A stretch of DNA of 64,000 nucleotides. It comes from Adineta vaga (lineage: Eukaryota; Animalia; Rotifera). Numbering within the stretch: position 1 is the stretch's first letter; every line of letters starts with the position of its first letter. This document shows, piece by piece, positions 1-64,000 of this stretch. Position numbers and translations under genes: made by a program. The DNA lies in assembly GCA_021613535.1 (NCBI GenBank), contig CP075493.1, forward strand, positions 11,160,001 to 11,224,000. Direction: 5' to 3'. The notes under the pieces were generated by a model. It was not told the DNA's origin. It saw only the letters and a program-made list of their open reading frames with translations, and searched no databases.

Positions 1-903
1 GTTATTGCCGCATGATGTAGCACAAAATAGAATAGTACTGGCATCGTTTGTTTCACCATCCATTGATTCACAACAAATTGGACAATCATCCTCGGATGTA
101 ACTGGTTTTTGTTTCACTATCACTACTGTCTTAATCATATCAACACCAGTATCGAGAATTGTATTTGAATCGCCAGTTGTTGTTCGATAGGCTTCACGTA
201 CCTATATGGAAGAAATAAAACAATGCGAGTTATACAAGTGCGCAGTATACTATTTTCGTTTTACACTATACGGAAGAAAATATGGACATAGATCGTTATG
301 TCTGTGATAATATCATAGTTTACCTGTCGTTCCGCAAGTATATTTGAATTATTGAACATTTCATTTTGTTGTGCATCAGCACTGGTAAAAATCTCATTCA
401 ATTCAGTAGTTAACAATGCTTTCTGATAAAGGAATCGTGAACGACGATCAACTTTAAGGACACGATGTAAAATGAAGATAATATGTTTACATACATTACC
501 ATTCATATAATCAGGACCTATATGAGAATAAATAGAGATTTTTTGATTTAGCTAAGTAAATAAATTCTCTGCACCTACAAGTACATGATAATAAATGAGT
601 GATAATAACAGTATAAACATTGCCCGTTTGTCCAAATACTCGATATTCTCGACGAGTAGGTTCTTCTGGTATCGAACTAGTAGCCAATAGATAGAGTCTT
701 TCATTTACAGCACGTTGAATGCGATGACGAATAGCATTTGTAGGTGTCGAACGGTAACCACGGAGACGTTTTTCGATTGGAATTGATTCTACATGAGCTT
801 CTATTGTTAGTCTTTTCGTCTTCTTTCGATTTTTGGACATTGTTTGATTCGTTGAATCTTTAGCTTCTTTTTTGATAGCTAAACTTTGTGAACGTGTCCG
901 CAT
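1..903 (-). CDS. SWIM zinc finger + RING finger protein (putative E3 ligase); 3' end runs off the window
   Basis: Removing GT-AG introns 518-578 and 202-323 joins the ORFs into SCTCPDY...CKHIIF (SWIM CxC-xn-CxH), followed by DDCPICCESM...FCATSCGNN (start of a RING), which continues beyond position 1. Confidence 0.85.
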
Positions 904-1396
904 TATGCACTGAGATAAGACTATCTAAGAAATATAAAAGAGAAATCCAATCCAATGACAGGAGTAATTCTTTCAAACCTCCCTTTATATAGCATAAGAA
1001 TACAAGCACATGTGTGATAAAAATGAATTCTGAAATTCATCTTCTCTTGTATGATAAAAAAAAAGAAGATATTGCACAACTACGATGAAAGTACTTCAAC
1101 ATTTCTCGTTTGTTTCTATCACGCACTTACATCATGCATTGTGACATCGAGAAAAAAGAAATCTAGTTTGAAATATTCGTAGCAAAGCAATAAAAACTGT
1201 TCCGTTAATCAATATATTCTATCTAATTGCCAACTTGTATATGTATGTTTGGAATATTTGCAATGAGTTTCTAAGTAATATCTGATGTCATTCTTGAATT
1301 GAACGTGTGAATAGTTTACGTATATTGAATACATGGAAAAAAGTAGTAGTTTTAAAGAATCTTGTTTATTGTCAAAAGAAAAGGGAAAAAATAAAG

Positions 1397-4300
1397 TTAT
1401 ACTCGAAGCTTCGATTTAGTGTCTTTGTTTTTAGCAGCGGTCACTTTGGTAGCTGTTGTTGATTTCGTTGTTGCATCGAACCAAGTTTGAATTTTCTGTG
1501 TTTGTCCTTGAGCACTTTGAATCTCGGTTGTTTTTTTCTGTTGTGATGATCGGTTGTTTGTTTCTTGCTTCTTTTCTAAACCTCGTAGAATAACATATGT
1601 ATGTTGAAGAAGAATATCATCATCGACAGTGAAAGTATCAAGATCAGTGACACTGATTCGATCACTCCAAAGATCTGTACGTTCCAAATAGTATTGAAGT
1701 GGTGTTTCAAGACTAACATTAGCATTTAATACACGAATCATCAATCGTTTGAGCATTGATATCCAATTATCAATACTTTTCAAGGGATCTGCAATGTTAT
1801 CTTTTTCAAATGTCATACGAGAAAAACCGGTAAGTACACGATGACGTTCTTCATCTGTAAAAGTTTCTTCAACAAGTTCTTTCTTTATATAAGCACGTAG
1901 GACTTGATCAAATGCAGTTTCTTCAATCATTTCATATAAATCAATAATATATCGTAATTGAATAGCAGAAAATGGTGGTCGACGAAGAATATTTTCATTT
2001 AAACAAGTATATGAATGAATATGATGTTCAACAAACAGTTGAATCGATGTTGTTTCGGTCGCATTTTCTGAAATACTATTTCTTAAGTAAGTAAAAACAT
2101 AATCAAGTGAACCAAGATAATTGAGAATATCATCATTATTCATCGTTGAAAGAAGACGTTGTAATTTGATTCGTTCATCGTTAGGTAATTGTTGTTGTTT
2201 AATACGAGCACGTACATCATTGATAAGTGATGTATTTTCACCATATAATTCAAATTGATAATTAAGAAAACGTAATTTATCTGTATCAATTAATACTAAT
2301 GGACTAATCATATTTCGTAAAGTAGTTTCAATTTCTTCATAATCATAGATAATATCTTTACTTTTTCCATACTGATAGTTTAAAATTAGACTATCATCAA
2401 CTAATTTTTGACTTAATTCATTTCGATCGAGACGAAGAACATTTTCTGGACGAATCGATTGCAAAGCAATATGTTTCCGTTTTGTTTCTGTATTAACTAC
2501 ATGATCAACAGTATTATGAAAATAGTTAACAATTTCATTTTGTAATTCAGCAATGGTTCGAAGAACTGCTGCAAGAAGAAGACTACTTTCATCTTTCGAA
2601 GTATTCAATAACAGTGTTGCAATACTGGTTTGTTCAGCGAACTTTTCTTTTGGAAGAGTTAATTCAAATTTTGGTGTTTGACATCCATATCGAACTTCTT
2701 TTAATTTCAATGCATACCATGCATGTAAAAAATCATCGTACAATTGTTGTATAATACGTTGATCACCACCAGTGGTTAAATAATCAAGAATCTTTTTCTC
2801 TGCAGCATCATTTCGTTTGATGCGATAATTGAATTTTTCAATCAAATAATTGATAAATACAACAATAGCATACAGATATTGAATGTTAATATAATCATCA
2901 AAACGTTTGAACAGAAATGTTGTTACTGGATAAGCTCCTTCGCCGTATGGAAGTGTTTGCATTTTCAACATAAATTCATTTAAAAGATTGCAAGTATGAA
3001 ATGTAGTAACATTGAAAAAGTTCGAAAGTGGATATTGATTTTCATCTTCAAATAATTCATCAATGAAACTATCTAATGTTGGTGCGGAATCACGTTCTTG
3101 AATAAACTCAGCATAAGCTCGTTTATATTCGGCTATTTCGTTCGGAATGGAATTGATATGTGCGAAAAGAAGTTTGTGTTCAATTAATTGTTCGATTTGA
3201 AGAATTTGTTCATTTGTATTTATGAGACCACGTTTAGCAAATTGTTCATTAACAAGATGATTGAGAAGTTTATATATCCAAATATAACATTGTTGATTAT
3301 CTGTTGATGATTGAGCAAGGAGAGTATAATCTTTTTCGAAATGATCACGAAAATGTGTAGTTGATGATAATTTAAGACGTTGTTTTAAATCATCTGCAGT
3401 TAGATAATTAACATCATGTAAAAAGAGAAGAAGACCATGTGTTAGTAAATGTATGAAACGAAAGGAGACAGGTCGATTTAAATGATCTGGTTTTTCTCCT
3501 GTATCGCTTGTTACTGCCGTCTTTATGTTATGATATCCGAAACGAGCTGCTTGATTATATCGATCAATGTGTTGATTAATCACGCGAAGACCTTCGTCAA
3601 TAGGCATTTGAATTTGAGGAGGATCACGTTGAACAAGTATATTGTATCGCTCAGCACCAATTGGCTTCTTGCATAAAGGACATGTATTTCGATCGTTAGG
3701 AACGCCACAATCCTGAAAAATAAATACCCAAGGACAATCCATCGAGCATTGAAAAATAAATCTTCCACCAGCAGCAATAACACCTCGATTGAGACGATCT
3801 TGAACTTGAGTACGTACATCCATCATTTGTGTAATAACGGGATCACTCACAGTCATGCCGGGTAAACAGATAGTAGATAGGTGTTGAGCATAATTGTTAG
3901 GCATCTGTCGTTGATTATTAAACAAAATATTGCCGAGTACAGTGATATCTTTTTGTGATCTTAAAGAAATAAATATAGCCATAATATTCAAGGCAATTAA
4001 ACGTTTGTGAATTTCAATTGATTCCATCGTCGGTTGAAGATGAAAATAAGAATTATTTGAAAAATTTGAACACAATGAAATGAGATATCTATGACCTAAT
4101 GGAGTAAACGAGCGAATCAGCTCTTGACTTAGATCACGTTCAATAAGTTGAACGAATCCGTCATCCACTAGTACATTAGGTTGAAGAAAACGACAATAAT
4201 ATTGAATGAACCATATAAGAAGGGCGTAGCTAAACTTTTGTGATGCATTACATTCAAGGATGATTCTTTTTAGGTCATTGATCTTGTCTATATTATTAAA

Positions 4301-7300
4301 GATTTCACTAGTTCGTTGAAATTCTTGTTGACACTCGAAAAGAGGTGTTGGCAGAATATAATTTCGGCGAATATCTTGTGTTTGTTGATCTCGAGGACGT
4401 TGTATGTACGGTTTAATCCAAATAATGTTACGATTCATATATCGTTCACGCATTAGATCTAAATTCATTCCGGATATTTGAAGTATTTGTTTGAGAACAA
4501 ACAACTTTAGTGTTGAACAAAAAGGAGTGTCAATACTTGTTAAAAGTTCATCCATGCGATGCATAACATCTTCTCGACTATCATTATTCAAAGCAAATCC
4601 ATAAATTTGAGTATAATATTTAAGCCAGGCAAGACTCGAAATTGTCTCTAAATCATTCACTTTTTTGATATTTTGATTTTCTCGAAAATTTCTTTCAAAA
4701 TCTGCATAAAATTCTCTCAGTTGTGGTTCTATTTGATCTCCTGATGCATCTCGCATCAACTGCATATGAAGTCGATTAACCATAAGACGGTCCACCTTTT
4801 GCGTTGTATTGTTTGCTACTTTTAGTGAATGATCGAATTGTTCATAATCTTCATTGGATGGTAATTTTCCATGATTTTCTTTTAACGTTGAGATTAAGTC
4901 AAGTTTTCGATCGACATAAGTAAAAATCTTTGCAGAATATTGCCAAAGATCATTATCATTTTCGTTCATTAGAATTAAAATATCACCATACGAATCGCCG
5001 TTGTCCGCTAACCAATCTTTCAGAAATTCGACCTCAAGTTTGACAAGTGTTCGATGAACGATATTTTCATTGACAGTGGATCCTTCCGTTCTAATCATAT
5101 TTCTTAGACCACTAATAAATTGATGAATCGCTCGACATGTATCAAATTCACCATCGAAACCTTGTTTGCAAACATCTTTAAAAATGTCCAGTGCTTTTGC
5201 AGGTAGTAAAGTAGACAGACAACGAACAAGACTAATGAACGAACGAAGTTTTTCTAGATTGTTAACCAAATATAAGGGTAAATCACGAACATTTTGTGCT
5301 ATTAAACTGTATGCTGTTGTAATTTGCTGAATGCTTTTTGTCTTATTTATTATGGATGTCGAAAGAATCAATTCTATTAAATTCATTAAACTTGTTTCAA
5401 TCATTGGATCACCCTGACATCGAAATTCCCATTTATCTTCAATTTTCGTTATTTTTGGTGGTAATTGGTAAAATTTCTCATTAGTTATAACAAGTGAATA
5501 GAACATTGAAGATTTGATCTCATCTAAAGGATTTTTAACCAGTTGTTTGCTAATCATATTACATATTTCGTCTTCATTGGTGAGTTCTAGAGTAATCTCA
5601 AATAACCGCAAGATCTCGGTTAATTCTACATAGTGTGCTAGAAATATTCCAGCATTTTGTTCTAAAGAACGAGTAGGATTACTGTTGAATATATTAAAAG
5701 TTAATTCAGGCGAAAGATAAATATTTGTTTCAGTTAAATGCAATGCGATCTGATCATGAAAATAAAGTTTAAAGAATTCTGATTCAGTAAATACTAATCC
5801 CATAAAGTCTTCACCGTAAATACTAGTGGCCTTTAATTGATTGATAGTAAAATTGATACGATTATAATTTTCATTATTATCTTCGTCTAGTTGTTGAAGT
5901 TTTTCTCGTATAATTCGAATATTTTCATATTCAGCTGTTGCACAAGGTAATTTCAAATCAAAAATAAGTTGAACTTCGATCATATCGCGATTCATTACGG
6001 TTAAATCAAGTTTTTCGAATGTTTGTATGAAACATTTTTGCCATAGTTTTGAAAGGCAGTCACGAATATTTTTATCGAAGATACTCGACAAAAAATGATA
6101 TGCATCGATCAAGTGATACTTTTCAAGATGAGCTAATAGTACTAAGAGATACGACTCATGGAAGGTTGAAATAGTTGCTTGGAAAGCATCATTGAATGTA
6201 CGTGAACCAGCAATAGTTTTACCATTTGTTAATAGATCGAATCGCCAGTCATTGAAACGTGTATTATCAGATAGTTGATCATTTTGTATTAACATCATCA
6301 AATTTTCTTCTATAATTGAACGCAGATGAAGTTCGCCCGGTTTATGATTTACGTTCGATTCAGTGATTTGTATATAGATAGCATCGCGTCTTTCATTAAT
6401 TCGTCGTTTATCATTTTCATGTAAAACAACATAACGAAATTTTGCTAAACATCGATCAACCAAATCATCGAACATACATTCGGATAGCATATACTCTGGT
6501 TGAAGCACAAGATCACGATACGAACGATTGTCAAGTATATTGCGCGGAATGAACATAGGTTTATTAAGATCATCGATCATTTGAGTTGCCCAATTACTAA
6601 ATAAAACATCGTTGGTAACTTGATTGAGTAGATTACGCTGTAAATGAAATATTAGCCAAACATCTCTATCACCTGTCAGTACACGTTCATTCAGTAAAAC
6701 ATGTTTTAGTGTGAGGATATGCTCACGTTCAGCGTGATAATCAACTCGAATCAAAAGAAAACGAATATCAGTTAACGCTTGATAATGACGCTTAATTTTG
6801 TTTGTCAACTCAAGTTCAGTTTTAAAAGCACTGAGTTTTATTTCTTCAAAATTCTTTGGTAAAACTTCGATTGAATGAAAAATTTGTGTATATGTATAGA
6901 TGATACGTGGAAGAGGCAAGTTAACTTGATTTTGAAACGATTGTTCAATAAGATTCGAAAGAGACATTGATCGATGAAGTTCATAATATTGTTTCATTAA
7001 TTCTTGTTTTTCTCGAGTTGGATCAAGAGAAAGAACAAGTGGAAGATCAAAGGAGCTGGTACGAAGTAATTTTGATTGGCAATGTTCGAGAATCATCTGT
7101 TGAATTTCATCTGTCATTTCATTTTCATCAGCTGCTATCTTCAGCTGTTCAAAAGTTTCAATAGCAAGATTACAAATCTGATCCTGACTGTAATCGACAA
7201 ACAAATGTTGCAGCAAGGGAAAATGTTTACCAACATTTTTTGGTAATAAAGTATTTAACCAAGTATGTAAATCATGAGCTATTGACAAGTACCGTGGATG

Positions 7301-10300
7301 AATTAATGATTGAATATCGATTAAATGTTTTTCAAAACGATTGAGAAAAGGTGGATCACAATTATCGAAATCTCGTTTATGAATAAAGACTACGCAATAA
7401 AAATCATCATGAACAAGACAACGTGGATGATACAATGGACCCAAAGCAATACGACAATATTTCTTTCTGGCTGATACGGCAAAATTTTGATTAAATAGAT
7501 CGTAAAGATTATCATAAACATGACCCATTTGTCGCATGATTAAAGTAATATTTGTTTCAGCATATAGAATAACATCCATTAAAACTCGATAATTGTATTC
7601 TTCAGAATATGTATTACTTGATAATAGATCGCCAGGAAATGAACTACCTACAAGTGTACGAACGCTTACCTTACGCTTCTGTTGATTGATATTAATGAAC
7701 CGTTCGACATAATCAATCGCACTGTCGCTATCAGCAATGAGCATCAGATATCGACCCGATCGATTATTAAGAGTTTGATTGAGAAGATGATCAAAAGCTG
7801 GACATGGAAATTCATTAGTAAGAGTTTCTTGATTGATATAATGACAAAATTGTTGCCATAATAATGATGATCCATCGAGAACTCCGTCGAAATTGACCTT
7901 GAGTTGTTCTCGAATAATTTTGTATTTACTTGTGTTATTGTTCATTGCCATGATACTTCGAACGATTCCTTTAATCAGACTATAATAGTCTCGAAGGCCG
8001 AAATAATTCTCATGACTAGGTTGAGTTTCTTTCAGATTTTCATAGAGATCATAATAGGCTTGAGCAAGACTTTCCATAATAATCGATTCAAGTTGAATAG
8101 CGCGACCTCCTGGTTGTAATTGCATACTGCTTGAAATAGTCGTTCCGGTCAATTGAAGATCTGTAACATTTGGATCTGGAGTTGACAAATAAAGTGCACG
8201 ATTCATTTTCGATGCATCAAGTCGCCAATTAGAGATACCAACGAAACCATATTGATTATTTTCGACTTCGAGTTCTGCATGTAACACTTTTAATGGATTA
8301 TGCGGAGAAAGTTCAGCCAAGCCGATTTCATCAAAAACAATCACCGGTAATAATTCTGCTCTACTTTTTACTCGAGAATAATTTGCTGCACGTTCAAAAA
8401 CTTTGACGATACTTTCAGAAGTACAATTTTGTGATCCTTGAAAGGATACTGCGACGAGTTCAGGTAATACTTGAAAATATGGATCTTTGGAATTTTTGCC
8501 TTTGAGATTGCTGATCAGAATTTGAACAGCTGATGACTTACTACTTCCAGGTTTTCCACATAAGAATAGAGGAATACGATTAATGATGCAAGCAAAGAGA
8601 ACAAAGATATTATCTCGCAGTGCACGATTAGATGCTGTACCTGCTGGTAATTCCATCTTTTCATCAATCAGTTGTTTTTGTTCCGATTCCAGAACATATT
8701 TTGTCAAATAGTTCGGAATTTTTGCAATTTTTGGATATTGTGCACCAATTATTGATTGCATCTTATCCTTGTAAATTTCTTGCAATTTAACAGAGCGCAA
8801 TCGAAAATAATAGCAAAGCATCAATGAAATGAAGCTTGCACGACGAGGGTAAACAGATTCATCTTTTCCATTTTTATCCGCACGTTGATTCAATGAATCA
8901 AGAAACCAATTATATAGTCGACAAAAACGAGCAATATCACGTAAACTAACGCTACTAGTATCTTCAAGATCACGAAAATGATTTTGAGATTCAACAAGAA
9001 GATCAACAATAAGTTTGAATAATGTTGAATGAGGATCGAGATGATGACATGTATTTAACATTGCTTTAATATAAACTCTTTCAGTTGATGCATCTAAATG
9101 TCCATAATCCCAAATATATTCAAGCATAGTTTCTGGAATTGGAACAACTGTATATAAAAGACGACGATTTGTTCCTGCCCACAGTCGTTCTTGTTCTTTA
9201 TAACGATTTTTTCTCAATCCAATATGAGCATCGTCATTGATTTCCATTTTTTTTGTCTTAGTACGACGTGGATTACAAGCACCAAGAAAAACCATATTCT
9301 CTGGTAGTTGATTACCGAGAAAAGTTCTTTCACAAATAATCTCTTTCAAGAGGCCAATATTACTCGTTGTATTGAATTCATCGAAAAAAATCCATAAACG
9401 TTTATTTTTGGTTTGACATTCTTTAGCTTGTTGAATATAACCTTGCACAGTTTCTAATATTTTCTCCACTCCGATGCCAGCATGCATGCGAAAAACTGTC
9501 AAGTCATCATCTAAAATCTTCTGGCATAAGAACTGAATCAAAGCAGTTTTTCCACAACCTGAACAAGAAATCGGATGAATATAGATTTTTATAAGAGTAA
9601 AAAGCATTTTTACCTGTCTCCCCCATGATTAAAACTGGAATTCTACTTTGTACTCGTGTGTATATCAGAAGCATTTTCACAAAGTTGTCTGGTGTAAGAA
9701 CGTATTCCTTTCGTAGTTCTTCGGCTATCCAAAGCTGAAATATCATCACATCAGCATGATCAATTGATTTGGGTCGAACAAGAGCGTCTTTTGTCGAGCA
9801 TATCAAACATTGTTGCTGTCGAAATTCATATTGTCGAAAGCATTTCAGACAAATCGATTTGTTGAAATATTTTCTCGACAATGAAGCCAATTTAATAAAG
9901 AATTCTGCATGTGTAAGTTTAGTATATTCAGGAAACATAGTATTCTCTTCTGATGCTCTCTTTCGTTTTGCAGCTCGCTCATATATTTTGAAATATTCAA
10001 CAAGTGCTTGAGGAACATCACTTGAGCGTTTGTAAACGAATAATGGTTCATCAGTAGCCGTTAGAATCATTGTAAAAGGCTGAATTTTGTCCCAACGAAC
10101 GATTGCATCACTGAACGCAGCTGGTTCATTAGTAGCCACTGATCGTTGTTGTTTGCGAACATTTTCAACTGATATTGAAGTAAATTGGTTTGAAGATTCA
10201 AGTAGAGTTCTAATAAGATCCACACGAAGTTGTGGATGAGGAACATGTTCAATTAAAAAATAGCCACACCGAGAGAAACCTGTAAATAAACGATGAAAAA

Positions 10301-13300
10301 TGTTAATGTAAATCGATAGTTGAGTCCATGTAATATATTCCGCATTCTTTTTTTGAAGAAAATGGTCTTGAATTAGGCGAGAACACGTATTTAAGTCTAA
10401 TATTTTAAAAGTCTCAGGATTGATATTTTTCTTTATAATAGTTTTATTGGTAATTGCTTGTAAATAGTTAGCGACGATCTGGATTTCAGGAATGTTTACG
10501 TCGAGAGCAGTCCAATCAACATGATCGATATATGATGTTCGTTGTAAATGATGAAATAGTGGAATTTCAATTAAAGCCGAATGAGGTGATGCATCAAGTT
10601 CAATATAAACAGCAGTATCATTAGGAATTCCGACAGCTTCATGGCCAAATCGAAAGCTTCGAAAAAGAAGGAGACAATAAAGAATTTCATTTAATTGTGC
10701 AATATTATCGGTAGCACCGATATCAAGATGGATTGCAGCTCTTTGTAACTGCCCATATTTTGAACGAAGTCTTTCAGCCAATAAATCAACATCATAATCT
10801 CCCGAGATAGAAAATTTTACATAGTTTTTTCCGGTGGATTGAATATGCTGACGAATCACAGTAGACTTTCCTAAACCAGTAATCTTTGATGTGATCCATT
10901 GATACTGAGGAGTCATTCGTTGAATAGTTGTTTGTAAATCATCATTATTAAGTAATTCATGATCGCGTAGAACATTAAGCATTTGCATGGATTGAAGACC
11001 ATTGATCATTTGCAGGTCTGTTGCCTTAGTTGTTGTAACAATACCCATGCGAAACTTGTGTTGTGGACGTTCTTCTATTAATGCATGTAAAAGACGAACA
11101 AATTGATCTTGAATCGATTGAGAAAGAAGTTCCGGTCGAATGAGTTGATGGCATGATTGTGAATAGAAACAACGATATATAAATGCACGTGTTTGAATCC
11201 AATTCGTGTGTTGTGTGCAGTAAAAGATATGGCAAACTGAAGGTATGGTTGATGTGATATGGAAGAGTGAAAGAATTGCACGCAGAATACCATCATTTGT
11301 GGTTTCGATGAGAGAACATTTTTTCACTCTTTGATTTTCTTCAAGTGAATCTGGTATTTGTTTTTCTTGTGAAAGTAAACGGCCAATATTTTCCAATCGA
11401 TCTTCAGGATTTTGCGGTCTATTTACTGGCTTTTCAATGGAATTTGGATCAATATTAATGTATCTCAGAAGATGATAGCCTGGATCGCATAACGATGATC
11501 GACGATAAATATAATCTTCAATCTGCCAAAACTGAGCACCAGTAAAATAGGTTAAACCTATGTGCGTCTGATACATAGTACATAATTTTGTTTCCCAGTT
11601 TTTGAGTAAAGTAGTCAATGCATCACTATTTCTTTGCAAATCATCATAAGATCCATCAGCACATGAAAACGTCTCTTGTGCAAAAGGAAAGTTTGAAACA
11701 GAAGGATGACCTGCAGTATATAATCTCGTCAGTTTTTCAATAGTAGATTCAGTAAGTGTAGCAAAACGAATAAAATTATGTAATATTTCTTTATCGCGTT
11801 CACTGTTGGCTTGCATCTCAGATTTCTTATTAATATTACTTGAATATTCTAAGAGACGTGCACGATCACGTAGTTCACTCAAATCGGCAAATGTAACTTT
11901 GTGTTGTTTTTTATTATTGTTGTTGTTGTTGGTTGTCTGAGCACGTGGAAGGTCTACATTTACATCAAATGCTGTTTCGTGACGTCCTTTACGAATAAAA
12001 GAGATAGTCGATTTTTGTAAGATATCAGCAATTTGTCGTCGTTTCGATTGTTCTTTATCAGTTAATTCTAAATGGATACGTTTTATACTTGAGACTGCCA
12101 GAGATGATGATTCAACACATGTAAGTAGATCTTTAAATTGATCATTTTTCATTAACTCAGCAAAGCAATCAATTATATGATTAAGTTGAAATGGAACATT
12201 CTCTAATTCTTGACGTTTCGTTTTCATGGTATCGTAGGCACGATCAATGAATGTCTTAACAATAGCAAAATCGAAAATTGTTTTTGTATTGATTAATGTT
12301 TCATCCCAATCATTGACGGCTTCTTGTAAATTATAGATATCATCAGCTGTAAGTGAATGAAGAAAATCGAAGAGATCTGATGATGAACTATAGTGTGAAA
12401 TAAATGCAAGTACAGTATCTGGAAGCTGCTTCTCAATCTGGTTTTGATATTGTTCATAGATCAACGCACATTCTCCACCAGGTGTGTCTTCAGTAATATC
12501 ACAAACGTGATTAAATAAAGTTGAATCACAAACAACAGACATTCTTTCACTCAGCTGTTTTAAACCGTTGCAAACATGAGAAATGTGCAAACGATTTTTC
12601 CAAAACGATACAATAGAGACTAGTTGTGGTAAAGCTGCTGTATCGAGCAATGGTTTGAGCAACTCAAGATCATTAGCAGCATGGTGAATATCTGGAAATA
12701 AATGAACAATCTGTCGTATCGGAACATCTTGTCGTGTTTCACATATGTGTTGTAATATACAATGAAATTTTTCAAGAATAGTAACAGCGTCTTGGAGAAT
12801 GCCTATGCACGTATTTCTTACCATTGCAGTTGTCTTATTCGAAAACTCAACTTCGATATCATCCGGTGATACTGAAAAATAACCATAAATTATTCATTAT
12901 ATCGTATATACGTAAAATACCTGGCTCTTGCTGTTCCGATAAATCAATATCAGTGTCTTCTCGATGTTTTTCAATTGATTCTCTGACGGCTATTAAAAGA
13001 TAAAATCATTTTCCATTAATATTTTCTCTCTCTGAAAAGTGATTCCATTCTTAGTAAAGCTTACCTTTGATTGTTGTTTTCTGTTTAAGAAATGCTCGCC
13101 AACTTTGGGCATTTACATATGGATTGAGTTTTTCAGCGTATGGTACAATCTTTTGAAATTCTTTTGGTATTTGGATTGATTGTACAATAGCTTGCTCCAA
13201 ATGATTTTGCCAATTTTGTATTTGCGTCAAATAGTCGGTCTTGTCACTTCCTTCTTGGCAATACTCATTGAGACATGTAACGATTTTTTCATTTGTTTCC

Positions 13301-16239
13301 AATTTGTCTTTTAATTCACGAGCGGTAGCATCAAAAATTGCGTCTATATGATGTCGTCCCTGAGCAGTTTTAGTTACGATGGCCCATATTTTACGTACAA
13401 TAGTTCTCTGTTCCGATGTGAAACCTTTCCATTTCCGCGCATCATTGGCGTACACTCCTTGTGCATTCCATCTTCTCCACTGTGCATTTACATAAAAGAT
13501 CGTTTGCTTATAAATTGGAAGAGTATTTAACGACTCATCAAATAAGATAGCATATATCAAATTATCTCGAGAAGGATTATAAAACGTATCGGATAGTACA
13601 GTATCCTCAGTTATTTGAATTAATGACGTAGCAAGAATAAGTAAATCTTTCACCAAAGCGTTTTGTTTCTTATGTTGTTTATCTATATTCATCAAGCGGG
13701 ACAGCGGGTTTTGCGGATTTTGTGTTTGTTTGAGGTTATATGAATACGGTCTCAATTGGTCTTGCAAAAATTTATCTTTGAAAATAGTGATAAATTGTGT
13801 GTTTTGCACCGAAAACAGACTGCCTTTGAGAAGCGTATAAACATTCCCTATAAAAAGATGAAGGGAAAACTTTTATGAGTATAAAACACGACCAGCAGTG
13901 TGTTCTAGTCAATTGCTTTTTGTGAAAAAGAAGATTATTTTAATCTACAATACCTTGTCGAAAACATTGTGTTACCATATGGGCGATGAAAAATTCCGAA
14001 CGATGACGATCATTAGGTACGGTTTTTATCCACAATTCAATTAGCATATCTATTTGTTGAAGTATCTGTAAAAGTAAGATTTCATTATGCACGAAACATT
14101 CAGTCCACTGGTGAGTTAACTTCTGATAATCGATCCATTCAGCATTAGATTCACATAAAAAATATTTAAACCAGCCAATGAAATAATCAACCGTTTGATT
14201 ATTTCGACGAGCTAGCATACGTGAAAGATATTGTTGACGATCAAAATCGTATAATAAATACGAATTATATGAGCGAAATATAATATCACGAACAAGAGGA
14301 AACTCATCTAATGAAATATGATGGTTTATTTCGTTTAGGTAGTTTTTAAATGTATTTTGTAGTGTACGATTCGTTTCGAGAACAAATTTAATTGTCTTAT
14401 TCGAGCCACCATTGCTATCATTATTATCTTCCTTTGTTGGACTGTTCATATAGTTCAAAAGAAATAAAATATCCGTAAGTTCCACTACAAAAAGAAAGAA
14501 GTATGAACATAATTTTTAGTTGTTTTCATTCTTACTTCGAAAACGCTTTTGTTGAAGAAGTTTATCGAGCTGCACTCCAATTTTCTCTTGCAATTCATTA
14601 TAATCTCCTTGATAAGCGAGTAGAAATTGAGTAAGATAACTAATATATGTTTCGAGAGTAGCAGCTAATTCAAGATGTTCCAGAGTTAGATGATCTTTAC
14701 CAACTAGTGTGTATAGAGATGCATCTTTGTTTTCTCGAAGACTGTATCCTAAATAACTCAGTAACGTAAGTAGTCTGGTGGCTATTTCTTTACGACGTTC
14801 TTCATCAGGTATCATCGATAATAAATTGAAGCAGTCAGTTGTTTGTTTTTCAGTATCTTGATAAACGATCAGTGATAAAGAACACAGCGTAATGAGACCT
14901 TCACGAAATGATGTCCATTCGGAATCCAAAATAGTCGGCCAAATTTTATGCAAATCATTCAATGTTTTTTTGAAAACAATGGATGTAAAAAGCCGGGCTG
15001 CTTCATTTTCACCGGTTAGATTTTCTCGATTGGTTGGTAAAACAGATACCATACGAATAAGAATGTTTAGTGCTGATAAATCTTCTTTTACCGTCTGCTC
15101 GATTTCTGAATAATATTTACGACAAAGTTGAAAGAAAATGTTCAAGTTTTCCTGTGAAATTCCTTTTCTGGATTCTTGTACAGCGTTACTAAACTGTTTG
15201 AGGAATGAATCAAATAAATCATAACATTTCATGTTGATCATAAAGTATGGAAAAATACATAGATTCTCCCAAAATGATATGTCGCCACCTAAAATGATCG
15301 TGCAAGTTAAAAGGAGACGCACAGAATTCTATTTTTTCCAAACCTGGAGCAGATATTACATGGAAAGATTTTTGGAATTGTGAACTAAATAAAAATTTAT
15401 TGGGTTCCGTTGGATCCAGACTAAGATGATGCAATATATTGTCTTCATGATGAGAAGTCGGAGCAAGATTTCGCGACTGTGATATATAAAGCCGGTATCT
15501 ATCGATTTTACGTAATTGTTGTTTGTATGCAATATAAATATCTCCATTATCGTATATCTGAACAGGCAATTTTAGACAGAAAATTATCGGAATGCCTTCC
15601 TTCATGTATTGTTTATTCTAAATAAATATAGATAGGGATTACAAGATTTAATTGAAGACAAAATCTCAGTTTGAGAGGCGAATTGGTAAAATCTATCTTC
15701 AAAAGTCAAAGATTAGTAAATAATTTATGATTCAGCAAAAAATCTAAAGGATTATGTTATTTTAAACTTTTAGGAAAATCTGCGTATGGCTATTGTTTAC
15801 CCACCGACTTGATAAAAAGAAACCGATATGAAACTTCGAAATGTTCATGAGTAAGTGATACTTTCGATTGAAAAACAAGCGGTATATTCATATTTAAACT
15901 GATACAGAGCTTTATGTTTTAATTTGCTTAAACCTCAAATGACTCAGTGATGAACTTAATTCATCAGTTTGAATGAATCCATGGGAAGAAATATATTATA
16001 TAAATAAAATATAATAAACTGACCCCTGGCCGAATAAGAGTAGCAATTTCGTTAAAAGCATATTTCAATTGATTGTCAAATACGGCTTGAATTTTCCAAT
16101 TATTATTAGAATCAGAAAAACGGAGAATATATAAAGATATAGTGCATAGAGTGAAAGGTCCATCTATCGTTGTAGATGAAGCAGCGTTACTTATGTTTAA
16201 TATTGCAGTGTCGTTGTTATCGTCATTTTCATTATCCAT
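1397..16239 (-). CDS. RNF213: RNF213/mysterin-like giant AAA+ ATPase / RZ-finger E3 ligase, about 4,700 aa, multi-exon
   Basis: In-frame GT-AG introns at 9559-9613, 12872-12920, 12990-13064, 13848-13953, 14485-14535 and 15289-15343 join the ORFs. The 5'-most exons (15618-16239) are less certain. Motifs: TSKITGLGKS, PVLIMGETG|CGKT (Walker A split by an intron), IFFDEFNT, GKPGSSKS, FDEIGLAE, SNWRLDASKMNR, FGLRDYYSL, PFLNRFEKH, and a C-terminal RZ-like finger CSMDC...DCG...CPLCKKPIG. Confidence 0.92.
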
Positions 16240-18633
16240 GTTTGTTGTCGACAGTACCAGTTTTGCTTAAGTATATCTATACGAAAAAGCAAATAATAAA
16301 GTAATAAAAAAATGTATGGTAGTAAAAATAAAAGCGGTAGAAAACGATCACATGTCTACTGTCGCATTCTTGTTCTCTCTTTTTTCTCAGATTTTTACAT
16401 AGAGTATCAACTAAGACGTGTGGTCTTCATTTCATTGTCTCTTAAAAGAAAGACGTTAAATAATATTTTAAGAAAAGTTTATGTTACAAAGGGGAAAATG
16501 GTATAATTCTTTTTTCTTGTGAGCGATTAACTGAAACGTAATGTCCTCAGATATTTCCAAGCATATTTACTTTAAGATCAAACACAGTGGGTTTTTTCAC
16601 ACTATGTCTTACGGCACAAACATGTATTTTAAAAGACATTTTTCTTTTTCTGTTCTTCTTCTTGACAGTAAATCTTCTAAAATTCCCAGAGAATAGAATA
16701 AAAGAGCAACACAGAAGAAATTCATTTGCTCTTCACAAATACAAATACATACTACCTTGCTATTATATAATCAAAAAGATATCATTTACCGAATTTCTAT
16801 AAATTCAGACAACCTATTATATTATACAGTACTATCATAATCGTAAACGTCAACGGTAAATGAAGAATATTTTTTTCTAAACAATAAGTTCACAGTGAAG
16901 TATATGATACCATTGTCCTTGAAATCATGTAAACATACAAGTGTTAGTCGTTTTTGCTAACGAAAAGAAGCTTCTCTCTTGATAAGAACAAATGTACATT
17001 ATTGTCACAGATGTGAACGCCATTATCGTACTAAATTGCTTCTCAAACCATCATTGAAAACCGATGCATTTCATACTACATATAATAGCGGCTTTTATGC
17101 AAATTTTTTTCACAAGCATTTTCTATAGTGACTTGTATAATGATGATAAAAAGATTTTCAGCCCAACCTCTCTCTTTAGGGCTAAAACGTGGCACTCAGA
17201 TATAGTCTATTTTGGATAACAGTCTGTACGTAATGGGAATTCACCTGAAACAGAGTTTTTCCTATAGTGGGATTTTGTTTATAATAGGATTGTGAATGTT
17301 ATGGATATTGTCTCTAATGGAGAAGGGCAGAACAGGCCGAATTTCACGGTATATTTTAGCTCGACTCCTAATGCAAGTGTCGGAGAAGAAAATAATGAAT
17401 GAACTTGATAATGATTTAGAATCAATTCTAAAAGATTTTGTTTATAAATGTCAATTAGCTTTTATACTCTTCTCAGTTAATGAACGTGAGGACAAGGATG
17501 GTTCACTATTGACAACGGTTTTGTTCGGGATACATTTAGTCTTGCAAATCACTGACTTGCTTCGGCAAAACAATATTATACATTAATTAACTATAATGCT
17601 AATTCACATGATCCTAGTCATATTGGCAAGCTATTCGAATGGACAATCCAGCCGATCGATTATCAAAATGGGATTATATACCTATGCATCATCTCGAATG
17701 TAGTTATAGTATTGATTTTGAATATACTTATGTCTTAGGATGTAAAATTCAATTTATTATTGGGAAAGTAAAATTCAGTCCTTTAATATCTTCGAATTAT
17801 TTAGAATAATCATATAATTATAAAATATAGAACGATATCTCTCAGATATCATTCATTTGTTTCTAAATTATTGTAATACGCTGGAGGCAGATCAGCAAAT
17901 TCTGTATTTGTATCCTTTGATATTTCCTTCTTGTTTCGATTTCTTCGTCGAAGACAATACCAAAGAAGAATACCAGCCAGAAGAATTACCAGAAAAAGAG
18001 CAACAATAGAAATAATCAATGGAATGAGAAAATTTTTTGATGGCTGACAATTACCATTTGCACACGGTCCTACAAATCAAGAAAAACATACTTTCGCTCA
18101 ATATACTTAAGAAAAAATCGGCAACCTTCAGGTCTTGGAAAACCATTGAGATGTTTCACTTCATTCGAAATTACACCTAAATTGATTGATGATGATATAT
18201 TTCGAAATAGAGATTTTTTTTTTCATACCAAAAATATTAACGATAAAAAATGTGAATACGATTATTGCTGCCATAAACATCCGAACATGTCAAAAAAAAC
18301 AACTAATGTTGTACTATTTTATACCAGCGTATAAATACAAACTTTATTTATCGCTACCGTTGACTAAATTTATATCAGAACGAAAAATGTACTTTTATAT
18401 TATATAAATATCAAGTTTACATGCTCGATTATTATGTACAATCGTCATCGAGATCCCTATTTTCAAATATTACAGTTGACGGTTCGTTCTCTAGTTTTTT
18501 CTCGTTCTAAACAACAGCGACTTTCTTGGATGAGTCACATTGGTGACGTGTTCTTTGCGCAATTACACTATGTATCATTTTGCATCACGTTATATAAGTT
18601 TTTCTTTTTCATTATAAATATTATAATAGTAAC

Positions 18634-19377
18634 ATGGATGTTCTGAAACCTGCTGATTATGATGAAAATCCTGATAGATATAAGAAGATAAGCATCGTTG
18701 TTGTTTCTGATACACATAAAAATCATCGAAAATTATCAATTCCCAATGGTGATATATTTTTACATTGTGGAGATTTTACAAATCGACATGATTGGTATAA
18801 TTTATCAGATGATAAATCGATTCCAAAATCAGTGATTGATTTCAATGACTGGTTAGGAACATTACCACATCGGCATAAAATTGTCATTTGTGGAAATCAT
18901 GATATTGGTTTTGAAAAATTTACTTATGAAGAAATTCAATCGAAACTTTTAACAAATTGTAAATATTTACAAGATGAATTGATTGAGATTGAAGGAATAA
19001 CAATTTATGGGTGCCCATGGCCATTTTCTCAACATTATCGAACAAAATGGCCTTCAGTTCCATCACATGTTGATCTTTTAATGACACATGCACCACCACA
19101 GTTTATCTTGGACTTAGCATTTCAACCCAAACGTTCTCCTGTAGTAACACCTTGTTCAATGTGTAATGGTAAAGTTCATGGTTCTTATGGGCATTGGGGT
19201 TCACGAAGTTTAGTACAAGAAATTCGAGAACGAATTCAACCACGTGTACATTGTTTTGGTCATGTTCATGATGATGCTGGTTACAAATACGACAGTGGTA
19301 CACTTTTTATCAATGCAGCAACAGATTTAACGAAGCAATCTTTTAAATTCATTTTTTATATTGATTTACATAAATAG
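18634..19377 (+). CDS. Calcineurin-like metallophosphoesterase (MPPED-like)
   Basis: Intronless 247-aa ORF with SDTH, HCGDFT, GNHD, LLMTHAPP and FGHVH metal-binding motifs. Confidence 0.9.
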   Translation: MDVLKPADYDENPDRYKKISIVVVSDTHKNHRKLSIPNGDIFLHCGDFTNRHDWYNLSDDKSIPKSVIDFNDWLGTLPHRHKIVICGNHDIGFEKFTYEEIQSKLLTNCKYLQDELIEIEGITIYGCPWPFSQHYRTKWPSVPSHVDLLMTHAPPQFILDLAFQPKRSPVVTPCSMCNGKVHGSYGHWGSRSLVQEIRERIQPRVHCFGHVHDDAGYKYDSGTLFINAATDLTKQSFKFIFYIDLHK

Positions 19378-19607
19378 TAAAATTCGAAAACAAAACTGAA
19401 CTACCATGCATATCCTGAGTTTTGGAACGATTTTGTAAAAGAAAATATCGTCTATTCGTATTTTTTGCCAATGTGTAATGCAATTGAAGAAAAGAAAGAG
19501 CATGTGTCTGTTTTATACTGTCGAACGTTACCTCACAACATAACAAAACGAATGAACATATAAGTCTTATAATAAAAGTATGAATCGTTGTTATTTCTTC
19601 CAACTTT

Positions 19608-19642
19608 CACACATACTCACACTCACGCCCACACCCTCAAGA
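19608..19642 (-). repeat. Half copy of telomere-like element (TTGAGGGTGTGGGCGTGAGTGTGAG on minus strand)
   Basis: Plus strand reads cacacatactcacactcacgcccacaccctcaaga; same terminal motif as at 24021, 40707, 61501 and 62785. Confidence 0.6.
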
Positions 19643-19678
19643 TTTTACTATATATACTTAAAAGATTATACACGTAAA

Positions 19679-20737
19679 TCAAGCGAAAGAATATAATTCC
19701 GCACTATTCAATGAACCACCATTGAATCCTGCGGTAATCAATATTGTTCCATTGAGTAAGGTCGATGCTTTGTGTCGAAATCGACCATAATTCATGCTAT
19801 TGACAGTTATCCAAGAGTTTGTTGCAAAGTCATATATTTCAGCACTTTTCAAAGCTTCTGTATTATAATAACCACCAGCAACCAAGACATTTCCATTGTT
19901 TAATGTCGATGCAGTGTGATGTTTTCGTACAACGTTCATTGGATTAGTCGATGTCCAAGTATTCGCATCAAGATCATATAATTCACCTCTCTGTACATAT
20001 CCATTACCGTATCCACCAGTAACTAATACTTTTCCATTTGGTAAAACTGCTGTTGCATGTTCTCCTCGTGCATAATCCATGCTGCGGACAGCAGTCCATG
20101 ATCCTGTTTCTGGATCATACAATTCTGCACTATCAGTATAATCGCTTAAGCTAAATCCTCCAGTAACTAGTACTTTTCCATTTAGTAATAAAGATGTAGT
20201 ATGCTCACTTCGGGGACAATTCATTGACCCTGTCATTGTCCAATTTCCTGTATTCGGATCATATAATTCAGCAGTATTATCATCTTCACCAATAGCTGTT
20301 TTGCCACCAGTAACCAATACTTTTCCATTCTTTAATAGAGTTGCCGTATGAAAGATTCGTTGGTAATTCATAAGACTAGTGGCTGTCCAATTTCCTATCT
20401 TAATATCATATATCTCACTGGTACCTAAAGGACCAGGATTCGCTCCACCGCATACTAAGACGTTTCCATTCGGTAATAAAGATGCTGCATGTGACTCTCT
20501 TGAACCGACCATGTATCCAGTATACGTCCACTTTCCCGTTGATGGATTATATATTTCAGCTTCATTCAGAATACTAAAGTCACTACCACCAGTGATTAAT
20601 ACTTTGCCATCGTTTAGAACGGTTGCGACATGATCAACACGTGCGTTTAACATATCTTTTGCATTTACCCATTCTTGACCATAGCATATAAGAGTATTAC
20701 TAATCAAAAGAAAAGAAATAAAATAAAGAACAGCCAT
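19679..20737 (-). CDS. Secreted Kelch-repeat beta-propeller protein
   Basis: Hydrophobic N-terminal signal peptide, then about 7 repeats of R..H.A..L.NGKVLV.GG....AE.YD.....W; intronless. Confidence 0.9.
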   Translation of the reverse strand: MAVLYFISFLLISNTLICYGQEWVNAKDMLNARVDHVATVLNDGKVLITGGSDFSILNEAEIYNPSTGKWTYTGYMVGSRESHAASLLPNGNVLVCGGANPGPLGTSEIYDIKIGNWTATSLMNYQRIFHTATLLKNGKVLVTGGKTAIGEDDNTAELYDPNTGNWTMTGSMNCPRSEHTTSLLLNGKVLVTGGFSLSDYTDSAELYDPETGSWTAVRSMDYARGEHATAVLPNGKVLVTGGYGNGYVQRGELYDLDANTWTSTNPMNVVRKHHTASTLNNGNVLVAGGYYNTEALKSAEIYDFATNSWITVNSMNYGRFRHKASTLLNGTILITAGFNGGSLNSAELYSFA

Positions 20738-21039
20738 TCGATTCGAAGCTAAAACTGAAATGAAAGAATATCGTGTAAGAGCATGGTTTAGTACTTATCT
20801 TGAGTGAAATTTACAGGTGATATCAGTCTCACTAGCAAATATAATGTAAAAGCTTAAATACACGAGAAAAACATTGATCTAGAAAGAGTGTTCTACTTCT
20901 TAATACCGAAAAGAAGATCATCTCTACAGAAAATATCCCATATAAGAATACAATTATTTATTTTATTTTTCTATGTTTCATCTCAAGAATTATTCAAAAA
21001 GTTACAAATATACTCTATCTGTAGTTTATTCAAATGTTT

Positions 21040-22335
21040 TCATTCGTTTACAAAGCTTGATGGATCATATATTTCAGCAGTGTTTAGAAAATGCGTATTC
21101 TGATAAGATCCACCAGCAACAAGTACTTTACCATCGGATAACAATGTTGCTGTATGATATTCTCGTGTATGATTCATATCACCAACAAATGTCCAAGTTT
21201 GTTCTACTGGATCATATAATTCTGTACTACTAAGAGCAGAATAATTACCCCATCCACCAGACACTAAGACCTTGCCATCTTTTAATAGAACTGCTTGATG
21301 ACTAGATCGTGGAGAATACATATTGCGAGTCATCGTCCATATTCCTGTTGATGGATCATACAGTTCGACACCTGGTACTATACCAATTGACATTCCACCA
21401 GTAACTGGAACCTTTCCGTCGAGCAAAACAGTTGCTGTATGGAAGTCTCGTGGATTATTCATACTACCAGTTAATGTCCATGTTCCTGTTGTTGGATCAT
21501 ATAATTCAGAACTATTGGTTGCATACGGAGGAACACCATGTCCACCCATAACTAGTATTTTTCCATCTGCTAAGGTACACGCTCGATGACAATCTCGTCC
21601 AATATTCATACTACCAGTCGTTGTCCAAACTCCTGTTGATGGATCGTATATTTCTGCACTTTTCAACATATTAAATTGTTCATCGTATCCACCCGTAATC
21701 AAAACTTTTCCATCGGGTAATATAGAGGCTGTATGTGCAGTACGCGCAAAATTTACATTGCCAGTAAGTGTCCATTTTTGTGTCGCTGGATCATATTGTT
21801 CAGTATAATATGTCAGGTCAGTTTCATTGTAACCAGAAATGGCCAAAACTATTCCATTATTTAACGTGATTACAGCATGTCCAACTCGTGGACTTTTCAT
21901 AGGACTGCTTACCTGCCATGTTTTAGTTGATGGATCATAGAGTTCAGTAGTTTTTAGAATAGCATTACTACCTCTAGTACCAACACTATCAGCACCACCA
22001 ATAATTAATACTTTTTTATTATTTAACAATATCGCCTCATGTACATATCGCACATGATGCATATCACCAGTACGAGACCATCCTAAACCCAATATCGATT
22101 CATATACATAGTGTAAGAAAAGAATGTGAAATTTACACTAACCTGATCTTTCTATGATCGTGATGATGGATGGAGTGTTTTGTTGGTGAATGATAAATTT
22201 AAATAAGAGTGAAACAGAAACTGTTGAAATTGTCAACATCATAAATGTAATACATATAATCTTAATCCATCGATGTTGCCACCATTTCAGCTGGATATTG
22301 TTTAGAGGAGTACGTTCATTATCTGTAGAATCCAT
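21040..22335 (-). CDS. Kelch-repeat protein with N-terminal membrane anchor (2 exons)
   Basis: Exon 1 (22143-22335) encodes a TM helix (IICITFMMLTISTVSVSLLF). A phase-1 GT-AG intron 22083-22142 joins it in frame to about 7 Kelch repeats. Confidence 0.88.
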
Positions 22336-22998
22336 GTACGATAGATATGCCTTAAAAGCTGTGTGGAGTTTAAATTTGTTGAAATATATAAGACATAGTT
22401 AAATTTCTTTTCTTTGGCTGTTTGTTCTATAAGTTTGATAAGAAATTGTGTTGTCAATGCAGATGATGAAGTGTTCTTAAATAAGTAAAACAAAATAGAT
22501 GTAGAAGTAGAACATAAATCTATTGTTGACCTAGTTTAGTTCTCAATAAACATCTCGAAGATATGCATTAGAAGACGAACATTCTTTCTATATACTGAAA
22601 AAACTATTACATGTGCTTTTTATTGAGTGAGAAAAACTTAATCTTATTTCAGTATAGTAAAACGGTATTTTAGCAATATTTCATGTTTCATATACACTTA
22701 TCCATATGAGAAAGGTTATATGGAAAAAATAGTTATTAGAATATGATATAAAATATGATCAGATAGTATGACAAGATAATATCTTGAAGCTTTATCTGCG
22801 ATATATTGTAATAATACTGGTATTGCATTGTATTGTCTTGTTTTACTATTTAACAAAGTACTAATCATTTTTTGTCTCATTAATACAGCATGTCTATAAT
22901 ACTGTTTGTATAAATCAAGCCATCAAATAAACTTTGATATTTCGTTTTTCTGCAATCAGATATCGAACACACACCTTTAACAAATAATCTGATCATCG

Positions 22999-23024
<26 letters not shown>
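22999..23024. repeat. (TA)13 microsatellite
   Basis: Read directly, about 80 bp upstream of the first DUF202 ORF. Confidence 0.95.
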
Positions 23025-23029
<5 letters not shown>

Positions 23030-23107
23030 CATATGTGCATAATAATCGGCGACAGAAAAGGAAACATTAGTAAAGGGTAAAATCTACGCTCGATTTATCG
23101 AAAAAAA

Positions 23108-23521
23108 ATGATGAGAACCATAAAGCCAGAGAAAAGTAAGAATCGTAACAATAATAAGACAGAAGATAAAAATCTCATGGAACAACATCTATCGAATGAA
23201 CGGACTTTTTTATCGTGGACAAGAACTGGTCTTAATATATTTACAATTGGTTGTGCTATTGGAAGATTCGGTGGTACATCAAATACATCGACAACATTGA
23301 CGGATCCCGATTCTCAAAAAAAACCGCTTATCTCTGGCATCATTTTAGCTTTTGCTGGTATCCTGTGTTTAATTTATGGTGTTTGGAGATTTGTTCGAAA
23401 TCATCGGCATATCAAACATGGTACTTCATCTTATAGTCCTGATATATTTGGACCAATTATTTCGATACTAGTCTTGATGGCAGCATTAATTGCTATAATT
23501 ATTATTTTCTTTATCGTTTGA
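23108..23521 (+). CDS. DUF202 (YidH-like) small membrane protein, copy 1
   Basis: HLSNERTFLSWTRTGL signature followed by three hydrophobic segments. Confidence 0.88.
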   Translation: MMRTIKPEKSKNRNNNKTEDKNLMEQHLSNERTFLSWTRTGLNIFTIGCAIGRFGGTSNTSTTLTDPDSQKKPLISGIILAFAGILCLIYGVWRFVRNHRHIKHGTSSYSPDIFGPIISILVLMAALIAIIIIFFIV

Positions 23522-24482
23522 AAATTTTCTGCATTCTGTACATGAAATATCTTAATGTTTTTATATTATTTTATTATTTCAGTTAAAAAAGAAAAAATAT
23601 TAATAAAAAATATAAATGATTATATTCATTTTATATCATTATTATGATATTAAATCGATTACAAAGGCAACCATTGTTCATAGTTCAAGACAAAAGCGCA
23701 TGGTCGTTTAATTATATTATTATATCTATATACTGTGAGAATCAACGACAAATATGATATGAAAATTAGATGCAATTGATTCACTTTTGATACATAAAGA
23801 CGTTGAATATGCGTCTTTCTTCTTCTTTTCTCCTATTCACTTGTGTTTAGTTGATCTACGCTTTGCGCTCGCGCAGAACAACGCAGGTGTGCTTATCGAA
23901 GGTTGAAATGTGCTTTTGACGTTTCAATTTTTATTTTATCGGAACACGTATGAATATATATGAATAAATACGAACACAAGGACAATCCATCATAAAGCGA
24001 TATTTTGTGTCGCATGAAATCTTGAGGGTGTGGTTGCTCTAAATTTACTTTGAGTATATTCATTCTCTTATATTCAATAGGACAAGATCATGCAAAGGTT
24101 ATACAACCATCAGAAATCAACGGTATGAATATAGTTTTCTTTTTACTGCATACCATTCACGCACAGCTAACTTCAACAAAATATAATGAGTGACAATTTC
24201 CTACACTATCAATAAATAATATCTAGAATCCTTTTCATGTAATCGATCAATGGAAGAATGTTAATGATTTATCTTTCCTTCAATCAGATATACAACTATG
24301 CTATATTATCAATCATCACATCATATTTTGTCCTTATTGCCTTTTTGATATTCTCGAAAATTTACAGGTGGGCTACTATTCTACCATTTGAAATTTCATC
24401 AATGATCATATGTAGGTATACATTGGCAGCAAAAGGAACTATTGAGAGAATATTGTTTTTTTTTATATAGATTGTTGAAAAA

Positions 24483-24896
24483 ATGATGGGAATAGCAAAG
24501 CTAGGAAAAAGTAAGAATCGTAACAATAATAAGACAGAAGAGAAAGAACCATTGGAACAACATCTATCGAATGAACGGACTTTTTTATCTTGGACAAGAA
24601 CTGGTCTCAATATATTCACAATTGGTTGTGCTATTGGAAAATTTGGTGGTACTTCTAGTACATCGACAACATTGACAGATTCTGGTTCTCAAAACAAACC
24701 ACTTATTTCTGGTATCATTTTAGTGATTGCTGGTGCTCTATGTTTGATTTATGGTATTTGGAGACTTGTTCGAAATCATCGGCATATCAAACATGGTAGT
24801 TCATCTTATAGTCCTGATATATTTGGGCCAATTATTTCAATTTTTCTATTAATGGCTGTACTGATTGCCATAATAATATTTGTTTTTATCATATAA
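24483..24896 (+). CDS. DUF202 (YidH-like) small membrane protein, copy 2 (tandem paralog)
   Basis: Same length (137 aa), same motif and high identity to 23108-23521; flanks have diverged. Confidence 0.88.
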   Translation: MMGIAKLGKSKNRNNNKTEEKEPLEQHLSNERTFLSWTRTGLNIFTIGCAIGKFGGTSSTSTTLTDSGSQNKPLISGIILVIAGALCLIYGIWRLVRNHRHIKHGSSSYSPDIFGPIISIFLLMAVLIAIIIFVFII

Positions 24897-25243
24897 AATA
24901 CCGAGTCGTGTTTGTATATACAATTTTATGCTACATTACGGTCTCTTTGTTAATATAAACGAGGCATGTGGATGTAAAATAAGTAATACCTGGATGTATT
25001 TACATATCAGTTTTTACTAATATCTTAAACGCAAAAAACTCATATACCAGGTGAATTTGCTTGTTAAATGCTTCTTTTGTGACACCACATGTTGCGTCAG
25101 TAAGAAAAGAAAAAGAAAAAAAAGATTAGTTTTTATTTTTTTTGCGTACCACGTGCATCATAACAGAACGATTAAAAATAAGGCATGTAAAAAAGTATGA
25201 ATAATTATTGTTTCTTCCAACTTTCATACACACACACACAATT

Positions 25244-26566
25244 ATGATAAGTGATAATAAGTCTCGAACTTTATTCGAACATCTACCTGTGGAAATTATT
25301 CTTCACATCTTAGATTTTTTTTCATTTCAACAACTTCTCACTTCTTTCTCTAATCTTAATTTATGCATCAATGCAATTATTCAGTCGGTTCGACACAAAT
25401 ATCATGGAGTTAGAAACAATAACATCGATTCCATCCAACTTCTTCAAGCATTTCCAACTCTCATCGATAGTTTCGTGATCATTAATTCTGATACAGTTGA
25501 TTTGACACCTTTGATCAATTTACGTTCACTTTCATTGGAATACGCCACGTATACACAACTGAACAGTATTCGACCAGAATGTTTTCCTCTACTTGAAATT
25601 CTTCATATCAAAGGTAAATGAATGACTATCGATAACCATGATCTTTATGTTTTCTTCTCTAAGATGTCCATGAAAGTTCGAAAGATAATGCAAAAGTCAT
25701 ACATAATATATTTGAAGTGATTCTGTCGAATGGTTTTCCTCGACTTCGAATCTGTACAGCATTGGATGTTGGAACTGTACCATTCAGTAAAACATGGACA
25801 GGATCACCTAATCTTCGAGTTCTTAACCTACCAATAAGAACAGATGAGGATAAAGAAAAACTTCGACGAAAATTTCCACAAATATGTCGATTGACAACTT
25901 ATGAACAATCATTAATCGATCCAAATCCAAGTAAATTATATGATTATTTGTCAGAAACAGTTTTATACTGAGGAGACTATATCTATTTCACTTTTTGTAG
26001 ATATCCTTGTGAACCGTAGGAAACGTTTTGAACAAGATATTCAAAAACTCAAAGAATTGGAATTAGAAAATAGGTTTATATTTGACAATTATTCAGGACA
26101 TCATTCCTTTGATACAAATAATCCACCACCTCGTTTCAATAACACAAGAATAGATAAACGTATTATCAAAGAAGGTTTCACTATCATTCAAGGTCGAATT
26201 TTATTACAAACTGAACCATATCGTGATGGATCATTTCTTGTTGAAATTGCATTTCCGCAAGAATATCCATTTAAACATCCTAATATAACATTTCTAGATC
26301 CTATTTATCATCCGAATATTTCAAAGTCAGGTGCATGTTGTGGCTGTGATTGTGGTTTTCGTTTTTCAACTCCTGTTATGTATCGACCGACAACAACATT
26401 GAATAGTATTATCATGAAGATTATTGAAACCATTGAACAACCGTTTCCTATAGATGCAGAGGAATCTCATAACCCTAAATGTCTTATTGAATATCGTAAT
26501 GATTACCAGACATTTTACAAGAAAGCATTCGAATGTACATTAACCTATGGACGACCACGCTACTAA
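25244..26566 (+). CDS. F-box + LRR-like + UBC (E2, UBE2L3-like) fusion protein, 400 aa, 3 exons
   Basis: Exons 25244-25613, 25664-25930 and 26001-26566 total 1203 nt in frame, with phase-1 GT-AG introns. F-box LFEHLPVEIILHILDFF; LRR-like LINLRSLSL and FPRLRICT; E2 core EPYRDGSFLVEIAFPQEYPFKHPNITFLDPIYHPNISKSGACC. Confidence 0.85.
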
Positions 26567-26783
26567 ATTGATCACAAAAAAAGAATGATGACAGAAAAAT
26601 ACCTTTTTAATTTCTATCGTCATATTCTTCGTTTTTCTTTTCTTCAATAAAATTGATCGTCGAATACTGACATCTATACGAAATAAATGTTCGGATTGCA
26701 TTGAGTCATAAGATTGTGTCCGTTATCTTTGCGTGTCAGATCTTTATTATTTTTTTCATCGCATCAACAGAGAATAGGTAGTA

Positions 26784-27311
26784 ATGATGAACGAAATCGA
26801 ATCTAAATATTCAATTTACTTCCTAAGTCAAAAGCCAGAATATATTGAAGAAATGGCAAAAATATTTTACAACGAATGGCAAGATAGTTATCATGCGAGT
26901 GGATTGCATGATTTAGAAGCAGTTATACAAGATATGAAAGATGATCATGCCCTTAATGAAAACAAATTACCTTTATTAATGCTTGCATTGGATAATCAAA
27001 ACCAAAATCTTGTTGCAACTATAGGTTTAGAAATATGCGATGTATCGCCAGGTAATCCATACTATAATACAACACCGTGGGTAGCTTGTACTTTTACTAA
27101 ACCAGAATATCGTGGACAAGGTATTGCAAAATATATGACTCAAAAATTACTCGAACATACAAGGCAATTAAATTATACACATCTTTGGTTATGGACTAGG
27201 ACTGCTGAAGGTTTTTTTGAAAAGTTAGGATTTCATTTCGTAGAAAAACTAAGACATGGTCAATCAGATATTACCGTTATGAGAATTGACTTTGATACGT
27301 CAAATTATTAG
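26784..27311 (+). CDS. GNAT family N-acetyltransferase, bacterial-like
   Basis: Acetyl-CoA motif A PWVACTFTKPEYRGQGIA and LWLWT..AEGFFEKLGF; intronless. Confidence 0.88.
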   Translation: MMNEIESKYSIYFLSQKPEYIEEMAKIFYNEWQDSYHASGLHDLEAVIQDMKDDHALNENKLPLLMLALDNQNQNLVATIGLEICDVSPGNPYYNTTPWVACTFTKPEYRGQGIAKYMTQKLLEHTRQLNYTHLWLWTRTAEGFFEKLGFHFVEKLRHGQSDITVMRIDFDTSNY

Positions 27312-28079
27312 TTATGTTTTACATTCTTTTCTTAAAACAATAAAAGAAAACGTCACATGTTGCTTCACAATTCTAGTGGTGTTGAATTTTGTCCCTTGAA
27401 ATCAATTTTCCAATGACATTATTATCTTGAGTTGAATTATACATATCAATGCATTTATAAATCTCATCTAAATTGTGCAACAACTTCGCATAAGGGTATA
27501 ACCATAGAAGAGCATCAACATGCTATATATATCGAGAGACTAATAGGAATAAATATACAAAGGTTTTTAATGACCTATTCTAATATTGCGATATAGAGTC
27601 ACATTGTTGCTGTTAATATTTCTACTTGCTTTCGAAAAGAACATCTCATACGTCAATCAGAAATAAAATCTTTATTTCTTCAAGAAAATAAAATAAAATT
27701 TTTATCGTAAATTTTTCTATTCCATTAAAATCGGGATTTGCTAAATAGAAATCTCCGTTCGTTCTATCCAGATAAAACCCTTCTGGATAATATCAATTCC
27801 TGCGAATCCTGTTTGGTCATTAATTAATTGTATTGTTTTATCTTGAGATACATAAAGATTTCCATGACAATCATACTCAATTCCATTCGGAATTAATTTT
27901 TCACCTTGCATAACAATTTCACTTTCGTTTGAATTCGTTATCCAACGTTGAATCTGTTATTAGATCGCTTATTCTTCAAGATTACTCATTCAGATGTAAC
28001 GATATCATCAGACATTTACTATTTATTTGATTGCTTATCTATGAAACAATTTCGTTCTTTTTATCTTAAATGACTGCAG

Positions 28080-28760
28080 CACTTCTTCGACATCGTCCAA
28101 TTCATTCGATTGATGATGAAGACAATATACGAATTCATTTACATTAATATGTTTAGATTCGTTACAAACACGAACAATGTCGAAACAAATTAATAATAAT
28201 CATCGCTTATTTTATAATGATATTGATTTATTTTCTGTAATGATCATAATAAATATACGAACTACTTCAAATCTTCCTATGTTATTGATATTTGTACTGA
28301 TTATAATGTATTAAAAACTTCGATTCAACGTGTTTTACCCTCCATTAAAATTTCATTTATTTGAAAATCGTCCTTTGAATACAGTACGATCATTAACAAC
28401 AACATATAATCGTACAAGTACACTTTCTTCATATATTTTATTTGTTGAAATAATACAACAAGTTCCATACAAAGTGAGCAAGCAAAAGATACGATAAAAT
28501 GGTATACAAAAGATTTACTTATATATCGAATCATTAATAAAGCATTTCGAACTGAAGATACAGTACTCCGGTATATTTTTCGATATTTTATTCGTGATTT
28601 ATGTAAAAAAATTGAATCCGGCTATCAACAACAGAATCATCATGAATGCTTCATAGTCTATCGTGGACAATCGCATTTACCTAAACAAGAATTCAATTTC
28701 CCAATGCTTGACAAATGTGTTTCGAACAATTATCTATCAACTGCAAACTGTTTGATGTTT
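28080..28760 (+). pseudogene. Degraded ADP-ribosyltransferase (ART)-domain gene fragment
   Basis: The frame from about 28473 reads IKWYTKDLLIYRIINKAFRT...YFIRDL...IVYRGQ...NNYLST, the same signature as the intact ART-TPR genes at 41-48 kb. Upstream part has stops and frameshifts. Confidence 0.75.
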
Positions 28761-28929
28761 GCTTTGTATTTTGTTTATTGATTGAAGATTTTTTTAAAAC
28801 TTCGTTAATTTTGTATCTTTTTGAAAGAAAATTTTCTTTTTGAACACCCACCCACACCTTTTCTAGATGAATATCCTCGTCTTCCCTCTAGTGACAACAA
28901 AAAGTAAGATCCCTGTTTTCAGCATTCCT

Positions 28930-29630
28930 GTCTATCGGTAACCTTCAATAATTTAGCATCAACAAACACAGCAGTTAATCTGCCACTATCGTCATGTCCT
29001 ATACCCGTTATCAATGCAACACGGAATAACGAAAGTATTATTATCGTTAATCCAACTAGTCGATATCGTCGAAACGAAAATGGATTGTGTTTGCCGAGAG
29101 ATTTATTTATAGATAATCTTCATGATACCGTCACAGGACATTACTGTTGCGAGTAAAGGTCTTTTAAAACCTCAATCAATGTTTATTGATATTCATACAG
29201 AAAATATGTATATTCTCGATTTTGACAAGAAAGAAACGTATGAAACGGCGAATCCACTATCTTATCGTATTCATTTATGGAAGAAAAATGAGGATATTGG
29301 AACAATAATAATCAGTGAATTTGTAGAATATGTATTAGGAGATAGTTATCATCCTGTCGCATCAGATAAAGAAATAGATATATATGTTTGAACATGATTT
29401 TATATTAAAAAAATGGTTAGTCAATGCTACTGAAGGTATTACAGTAATCGAAAATTTAATGTATGTTATTGGAATAACAATGGATTGCTCTATTTTACTG
29501 AAACAAATTTGCATACTATTTATCAATCAAATATGATGTGTAATCAAAAACGAATCATTTTTGGGAACGATGCTAATTCTAAAAAGACAATGGAATTTTG
29601 GCCAACACAAATAAAAATTGGTCGTAACAT
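28930..29630 (+). pseudogene. Degraded NHL-repeat gene fragment
   Basis: Fragments GLCLPRDLFID, LLKPQSMFIDIHTENMYILD, RIHLWKKN and KKWLVNATEGITV lie in broken frames. Confidence 0.6.
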
Positions 29631-30479
29631 GTGTATAACTGTTCTTCGTATACTTTTATAAAAGTCGTTACCATATGGATACAGCGCAAGTCGTAGAGAG
29701 TATATTGAAAATAATTTTCATTATGAAATTCATGTTAATAATGTAAAATCTTATAGAATAGAGGCACACAATCTTTTGCGTCGTTCTTGAAAGAAGATTA
29801 AAACTCGACATCTTCAATGATACTTCAGCAATGAAGATAGAAGGAAACAGAATGAAATTGTTTAATCTTTTTCTTAGGCATATGATGTTTATCAATAGCT
29901 CCACAGTTTTATTATTAAGCATAATATTATCATTTTAAGGTAGGTGACTTGTACTCACATCTGATTTTGTCAAATTATACTAGTACTCTTTCGTCAAGTA
30001 CATTCCAAGAAGCTTTGAGACAAATTTTTTTGACATTTTGTCAGTTGAAGAAAGATATCTTTAATAGAAATTTTGTTTTTTCCTCAGAAGATGAATTCTG
30101 TACCATGTATTAATCAAACACATTCTGAGAGAAAAAGTTCTTATTGTCTAAATGGTTTTCTCGTAGCAATACTTGCAATAATTCATTTATACGAGAAGAT
30201 TTTTTGATAGAACAAGATTCGAAATGATGACAACGATACTTGTAAATATGTTCTTCTGAATTAAAAGTTTAAATTTGTTTTGCACTCTAAAAAAATGATG
30301 AACTGGACATTTCTCACCAACATTTTCATTTGACAGGATATGTAAATCAGACTTCTACGTTAAATATGTCTACATATACTTATCTTGATGAAATAATGAT
30401 CGGATTTATTTTTCAGATTAATTCTGACATTTTGTATAAATAGAGAAAAAGTTAATCTTTCAGTAGTCAAACAATAAGT

Positions 30480-31466
30480 ATGTTAACAACGACGATCAGC
30501 AATGAAATTCTCGATCTACAATCTGCTTCAAGAATTATTCTTGCATATGGTGGATTGATTCTTGTCGGTATTGGTACCATTGGAAATATCTTAAATATTT
30601 TAATATTTACTGATATAAAAGCACTGCGTAAAATGCCAAATTCAGTATTTTTATTTACTTTCCTCATTGCAAGTCTAGTGCAATTATGGACAGCTCGTTT
30701 TTCTCGCTCTTTGCTGACTCTTAATGGAATTGATTTGGTTGCTCTGTCTCCAGTTTAGTGTCAAATTCGATGGTTATTTGGCCGTATAAGTTCGAATACT
30801 ACAATGGCAAGTATTTGTTTGTCCAGTATTGATCGTTATCTTAGTACATCACGTAATGCACATTATCGTCAACTAATAACTATTCGACGGGCTATTCTAA
30901 TGGTCTTTATTATCGTTTTCATATATGCCATTCCATTCATTCCCGATGCTTTTTATTACACAGGACCAAACTGTACAGCACCAACAGAACCTTATGACTA
31001 TCGACAATTCATTACTTATTTTAATACAATAGTTACCAGTCTATTACCTTTTCTTATTCTAGTTATATTTAGTATATTAACGTGGCACAATTTACAATCA
31101 GTTCAACTTGTTCAACGTACTCGATTCGAAGCACAAGTGAATCGAATGATGTTTGGTGAAGTTGGTATGGTCTGTTTTACATCATTTCCTAATATTATTT
31201 CAAATATCTATTCATTGAGTATGCAAGGAGTTAAAAAGTCTGCATTGAGAACGGCACAGGATAATCTTTGGTCGAATGTATTCAATACTATAAATATTTT
31301 AACATATGCTTTATCATTTTACTTATTTTTTATAATATCATCCAGTTTCAGACAAAATGTTCGAACCGTTTTATGTTGTAAAAAACAAGCTCGTGTTGGA
31401 ATATCAGAACATGGATTGACAACTTTAACACTTAATCAAACTTTTACCAAAGCTTCGCGTCATTGA
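30480..31466 (+). pseudogene. Rhodopsin-like GPCR interrupted by a single in-frame TAG
   Basis: ORFs 30480-30758 and 30804-31466 are in the same frame (SPV*CQIRW...SIDRYL). GN in TM1, DRY after TM3; TAG at 30756-30758. Confidence 0.8.
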
Positions 31467-32055
31467 TTTTAAACTTACATTAAATGTTGTAGTATGACTC
31501 GATGCGATGTTCGTTTGTATTTTTGTTAGAAGAAAAGTCATCGTAAATAGAGAACGGTAGTTAGACATTATTTCACGTTTGAACACAAACTCATCTGATT
31601 TCTAATAACATTCAGTATTCAAGTTGACTATCCACAATTGACTCATTATAGATATAAGTTTCTATACATATTTACTAAATTGAATCGTTTTATTTTTTTT
31701 TCGTAGCTAATTTCTTTTATCAATCAATGTTTCTTGTTTGATAAAAAAAAGTATATACTTTGAGTTCTTCTGCGTTTATTCATCGCCAATGAGATGCATA
31801 AAGATTCTAATTTGTGATACTTAAAAATGCATCCAGAAAAAGAAAAACATTAGATTTATTCGGATGAATCAATAAAATATGTACAACATATTTTTCTTTT
31901 CATTATAACCATTGGATGAGAAAAGAGAGGCGTATATATTTACTTTCATTCTTTCAATATTTATATAAAAAACGATCTTAAACTAATACATATGCGTTAT
32001 GTTTTTATTTCTTAAACAAATCAAAATTGATCACTAGTTTCGTTATTGGTCAATA

Positions 32056-34648
32056 ATGGTACTTTTGTTAACTTCACAATGGTGGTTGATGTTGAACATT
32101 GTATTTGTTCAACAGAATTCTCTGATGGCAATTTGGCCATCATTAAATACTTCTAATATTCAAATACTAGGTCTTTTTCAAGATGCAGAAAATGCCACTG
32201 AAACAACTGATTTATCTGTACATTCGCGTGCTATGTTTAAAGCAGCTGTATTACTTTCTCGACATTATAATATCATACTATCAAGGATTCTTATATCGAA
32301 TGGAAAGTAGCACAAACAGGTGGGAATGCCATTAGTGCTCTGAGTGATACGTGTTAAGCCATACCTTCCTCGACTATTGTTGGTATTGTCGGTCCATCAT
32401 TTTCTCGAGAAGTTTATCAGATAGCTGATTTTACTCAAACAATTGGTATTCCTGTTGTCTCCTATGGTGCAACTGATCCGCATCTATCGAACAGTTCTTT
32501 CGGATACAACTGCTGCGCTCGCAATGATTCAGTTATTTCTTCGATATAATTGGACATCATGCATAATGATATATCAAAATGATGCGTTTGTAATCAATGG
32601 TGCGAAAGTTATTAGTGATACATTGACCCGTAACGGTTCAGTAATTCAACATTCAATAATTTTCGATATTGTATCACAAAAAATCCAAGGTGATTTAAAA
32701 CAAATTCTACTCAGTAGTACAACACGTATCGTTGTCTTATGGGCTTCAGAAAGTTCAACATCTCTAATTATTGAAAATGCTCTCACACTGAATGTGCTTG
32801 GTCCACGATTTACATGGATATTAAGTTCACGTTTTCCATTGACTTCATTCAATCAAACATATTATCAAAACTTAGTTGGAATGTTGACTGTTGAACCAGT
32901 GCCAGGAATACTTGTGAATGCACCCTTGAATACAACATTATTGAATGCTGCATATGAACTTTGGAAAGAATATGAACCCGAAACATTTCCTGGATCAACA
33001 AAAGTCAATACCTATGCACTATTTTCATTTGATGCAACATGGGCATTGATTCAATCATTGGAGAAATATTGTTCTAATATGGAAAATAATTCTTCATCAT
33101 GTGTAGCATTTACTGGATCATCGTATTGTTTTCATCGTCGTTTTATTAATTCTAAATTACTATTGAATACAATGAATTCTATTGGATTTCTTGGTATTTC
33201 AGGTCCAATACAATTTAATACGAATGTAACCGATAGAACTAATGGATCATACTATTATGCATAAAATATTCAATCGTCTTCCACTGGTATAAGCTTTATT
33301 CCAGTATTGAAATATTCGTATCCGAATGATTGGAAAATATATGCCGATGGAAGCGTGATAATCTGGCCAGGAAATTCACTAAGTCCTCCCACTAATCGAG
33401 CTGTACTCACAGATATCACTTTAAGAATCGGTGTCATCGTTGCGCCACCATTTACAATGGTTACAAATGTTGTTGATGCATCTGGACAAAATACAACCAA
33501 ATTAGTTGGTTATGTGCCTGACTTGATTGAACTTCTACGAATTCGAATGGGATTTATTGCTGATATTCGAGTAGCATCATCGAATCAAAGTTATTCTAGT
33601 CTAGTTCAATCAGTAGTTAATGGTGATTATGACATTGTTATTGGTGATGTGACAGTTACTAGTACTCGACGAGATATTGTCGGTTTTTCGAATGCAATCT
33701 TTGATAATTCTTTACGAATCATTATGAGAAGAACATCTGATATTAAAGTTGATTTATTCTCTTATTTAAAACCATTTTCGCGTAATTTATGGTTGATACT
33801 TCTCGCTGCAACTGGATTTGCAAGTATAATACTCTGTGTGTTAGAAAGACAAAAAAATGAAGCATTAAAAAATCGAACGATAATAGCGTCGAGTGCTATG
33901 AGTTTATGGTTTTCAATTGGAACAATTATGGGCTATGGTGTTGATTTTCATGTACAAACAGCTGCTGGACGATTATTTACCATTGGTTTGTATTTATTAA
34001 GTTTAGTATTAGTGGCATCCTATACAGCTAATTTAGCATCAGATCTAACCATTCTAAAATCAAAAGACATTATCGATGGTCTTGATGATTTGAAAAATGG
34101 AAAAATTCCATATAATCGTATTGGTATTCGTACTGGTACAGCTGGTGAAGATTTTTATCTACGAGAAATATCTGATGGAAGTCGAAATTTTTATCCATTA
34201 ACATCCAGACAAGATATGTATGATAATTTGCTTGCAGGTACCATTGATGCTTCTTTTATGGATATTGGTATTGCTGAATATATCACAAATAATGTTTATT
34301 GTAACTTAACATTAGTTGGTGAAGATTTTGATAAGGGTGTATTTGGTGTTGTCACTCCGAAACAATGGTTATATGCAAAAGATTTAGACGTGAATATTTT
34401 GTCGTTGAGAGAAGCAGGTTCATTGGATAATTTAAAACAAAAATGGTTTGAAACAAAAGGTTGTTTAGACACAACTACAACCTTCAACTGCAATGGGAAT
34501 TGAATCATTAGCTGGATTATTTCTTACTTTTGGTGTTATTTGTGTGTTAGCATTGATTTTATTTTTGTGGAAGAAACGGCGGATGTTTAAAAAATGTTCG
34601 CTCCGATTGTTATGTAAAAGAAATTCAATGATGAATCATTGTATATGA
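32056..34648 (+). pseudogene. Ionotropic glutamate receptor (AvGluR1-like: ANF/LIVBP N-domain, K+-filter-like pore), disabled
   Basis: Motifs IVGIVGP, IPVVSYGATDP, DIVIGDVTVTSTRR, TIMGYG (33922-33939), SYTANLAS, LKQKWF, and M4 GLFLTFG. Lesions: frameshift about 32280, TAA 32355-32357, deletion/frameshift about 32490, TAA 33262-33264, frameshift about 34483. Confidence 0.88.
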
Positions 34649-34779
34649 CAACTTTCGTTGATCACCTTGCATGTCGACGAGATAAAAAGAATGAGAAATA
34701 CATAAATAAAGCACATGTAAATATAATTAGCACTACAATTTTATATCGAAAATATCATCCAATCGGGTATATTATTCGA

Positions 34780-35529
34780 GAGTAAATCTATTGATCAAGC
34801 CTATCTCTCGTTCAGAGATCGATTTGGTCACATACAACACATATTCAGTCATCGAACTTTTCCATGTTTGGAACAATTATGCTAAATGGATTGATTGTTG
34901 ATTGATGTGCAGCAAATTAGTAGTCAATTGACGAGCTAGGTCAGCTAATCATATATATCGTGATATTCACCAACATTGTCAAAATTTGTTACTTGGTATC
35001 TTTGATTTGGTCGCTTTTGATTATGATTTGGAAACCCTCGATAATATCGATAATGAACAAAAATGTTATAAGTTTCTCCTTGATAATTAATTACAACTTA
35101 AGTAGAATTCTCTTATCTTTGAGGCTGCAGAAAATCAAAGTAGAAATTTTCAACCACAATGACAATCCAGATTCAACACTAGGACAACTTGATTCATTTA
35201 TCTAGTTCGATTATGTCATTAATGAATTACTTCGTTATTCCTCACATTTGCCTGGAACAGTTCGTACACTAACAGTGGTATTCAATTATTTAAAGGTGAT
35301 CAAGCAATTATTACATCCTATTTTTTGACGGATGATGCTCGCTTATGATCAATCAATCTGAAAATGTTTTATCCTGAACGATTTCTAGTTAACAACAAAA
35401 ATGATCTTTGGTTGACTTATGCAACAAATGACATATGGTGACGGTGATCCTGAAGTCGATGCAAGAGGTTATCTATCAAGATTAAATATTATGCCTAAAC
35501 ATGTTGACGTCAATATCGAATTTGCTTGA
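34780..35529 (+). pseudogene. Cytochrome P450 relic
   Basis: DYVINELLRY (ExxR, 35224-35235), GTVRTLT and FYPERFL (PERF, 35373-35384), with in-frame stops. The heme-Cys motif is not found. Confidence 0.75.
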
Positions 35530-35865
35530 AGATTTATTGACTGTACTTAGCAATATGTAAAAACATGAGTATAGGAGTATAACTTATGAATAATTCTTTT
35601 TTCGTCGATGATGGCATCTTGTGATGTTTTATTTGTATTATAAAGTAGTCTCCATTGAAGGTTTTTTTCTCTTACTTTCTCATTCGGAGCAATCATATGA
35701 ATTCCTTCTGCACAGATGTAAGCAACAGCAAACAAGAATTTTATACTTCTTTGGCTTCTTCTTCTCTCATTATATAGCTACATGAACTCATTGTTAGTAA
35801 AAACGAAACTGAATTTTTTTCTCTCTGATTATTATGAGAGAGAGAGAAGAAAAACATTCCCAAGG

Positions 35866-35873
35866 TATAAATA
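35866..35873 (+). promoter_or_regulatory. TATA box of C2 gene copy 1
   Basis: TATAAATA about 80 nt upstream of the ATG, conserved in copy 2. Confidence 0.55.
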
Positions 35874-35948
35874 CATCCAACATTCATCCCTTCTCTTTCA
35901 TTTATTAATCTTCCTACAAAACACAACACTTATTATCAAATCATCACT

Positions 35949-36449
35949 ATGAGCGGTTCACATGGTAATCTCGAAGTTACTGTTATCGAAGCTCGTCATC
36001 TCAAAGATCAAGACATTGTCGGCAAAAACGATGCTTTCGTCGAAGTCTATCTAGACAAAGACTACAAACAACGAACAAAAACGATTCAGAATAACAATGA
36101 TCCACAATGGAATGAAACATTTTCCTTGTAAGTTTGTTCCTTGTACGATGTAATTTAGCTGATTGATATTGATTGTGTAGCAATTTATCACGCAATCATG
36201 ATGATTTACATCTTCATGTCTATGATGATGATACAACTGGTAAAGATTCGATTGGTGATGCAAAGATCGACTTGAAAAAACATGATTTTTCGAAAGGACC
36301 ATTGGATGAATGGGTAAAACTACCAGCATTGTTAGGTCTTCGTTCGAAAGGTGAAGTTCATGTGAAAATTGAACATAAAGTACGTTATTATCTTTCTTTT
36401 GAAACTATGTATAATATTTATATGTTTTCTTTTCTAATTTTAGCAATGA
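35949..36449 (+). CDS. Small single C2-domain protein, copy 1 (3 exons)
   Basis: Introns 36128-36180 and 36380-36443. GNLEVTVIEARHLKDQDIVGKNDAFVEV...PQWNETF...VYDDDTTGKDSIG retains the Ca2+-binding Asp residues. Confidence 0.9.
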
Positions 36450-37125
36450 AACACAGATACGAAATGAACATTTGCCATTTTTAATCTTTATATTAATCCA
36501 GCATGTATTTTTATATCATATTTTCGTGTACATCGAATCATGAAATTTGTAGTTTGATTAGAAATAAATAAATTTAAACATACAGATTATCTCATGCCTC
36601 AGAATTACCAGTTGTTGGACTTCATTCCTTCATAAAGTGTTTCGTTTCCGTAGTATGTGTGAGAAAAAAGACTTTTGAACGATGTATCTTTTTTACAAAT
36701 AACAAAAAGTAATTGCTGATATATATCCCGGCATTGCTGTTAGAGCTTAAATGTTACCTCAAAATATTATTAAACAATTAATCGTACATTTGCTAAAAGC
36801 TGAATAATACCTTTGACTGTTTTATCACACAATGATGAATGGCGATAATGTAGTAATGACGATAGTTATTTAAACCCTTCAACTGCATATCATAGATTAT
36901 TTTTTACTAACTATTACTTCCTATACGATAAGGATTCATGTTGTACAATACTATTTCTTTTGATTCTTTCTTTGTATTTTTTCACCTTCTAGAACGTTTG
37001 CACGTGTTTCATTTTGTGTATCCTCCGTCGATGATATATAAAGTCGTTTTTTTGTCGAAACTTCATTTCATTATTAGTGTTATCATCTTTATAGTTTCAA
37101 TTAATTTATTGTGGATAATCAAAAT

Positions 37126-37512
37126 ATGTCTGCAAAACAAAGTCATCGATCGACTACCAGTTTCATCGAAAAATTGACTGTTTGGGACGGTAGTCGAAAT
37201 GGATATATATTTACAAAACAATTAGACAATACAATAACATTTGAATACGAACCAATGACACCTATGCGTAGCTGTAGTGGTATGTACAGTGGAGGAGAGC
37301 CTGTTTTCAAGCAACTCAAATCGAATGAATGGGCAAAAATCTCTACTAAATTGCAAGAAGCAAAACAACATGGAAAGGCGAATAAATATGGAGCAAAAGG
37401 AGATTTAGTCGTTCAATTTCAATCTGATAAATTAGATGAATCGTTTATTATCGCCTACCATGCGGAATTCCATGACGAACTGATGAACTTTGTTCGCCCA
37501 TATAAAGAATAA
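37126..37512 (+). CDS. Hypothetical protein (intronless, possibly foreign origin)
   Basis: Open frame from ATG 37126 with globular composition (DGSRNGY...FEYEPMTP..SCSGMYSGGEP); no family confidently recognised. Confidence 0.6.
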   Translation: MSAKQSHRSTTSFIEKLTVWDGSRNGYIFTKQLDNTITFEYEPMTPMRSCSGMYSGGEPVFKQLKSNEWAKISTKLQEAKQHGKANKYGAKGDLVVQFQSDKLDESFIIAYHAEFHDELMNFVRPYKE

Positions 37513-38299
37513 ATGATTTCTTTTGAATTGTATTCATCAACTAACAAAATATATACAGCATTGATAATAAAATTGATTTAGTCAAGTCGCAGGAATATTG
37601 ATACGCATATAGTTAGGATAACTTCCTTTGATAAAAAATATCTGTTACATGAATTCGTAATTCACTTTTAGCAGAAAAAATATATTCATGTAGTCGTATC
37701 TGAATGAATTATAACTTTTCATTTTTTTTTCCTACACTTGACGTAAAAAATCTTTTTATGATAATAGTCATCATATGAGCATCGAATAAACAAGTGGCAA
37801 TCATTTATTACAGTGCATAAAAAGAAACATAGGGAAGTTAGAACGGAAAATTCATATGCCTCTAAATCAACAGATGGTCGAAAGAAGGAAGTAACGTATG
37901 TTATACTGCTGTCATGACAGTGAAATTGAAATAGTCTGTGTATAGGTAATGAAAGTGAAACTCTATCAAATTTGATGTTTTTGGTAAGATATAATCAACA
38001 CAGTCATTTTCGCGTTCTGCTCGACGATAAAATACGGATTTCTTTTACATATGACAAAAGCTTTTTAAATTAAATTCAAAGGGGTAGTTAGCACTATCAG
38101 GTATGCTTTCTGTTCTGTCTATCATTATTACACGTTCAAACTATAATAGTTGGTGATCAATTATTTATTGATGTTTTAAATCTTGGTTTAGAATTCTTTT
38201 CGATCGATGATCATCTGTACTAAATTATGTCATTCGAATAAATTTTGTCGTACATTGAACTATGATGTAAAATTCAGAGTTGAAAATTTTTTCAATGGT

Positions 38300-38836
38300 T
38301 CAATCTGCCGTAGTCAAGTATTCGTTGGTGGTCCTTGTACGCATGATTTACATTGTTGAAACGATTTAAATCTGATATGTTTATCAAATATCCAATGGGG
38401 ATGTGAGTACCATTCAGAATACGATGTTTCTATCTATCATATACTTGTCTTTTCACTATCTTTAGTTAATAATTCATCAAAACAGACTTCTACGACATCG
38501 ACAGCTGCAAAAATAATGAATCTATATGCATCTGGTGGTGTCCGATGGAATACAATAGGTATTACTATCTTAAATTCATCGCAATTAACAGATGTACGTG
38601 GTTTATTCATCGATACAAACGACACATTGTATATCGCTGACGAAAATCCAAAATCTGTCGTCTAAAAATTATTAAAAGGAGATACGATTGGAAGTGTTGT
38701 GGGAGGTATACGAGGATCAAGTGTTTCTGGTGTTAATCAATTATATTTGCCGCAAAATGTTTTTATTGATTCCAATGAAAACATGTACGTTTTCGATTTA
38801 GGAAATCGACGTATTCAAAAATTTCTTCGACTTTGA
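38300..38836 (+). pseudogene. NHL-repeat gene relic with Cys-rich N-terminal part
   Basis: RWNTIGITI...VRGLFIDTNDTLYIAD...VV*KL...NQLYLPQNVFIDSNENMYVFDLGNRRIQKF, with in-frame TAA at 38663-38665; truncated. Confidence 0.75.
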
Positions 38837-39802
38837 ATTGCCCAACATTACTTCATTGATACTGGTCCAAGTGTGTGTGTGAAGTAGTCACATTTTGATG
38901 AGTCTGCTCTAGGAAACGACGAATATCTAAAAAAAAATCCTTTCATCCAACGATGAGTTCAAATTGACAGCATCACATGGTGTAGTTCTTGAGTAGGAGT
39001 AAAACAAACGCTTCTAATTGTGTTCATGACGTACAAGCACAGCAAGTAAGCGTATCACGATAGAAGTCACAATGAATTATTCCATTTCAAAATGAAAGAA
39101 AATCACTGAACGATAAAAGTAAATATATCTTTCTTCTTTTCTACTCATCGTTAGTTTCATTTTCTCAAAATGATCTAGATCGATTTTATACGATATTTGA
39201 AAAAAATATGATTACGCTACAACATGAGCTCAAAGTTGAAGTATTCGAGATTTTCTTTCTATACAGTCAGAGTAAGACATTGCGATCATCCGATGCTATC
39301 GATGTAAACAGGATAAATTTATTTGCTTTTCGGAAGATATGATTTAAAAGAAAGTATATTTATGTTCTATAGAGCTTACAGTTTCAGTGCATATAGGACA
39401 CATGTTGCCATATTTTGATCAGTAGTCAACATGAACACCAAACTTCAATTTTATGTTTGCATTCTACCAAAAGACCTTCTCGCATTCATCTTCATTGCAC
39501 ATGAATAATCATCATGTGAAAAAACTTTTTCACACTTCAAAGCCAAATACTGTTTCAACTGCCGATCGAGTCTGCTAAAAAAAGAAAGTATTGTTTGTAA
39601 TCTCGAATGTTCTACTGCGTCGTTTTTTTTTTCAGTGACTTCTTTACCCACATATGTACACAACGATGAATAAGAATAATACATTTATTCTTTGTACGAT
39701 TGGCTTCTATCATAACAATAAAAGAAGAAAGAAGGAAAGAAGAGAAAAATTTTTTCTCTCTCTCTGATTATTATGAGAGAGAGAAGAAAAACAGTTCCAA
39801 GG

Positions 39803-39810
39803 TATAAATA
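39803..39810 (+). promoter_or_regulatory. TATA box of C2 gene copy 2
   Basis: TATAAATA in the same context as 35866-35873. Confidence 0.55.
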
Positions 39811-39885
39811 CATCCAACATTCATCCCTTCTTTTTCATTTATTAATCTTCCTACAAAACACAACACTTATTATCAAATCATCACT

Positions 39886-40386
39886 ATGAGCGGTTCACAT
39901 GGTAATCTCGAAGTTACTGTTATCGAAGCTCGTCATCTCAAAGATCAAGACATTGTCGGCAAAAACGATGCTTTTGTCGAAGTCTATCTAGACAAAGACT
40001 ACAAACAACGAACAAAAACAATTCAGAATAACAATGATCCACAATGGAATGAAAAGTTTACCTTGTAAGTTCTCTTTTCATCCGATAAAATTTAACTGAT
40101 TAATATTGATTTTATAGTAATTTATCACGTAATCATGATGATTTACATCTTCATGTCTACGATGATGATGCAGTTGGTAAAGATTCGATTGGTGATGCAA
40201 AGATCGACTTGAAAAAACATGATTTTTCGAAAGGTCCGTTTGATGAATGGGTAAAACTACCAGCATTGTTAGGTCTTCGTTCGAAAGGTGAAGTTCATGT
40301 GAAAATTGAACATAAAGTACGTTATTATCTTTCTTTTGAAACTATGTATAATATTTATATGTTTTCTTTTCTAATTTTAGCAATGA
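39886..40386 (+). CDS. Small single C2-domain protein, copy 2 (3 exons)
   Basis: Near-identical to 35949-36449; introns 40065-40117 and 40317-40380. Confidence 0.9.
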
Positions 40387-40706
40387 AACACAGATACGAA
40401 ATAAACATTTGTATTTTCTATACATTTTTGAAGTTTTTTTATATTAAACTCGCGTCAGAATACTTTTATTTTGAGATATTTTTAATGATGAAACTAGAAG
40501 TTTAATTGTGAATAAAATAACTCAGTATTATTTATGTCTTTTACTGTTTTTCAATGCATTATCGACGAATGCTTTAATCAAAATCAAACTAAACTCAGGT
40601 TAGCGCAAAGTATTTGCGATAAAATTTTGGAACTATTTTGAGTATTGTGCAATTGTCAGTATCAATCAATATAAATCAATTGCAGATTTATCGATCATCT
40701 CCGTCA

Positions 40707-40787
40707 TTGAGGGCTTAAACAGGTGTGAGTGTGGGTGACGGGGTGCGGATGGATTATGATCGCTTTCACCCACACCAACACCCTCAA
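40707..40787. repeat. Palindromic telomere-like element (MITE-like)
   Basis: TTGAGGG...GGTGTGAGTGTGGGTGA, spacer, then TCACCCACACCAACACCCTCAA: imperfect terminal inverted repeats. Confidence 0.65.
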
Positions 40788-40917
40788 ATATACACGAATA
40801 ATCTCTTCCGTATTTTATTCAATTTTCTTGAGATGATATAGTTACAATCTTATTTTTTTATTGTCAAGTAATTCGAAACATACACGTGGTGCAGAAGAAG
40901 AAAAGGAAGCAATGCCA

Positions 40918-42918
40918 TCATAAATGCGTATCTTTTAGATGTGATTTGACATATTCTAAGTTAGTTCTATAAACTTGAATATGAGGATGATTATCGGACA
41001 ATGATTGTTCAGCTATCGTCAATGCTCGTTGACAATATGAAATTCCTTTCGAATGATTTCCAGTAAAGAATGAAACCATACCAACATGACCATATATACC
41101 GGCTAAATCAGGATGATTTGAAGGAAGAATTTCTTGTTGAATTACAAGTGATTTTTCATAGTATGGAAGTGCTTTTATATAATCATTCATTCTAACATGG
41201 ACTGATCCAATGTTAGTATACGAATTAGCAAGATGAGAATCATTTGATGGAAGAATTTTCTGATAGATTTCCAATGCTTTTTCGTAGAAAGAAAAGGCTT
41301 TGGTAAATTCACTCGTCTTCGAATAGAACATGCCAATACTATTGTAAGAATTAGCCAGATCGAGATCATTTTCATGAGGATTTTTTTCAAAGATATCTAT
41401 GGCTTTTTCAAAGTAGGAAAATGCTTTTGAATTCTCACCGATATTACCATAGATGATAGCCATATCATTGTAACATCTAGCTACGTCAGGGTGCTCCAAA
41501 GAAGAAGTTTTCTGATGGATCATCAATGATTTTTCATAACATGACAATGCTTCTGTATATTTTCCTTGATAATAATTAGTACATCCAAGTTGATAGAATA
41601 AGTCACCTTGTTCTCTTTTATCCGTTGTTTGAATGAGTATTTTACGATATAAATCTTCGGCTTTATCATATTGTGCTAATTTTATCATTAATTTTCCTAT
41701 TCGAAGCCATTCGATTGATCCTTTCGTTTCTTCACGCACACGTTCAATGAAAGGATGACTTTGAAGATAATTTCCGTCAATTAAAGTTAATTCAACTTGC
41801 CAAAGACGATTATTTCCATCGATCTGTTTCATTTGATGAATACGAAAACATGTATGCATAGAAAAAAGAATCTGTTGTTTAGTTTGCTGAATACAAACAT
41901 TGGCAAAAGTTATTGTACTTATTGAAAAATCAATAGTTATGATGAATAGAACACCTACTAAATCATATCTAGCCATAGTTCTTCGAGCAAAATCAAAGGA
42001 TTCAGTACGATCTTTGTTTGCATATAAAAAATTGTTCATTGATAACGCACCATCTTTTGTCCTCATTAATAGATTGAAATCTGCATGAGACATACCCTGA
42101 CCTCGATATACAGTGAGTGAACTTGATGGTTGGTGACTACCGTATTGTTCTGCGTGAAGAGTAACAATTTGTTTATGAAGATCACGTATAAAGAATCCCA
42201 TTTTAAAAATAACATCTACGTTCAATGTACGTAGTGCATCATTCAGGATCGAATAAAATATACAATTATCTGTATACCAACAAATGGGTTGTTGACGACG
42301 ATAATCTGTTTGAAATCGATCTATATTTTTCAATTGTACGCTATTGTTAACGAATTGTTCACGACAATATCTAAGCAATTCACGTATATGTGAGTGTTGA
42401 AAGTCCATACCATATATAATCTCTTTTAGTAACAGTGTATACATAAAATTATGATCAACGATTGTAGTTGTTGGAAAGAATGTCATAGGGATTGTATTCT
42501 GATTGTAATCATCAGTGGCATATTTTAGTGCTTCACAAGCCGATGTTATATCTGTGAAGATTCCATGTATTTTGAACCATTGTTGAATCCAGCTTTCGTC
42601 TGAAATCTTGCCTTCAGAAAAAAGCAAAATGACAGTTACCTGTACTTGATTATGTATGACTGGTATTATTTTCTTTCCAAGGATATTCGAAACAAGTAAA
42701 AATAGTGTATCTTTTCTCGTATCACTAATAAATTCAATACAGGCATCTAAATCATTGAATAGATCGATAGTGTTGATAACTGCTCGTAATTTTGTAATAA
42801 AATTATGATATTCCGCATTGTTAATGTCATTGTCTAACCAAATGAGACGATAGTTTTGAATCATTCGCTTAATTTTGTACGTTCTGTTTATCACATGTGC
42901 TATTTTGGTGAATGACAC
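40918..42918 (-). CDS. ART-like domain + TPR-repeat protein (catalytic motifs degenerate)
   Basis: N-terminal LIWLD domain, WYT...LNDALR...FFIRDL...VYRGQG...NNFLYAN...QQILF, then about 6 TPRs (HPDLA..Y.NIG). Start codon uncertain. Confidence 0.88.
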   Translation of the reverse strand: MSFTKIAHVINRTYKIKRMIQNYRLIWLDNDINNAEYHNFITKLRAVINTIDLFNDLDACIEFISDTRKDTLFLLVSNILGKKIIPVIHNQVQVTVILLFSEGKISDESWIQQWFKIHGIFTDITSACEALKYATDDYNQNTIPMTFFPTTTIVDHNFMYTLLLKEIIYGMDFQHSHIRELLRYCREQFVNNSVQLKNIDRFQTDYRRQQPICWYTDNCIFYSILNDALRTLNVDVIFKMGFFIRDLHKQIVTLHAEQYGSHQPSSSLTVYRGQGMSHADFNLLMRTKDGALSMNNFLYANKDRTESFDFARRTMARYDLVGVLFIITIDFSISTITFANVCIQQTKQQILFSMHTCFRIHQMKQIDGNNRLWQVELTLIDGNYLQSHPFIERVREETKGSIEWLRIGKLMIKLAQYDKAEDLYRKILIQTTDKREQGDLFYQLGCTNYYQGKYTEALSCYEKSLMIHQKTSSLEHPDVARCYNDMAIIYGNIGENSKAFSYFEKAIDIFEKNPHENDLDLANSYNSIGMFYSKTSEFTKAFSFYEKALEIYQKILPSNDSHLANSYTNIGSVHVRMNDYIKALPYYEKSLVIQQEILPSNHPDLAGIYGHVGMVSFFTGNHSKGISYCQRALTIAEQSLSDNHPHIQVYRTNLEYVKSHLKDTHL

Positions 42919-43077
42919 CTATCACGTCAAGTTATATCACATGTTGGAAATTTTGTTCTTTATTTCTTTTCTTTCTCTTCGCACACAATTTCCAACGAAT
43001 GAAATTATTTCTTTAAAACACTTTAATCATAAACATATCTCACGCAAAAAAGGAGAAAATGTCAGTTATGTAGATTT

Positions 43078-46000
43078 CTACTCTATGTTAGCTGATGTAC
43101 GTTGCGTAATTCGAATATGAGGATAGTTTGGTGGTTGTGAATAATGTGGAATATCAAAAGGGAGTTCAGCAAGTGAAATTTCTTGAGAGGAAATATTCAT
43201 GGTCGGAATCTGGAATTCAGCCGGTTCTCTAGAGAAACGAATTGATTTCGGAGAATCTAAAGCAAGAACGTTAGAATTCTTGTTCAATGCTTGCAAATAA
43301 AGTGGAAGTGCTTTCCAGTGTTGATCCATTGTGGAATAGATATTGCCGATTGAATTGTAGGAAACAGCGAGATCACGTTGATTTTGAGAAGGCTGTTTTT
43401 GATGAACTTCTAATGCTTTTTCATAGTATGAACATGCTCTATAATATTCACCTTGAAATTCAGAAGTCATACCAAGATAATTGTAAGTTGTGGCCAAAAT
43501 GGGACTATCAGCAGGTAAAATCTTGTGATCAATAAGAAGACTTTTTTCGTAATAGAACGATGCGCGTGACAGATCACTCATTCGAAAATAGATATTACCG
43601 AGATTTTTGTAGGAAATAGCCAATTCATCCTGATTCAACGGAGAAATACGTTTCCAAATTTCTACTGCCTGTTGATAAGCTTTAAGGGCTTTTGCATAAT
43701 CACCGATGTTTTCATGTATGAAGCCAATAGTATTGTAGGATTTTGCTAGAATAGGATGGTCGGAAGGGATTGTGTTTTGATAAAGTTGATGTGCTTGGAT
43801 TTGGCAGGAAAGTGCTTTAGAATATTCTTTTAATTCAATATAGGTATTGCAAAGATTTCGATAGTAGATAGCTAAATCAGAATGATTTCCAGAGAAAAAT
43901 TTCTGATGGATTTTAATTGTTTTTTCAAGATAAGGAATAGCTTTTAAAAATTGGCTTGTGTGACAGTACAAAAGCCCTAGATTATTGTGAAATGTAATCG
44001 AATCGGAAGGCGCTAACTTGGAATTCTTTTCAGCAATTTTTACAGCTTGTTGATAACATCGCAATGCTTTATCATAATGCTTCATTTTTGAATACACATT
44101 TCCAAGACTATTATAGGAATTCGCTAAATCAGAATGGTTTTCAGGTAGAATGTTTTCTCGAATCATCACTGAGTTTTCCAATAGGGGCCGTGCTTTTGTA
44201 TATTGATCTATCATTGCATATGTTAATCCAGTATTATAATAAGAAATGACTAAATCGCTATGATCTGAAGGAAGCGTTCTTTTACGAATTTCCAAAGATT
44301 TTTCATAGAACGAAATAGCTTTTGTATATTGAAAAGTTTGATTGTAAACTAAACCGATATTGTTATGCGTCGTTGCCAAATCAGGATAGTTGATTGGTTG
44401 ACTTTTTTCATGTATTTCCACAGATTTTTCAAGAGATGTTAATGCTTCCGTATAGTTCTTCATCTTGAGATATACTAAGCCGATATTGTTATGAGAAATA
44501 GCTAAGTCCGAATGATTTGAAGGGAGAATTTTATCTCGAATTTCTAATGATTTATAAAGAAACGAATGTGCCTTGGAATAATCATGTTGTTTCGCATATG
44601 TTATACCAATATTATTGTAGAAATGCGCCAAATCAGGATGATCTGAAGAGAGTTTTGCTTCACCAAATTGTACACATTTGTTTAAGTAATAAAATGCTTT
44701 TGAATAATCATTCATATTGAGATAAGCTAAGCCAATATTATTATAGGAAGTTATCAAATCAGGATGGTCTTCTGGTAAGATACTTTTACGAATTTCAAGT
44801 GATGATTCAAGATAGGAAAGGACTTTGGAATATTTATCCATCATAGTATATACTAACGCAATATTGTTATACGATACAGCTAGTTCGTCATTACACGACG
44901 AAGGTAATTTCTTACGAATTACTAAAGATTTTTCAATGAATAATAATGCTTTGAAGTAATCATACGTTTGAAGATACACCAGTCCAACATTATTGTACGA
45001 AGTAGCTAAATTGGGATGGTTAGGTTGCAATTTTGTTTCACGAATTTCTAATGACTTTTTGAGAAACGATAATGCATTGGAATAATCATTCATCTTGTAA
45101 TAAATTAATCCTATCGTATTAAATGTAGTAGCCAAATGAGGATGATTTGGACAAAGATATTTTTTGTACAGTGGAATTGCTTTCTCTAAAGACGAAAGTG
45201 CTTGAGAGAACTTCTCCATTTTGGCATGTATGAAACCAGTATTATTGTAACAAGTTGCAATGTATGGATGATTTGAAGATAGACTTTTTTGACAGATTTC
45301 AAAGGCTTTATCGATAAAGGCAAGTCCTTTTGAATAGTCACCCATACTTGCATAGATCAATCCTATATGATTGCAAGATTGAATCGTATTGGGATGATTT
45401 GGAGGTAGAATTTTTTCGTAAATTCGTACTGCTTCTTCATAAGCAGACAAAGCTGTTGAATAATCACCCTTTTTTATTGATACTAAACCGATACTATTCC
45501 AAGAATCAGCTAAGTCAGGATGATCTAAAGGTAAAATATTCTGCCGAATTTCAAGAGCTTTTTGAATAAATCTATTTGCATCAGAATAATCGTTGACGTC
45601 GTCTTCCACTGAATCGTTTGTATTGGTATTATTCGGAAAGCATGAACAATGTTCGTGTTTCTGTTTTAGTTCTTCAGCCGTAAATATTTTTGAATATTCA
45701 GTCATTCGAATGTATATTATACCGATATTATTGTAAGAAGCAAATAAATCTGGATGTTTCTCAGGTAAGATTTGACTTCGTAGATCAAATGCTTTTTTAA
45801 TAAAGAAAAATGCTTTTGAATAATCACCGATTTTTTCATTGATCATGCCATATTTATCATAGGATGCAGCGAGAGCAAGACTATTTGGAGATGAATTTAG
45901 TTTTTGAATATTAATAGATTTATCAAGCCATTTGAGTGCTTCGCGATAGTCTCCCATATGATCATGAATAGAACCAATATTGTGGTATAATTGAGCTAAT

Positions 46001-47802
46001 TCGATCGAATCTGGAGAAAGTGTATTTTCACGAATATACAATGATTTTTGTATAAATGAAAGCGCTTTTGAATAGTCACCGAGTTTATCATGTATAGAAC
46101 CTAGACTATTGTAAGATTGAGCTATATCGAGTTGATCAGTAATAAAAGTATTTTGACGAATTTTTAATGCTTCTTCAGAGGAAGAAAGTGCGTTAGTATA
46201 TTCACCGAGCTTTTCATAGATCACTCCAAGTCGATAGAATGAATGTGCGAGTTCATCGGAGTTTGAAGAAAGACTTGCACTACGAATAGTATGATATTTC
46301 TTAAACGATGAAAGTGCTTTTGAATAATCGCCTATGTAATCATACATGAAACCAATATTATTGTAAGATTTAGCTAAATCAAAATCATTTTGACTAAGGA
46401 GTTCTTCTTTGATTTCAATAGCTTCTTCATAGAATTGTATGGCTTCTTTGTGTTTACCTTGACGGTTTTTTATCTTACCAAGACTTTCCAAATATATCAT
46501 TCTTTTTTTCTTGTCAGTAGTTTCCTTCATCAGTATATGATATACTTCTTCGGCCTTATCATCATTTTTAACTTTGATCAACCATTTTCCTAGTCGATCC
46601 CAACCATTCGCATTGCCGATCATTTCTGCTGTTGATTCGTTAAGATTGTAGAGTTGTGGATCTACTTCATTCACTAACGTCAGCTTCACAAGCCATAGAC
46701 GTGTGTCATTGTCGATCTGTTGAATGTTATCAAGACGAAAAATAGTATTCAATGTAAAAAGATATTCTGATATCGAATCATTTTGATCGTTAATATCACT
46801 GAGTCGAGCAAACGAAGCAGATGAAATGAGTGGATCAATTGTCATTTTAAAGAGAACACCCATTGAATTCGTTGTTTTCAAGGCATTTTGTGCAAAAACA
46901 AACGCATTCTTAGCACTTGTTGTAGTCGTTAGAAAATTGTTGAATGATATTAATCCTTTCGTTGCTTTCTTCATTGTAGAGAAGTCTGTACGTGACATTG
47001 TTCGACTTCGATAAACAATAAATACTTGTTTATGTTCTTCGACTTGTTTCTCACGTTGTTCTTGTATTTCTTGATGTAAACTACGAATGAAAAAATCCAT
47101 GTTTTTGATACCTTCGATATTCTGATGACGCAGAGAATGATTGAGCATAGAGAAAAGAAAACGTCTTTGCGTAAACCACCAAATAGGCGTATGATTTACA
47201 TACTCCTGTTCAAAAGTATCGATAATATTACTTTGCATCATATTGTTACGACGACAATATGAAAGAAATGTTTCGAATGATTGTTCATGATAACTGTTGT
47301 TGTCAAGAAGAATTTCTTTGAGTATTTTCATGTATACGAATTGACAATCAGTTTTCGCTGCTCTAGTATCTCTTGCTGAACTAGTGATTGCTGAAGCAAA
47401 ACTCATTGAAATTGTATCCTGATTCGATTGTTGAACGGTTTGTTTGATTGAATTGTATATTGAGATAATGTGTGAATTAACTTCTTTTACTTTTGACCAT
47501 TCATTTAACCATCGATCTTGAGGCAGATTCGTACGATAAAATACATAAATTGAATCAAGTTGACGCATACCGTGAACTTTTGGTATTAGCTGTTGAGCTA
47601 AGGCATCTGAAACAATGATGAAGATTGTTTCGATTTGATTTTGCTCGAAGAAATCTATACATTGATTAATATCATCAAATCTAGTGACGCGATCAAAAAT
47701 GTCTTTTAAATTATCTATTGTAATTTTCATTTCTCGATCGAATTCATCATAATCCAAATCCACCAAAAGCACATGAAGATTTGCGACGAAAAACTGTTCC
47801 AT
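43078..47802 (-). CDS. ART-like domain + long TPR array protein
   Basis: 1574-aa single ORF: WWFT...LNHSLR...VYRS...NNFLTTT...SEYLF, then more than 20 42-aa kinesin-light-chain-type TPRs (HPDLA.SYNNIG.VY). Confidence 0.92.
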   Translation of the reverse strand: MEQFFVANLHVLLVDLDYDEFDREMKITIDNLKDIFDRVTRFDDINQCIDFFEQNQIETIFIIVSDALAQQLIPKVHGMRQLDSIYVFYRTNLPQDRWLNEWSKVKEVNSHIISIYNSIKQTVQQSNQDTISMSFASAITSSARDTRAAKTDCQFVYMKILKEILLDNNSYHEQSFETFLSYCRRNNMMQSNIIDTFEQEYVNHTPIWWFTQRRFLFSMLNHSLRHQNIEGIKNMDFFIRSLHQEIQEQREKQVEEHKQVFIVYRSRTMSRTDFSTMKKATKGLISFNNFLTTTTSAKNAFVFAQNALKTTNSMGVLFKMTIDPLISSASFARLSDINDQNDSISEYLFTLNTIFRLDNIQQIDNDTRLWLVKLTLVNEVDPQLYNLNESTAEMIGNANGWDRLGKWLIKVKNDDKAEEVYHILMKETTDKKKRMIYLESLGKIKNRQGKHKEAIQFYEEAIEIKEELLSQNDFDLAKSYNNIGFMYDYIGDYSKALSSFKKYHTIRSASLSSNSDELAHSFYRLGVIYEKLGEYTNALSSSEEALKIRQNTFITDQLDIAQSYNSLGSIHDKLGDYSKALSFIQKSLYIRENTLSPDSIELAQLYHNIGSIHDHMGDYREALKWLDKSINIQKLNSSPNSLALAASYDKYGMINEKIGDYSKAFFFIKKAFDLRSQILPEKHPDLFASYNNIGIIYIRMTEYSKIFTAEELKQKHEHCSCFPNNTNTNDSVEDDVNDYSDANRFIQKALEIRQNILPLDHPDLADSWNSIGLVSIKKGDYSTALSAYEEAVRIYEKILPPNHPNTIQSCNHIGLIYASMGDYSKGLAFIDKAFEICQKSLSSNHPYIATCYNNTGFIHAKMEKFSQALSSLEKAIPLYKKYLCPNHPHLATTFNTIGLIYYKMNDYSNALSFLKKSLEIRETKLQPNHPNLATSYNNVGLVYLQTYDYFKALLFIEKSLVIRKKLPSSCNDELAVSYNNIALVYTMMDKYSKVLSYLESSLEIRKSILPEDHPDLITSYNNIGLAYLNMNDYSKAFYYLNKCVQFGEAKLSSDHPDLAHFYNNIGITYAKQHDYSKAHSFLYKSLEIRDKILPSNHSDLAISHNNIGLVYLKMKNYTEALTSLEKSVEIHEKSQPINYPDLATTHNNIGLVYNQTFQYTKAISFYEKSLEIRKRTLPSDHSDLVISYYNTGLTYAMIDQYTKARPLLENSVMIRENILPENHSDLANSYNSLGNVYSKMKHYDKALRCYQQAVKIAEKNSKLAPSDSITFHNNLGLLYCHTSQFLKAIPYLEKTIKIHQKFFSGNHSDLAIYYRNLCNTYIELKEYSKALSCQIQAHQLYQNTIPSDHPILAKSYNTIGFIHENIGDYAKALKAYQQAVEIWKRISPLNQDELAISYKNLGNIYFRMSDLSRASFYYEKSLLIDHKILPADSPILATTYNYLGMTSEFQGEYYRACSYYEKALEVHQKQPSQNQRDLAVSYNSIGNIYSTMDQHWKALPLYLQALNKNSNVLALDSPKSIRFSREPAEFQIPTMNISSQEISLAELPFDIPHYSQPPNYPHIRITQRTSANIE

Positions 47803-48312
47803 TGTGTATAATTGTTTCTATTATGTTGTGTCGTTCACTGGCTTTTTTCATATGTGATTTTGTTAGCAAAATATTTTCGATACAGACAAAACAATTTTTC
47901 TTTTCTTTCAATGAAAATAAGCATATTAAAAAACGAAAACTTTGTTTGATTGAATCAACAACTCACTCCAAGTAAATCATAACTTACCTGTCTTCTCTTC
48001 TAACAAAAATATTTGCCAACGAACCGTAGAAAAATAGAATAAATGCATGACATTTTTCCATTTTCATTCTCATCATTAGAGAGAATTTTTTTCATATATT
48101 ATGCCAATACTTTTCTAATAGATCTTACTTTGAAGTATTTTATTTCATTCCATAACGACAAATAGAGTCATTTAATGCACGTTTATCTGTAGCATAGAAA
48201 CAGAATTGCAAGAGGAAAAAATATTTTACTTTAATACTCCACTACGTTTATTTCCGAATGTTACACTAAACGAGACAACAGATTTACAACGATGTGAAGT
48301 TTCTAAATATCA

Positions 48313-49284
48313 TTAGGTTTGACGAACCGAAGCAGTAACATGACGTTGAGTTGGTTTGTAGAATATCAACATACGAAGTTTTTGTTTCAAATCTGGTAAT
48401 GTTATAACTGTCGCATAAGATATCACAATGGCAGGAGTATTTGCCATCGGTGAAATAAATGTCGAAACATTAGTACCAAAATTGGTGATTCCAAATCTTC
48501 TCATTACCGTCAGAGTTACCAGAGGGAGATCAAAGATTATATAAGTAGCAGCAATAAAAATAAATTGTAAGATCATTTTTCGATTTTGTCTCCAGCCATT
48601 GGCACGTTGTAATCGATGTTTTTGTACCACAACTCGAATGAGAAGACAACCACTGATGACGATGATCAATGGAATTGGAGCAATATCATGACAAACAGCC
48701 ATATACCATGAAAGCGATGCCGGCACTGGACATCTGTACCATGGGCCACCACATAGAAATGAAGTGGCATCAAGATTATGCTCACATGAACGGATGAAAA
48801 TAATGCAGAAATAGAAAATCGGTGAATAGAGAGAAACACATGCAAGTGGAATGTAATGAAATATCAAACGTCCACGAGCTGTACTAACTAAATTTGAATG
48901 AAAGATTAAGATATGTCGTTCTAATGATAACCATACCATTGTAATGATAGCACCATACCATATGCCATAATCAACAAATTGATGAAAATAACAAATGGCA
49001 GGATTAAATGGGACATAAAATCCTCGACGACTATAATTTATTATTAATGGTAAACCAATTGTAAGGCTTATAAAATTAAAAAGTAATACAACGATTGTTG
49101 AATGATTGTACAATGTTTTGCGTGCTGCTTTCCGTGCCAGAAGATGATAAAAAACGAATAAATAACATGGAATAGAGAATGCTTCACCCACAAGATATAA
49201 TGAAAATCTTATGTCTGGCCAACTGGGAGGCAGATAAATATATTTTGCACTTGTTTCGTTCATTCCAATATTGTTACTTGCCAT
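48313..49284 (-). CDS. Rhodopsin-like 7TM GPCR (ERH-motif family)
   Basis: Seven hydrophobic segments, WLSLERHILIFH, LIFHYIP, WRQNRKMILQ. Confidence 0.88.
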   Translation of the reverse strand: MASNNIGMNETSAKYIYLPPSWPDIRFSLYLVGEAFSIPCYLFVFYHLLARKAARKTLYNHSTIVVLLFNFISLTIGLPLIINYSRRGFYVPFNPAICYFHQFVDYGIWYGAIITMVWLSLERHILIFHSNLVSTARGRLIFHYIPLACVSLYSPIFYFCIIFIRSCEHNLDATSFLCGGPWYRCPVPASLSWYMAVCHDIAPIPLIIVISGCLLIRVVVQKHRLQRANGWRQNRKMILQFIFIAATYIIFDLPLVTLTVMRRFGITNFGTNVSTFISPMANTPAIVISYATVITLPDLKQKLRMLIFYKPTQRHVTASVRQT

Positions 49285-49804
49285 TTTGAAAAGAAAAAGA
49301 AAAACAACTAATGTTGAACTTTATGTTTTAGTTGTGATAAATGTTAAGTTTATCTTTCATCAACTCACATCAATACTTTTTTTTATCTAATTAGTTAAAT
49401 TAATGGAATGTGCATGATCAAATATCTATATTTATCAATGAGAGAACAGAATTAACAGTTGAAAAATAAAACAACATTTATGCGTTATACTTTTGATACA
49501 CATTTATCATATAGTGGAATTAGATATGGGAGTTCTCTATATTATTTTTCAATATTGATGTCATAAATTAAAAAGAAGAAATTGACTGAAAGAAAAAGAG
49601 TTTTTCCCCTTACATGCTTTTTTAATAATTCATGATAAAATATTTTTTCATTATGTTTCAATGATTTTCTTTTTTCAAAGTTATTCATTAACAAATACTG
49701 ACTGCAAATCTTCTTTTCTTATATTCATTGTTTTTCATCAAATATGTATCATCTCAATTGATGCTTTTCACATATTTTATAATAGCGTTATATTGTTTAA
49801 CTTC

Positions 49805-51006
49805 CTACATGTTGTTTTCTTTCAATGTTTTTCTTCTCGCAATTGGTTTTGTTCGTTGAATATTTAAACGAAGATTGATTTGTTCAAATGATTCTTCAGT
49901 TAATGTTACATTAATTAATGTAAATAATTTGTAGAAAACTAATCCATGAAGTTTATATCGAATGGTATTAAGTCCATCTTTTTTGTAATCATACTTTGAA
50001 TGAAGTATAATATTTCGATTAGGATTTACTTCACTCGATGTATGATTATATGAACGAATCATTTGATAACGTGCAATATTTACGGAATAACGTACGATTG
50101 ATCTTTTTAGTATTTTAATTATCCGTCGATACATATCATCATCTTCACCACCCCAACCCCAATAAATAGTTGCATAACCATTAACATTCATAAAATCTGA
50201 TAAACTAAATGCTGTTACACCACCGAATAGAGTTGGATAGAGTAAAGTATAATTAAATGTATCGACAGCCACTGACCTAAATAACAAAAAGATTTCCAAC
50301 AAATTCTATATAAGATACACTCGATGTAATTTATATTCACGTACATATGTTTTGGTTGTTTTCCACATTTATAACTATTTCGTAAATCTTCTGGTAAAAG
50401 ATCAACATCATGAAAAATGAAACAATCAAATGCATATAATTTCCTTGCTTCAAGAAAACCGATATTGAATAGAGCTGCTCGATTAAATTGTTCTTGTCCA
50501 TGTTGATTAACAACAAATATTGTATAATCAAGTTGTTGTTTTTGAAGAAATGAATGAATATTATTCAAAAATAATTTCAAATGAATTTTACGATTTCTAT
50601 AACAAACAATTAATGCTAAACGTTGTTCCGATCGGCATGTTTTCGGAAAATAATGTCCGCCTAGATGAAGATTTTTTCCATAATGTCGTTCAATAATATC
50701 AAATGAATAAATAGTTTTATTGATGATTACTCGATGTAAAGTAGACGTATGATTACATATTGAATAGGATTTATAAATCGAAGGATTAGGTGTTATAAAT
50801 GAAGAAAATGTCATTGTTTCTGATTGAAGGGTACTATTATGGACGAATATTTTTGTAATAGGTGACGAGAATTGATGTAAATTGAATGATGATGATTTTC
50901 TTTCTATTAGATTTTTTTTTATTTGTAAAGTAAGGATATAATAAAATATTTCCAACAAAACAATAAAACATACGATTAAAAGCATCGACCATCGATTGAG
51001 AAACAT
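49805..51006 (-). CDS. GT7 beta-1,4-galactosyl/N-acetylgalactosaminyltransferase, type II Golgi protein (2 exons)
   Basis: N-terminal TM anchor; FNRA, FHDVDLLP, PKHM|SVAVD (intron 50277-50344), LFGGV and YWGWGGEDDD. Confidence 0.93.
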
Positions 51007-51412
51007 TAAGAAGATCTATGATTCATCAATAATGGCTGCATGTATGATGTTTTGACCTAAAGATTGATTATATTTTACAATTAAGATCGAACACGATTTG
51101 TACATGTGATTGAACTGTAATGTTTGTCACATTATTTGTACATATTTGAAGCAATAGCGATTAGCAGAGAAAGATATATTAAACATGTGAGAGCTCTTTT
51201 GTGCAAGTTTTATTTGTTTAGTTGCCACGATAATAATGACAGTTTTTGTTCTTTTCTTCTATTAATTCCTCTTTCTCATATTACTTTTAAATGGCAACCG
51301 AAAAGATCATTTTAACACCTTTTGAATGTATAAAAATGTGAATATATTTCTATTCGTTCTGAATACTTCAGTGAACTGTAGTATTATTTATTTTAAAAGA
51401 AACATAAATCAG

Positions 51413-51846
51413 TTATGAAGTATAAACACGATGAATATTATATCTAGCAGTCACTTTTTTCTGTGCTATCTTGTAGAAAAGCCCACCGAATGTATCAACG
51501 ATGTTATATAACATATTGACATTTAGTTTGAATGCTGCTTGACGAACTTCACCCACCCATTGAAACCAACCACCTAACTCCTCACATGTACTATTAAGAC
51601 ATGAACCAAATGCATCGTCACATGAATCCAGTGTCTTTCCACATGTTTCATAGCAAGTATCATGCTCACTGCAACACTCTTTCATAGTGCACCTTGGTCG
51701 ACAACTGTAAGAGGTATATCAATGTCTATTAAAGCAGAACCACTTCCATTAGGAGAACGACGTAATCGATGATGATTGTCGCTGTGTACAGCATGCATTA
51801 GAACGAAGAAGAACAAACAGAGATAGGCAGCCTGATACATATTCAT
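51413..51846 (-). pseudogene. Group XII-like secreted phospholipase A2 with a 1-bp frameshift
   Basis: The signal peptide from ATG 51846 and PNGSGS are one base out of frame with CCSEHDTCYETCG...CDDAFGSCL (His-Asp dyad motif); shift at about 51686. Confidence 0.75.
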
Positions 51847-52074
51847 GCTGTCGAGTATTCTTCGAGAATTGATTATACAGAATGAAAATATTATTCCATA
51901 AGCTTTTATATAGTAACGATAAGTGAAGTATATTATGGATGAAAAAACTGCGGTTGAATAAGCAAGAATAGAATTTAAAATATAAATTTACGCATAAAAA
52001 TGATATTGCGTATGTAATATAATTAGTTTATACTTTTTGTACTTTTATTCAGAATCGAGGGTACAAAATCGATG

Positions 52075-53913
52075 TCATCGAAATTTGTCAAATGGAAATG
52101 CATTTCTTAATGGAGTTAAATCAATCTTTGGGAAAACTTCTCCTCTCATTTGAATTGCTTGCTCAATTGTTGTTGCATATCGAAGTGTTCGATTTGTTCC
52201 TTCATAATAATCATGAAACTTGAATAAATTTAACAATGGTGATTTTAATAATCTCGCCGGTATTCCAAATGCTTCTGCTACAACAATTCCATGTAAAGCA
52301 GTTGATATGACAAATTTACTTTCAAGAATTAAATTTATCAATTCATTCCAAGGTAAAAATGTATGAACAGTAACAATTTGATTCAAACCCGATGAAAGCA
52401 ATTTCTTTTCAACATCAACGTAATGCAAAATAAGCAATATAGAAATGATTGGCTTCATAGATTTCTTGTAAGATGGTAAATAATACGGTAATAATAATGC
52501 TGGATCACCATAGATTTTCGGAAGAGTTAAATTATATTTGTTCATAAGAAGATTTCGTGTTCGTGGACCTCGAACAGCTCGAATATCAAGTGTATTTATG
52601 AGTGATGAATCGAAATAGAAAGGAAATTTTAAAGGATTCAATATTCCAGATCCCCATATGACATCATTTCGACAGGCAAAATCCATGATACTTCCAATAG
52701 CTAATAATTTCGATTTTTCACAAAATAAATCAGGTTGAATATCGTTCATGATTGAAATATTTGAACCGACCATCGTACTAACAAGAATATAAGATAATTT
52801 ATCACCAAAATTTTCATGTTTATTCTTCGACTGCCAATAAAATAATGGAAACTCTTTCTTGGTTTGAATGATTGAAGAATGATTCATATTTCGATATGTT
52901 AATAAGAGAAGTAACATGAAGGTGAAAAGAAGAAATAAGAATTTTCGACGTGTTAGAAATCGAAAAATATTCTCATTGATTTTATAGAATAAAATGCCCA
53001 AAAAAATGAAGAAATTTCCGATTATTATCATCATCAAATTCATTGTAGAATTCATATAGATAGATGAAACTAAAATCACCACCGGTCGTTTTAATATTGA
53101 TAATAAACTATACGAAACTAATTGTACTCTTGAACAGATTATAATCGATGTACTATTTGAAAGAAAACTATATAAACCTATGAAACATAAGATTTTTCCA
53201 TTTCTATATAATAAAACATCAGAAACACCAATAATCAACATGAAAATGAATGAAAACAATGTACTAATTCCATATAAAACTATTTGTTTGTGTATTTCAT
53301 CAATATTGTCCAGATCGATAGATTGAATACAAAAATTTCGAATAACTATCAACAGATTCATTAATATACCAAGTAGAACGATTATACTAAATAAATGACA
53401 TTGATTATTACACCATGTGATTAATATTACACCGAATATCATTAAAATGGTTCCAATCCATTTTTCTGTGTTTAAATCATTTTTCTTGGACGTTCGTAGA
53501 AAATAGACAAATATCTGTGCGAATAATGGTTCTAAAGTACGAATTGTATGTACACAAGGAATATTTGACCATGTTAACATTATATTCATCGTTAATATTG
53601 CCAAAAAATGTAATAAACTAGCAAATAGAAATGATACAAGCATTTGTTTCGTATATGTCCCATCCATAATCAATCTACTTATCGATGAAGTTTTATATGA
53701 TTGATTGATTAAGTACGATATGATAAAAATTAAACTTATTCCAAATAAACATGACAAATTCTGAATAAATACTCCAAGACATATGAATGATAAAACAGTC
53801 GCATGATCATTAGACGATAACGTTGAATGAAGAAATTTCTCAAGAAATAAAGAAAAACCAATTGAAGATGAATACCATATTCCGACCAGAAGCCATATCC
53901 AATCTTTCTCCAT
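52075..53913 (-). CDS. Fusion of TPT/SLC35E-type phosphate-translocator domain and GumL/ExoV-like polysaccharide pyruvyltransferase
   Basis: Intronless 612 aa. Ten TM helices with VHTIRTLEPLF and ILKRPVVILVSS; an 11th TM; then NFGD, AIGS, IWGSG, IRAVRGPRTR, YGDPALLLP, ISTALHGIVVAEAFGIP and FKFHDYYEGT. Confidence 0.88.
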   Translation of the reverse strand: MEKDWIWLLVGIWYSSSIGFSLFLEKFLHSTLSSNDHATVLSFICLGVFIQNLSCLFGISLIFIISYLINQSYKTSSISRLIMDGTYTKQMLVSFLFASLLHFLAILTMNIMLTWSNIPCVHTIRTLEPLFAQIFVYFLRTSKKNDLNTEKWIGTILMIFGVILITWCNNQCHLFSIIVLLGILMNLLIVIRNFCIQSIDLDNIDEIHKQIVLYGISTLFSFIFMLIIGVSDVLLYRNGKILCFIGLYSFLSNSTSIIICSRVQLVSYSLLSILKRPVVILVSSIYMNSTMNLMMIIIGNFFIFLGILFYKINENIFRFLTRRKFLFLLFTFMLLLLLTYRNMNHSSIIQTKKEFPLFYWQSKNKHENFGDKLSYILVSTMVGSNISIMNDIQPDLFCEKSKLLAIGSIMDFACRNDVIWGSGILNPLKFPFYFDSSLINTLDIRAVRGPRTRNLLMNKYNLTLPKIYGDPALLLPYYLPSYKKSMKPIISILLILHYVDVEKKLLSSGLNQIVTVHTFLPWNELINLILESKFVISTALHGIVVAEAFGIPARLLKSPLLNLFKFHDYYEGTNRTLRYATTIEQAIQMRGEVFPKIDLTPLRNAFPFDKFR

Positions 53914-54249
53914 ATATGTTTAGACGATTATTCAATATTACAAATTTCTATTCTGTATAAATAATAGGCTTGATTTTTGAAAAAAAACTTATTCTTTCTA
54001 TACTCCAATGGACTCTTTTCAAGCATATGAATGCATCATCATGGTTGATTTATTCATAATCATTCATTATAAAGATATTCTTTTCTCTCTCATTATATAT
54101 GTATATATATAGCCTGTTTCACTGCAAAAAAGATCAATATTATCGTTTATCAAACGCATGGAAGGATTCAAACGAACACGAAATTTATGAAATATTTGAA
54201 TAATCGATTTCAAAGTTTAGTTCTTCAATAAAATCATTTTCTTCATATT

Positions 54250-54880
54250 AATATTTCAACAATGTCTCGATCCAATTTCGACCTTTATCGTCAAAATATG
54301 ATTGAACTAAATAGACATCGAATTAATTATCTTTGCTTATTTCTTTACAAAACTGCATTCACTATGTCTTTCATTTGCTGATTATCTCTCAAATCCAGGT
54401 GAAATTCTCAGTTCAATTTTTCGATTATCAAGATTAAAATCATGTCAATTAACTTATCGAACGAGATCTGATCAACATTCAAAGTCAATTTATTTACCTG
54501 AAAGTCATGTTAGTTCACTTGAATCTTTAGTAACCAATGCACATTTATCTATTACTTCATTATCTAATCTGTTCATTCGTCTTCCAAAACTTCGTCATGT
54601 AACTATACACAAGATACAACATATGTACGTGAGCAACATTGCGAAACATTTATTTCATCGTCAATGTCAAAATTATGTATGTTTGATTTATATTTTCATG
54701 GAAAAATACTTGATTATGATGTATTCACGCCTTTTCTTGCTCATCAATTTACGTATTCATTTCGTTAACAACAACGGCTAGGATCATTTAATCTTGTATT
54801 TAAACAATCCATATCAACTACAAATCAAGTGATATATGCTGAACTTATTTCCAATCATTTTCACGACTAGAATCATTGAA
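54250..54880 (+). pseudogene. Possible degraded LRR/F-box-family relic
   Basis: Fragments such as SLESLVTNAHISITSLSNLFIRLPKLRHVTI lie among stops; weak evidence. Confidence 0.3.
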
Positions 54881-56044
54881 AGCAAGAATGACACGAAAAG
54901 AAAGAATAAGACAAATCGTTGATTCTTTTTCTATATTACACAAATTCCTGAAGTTTGTTTTCAAGTAATAATTATTTTTATTTGGGTAGAAAAGTTGATT
55001 GATCAATATTCGATGAAATTGTTTGATCATGATATATATTTATGGTGGTAATTAAGTCGAGCAAGAACTTTTATCAATAAGAAACTTTTAGTACACGATC
55101 ACTGAGCGTATCACTAACATAAAGATTTTCATATTGATCAAGAAATAAATTGGAAGCATAATCTAGTTGATCAGATACAGAACCCCTCACCGAGTTCACC
55201 AACGAGTAAACTACATGATGTTGCTCCTTTTAGCCAACGCATTATTCAATGTGTCAAAAAACCTACCGATTAGATTAAATGATGTTACTTTTCTTCGTAA
55301 GTATATGGCTTAAATATAATTTTTTTTCATACTCTCATCATGTGTCAACATTAGAGCTGGATTACTTTTATGCACGTATCTTTTGATATGTCGATAACAA
55401 TGTATGCACGTTTCTAAGTATATGCATTTGTCTGATAAAATAATTTCGATATCAACTGGGAGAAATAACAACGAAACCCATCAATTATGTAATACTTAGA
55501 AACGATTCATCGTCACTTTTCTCAATAAAATGAGAAAAAACTTATTGTAATGCAAGAGAACTTCCTTATACATATCAGCTTGTTAATAAATGCAAACTAT
55601 AACCATCTATATATCATCTACTATTTCATCATTATTCAACATCTCAGTGATAAATACTATTGAATATGTACATCCATTATTTCAAATAAAAACAATAAGT
55701 TTTGTTTCTTTTTCTCTTTATCATACCAAGGGAATCTCCCATAACCTATACAACAGATAAAATGAATCGTAATAAATTTTTTCATTTTTTTGTATATAAA
55801 CCATCTTAAAACGCTAGAAGAATACATTCAAAATTTTCATATCGTCTTTTTATGTCCGAAAAAGAGCAAGTCATTCTATTTCACCACGTATGTTTATGAA
55901 TTAAATTATCATTGATATCTAAACGCAAGTACTACTTTCATACGCATCTAAGCTTGCATTTTACCAAGTTAAACTAAAGACGTATAAGATCGACCAATTC
56001 ACAATCTCTTGATAACCTTTTTTTTCTTTAGATCAACATCAACG

Positions 56045-58165
56045 ATGTTTTTATTTCAAATCATTCTATATTTTACAATTATAAGTGATCTATTATTGTG
56101 TTTACCAATCGAAACTGAATCAATCGTAGCACCTGATGCATATTTCGAGGATGTAACTGTCTCAAATCAAACGAAACCAAAACTTACATTGGATGAATTT
56201 TTCAATTACACAACTTTTCCATTTATGTCATTTTCACCTACAGGTGAATATCTACTATACCAAACTCAACGTCCATCATTGGGTAATACGTACTATACTA
56301 CAAGTTTGTGGTTATACAATATTAAAACGATGGAAACAATACAGATTACAAACGAATTTTCTTCAACTGTGACACCACAATGGTCACCTAATGGCGCTTT
56401 TATAGCTTTTGTCTCCCATTACATATGGCTACCAAATTCTACAACTATTCTTCGAAAGAAAGATACAAGTGAACTGTTATTATCGTTTTTGAAACTATTC
56501 GATTATCGTATTCTTTTATACTCAGTTCAATCAAATCAACTTGTATCGATTCCAATTGGAGATGATATTCCTAATGTTTTGACATGGTCTCATAATGATT
56601 CGACCATTTATTTTTCTCAAAACAGATACGGAAGCAGTTTGTGGCAGACAAATGTTAATCCATCGGAACAAAAACAATACGTCAGGATAGCGACAATCAA
56701 TCGTCTTGATCTCGAAAAAGACAATGAAACATTTGTCTACGAAATAAATAGGATTGTAACTGTTTACGCTCATATTGATGAATTATTATTGGTTCCATTA
56801 GAAGACAAACTCGTGTTTACAAACAAACCAAGTGATGTTAGTACTTCTCAAACAAATGAGATTTATTCACTTGATTTAAACAATAGTTCAAACGTGATCC
56901 GATTAACAAATAATAGTAGAAAAGAAAACATATTGAAATTATCTAACGATGGCAGCCGTGTGCTGTTTACTGTAGGTGTTGTCATGGAAAATAACATTGA
57001 TTACTCATATCAAGGATTATATTCGTTAGATGTAACAAATGGAAATATAACAGCCATTTTAGAATATCCTAAATGTCAGCTGCACAATTATGCTCATAGA
57101 TCAGATGGCGGTGTCTATGTGCTTTCACAATGTCGAACAGAAATTTATGTAGCTACACAAAAATCGATAGGTGAAGAATGGGTTGATCTTAACCCTGACT
57201 GGGGAACTTATGAATCTATTGCATCATCTTCTAATCCAAACTGCCCATTGGCTTTTGTTCATTCTTCATCGAAAAAGCCTATGGAAATTTATTGTGCCAA
57301 TAATACTTTTGATCTTACATTGGCAAAACAGATCACAAATGAAAATAAGTTATTTGCCGAAAGAAATCTACCTCAAACCAAAGTCTACAATTGGACAAAT
57401 CAAGATGACAATACGGTAATCGAAGGAATATTACATTATCCACCAGATCAATTTCAAGCAGAAAACTTACCTCTATTTGTTCTTATTCATGGTGGTCCTA
57501 AATATGCAAGTATAAATAAACTAGAACCAACCTTCTTCGAATGGGCAACATTGGCGGCTTCCGAAGGTTGGTTAGTATTAGAGCCTAATTATCGTGGATC
57601 ATCAGGATATGGAGATGATTTTATGGAAGAGATCTATGGAAAACCTCTTAGTTTGGCTGGAAGAGATATTCTATCAGGAATCGATCAGCTCATTGCTGAT
57701 GGAATTGTTGATCCATCACGGCTGGCTGTTGGTGGTTGTAGTTTTGGTGGTTCATTGACAAACTGGTTAATTACACAAAGGGACGACTTCAAAGCTGCTC
57801 TTTCTTGCTCCGGTGCAGTTGACCATGTCTCTGCCTGGGGTCTTATGGATAGTCCTGTATTTTACACAGTTTATTTAAATGGAACACCATGGCAAATGCC
57901 TCATTTATATCAGAACGAATCACCTATTTATCAACTGCACAAAGTACGAGCCCCAACACACATCTGTACTGGTGATCGTGATAAACGAGTTCCTGCCAGT
58001 CAAAGTTATATGTTAGAACGTGGAATTCGTGCTCTGGAAGTGCCTGTGAAATTGTTAACTTTTTCAGATGAAGCACACGGGTTCTCTCAGCCGTTAAGTG
58101 GAAAAATAAAAGTTCGTGAAGAATTAAAATGGTTGAAGAAATATGTTCCCGATGATGCAAATTAA
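56045..58165 (+). CDS. Secreted S9-family (acylaminoacyl/dipeptidyl) peptidase
   Basis: Signal peptide from ATG 56045; beta-propeller region (FSPTG, WSPNG); IHGGP, PNYRGSSGYG; catalytic triad GCSFGG / GDRDKRVP / EAHGF. Confidence 0.92.
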   Translation: MFLFQIILYFTIISDLLLCLPIETESIVAPDAYFEDVTVSNQTKPKLTLDEFFNYTTFPFMSFSPTGEYLLYQTQRPSLGNTYYTTSLWLYNIKTMETIQITNEFSSTVTPQWSPNGAFIAFVSHYIWLPNSTTILRKKDTSELLLSFLKLFDYRILLYSVQSNQLVSIPIGDDIPNVLTWSHNDSTIYFSQNRYGSSLWQTNVNPSEQKQYVRIATINRLDLEKDNETFVYEINRIVTVYAHIDELLLVPLEDKLVFTNKPSDVSTSQTNEIYSLDLNNSSNVIRLTNNSRKENILKLSNDGSRVLFTVGVVMENNIDYSYQGLYSLDVTNGNITAILEYPKCQLHNYAHRSDGGVYVLSQCRTEIYVATQKSIGEEWVDLNPDWGTYESIASSSNPNCPLAFVHSSSKKPMEIYCANNTFDLTLAKQITNENKLFAERNLPQTKVYNWTNQDDNTVIEGILHYPPDQFQAENLPLFVLIHGGPKYASINKLEPTFFEWATLAASEGWLVLEPNYRGSSGYGDDFMEEIYGKPLSLAGRDILSGIDQLIADGIVDPSRLAVGGCSFGGSLTNWLITQRDDFKAALSCSGAVDHVSAWGLMDSPVFYTVYLNGTPWQMPHLYQNESPIYQLHKVRAPTHICTGDRDKRVPASQSYMLERGIRALEVPVKLLTFSDEAHGFSQPLSGKIKVREELKWLKKYVPDDAN

Positions 58166-58742
58166 AATATAACAAACAAAAATCTCTTTTTCAATAAATA
58201 AAGAAATAAAAGAGCATGATGCTGAAATGTAATGAACAACTACATGAAAAATAAGAGTGATCGGTATCATTTAATCTGATATTGATAAAAAATTAAGTGA
58301 GATAAGGAAGTACGCTAGATAGATGAAATAACAACATCGAAAAAGTATATACGAGCGAATAAAAAAGATTTGAATGAAAAAAAATTATATGTTGGATAGT
58401 TTTTTCTTGTCAAGATTAGTAACGAATACTTTATTTCATTAAAAACTAGTCGCGTAGCATAAAATGCGTGTTTGATGATGCTGGAAGTATACCTATCTTT
58501 TATGTACGTACACACCCATAAATCTCAGATTAGTTGTATATACAACCTAAATCAAACAATTTTCTTTCTATTTCTATTTGTTCTGCCATAAATAATTGTT
58601 TGAAAAGGATCGATCGAAATAGAAAAATAAAAATTGATTCTTTTGTTACAATAGCTATTTACATTCCCGTTTAAAGAATAAATATTCAAACGAGATTCAT
58701 ATAAAAATCAATCGACGTCATTCAAAGAAAAACGTATTTTTT

Positions 58743-59790
58743 ATGAAATTATTCCTGCCAATGTATCTTTGGCCTTTTCTCATTATTCTAGCTTTTGTTT
58801 CTTCAAAATACGTTGAATCTGTTCGAGTTGGTTCTATGCAAGATGTGATCTTCTCGTCTTCATATGCTATTGTTGTACCAATGAATGAAACATGTATCGA
58901 ATGTATTTGTAGTATGATTCTATCAGACAATACTATTGGTGTTAGTTGTTTACAAAATAGAACTTGTTTGTTCTTCTATAATTACTCTTTATCCTACTCT
59001 CTCGAGAAAAGTCCAAATTCAAGTTTTCATTTTCTTGCTCTACCAACAGAACAACAATATTCCACCGTGGCAACAATTTCAACAACAGAAATGAGTGAGC
59101 TCATATAGTTAAAAGATAAATCAGAAGAATGAATTCTTTTTATTTTAGTGATGACAACAGCTGATAGCAGTGGTAAGTTATGTTCAAAAATGCAATTGTT
59201 CTTAATACAAAAGAACAAAAAAACGATATCTAGAATTGATTTTTTCAGTTACAACATCATCCATTAGTGTTAATGAACACATTTATGGTGTATATAATAC
59301 AACTGCAGGTAGTGATAGTCTTCTAGCAACAACTGGGGTTGACATTGGGCAATATCCTGCAAAAGAAAAACCATTGAACGCCATTGATGGAATTATCTCG
59401 ACAAAGTATTTAAGCTTTGGTGTATGCAAAGAATCAACTAGTCCTAATGCTGAATGTGGTTTAAACACCGGTTTCTATCAGGAATTACAAAATGGAGCAT
59501 TATTAGTTACTGGTTTTCAAATCTGCACAGCTGAGGACTTTCCAGAACGAGATCCACTTATCGTGACATTGGAAGGAAGTAATCTGTCTGATACACTTCT
59601 TATGAATGGCTCTAGCTGGAACGTTATCTATACCGGTGATAGTGGTCTTCAACCAGATCCTGGCCGAAATACATATGGCGTAATAAAATCTATTAATAAC
59701 TCAATTTCATATAAGAACTATCGATTTCTTGTTACAAACAAACGTTCAATATCAAACAGTGTTCAATATTCTGAAGTAAAACTACTCTGA
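58743..59790 (+). CDS. Secreted protein: Cys-rich (Apple/PAN-like) domain, Thr-rich linker, discoidin/CBM32-like C-terminal domain (3 exons)
   Basis: Introns 59095-59148 and 59173-59248 give a 918-nt frame. TCIECICSM in the N-terminal part; NAIDG..STKYLSFG and EDFPERDPLIVTLEGSN in the C-terminal part. Confidence 0.75.
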
Positions 59791-59884
59791 TATCATCCAG
59801 AAATGTCTCTTTTCTATCCTACAATTCTATGCATAAATACATATAGACCACGCGATTCCCTTTACATTTAAAACAAATTGTTAA

Positions 59885-60751
59885 TTAGAAAAACATTTTT
59901 AACATTAAAGACCAGAGTATGTAAAAAATAAAATAATTGTAATTGTATGAAATAGTAAAGAGTTTATTACTGAAATTATTTGTGGGTATAAATTGTGAAT
60001 AATTCAATGGTAACATATATTGATTTTGAATTATATTATATGCTTGTTCGATTGTTTCTCGCTGATTACAATTCTGTCGATTGCAATATACTGAAGTTCT
60101 TGTTTCATAGAAGTTGCTTGGTGAATTAAAATAATAGAAAATACCAATAGCTGTAAGATAATTAGGAATACATGGAAAACTATTATTGAAATTAATGATG
60201 CTTGATTTTGATGTCAAAGTTGTCATTGTCATATCTGCCTGACAATTATAACCTGCAGTTTGACACATAACATTATGTGCACACGTAAAATTATTCTCAT
60301 CTAAAGTTGGATCAATTAATAGAGAACTTATTTCTGTTCGTATTTGTGTTTCATTTAATTGTGACCCTTTTGATGAACTAACTGATTCGATGACAAATTC
60401 TTGATCACAATTATCATTTATTGTACAAGTGTAATTGATCATACTATTCGTTGAATGAAGATTTAAGTTAAGAAAAGTTTTCAATGTTGCTGACATATTT
60501 GATTGACGTGGTTTTGTATCAAGAACACCAAAAATGATACTATGCGAAAGTTTGATTATTAGTTCAACAGTACATTCAGTTGTTTGGGGATCAATTTCAA
60601 TTGTATCACATGGAGCATGAAATGGATTTTTACTACCCGGTTTAATAGGACCGAACTCACAGTCTCGTGCACAACGAAGTGAATTAATTTCACGTATATG
60701 TTGAGTACACATAATTAGTAAAGTAAGTAGAGCAACATAGTGTAAAGACAT
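59885..60751 (-). CDS. Cys-rich secreted, probably GPI-anchored surface protein
   Basis: Signal peptide, two Cys-rich units ending YTCTINDNCD and YCNRQNCN (Ly6/uPAR-like ends), several N-glycosylation sequons and a hydrophobic C-terminus. Confidence 0.7.
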   Translation of the reverse strand: MSLHYVALLTLLIMCTQHIREINSLRCARDCEFGPIKPGSKNPFHAPCDTIEIDPQTTECTVELIIKLSHSIIFGVLDTKPRQSNMSATLKTFLNLNLHSTNSMINYTCTINDNCDQEFVIESVSSSKGSQLNETQIRTEISSLLIDPTLDENNFTCAHNVMCQTAGYNCQADMTMTTLTSKSSIINFNNSFPCIPNYLTAIGIFYYFNSPSNFYETRTSVYCNRQNCNQRETIEQAYNIIQNQYMLPLNYSQFIPTNNFSNKLFTISYNYNYFIFYILWSLMLKMFF

Positions 60752-61500
60752 TTCGTTTTCTTACTAATGTTTAGAAGATTTCTCAGAATTTTCATTTATT
60801 TCTATTTCATGAAGAGAGATAACAAAGTTTGCTTGTCTTCATCATGACAATGTAGGTTTATATTTTTCGATTCAAGAATAATTTCTAATGACATTTTATA
60901 TACTGAGAGTGAAAGTATATGTTTAGACAGGTATGAATCATACGTCTGCTGTAAAATAAATTATAGAATAAACCTACATTACGAAGTTAAATATAATTAT
61001 TCTATATGTTCTTTTCTTTCCTTATCAGTATTCTCTTCTTTTCTAGGCTATTTATTGCGTCATAGCTTATTATAATAAAAATATGATCTCATGTCAAAGA
61101 TGAGCATGGGTGTGGGTGAGTGTTATTTTCTATGTAGTAAAGAAAGACAGACATTTGTTTTGCAGTAATTCTTACCAATTAGAAGACAAAGAAGAAAGAA
61201 ACTTGTACCTTATATCTGAATCCAAAAACATAAACCACACCCTCGTCTTCGTCAATAACGTTTGCAGAGCCAGTAGCATGTCTTATATCAATAAAAAAAG
61301 CATGTGATTTCTGTTTTGAAGTTTTATTACAAGTTCGGAAAAAGAAACAATGCTTACGAGATCAATAAGTGAAACATATAGTGACATAATAAAAAGCAGC
61401 CTCAAAACTAATGATAAATGAACATTCTCACGCATGCAATATACGCATACGCGTTAATACTTGAATTCACAAAACAGAGACATCAACATATTGCGTCCTA

Positions 61501-61571
61501 TTGAAGGGTGTGAGTGTGGATGAGTAAATAAAATTCACTCACACTACCCTCTCTCTCCTTCTCACCCTCAA
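61501..61571. repeat. Palindromic telomere-like element
   Basis: TTGAAGGGTGTGAGTGTGGATGAG, AT spacer, then TTCACTCACACTACCCTC...CACCCTCAA. Confidence 0.65.
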
Positions 61572-61784
61572 GATGATCGACGGCTATGCATAGTGGTAAT
61601 AGAGATCGAACATATATTTAATCATCGACAACAGAACGTAAGAGAAACGAAACGATTTTTTTGCGGTCAAGAATAAAATATATTTGTTCTGTACTAATTC
61701 TTATCACTGAAGAGAACAAGAGAGAAAAAAACATATGTCAAAATTTTGTTTCGAAAGACAAACGAAACTATTTTATCGTGAATA

Positions 61785-62717
61785 ATGCATATACTCGTTC
61801 TCTCATCTGACTATGCACTCTATACTGATGAATTATTGAATGTCAATCCTAGTTTACAATTAACAGCAGATGATAAAGCATTAAATGTTGTTGATGCAGC
61901 TAGAGAATGTCCTATATGGTTTGGAGATCCTCACTTAGTAGTAGAACTACTTCGTCTTGGTATTAAACCTAGATGGATTCAATCTACCTGGGCAGGTGTT
62001 TCTCCTCTAATGGCAGAGGATTTACCAAATGATTATATATTGACTAGAGCGGTTGGCGTTTTCGGTCAGCTAATGGCTGAATATTTGTTGACTTATATTC
62101 TCGCACACGAACGTCAATTGATGGAACGAATCGATCATCAAAAACAAAGAAAATGGTGTAATCTTCAACCAGGTACTCTTAAAGGACGACAGATTCTTAT
62201 CGTTGGAGCTGGAGAAATTGGTTGTTGCGTGGCGCAAATGTTGTTGCCTTTTGGCATTGATTTGATAGGAATCGTCAATACAACTCGTTCTATTAATCCA
62301 TTTCGTCTGTGTGGAACATTGGATGATCTCCCTGGTTTTTTAGAAAATGCAGACTATGTAATTAATCTCTTGCCTGACACATCACAAACACAAAATATTT
62401 GGAATGCAACATTATTTGATCGAATGAAGCCAACAGCTATATTTATCAATGCAGGACGGGGAAATGCAGTTGTCGATGCTGATCTCATTGCGACTTTAGA
62501 ACAAAAACGATTGGCAGGTGCAATAATTGATGTTTGTCGAGAAGAACCATTACTAGTGGACCATCCATTTTGGCATACAAAAGGACTCATCCTTACCAAT
62601 CATAGTGCAGCACCGTCTCTCGCACGCCCTATTGCCGAACTTTTTTGTAACAATCTAAACAGATTCTGTAATCATCTTAGTATGCTTGGTAAAGTTGACT
62701 TCAATCGTTGTTATTAG
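61785..62717 (+). CDS. D-isomer-specific 2-hydroxyacid dehydrogenase, gammaproteobacterial-like (HGT candidate)
   Basis: WIQSTWAGV, GAGEIG (Rossmann fold), FINAGRG, DVCREEPL, LTNHSAA and VDFNRCY; intronless. Confidence 0.93.
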   Translation: MHILVLSSDYALYTDELLNVNPSLQLTADDKALNVVDAARECPIWFGDPHLVVELLRLGIKPRWIQSTWAGVSPLMAEDLPNDYILTRAVGVFGQLMAEYLLTYILAHERQLMERIDHQKQRKWCNLQPGTLKGRQILIVGAGEIGCCVAQMLLPFGIDLIGIVNTTRSINPFRLCGTLDDLPGFLENADYVINLLPDTSQTQNIWNATLFDRMKPTAIFINAGRGNAVVDADLIATLEQKRLAGAIIDVCREEPLLVDHPFWHTKGLILTNHSAAPSLARPIAELFCNNLNRFCNHLSMLGKVDFNRCY

Positions 62718-62784
62718 AAAATATAAATTCTCGGCATGAGCGATACTTAATTTGCAAGAATATCTTAATACATTGATCATCAAC

Positions 62785-62852
62785 TTGAGGGTGGGTGAAT
62801 GTGGGTGAAATTGAGAGGGAGAGAAAACAGAAAAAACATATCCACACCCTCA
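62785..62852. repeat. Palindromic telomere-like element
   Basis: TTGAGGGTGGGTGAATGTGGGTGA...ATCCACACCCTCA. Confidence 0.6.
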
Positions 62853-62976
62853 TCAAAACCGATTTGATATAAGTGAGCATATGTTCTACTTTGATAAATT
62901 TAAAAAGAAAGGTTAGCTTCAGTGTAAAGTTTATTACAATACAACGATGATTACAAAATAACACTAAATTTAGTTT

Positions 62977-63924
62977 TTATTCGACGACTACCGTACGATT
63001 ATTTTCACGAACTGTTAACATTAATGATTGAGGAAAAATTTGTCTTTGTCGACGACGAAGATGAAAGATTTGAAGTAGTCGACTTCTTAAGTCAGATAAT
63101 GACAAAGCGCAAACAAATGGAAATAATGGAAAGATAAAATATGTAATAAATGTTGTATAACGAACGACATCATCAAAGATGTCAGATGTGACATTGAACA
63201 GTACACAAATGCTTACAATTAAGAAAGGAAAATACAAAATAATATATAAAAATGAAATCGATAACATTTGAATCGTCATCTTGCGATATTTTCGCCATTG
63301 AAAACGTTGATTCATCTTCTTCTTCTGCCATATAACACGAATAATTAAAGTAATACTAAACAGAACGATGATAGGAAAGGGCAAAAATTGATGAACTATC
63401 AATTCATACATTGCCAATGCATAGTTGGCAAAGATACAAACTGATATACAAATATAACCTGATTGAGGATAACTATTTTCACAAGGTGGAATAAAATAAA
63501 CAACTACATAGAAACTAAAACAATAACAAAGAACAAAGATTATGGGTAAATAATGAATAAGAAAACGTTTTTTCTTTGTTGACATCCATCGATCATGAAA
63601 AACAAGAATATGTCTTTCGATAGTTGCCCACGCTAATAGAATTGTATAAGTGACATACAATGACCAATCATTGAAACCCCAAATTGAACAGAATACAGGT
63701 GATCGATACCATGTACCTTCATATTGATAATAGATCATCATCCAAATATAATTTGTTAATTGAGAAAAGAGACCAAGTGAAAGAAGAACAATAATAACAT
63801 GATTATGAAGACTATGTCGTAATGTACGATTAAATAATAAAGAATACAAGACAAAAAAAGCACAGAGAATCGATGGAATAACAAAGGCGAGAAAACACCA
63901 AAATCGAGCTACTTTAGAGATCAT
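62977..63924 (-). CDS. Rhodopsin-like 7TM GPCR (ERH-motif family)
   Basis: LAWATIERHILVFH, FLIHYLP and WRKYRKMTIQ; same family as 48313-49284. Confidence 0.88.
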   Translation of the reverse strand: MISKVARFWCFLAFVIPSILCAFFVLYSLLFNRTLRHSLHNHVIIVLLSLGLFSQLTNYIWMMIYYQYEGTWYRSPVFCSIWGFNDWSLYVTYTILLAWATIERHILVFHDRWMSTKKKRFLIHYLPIIFVLCYCFSFYVVVYFIPPCENSYPQSGYICISVCIFANYALAMYELIVHQFLPFPIIVLFSITLIIRVIWQKKKMNQRFQWRKYRKMTIQMLSISFLYIILYFPFLIVSICVLFNVTSDIFDDVVRYTTFITYFIFPLFPFVCALSLSDLRSRLLQIFHLRRRQRQIFPQSLMLTVRENNRTVVVE

Positions 63925-64000
63925 CCTTTTGCGTATATAGTAAGAAGAAAAAATGTTCCAGTGAATAGAAAAAGCAAAAGTCAGAAGATAAATTGAAGAT

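Follow-up and report, generated by a model that had tools for sequence, protein, structure and literature searches.

An intronless open reading frame from Adineta vaga, a bdelloid rotifer, joins a phosphate-translocator-type carrier to a predicted pyruvyltransferase

Inspection of a 64,000-nucleotide stretch of the Adineta vaga genome (contig CP075493.1, positions 11,160,001 to 11,224,000), referred to as the window, revealed a reading frame of 612 aa on the minus strand at 52075-53913. According to the ORF call, Pfam searches and DNA contigs, its product (P0001) combines a carrier of the TPT/SLC35 type, an extra helix and a pyruvyltransferase domain. The open reading frame list and the translation displayed neither introns nor internal stop codons. 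A first-pass annotation had described one intronless frame at the same coordinates without giving a strand. The carrier half (aa 1-312; 52978-53913, minus strand) comprises ten predicted helices of the DMT/TPT type and was recognized by a Pfam TPT match below the cut-off, a profile match to the plastid translocator GsTPT2 and hydropathy. It is followed by a basic RRK patch (aa 322-324) and an eleventh hydrophobic helix, FLFLLFTFMLLLLLTY (aa 325-340). Patch and helix lie at 52894-52950 on the same strand and form a predicted type-II anchor, as judged from hydropathy and a comparison of 19 fusions. The remainder (aa 352-612; 52078-52860, minus strand) was assigned to a pyruvyltransferase domain of predicted GT-B fold by Pfam PF04230, a structural model, a structure match and the motifs NFGD (368-371), RGPRT (448-452), GDPALLLP (469-476), LHG (540-542) and FKFHDYY (564-570). 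All motifs quoted in the first-pass annotation were found in the P0001 sequence.

That the halves might have been mis-assembled had been raised as an objection to the fusion. Sequencing run X4 covered all 30 bins of the window including the intergenic ones, indicating that it behaves as DNA, and its contigs 52541-52907 and 52878-53340 tile the junction between carrier and enzyme. Together with the conservation of the architecture in Adineta and Rotaria proteins this demonstrated that the fusion is real. Three runs taken as RNA yielded short pieces of low depth in the enzyme half only (52466-52681 and 52145-52299); they leave the junction uncovered and weigh neither way. The GC3 value of P0001 (0.225) falls within the range of 0.16-0.25 calculated for 16 reading frames of the window, and the neighbours are animal genes coding for rhodopsin-type receptors, an ionotropic glutamate receptor, kelch and TPR proteins and a spliced GT7 glycosyltransferase. 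The protein sequence of P0001 is already present in NCBI/nr.

The GT7 gene (49805-51006, minus strand) is beta-1,4-galactosyltransferase-like, matches Pfam Glyco_transf_7N and 7C, shares the strand of the fusion and is located approx. 1.1 kb downstream of it. Although its product could synthesize the acceptor sugar, read contigs point to several GT7 paralogues, so the adjacency of GT7 and the fusion may be due to chance. At approx. 51440-51850, likewise on the minus strand, a small gene below the threshold of the ORF list encodes a secreted protein with a signal-peptide-like start and a match to group XII secretory phospholipase A2 (PF06951, E 1.2e-9). This gene sits in two frames, which points to an intron or a frameshift, and is covered by two runs taken as RNA. 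Further features of the window are two very long adjoining reading frames at 1397-12824 on the minus strand (2736 and 1105 aa), three 137-aa frames within 23108-25621 on the plus strand (at 23108, 24483 and 25208), possibly representing tandem copies, and two adjoining large TPR-repeat frames at 40918-47802 on the minus strand (666 and 1574 aa). The 2736-aa frame showed weak matches to AAA and RZ-type zinc finger domains and is presumably RNF213/mysterin-like.

Relatives of P0001 were searched in several collections. Among 19 matches, eight beyond the query were named bdelloid proteins with 40-55% identity, six of them carrying both Pfam domains; this set consists of one A. vaga protein (P0003) and seven proteins of Rotaria (sp. 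Silwood1, sp. Silwood2, R. sordida, R. socialis and R. magnacalcarata). The ESM Atlas contained a 60-member cluster (score 0.93) with PS_pyruv_trans in 97% and TPT in 93% of the members, all of them eukaryotic and most commonly assigned to Mollusca. A second Atlas query reached the same cluster, and both were counted as one source. A profile of ten fusions produced 11,484 matches at E ≤ 0.001 among 1.84 billion representatives, and among the 150 matches listed at least 15 spanned both halves. No mollusc was named among ten looked-up rows of this search; a probable kinship with the mollusc-rich cluster is drawn from the Atlas features. Further fusions were uncovered by a profile search with the enzyme half, and a scan of metagenome contigs returned enzyme-only matches. 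Named fusions outside the rotifers derive from the two basidiomycete yeasts Mixia osmundae (XP_014566838.1) and Sporobolomyces blumeae (GAA6062546.1 and GAA6060577.1) and from Amoeba proteus and Selenidium serpulae. The full-length fusions of the latter two stem from transcriptome assemblies, indicating that the architecture is transcribed as one mRNA in these organisms. The fusions of all four species share domain order, extra helix and key residues with P0001, whereas the carrier halves of fusions from other eukaryotes are only 16-22% identical and their enzyme halves 24-46%. The fusion of a TPT-type carrier with a pyruvyltransferase domain is thus not specific for rotifers but recurs in fungi, amoebae and other eukaryotes. 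Of the novelty proposed in the first-pass annotation, rarity was weakened, as the architecture is patchily distributed across eukaryotes and present in NCBI and UniRef with both Pfam domains; the lack of a characterized representative stood among the matches and literature searched.

For residue comparisons, 19 full-length fusions (six from rotifers and 13 others) were aligned, leaving out partial proteins and near-duplicates; two of them (P0014 and P0168) lacked a Pfam TPT match and were admitted because of their profile matches. Several further groups of proteins were observed in addition. The rotifer-like carrier-only proteins P0010, P0011 and P0020 end just before the enzyme domain and P0146 consists of anchor and enzyme only; these may be separately called exons or true split genes. 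P0041, P0042 and P0149-P0151 are fusions whose TPT half is closer to the canonical type (Pfam 137-139 bits); they were encountered on metagenome contigs reaching 365 kb. Some pyruvyltransferase-like proteins (P0013, P0034 and P0036) are joined to a GH130-like domain.

In P0001, the Pfam TPT match (PF03151) extends from aa 45 to 310 (E 1.2e-5) and reaches 25.3 bits at a gathering cut-off of 30, which is exceeded by the orthologues P0002 and P0003 (40 and 44.6 bits). A seven-row profile of the N-terminal half matched a single PDB sequence, GsTPT2 (5y78, E 7e-9), at model positions 92-322. The count of ten helices was deduced from the GsTPT2 alignment and hydropathy; a single-sequence scan recovered eight of the ten plus the extra helix. 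A full-length AlphaFold model was too poor (pLDDT 42) and was set aside. These matches support a carrier of the TPT/SLC35 type, consistent with the phosphate-translocator identity proposed at first pass.

Carriers of the TPT type perform a strict 1:1 exchange with phosphate. In GsTPT2, the phosphate ligands are Lys204, Tyr339, Lys362 and Arg363, and exchange is strongly reduced when these residues are mutated (bioRxiv 10.1101/169169). In the plant PPT, replacement of Phe262 by Asn widens the pocket and lets PEP in (bioRxiv 10.1101/169169). GsTPT2 residues were mapped onto the fusions by profile alignment with an offset of 89, checked on His185, Thr188, Phe192, Phe263 and Tyr339. The Lys204 position is occupied by Arg125 within the TM4 motif HTIRTLEP (aa 122-129; 53527-53550, minus strand), and Lys362 and Arg363 correspond to Lys275 and Arg276 in the TM9 motif LKRP (53083-53094, minus strand; LKRPVVI from aa 274). 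The Tyr339 position is taken by Ser252 (53158-53160, minus strand). Of the four ligands, one is therefore conservatively replaced, one lost and two identical, leaving the phosphate-ligand set of plastid translocators incomplete in P0001. Across the 19 fusions, the Lys204 site is basic in 18, Lys362 is kept in all, Arg363 in 18 and Tyr339 in 15, P0001 being the only one with serine at the latter site. Since these sites are mostly kept, the fusion family looks like a group of phosphate-ester carriers, as far as an alignment can tell. An Asn of the PPT type at the Phe262/263 position was found in none of the 19 fusions (P0001 carries Ile189), nor did the comparison reveal conservation of GsTPT2 His185. 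The fusions thus lack a PEP signature, a specificity for PEP would be invisible at this level, and PEP as the carried substrate, as put forward at first pass, was not borne out by the residues. In comparison with the plastid translocators GsTPT2 (5Y78) and AtPPT1, P0001 retains the Lys/Arg pair and a basic residue in TM4 but differs in the positions just described, in the absence of a plastid and in the added C-terminal enzyme.

Identity between P0001 and the other rotifer copies is 36-51% in the carrier half and 57-67% in the enzyme half. The carrier has diverged more and may, judging from its residues, be impaired or altered. One reading, which we regard as rather unlikely, is that it is degenerate or moves another solute, be it a nucleotide sugar or some other phosphate ester. 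In that case it would mainly serve as membrane anchor of an enzyme that is active in the lumen and receives PEP through a tyrosine-keeping paralogue or another transporter. The replacements at the Tyr339 and Lys204 sites, the missing PPT Asn and the low Pfam score are compatible with such a role, and A. vaga does possess a paralogue, P0003, with tyrosine at the Tyr339 site. On the other hand, all carrier helices of P0001 appear intact, and Lys275, Arg276, Arg125, Arg192 and the EP motif have been kept and are near-invariant across the 19 fusions from distant eukaryotes.

The enzyme half of P0001 matches Pfam PS_pyruv_trans (PF04230) at aa 400-554 with 52.4 bits (E 9e-14), well above the cut-off of 25.3; NCBIfam gave no match for the protein. 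The ketal-pyruvyltransferases of PF04230 include WcfO and CsaB besides Pvg1p and WbbZ. Family motifs described in PMC10629545 for the pyruvyltransferases WbbZ and Pvg1p are NxGD, RxxxS/T and a conserved His. All three are present in P0001 (N368-F-G370-D371, R448-GPR-T452 and H541), paired here by motif pattern and order rather than by residue-level structural alignment. Within the 19 fusions, the Asn is found in 18, the Gly, Asp, Arg and Ser/Thr in all and the His in 17. A model of aa 352-612 calculated from a 34-row alignment reached a pLDDT of 92.9. When compared with 48,161 chains by VIA-align, the model matched best to WbbZ (6x1l; Z 13.2, rmsd 3.8, 199 aligned residues) and second best to Pvg1p (5ax7; Z 13.0, rmsd 4.0, 214 aligned residues), followed by UDP-GlcNAc 2-epimerases with Z values of 12.1 and 11.2. 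Foldseek gave its highest query TM-score (0.56) to Pvg1p. A sequence-level PDB search with the enzyme half returned nothing meaningful and matched neither Pvg1p nor WbbZ.

WbbZ of Klebsiella pneumoniae, a terminal O-antigen pyruvyltransferase, is of similar size and shares the motifs, but is a stand-alone bacterial enzyme without fused carrier and only 16% identical to the P0001 domain. Pvg1p of Schizosaccharomyces pombe shares predicted chemistry, fold and motifs with P0001, while the latter belongs to another PF04230 branch with 11% identity, for which no characterized member was among the matches found. Both WbbZ and Pvg1p are proven PEP-dependent pyruvyltransferases (PMC10629545, PMC10435577), and phosphate is released in the reaction (PMC10435577). 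Based on the model, the enzyme half is a predicted ketal-pyruvyltransferase with a two-Rossmann GT-B fold nearest to WbbZ and Pvg1p. Domain match, motifs and fold all agree with the pyruvyltransferase assignment made at first pass.

All 19 fusions contain a hydrophobic segment 47-97 residues past the TM9 lysine. The net positive charge before this helix is higher than behind it in 15 fusions, equal in two and reversed in two. The additional helix noted at first pass is therefore a constant, type-II-like element of the architecture. The termini of SLC35-type carriers are cytosolic. Given cytosolic termini, the extra helix would position the enzyme in the lumen. In GsTPT2, the N- and C-terminus of the ten-helix bundle are located on one side (bioRxiv 10.1101/169169). 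By analogy, the luminal enzyme would be anchored like the type-II protein Pvg1p (PMC4872226). A hydrophobic N-terminus was also displayed by 25 of 26 scoreable relatives from Chlamydiota, compared to two of 20 from Pseudomonadota and one of eight from Bacteroidota, so that the closest bacterial enzymes are apparently exported as well. In environmental chlamydiae (L001-L041 and others), pyruvyltransferases with signal-peptide-like N-termini were observed.

The position of P0001 in a PF04230 sub-branch lacking characterized matches, its 11-16% identity to WbbZ and Pvg1p and the presence of epimerases within approx. 1-2 Z units of these two enzymes would also accommodate a GT-B enzyme of other chemistry or acceptor class, or a domain facing the cytosol, unrelated to pyruvylation of luminal glycans. 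We consider this improbable, as the domain carries the three pyruvyltransferase motifs and passes the PF04230 cut-off, the extra helix and charge bias favor a luminal domain, and the partner, a carrier of the phosphate-ester family, fits PEP as donor.

To trace the origin of the fusion, the two halves were analyzed separately. In the carrier-half tree of the 19 fusions, the rotifer rows grouped with three eukaryote-like proteins (100/99) on long branches. The enzyme-half tree was calculated from 55 rows left after manual thinning of a larger set, with a bootstrap that was not fully settled. It joined the rotifer rows to fungal, Amoeba and other fusions (91/98, unstarred) and placed the P0041 group among chlamydial enzymes (92/79). 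A single origin of all 24 eukaryote-type rows was rejected (p-AU 0.007; LG+G4, long branches included). These trees make the P0041 group a candidate for independent capture or domain replacement, and bacteria may have contributed enzyme domains to the carrier scaffold on more than one occasion. In a scan of 35 of the 64 parts of the collection, the best prokaryotic matches came from Chlamydiota with 42-49% identity, and an initial quick tree had placed the rotifer enzymes among Chlamydiota (SH-aLRT 93, unstarred). A direct chlamydial donor was dropped when the rotifer rows moved to the fungal and Amoeba fusions upon addition of more eukaryotic rows. The AU test rejected neither a placement of rotifers with the chlamydial group (p-AU 0.24) nor a union of the main eukaryote group and the P0041 group (p-AU 0.20). 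No donor is therefore claimed, and the rotifer gene may have been acquired from a microbial eukaryote, inherited vertically from long ago or remodeled by domain replacement. A viral origin of the fusion was discarded, as neither viral contigs nor phage records gave a match to the two halves together. Lak megaphages of Prevotella (H1-H10) harbor a stand-alone relative of the pyruvyltransferase domain with approx. 34% identity to P0041.

Although bdelloids are reported to hold many foreign genes and the conserved tyrosine has been lost from P0001, it is improbable that the reading frame is an assembly chimera or what is left, silent or decaying, of a gene acquired horizontally: 612 codons are open, contigs of the DNA-like run X4 tile the junction, A. 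vaga and five Rotaria taxa possess orthologues with this architecture, the catalytic motifs are intact and GC3 agrees with that of host genes.

The closest functional parallel is found in S. pombe, where the type-II Golgi pyruvyltransferase Pvg1p depends on the separate Golgi PEP transporters Pet1p and Pet2p (PMC6801904, PMC4872226). In contrast, P0001 unites carrier and enzyme in one polypeptide. The analogy had been drawn in the first-pass annotation and gains support from the fold and motifs shared with Pvg1p and from the published roles of the Pet proteins and Pvg1p. All in all, the P0001 fusion is real and its gene intact; it is a good candidate for a pyruvylation system of the fission yeast kind condensed into a single protein.

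With a probability of roughly 60%, P0001 resides in the Golgi, where it takes up PEP, attaches pyruvate to terminal sugars on the luminal side and exports the phosphate released. The fused carrier would exchange cytosolic PEP for luminal phosphate. The enzyme half would then transfer pyruvate from PEP to a terminal sugar in the Golgi lumen, probably of the galactose type, and the phosphate set free would leave through the carrier half. Glycoproteins or glycolipids would thereby receive an anionic cap in the form of a pyruvate ketal. Being fused, the enzyme would stay with its source of donor; direct channeling is neither required nor claimed. The sequence data establish the undivided reading frame, the two domain identities, the kept motifs and the repeated occurrence of the fusion; we infer PEP/phosphate antiport, Golgi location, cytosolic carrier termini, the luminal enzyme and the galactose-type acceptor.

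Two reviews that call the information on eukaryotes scarce list pyruvylated glycans of sponges, seaweeds and the mollusc Aplysia kurodai (PMC6801904, PMC6994554). Sponges had been named at first pass as the usual animal example; the mollusc has to be added. As a characterized eukaryotic pyruvyltransferase, the portions of these reviews consulted name only Pvg1p of S. pombe (PMC6801904, PMC6994554). No paper describing a TPT-pyruvyltransferase fusion was found in the open-access literature; a compendium of metazoan horizontal gene transfer (PMC13342648) may list the gene in its supplements. A search of 12 of the 16 supplementary files of PMC11258130 did not find the term 'pyruvyl'. We tentatively suggest, as a proposal somewhat more doubtful than the reading of P0001 itself, that the fusion family represents the glycan-pyruvylation machinery of many eukaryotes including animals, couples PEP import, pyruvate transfer and phosphate export in one polypeptide and lies behind the pyruvylated glycolipids of Aplysia.

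Fusions of the P0001 type provide a concrete candidate gene for glycan pyruvylation in animals, which is testable simply by complementation of fission yeast. A working fusion would furthermore allow glycoproteins to be given a negative, sialic-acid-like cap by means of a single gene; such capping has been an aim in the engineering of Pvg1p (PMC4872226). The rotifers offer a culturable animal lineage with paralogues that differ at one phosphate-binding residue. If the fusion family has the role suggested above, bdelloid rotifers are predicted to carry an undescribed anionic surface glycan capped with pyruvate.
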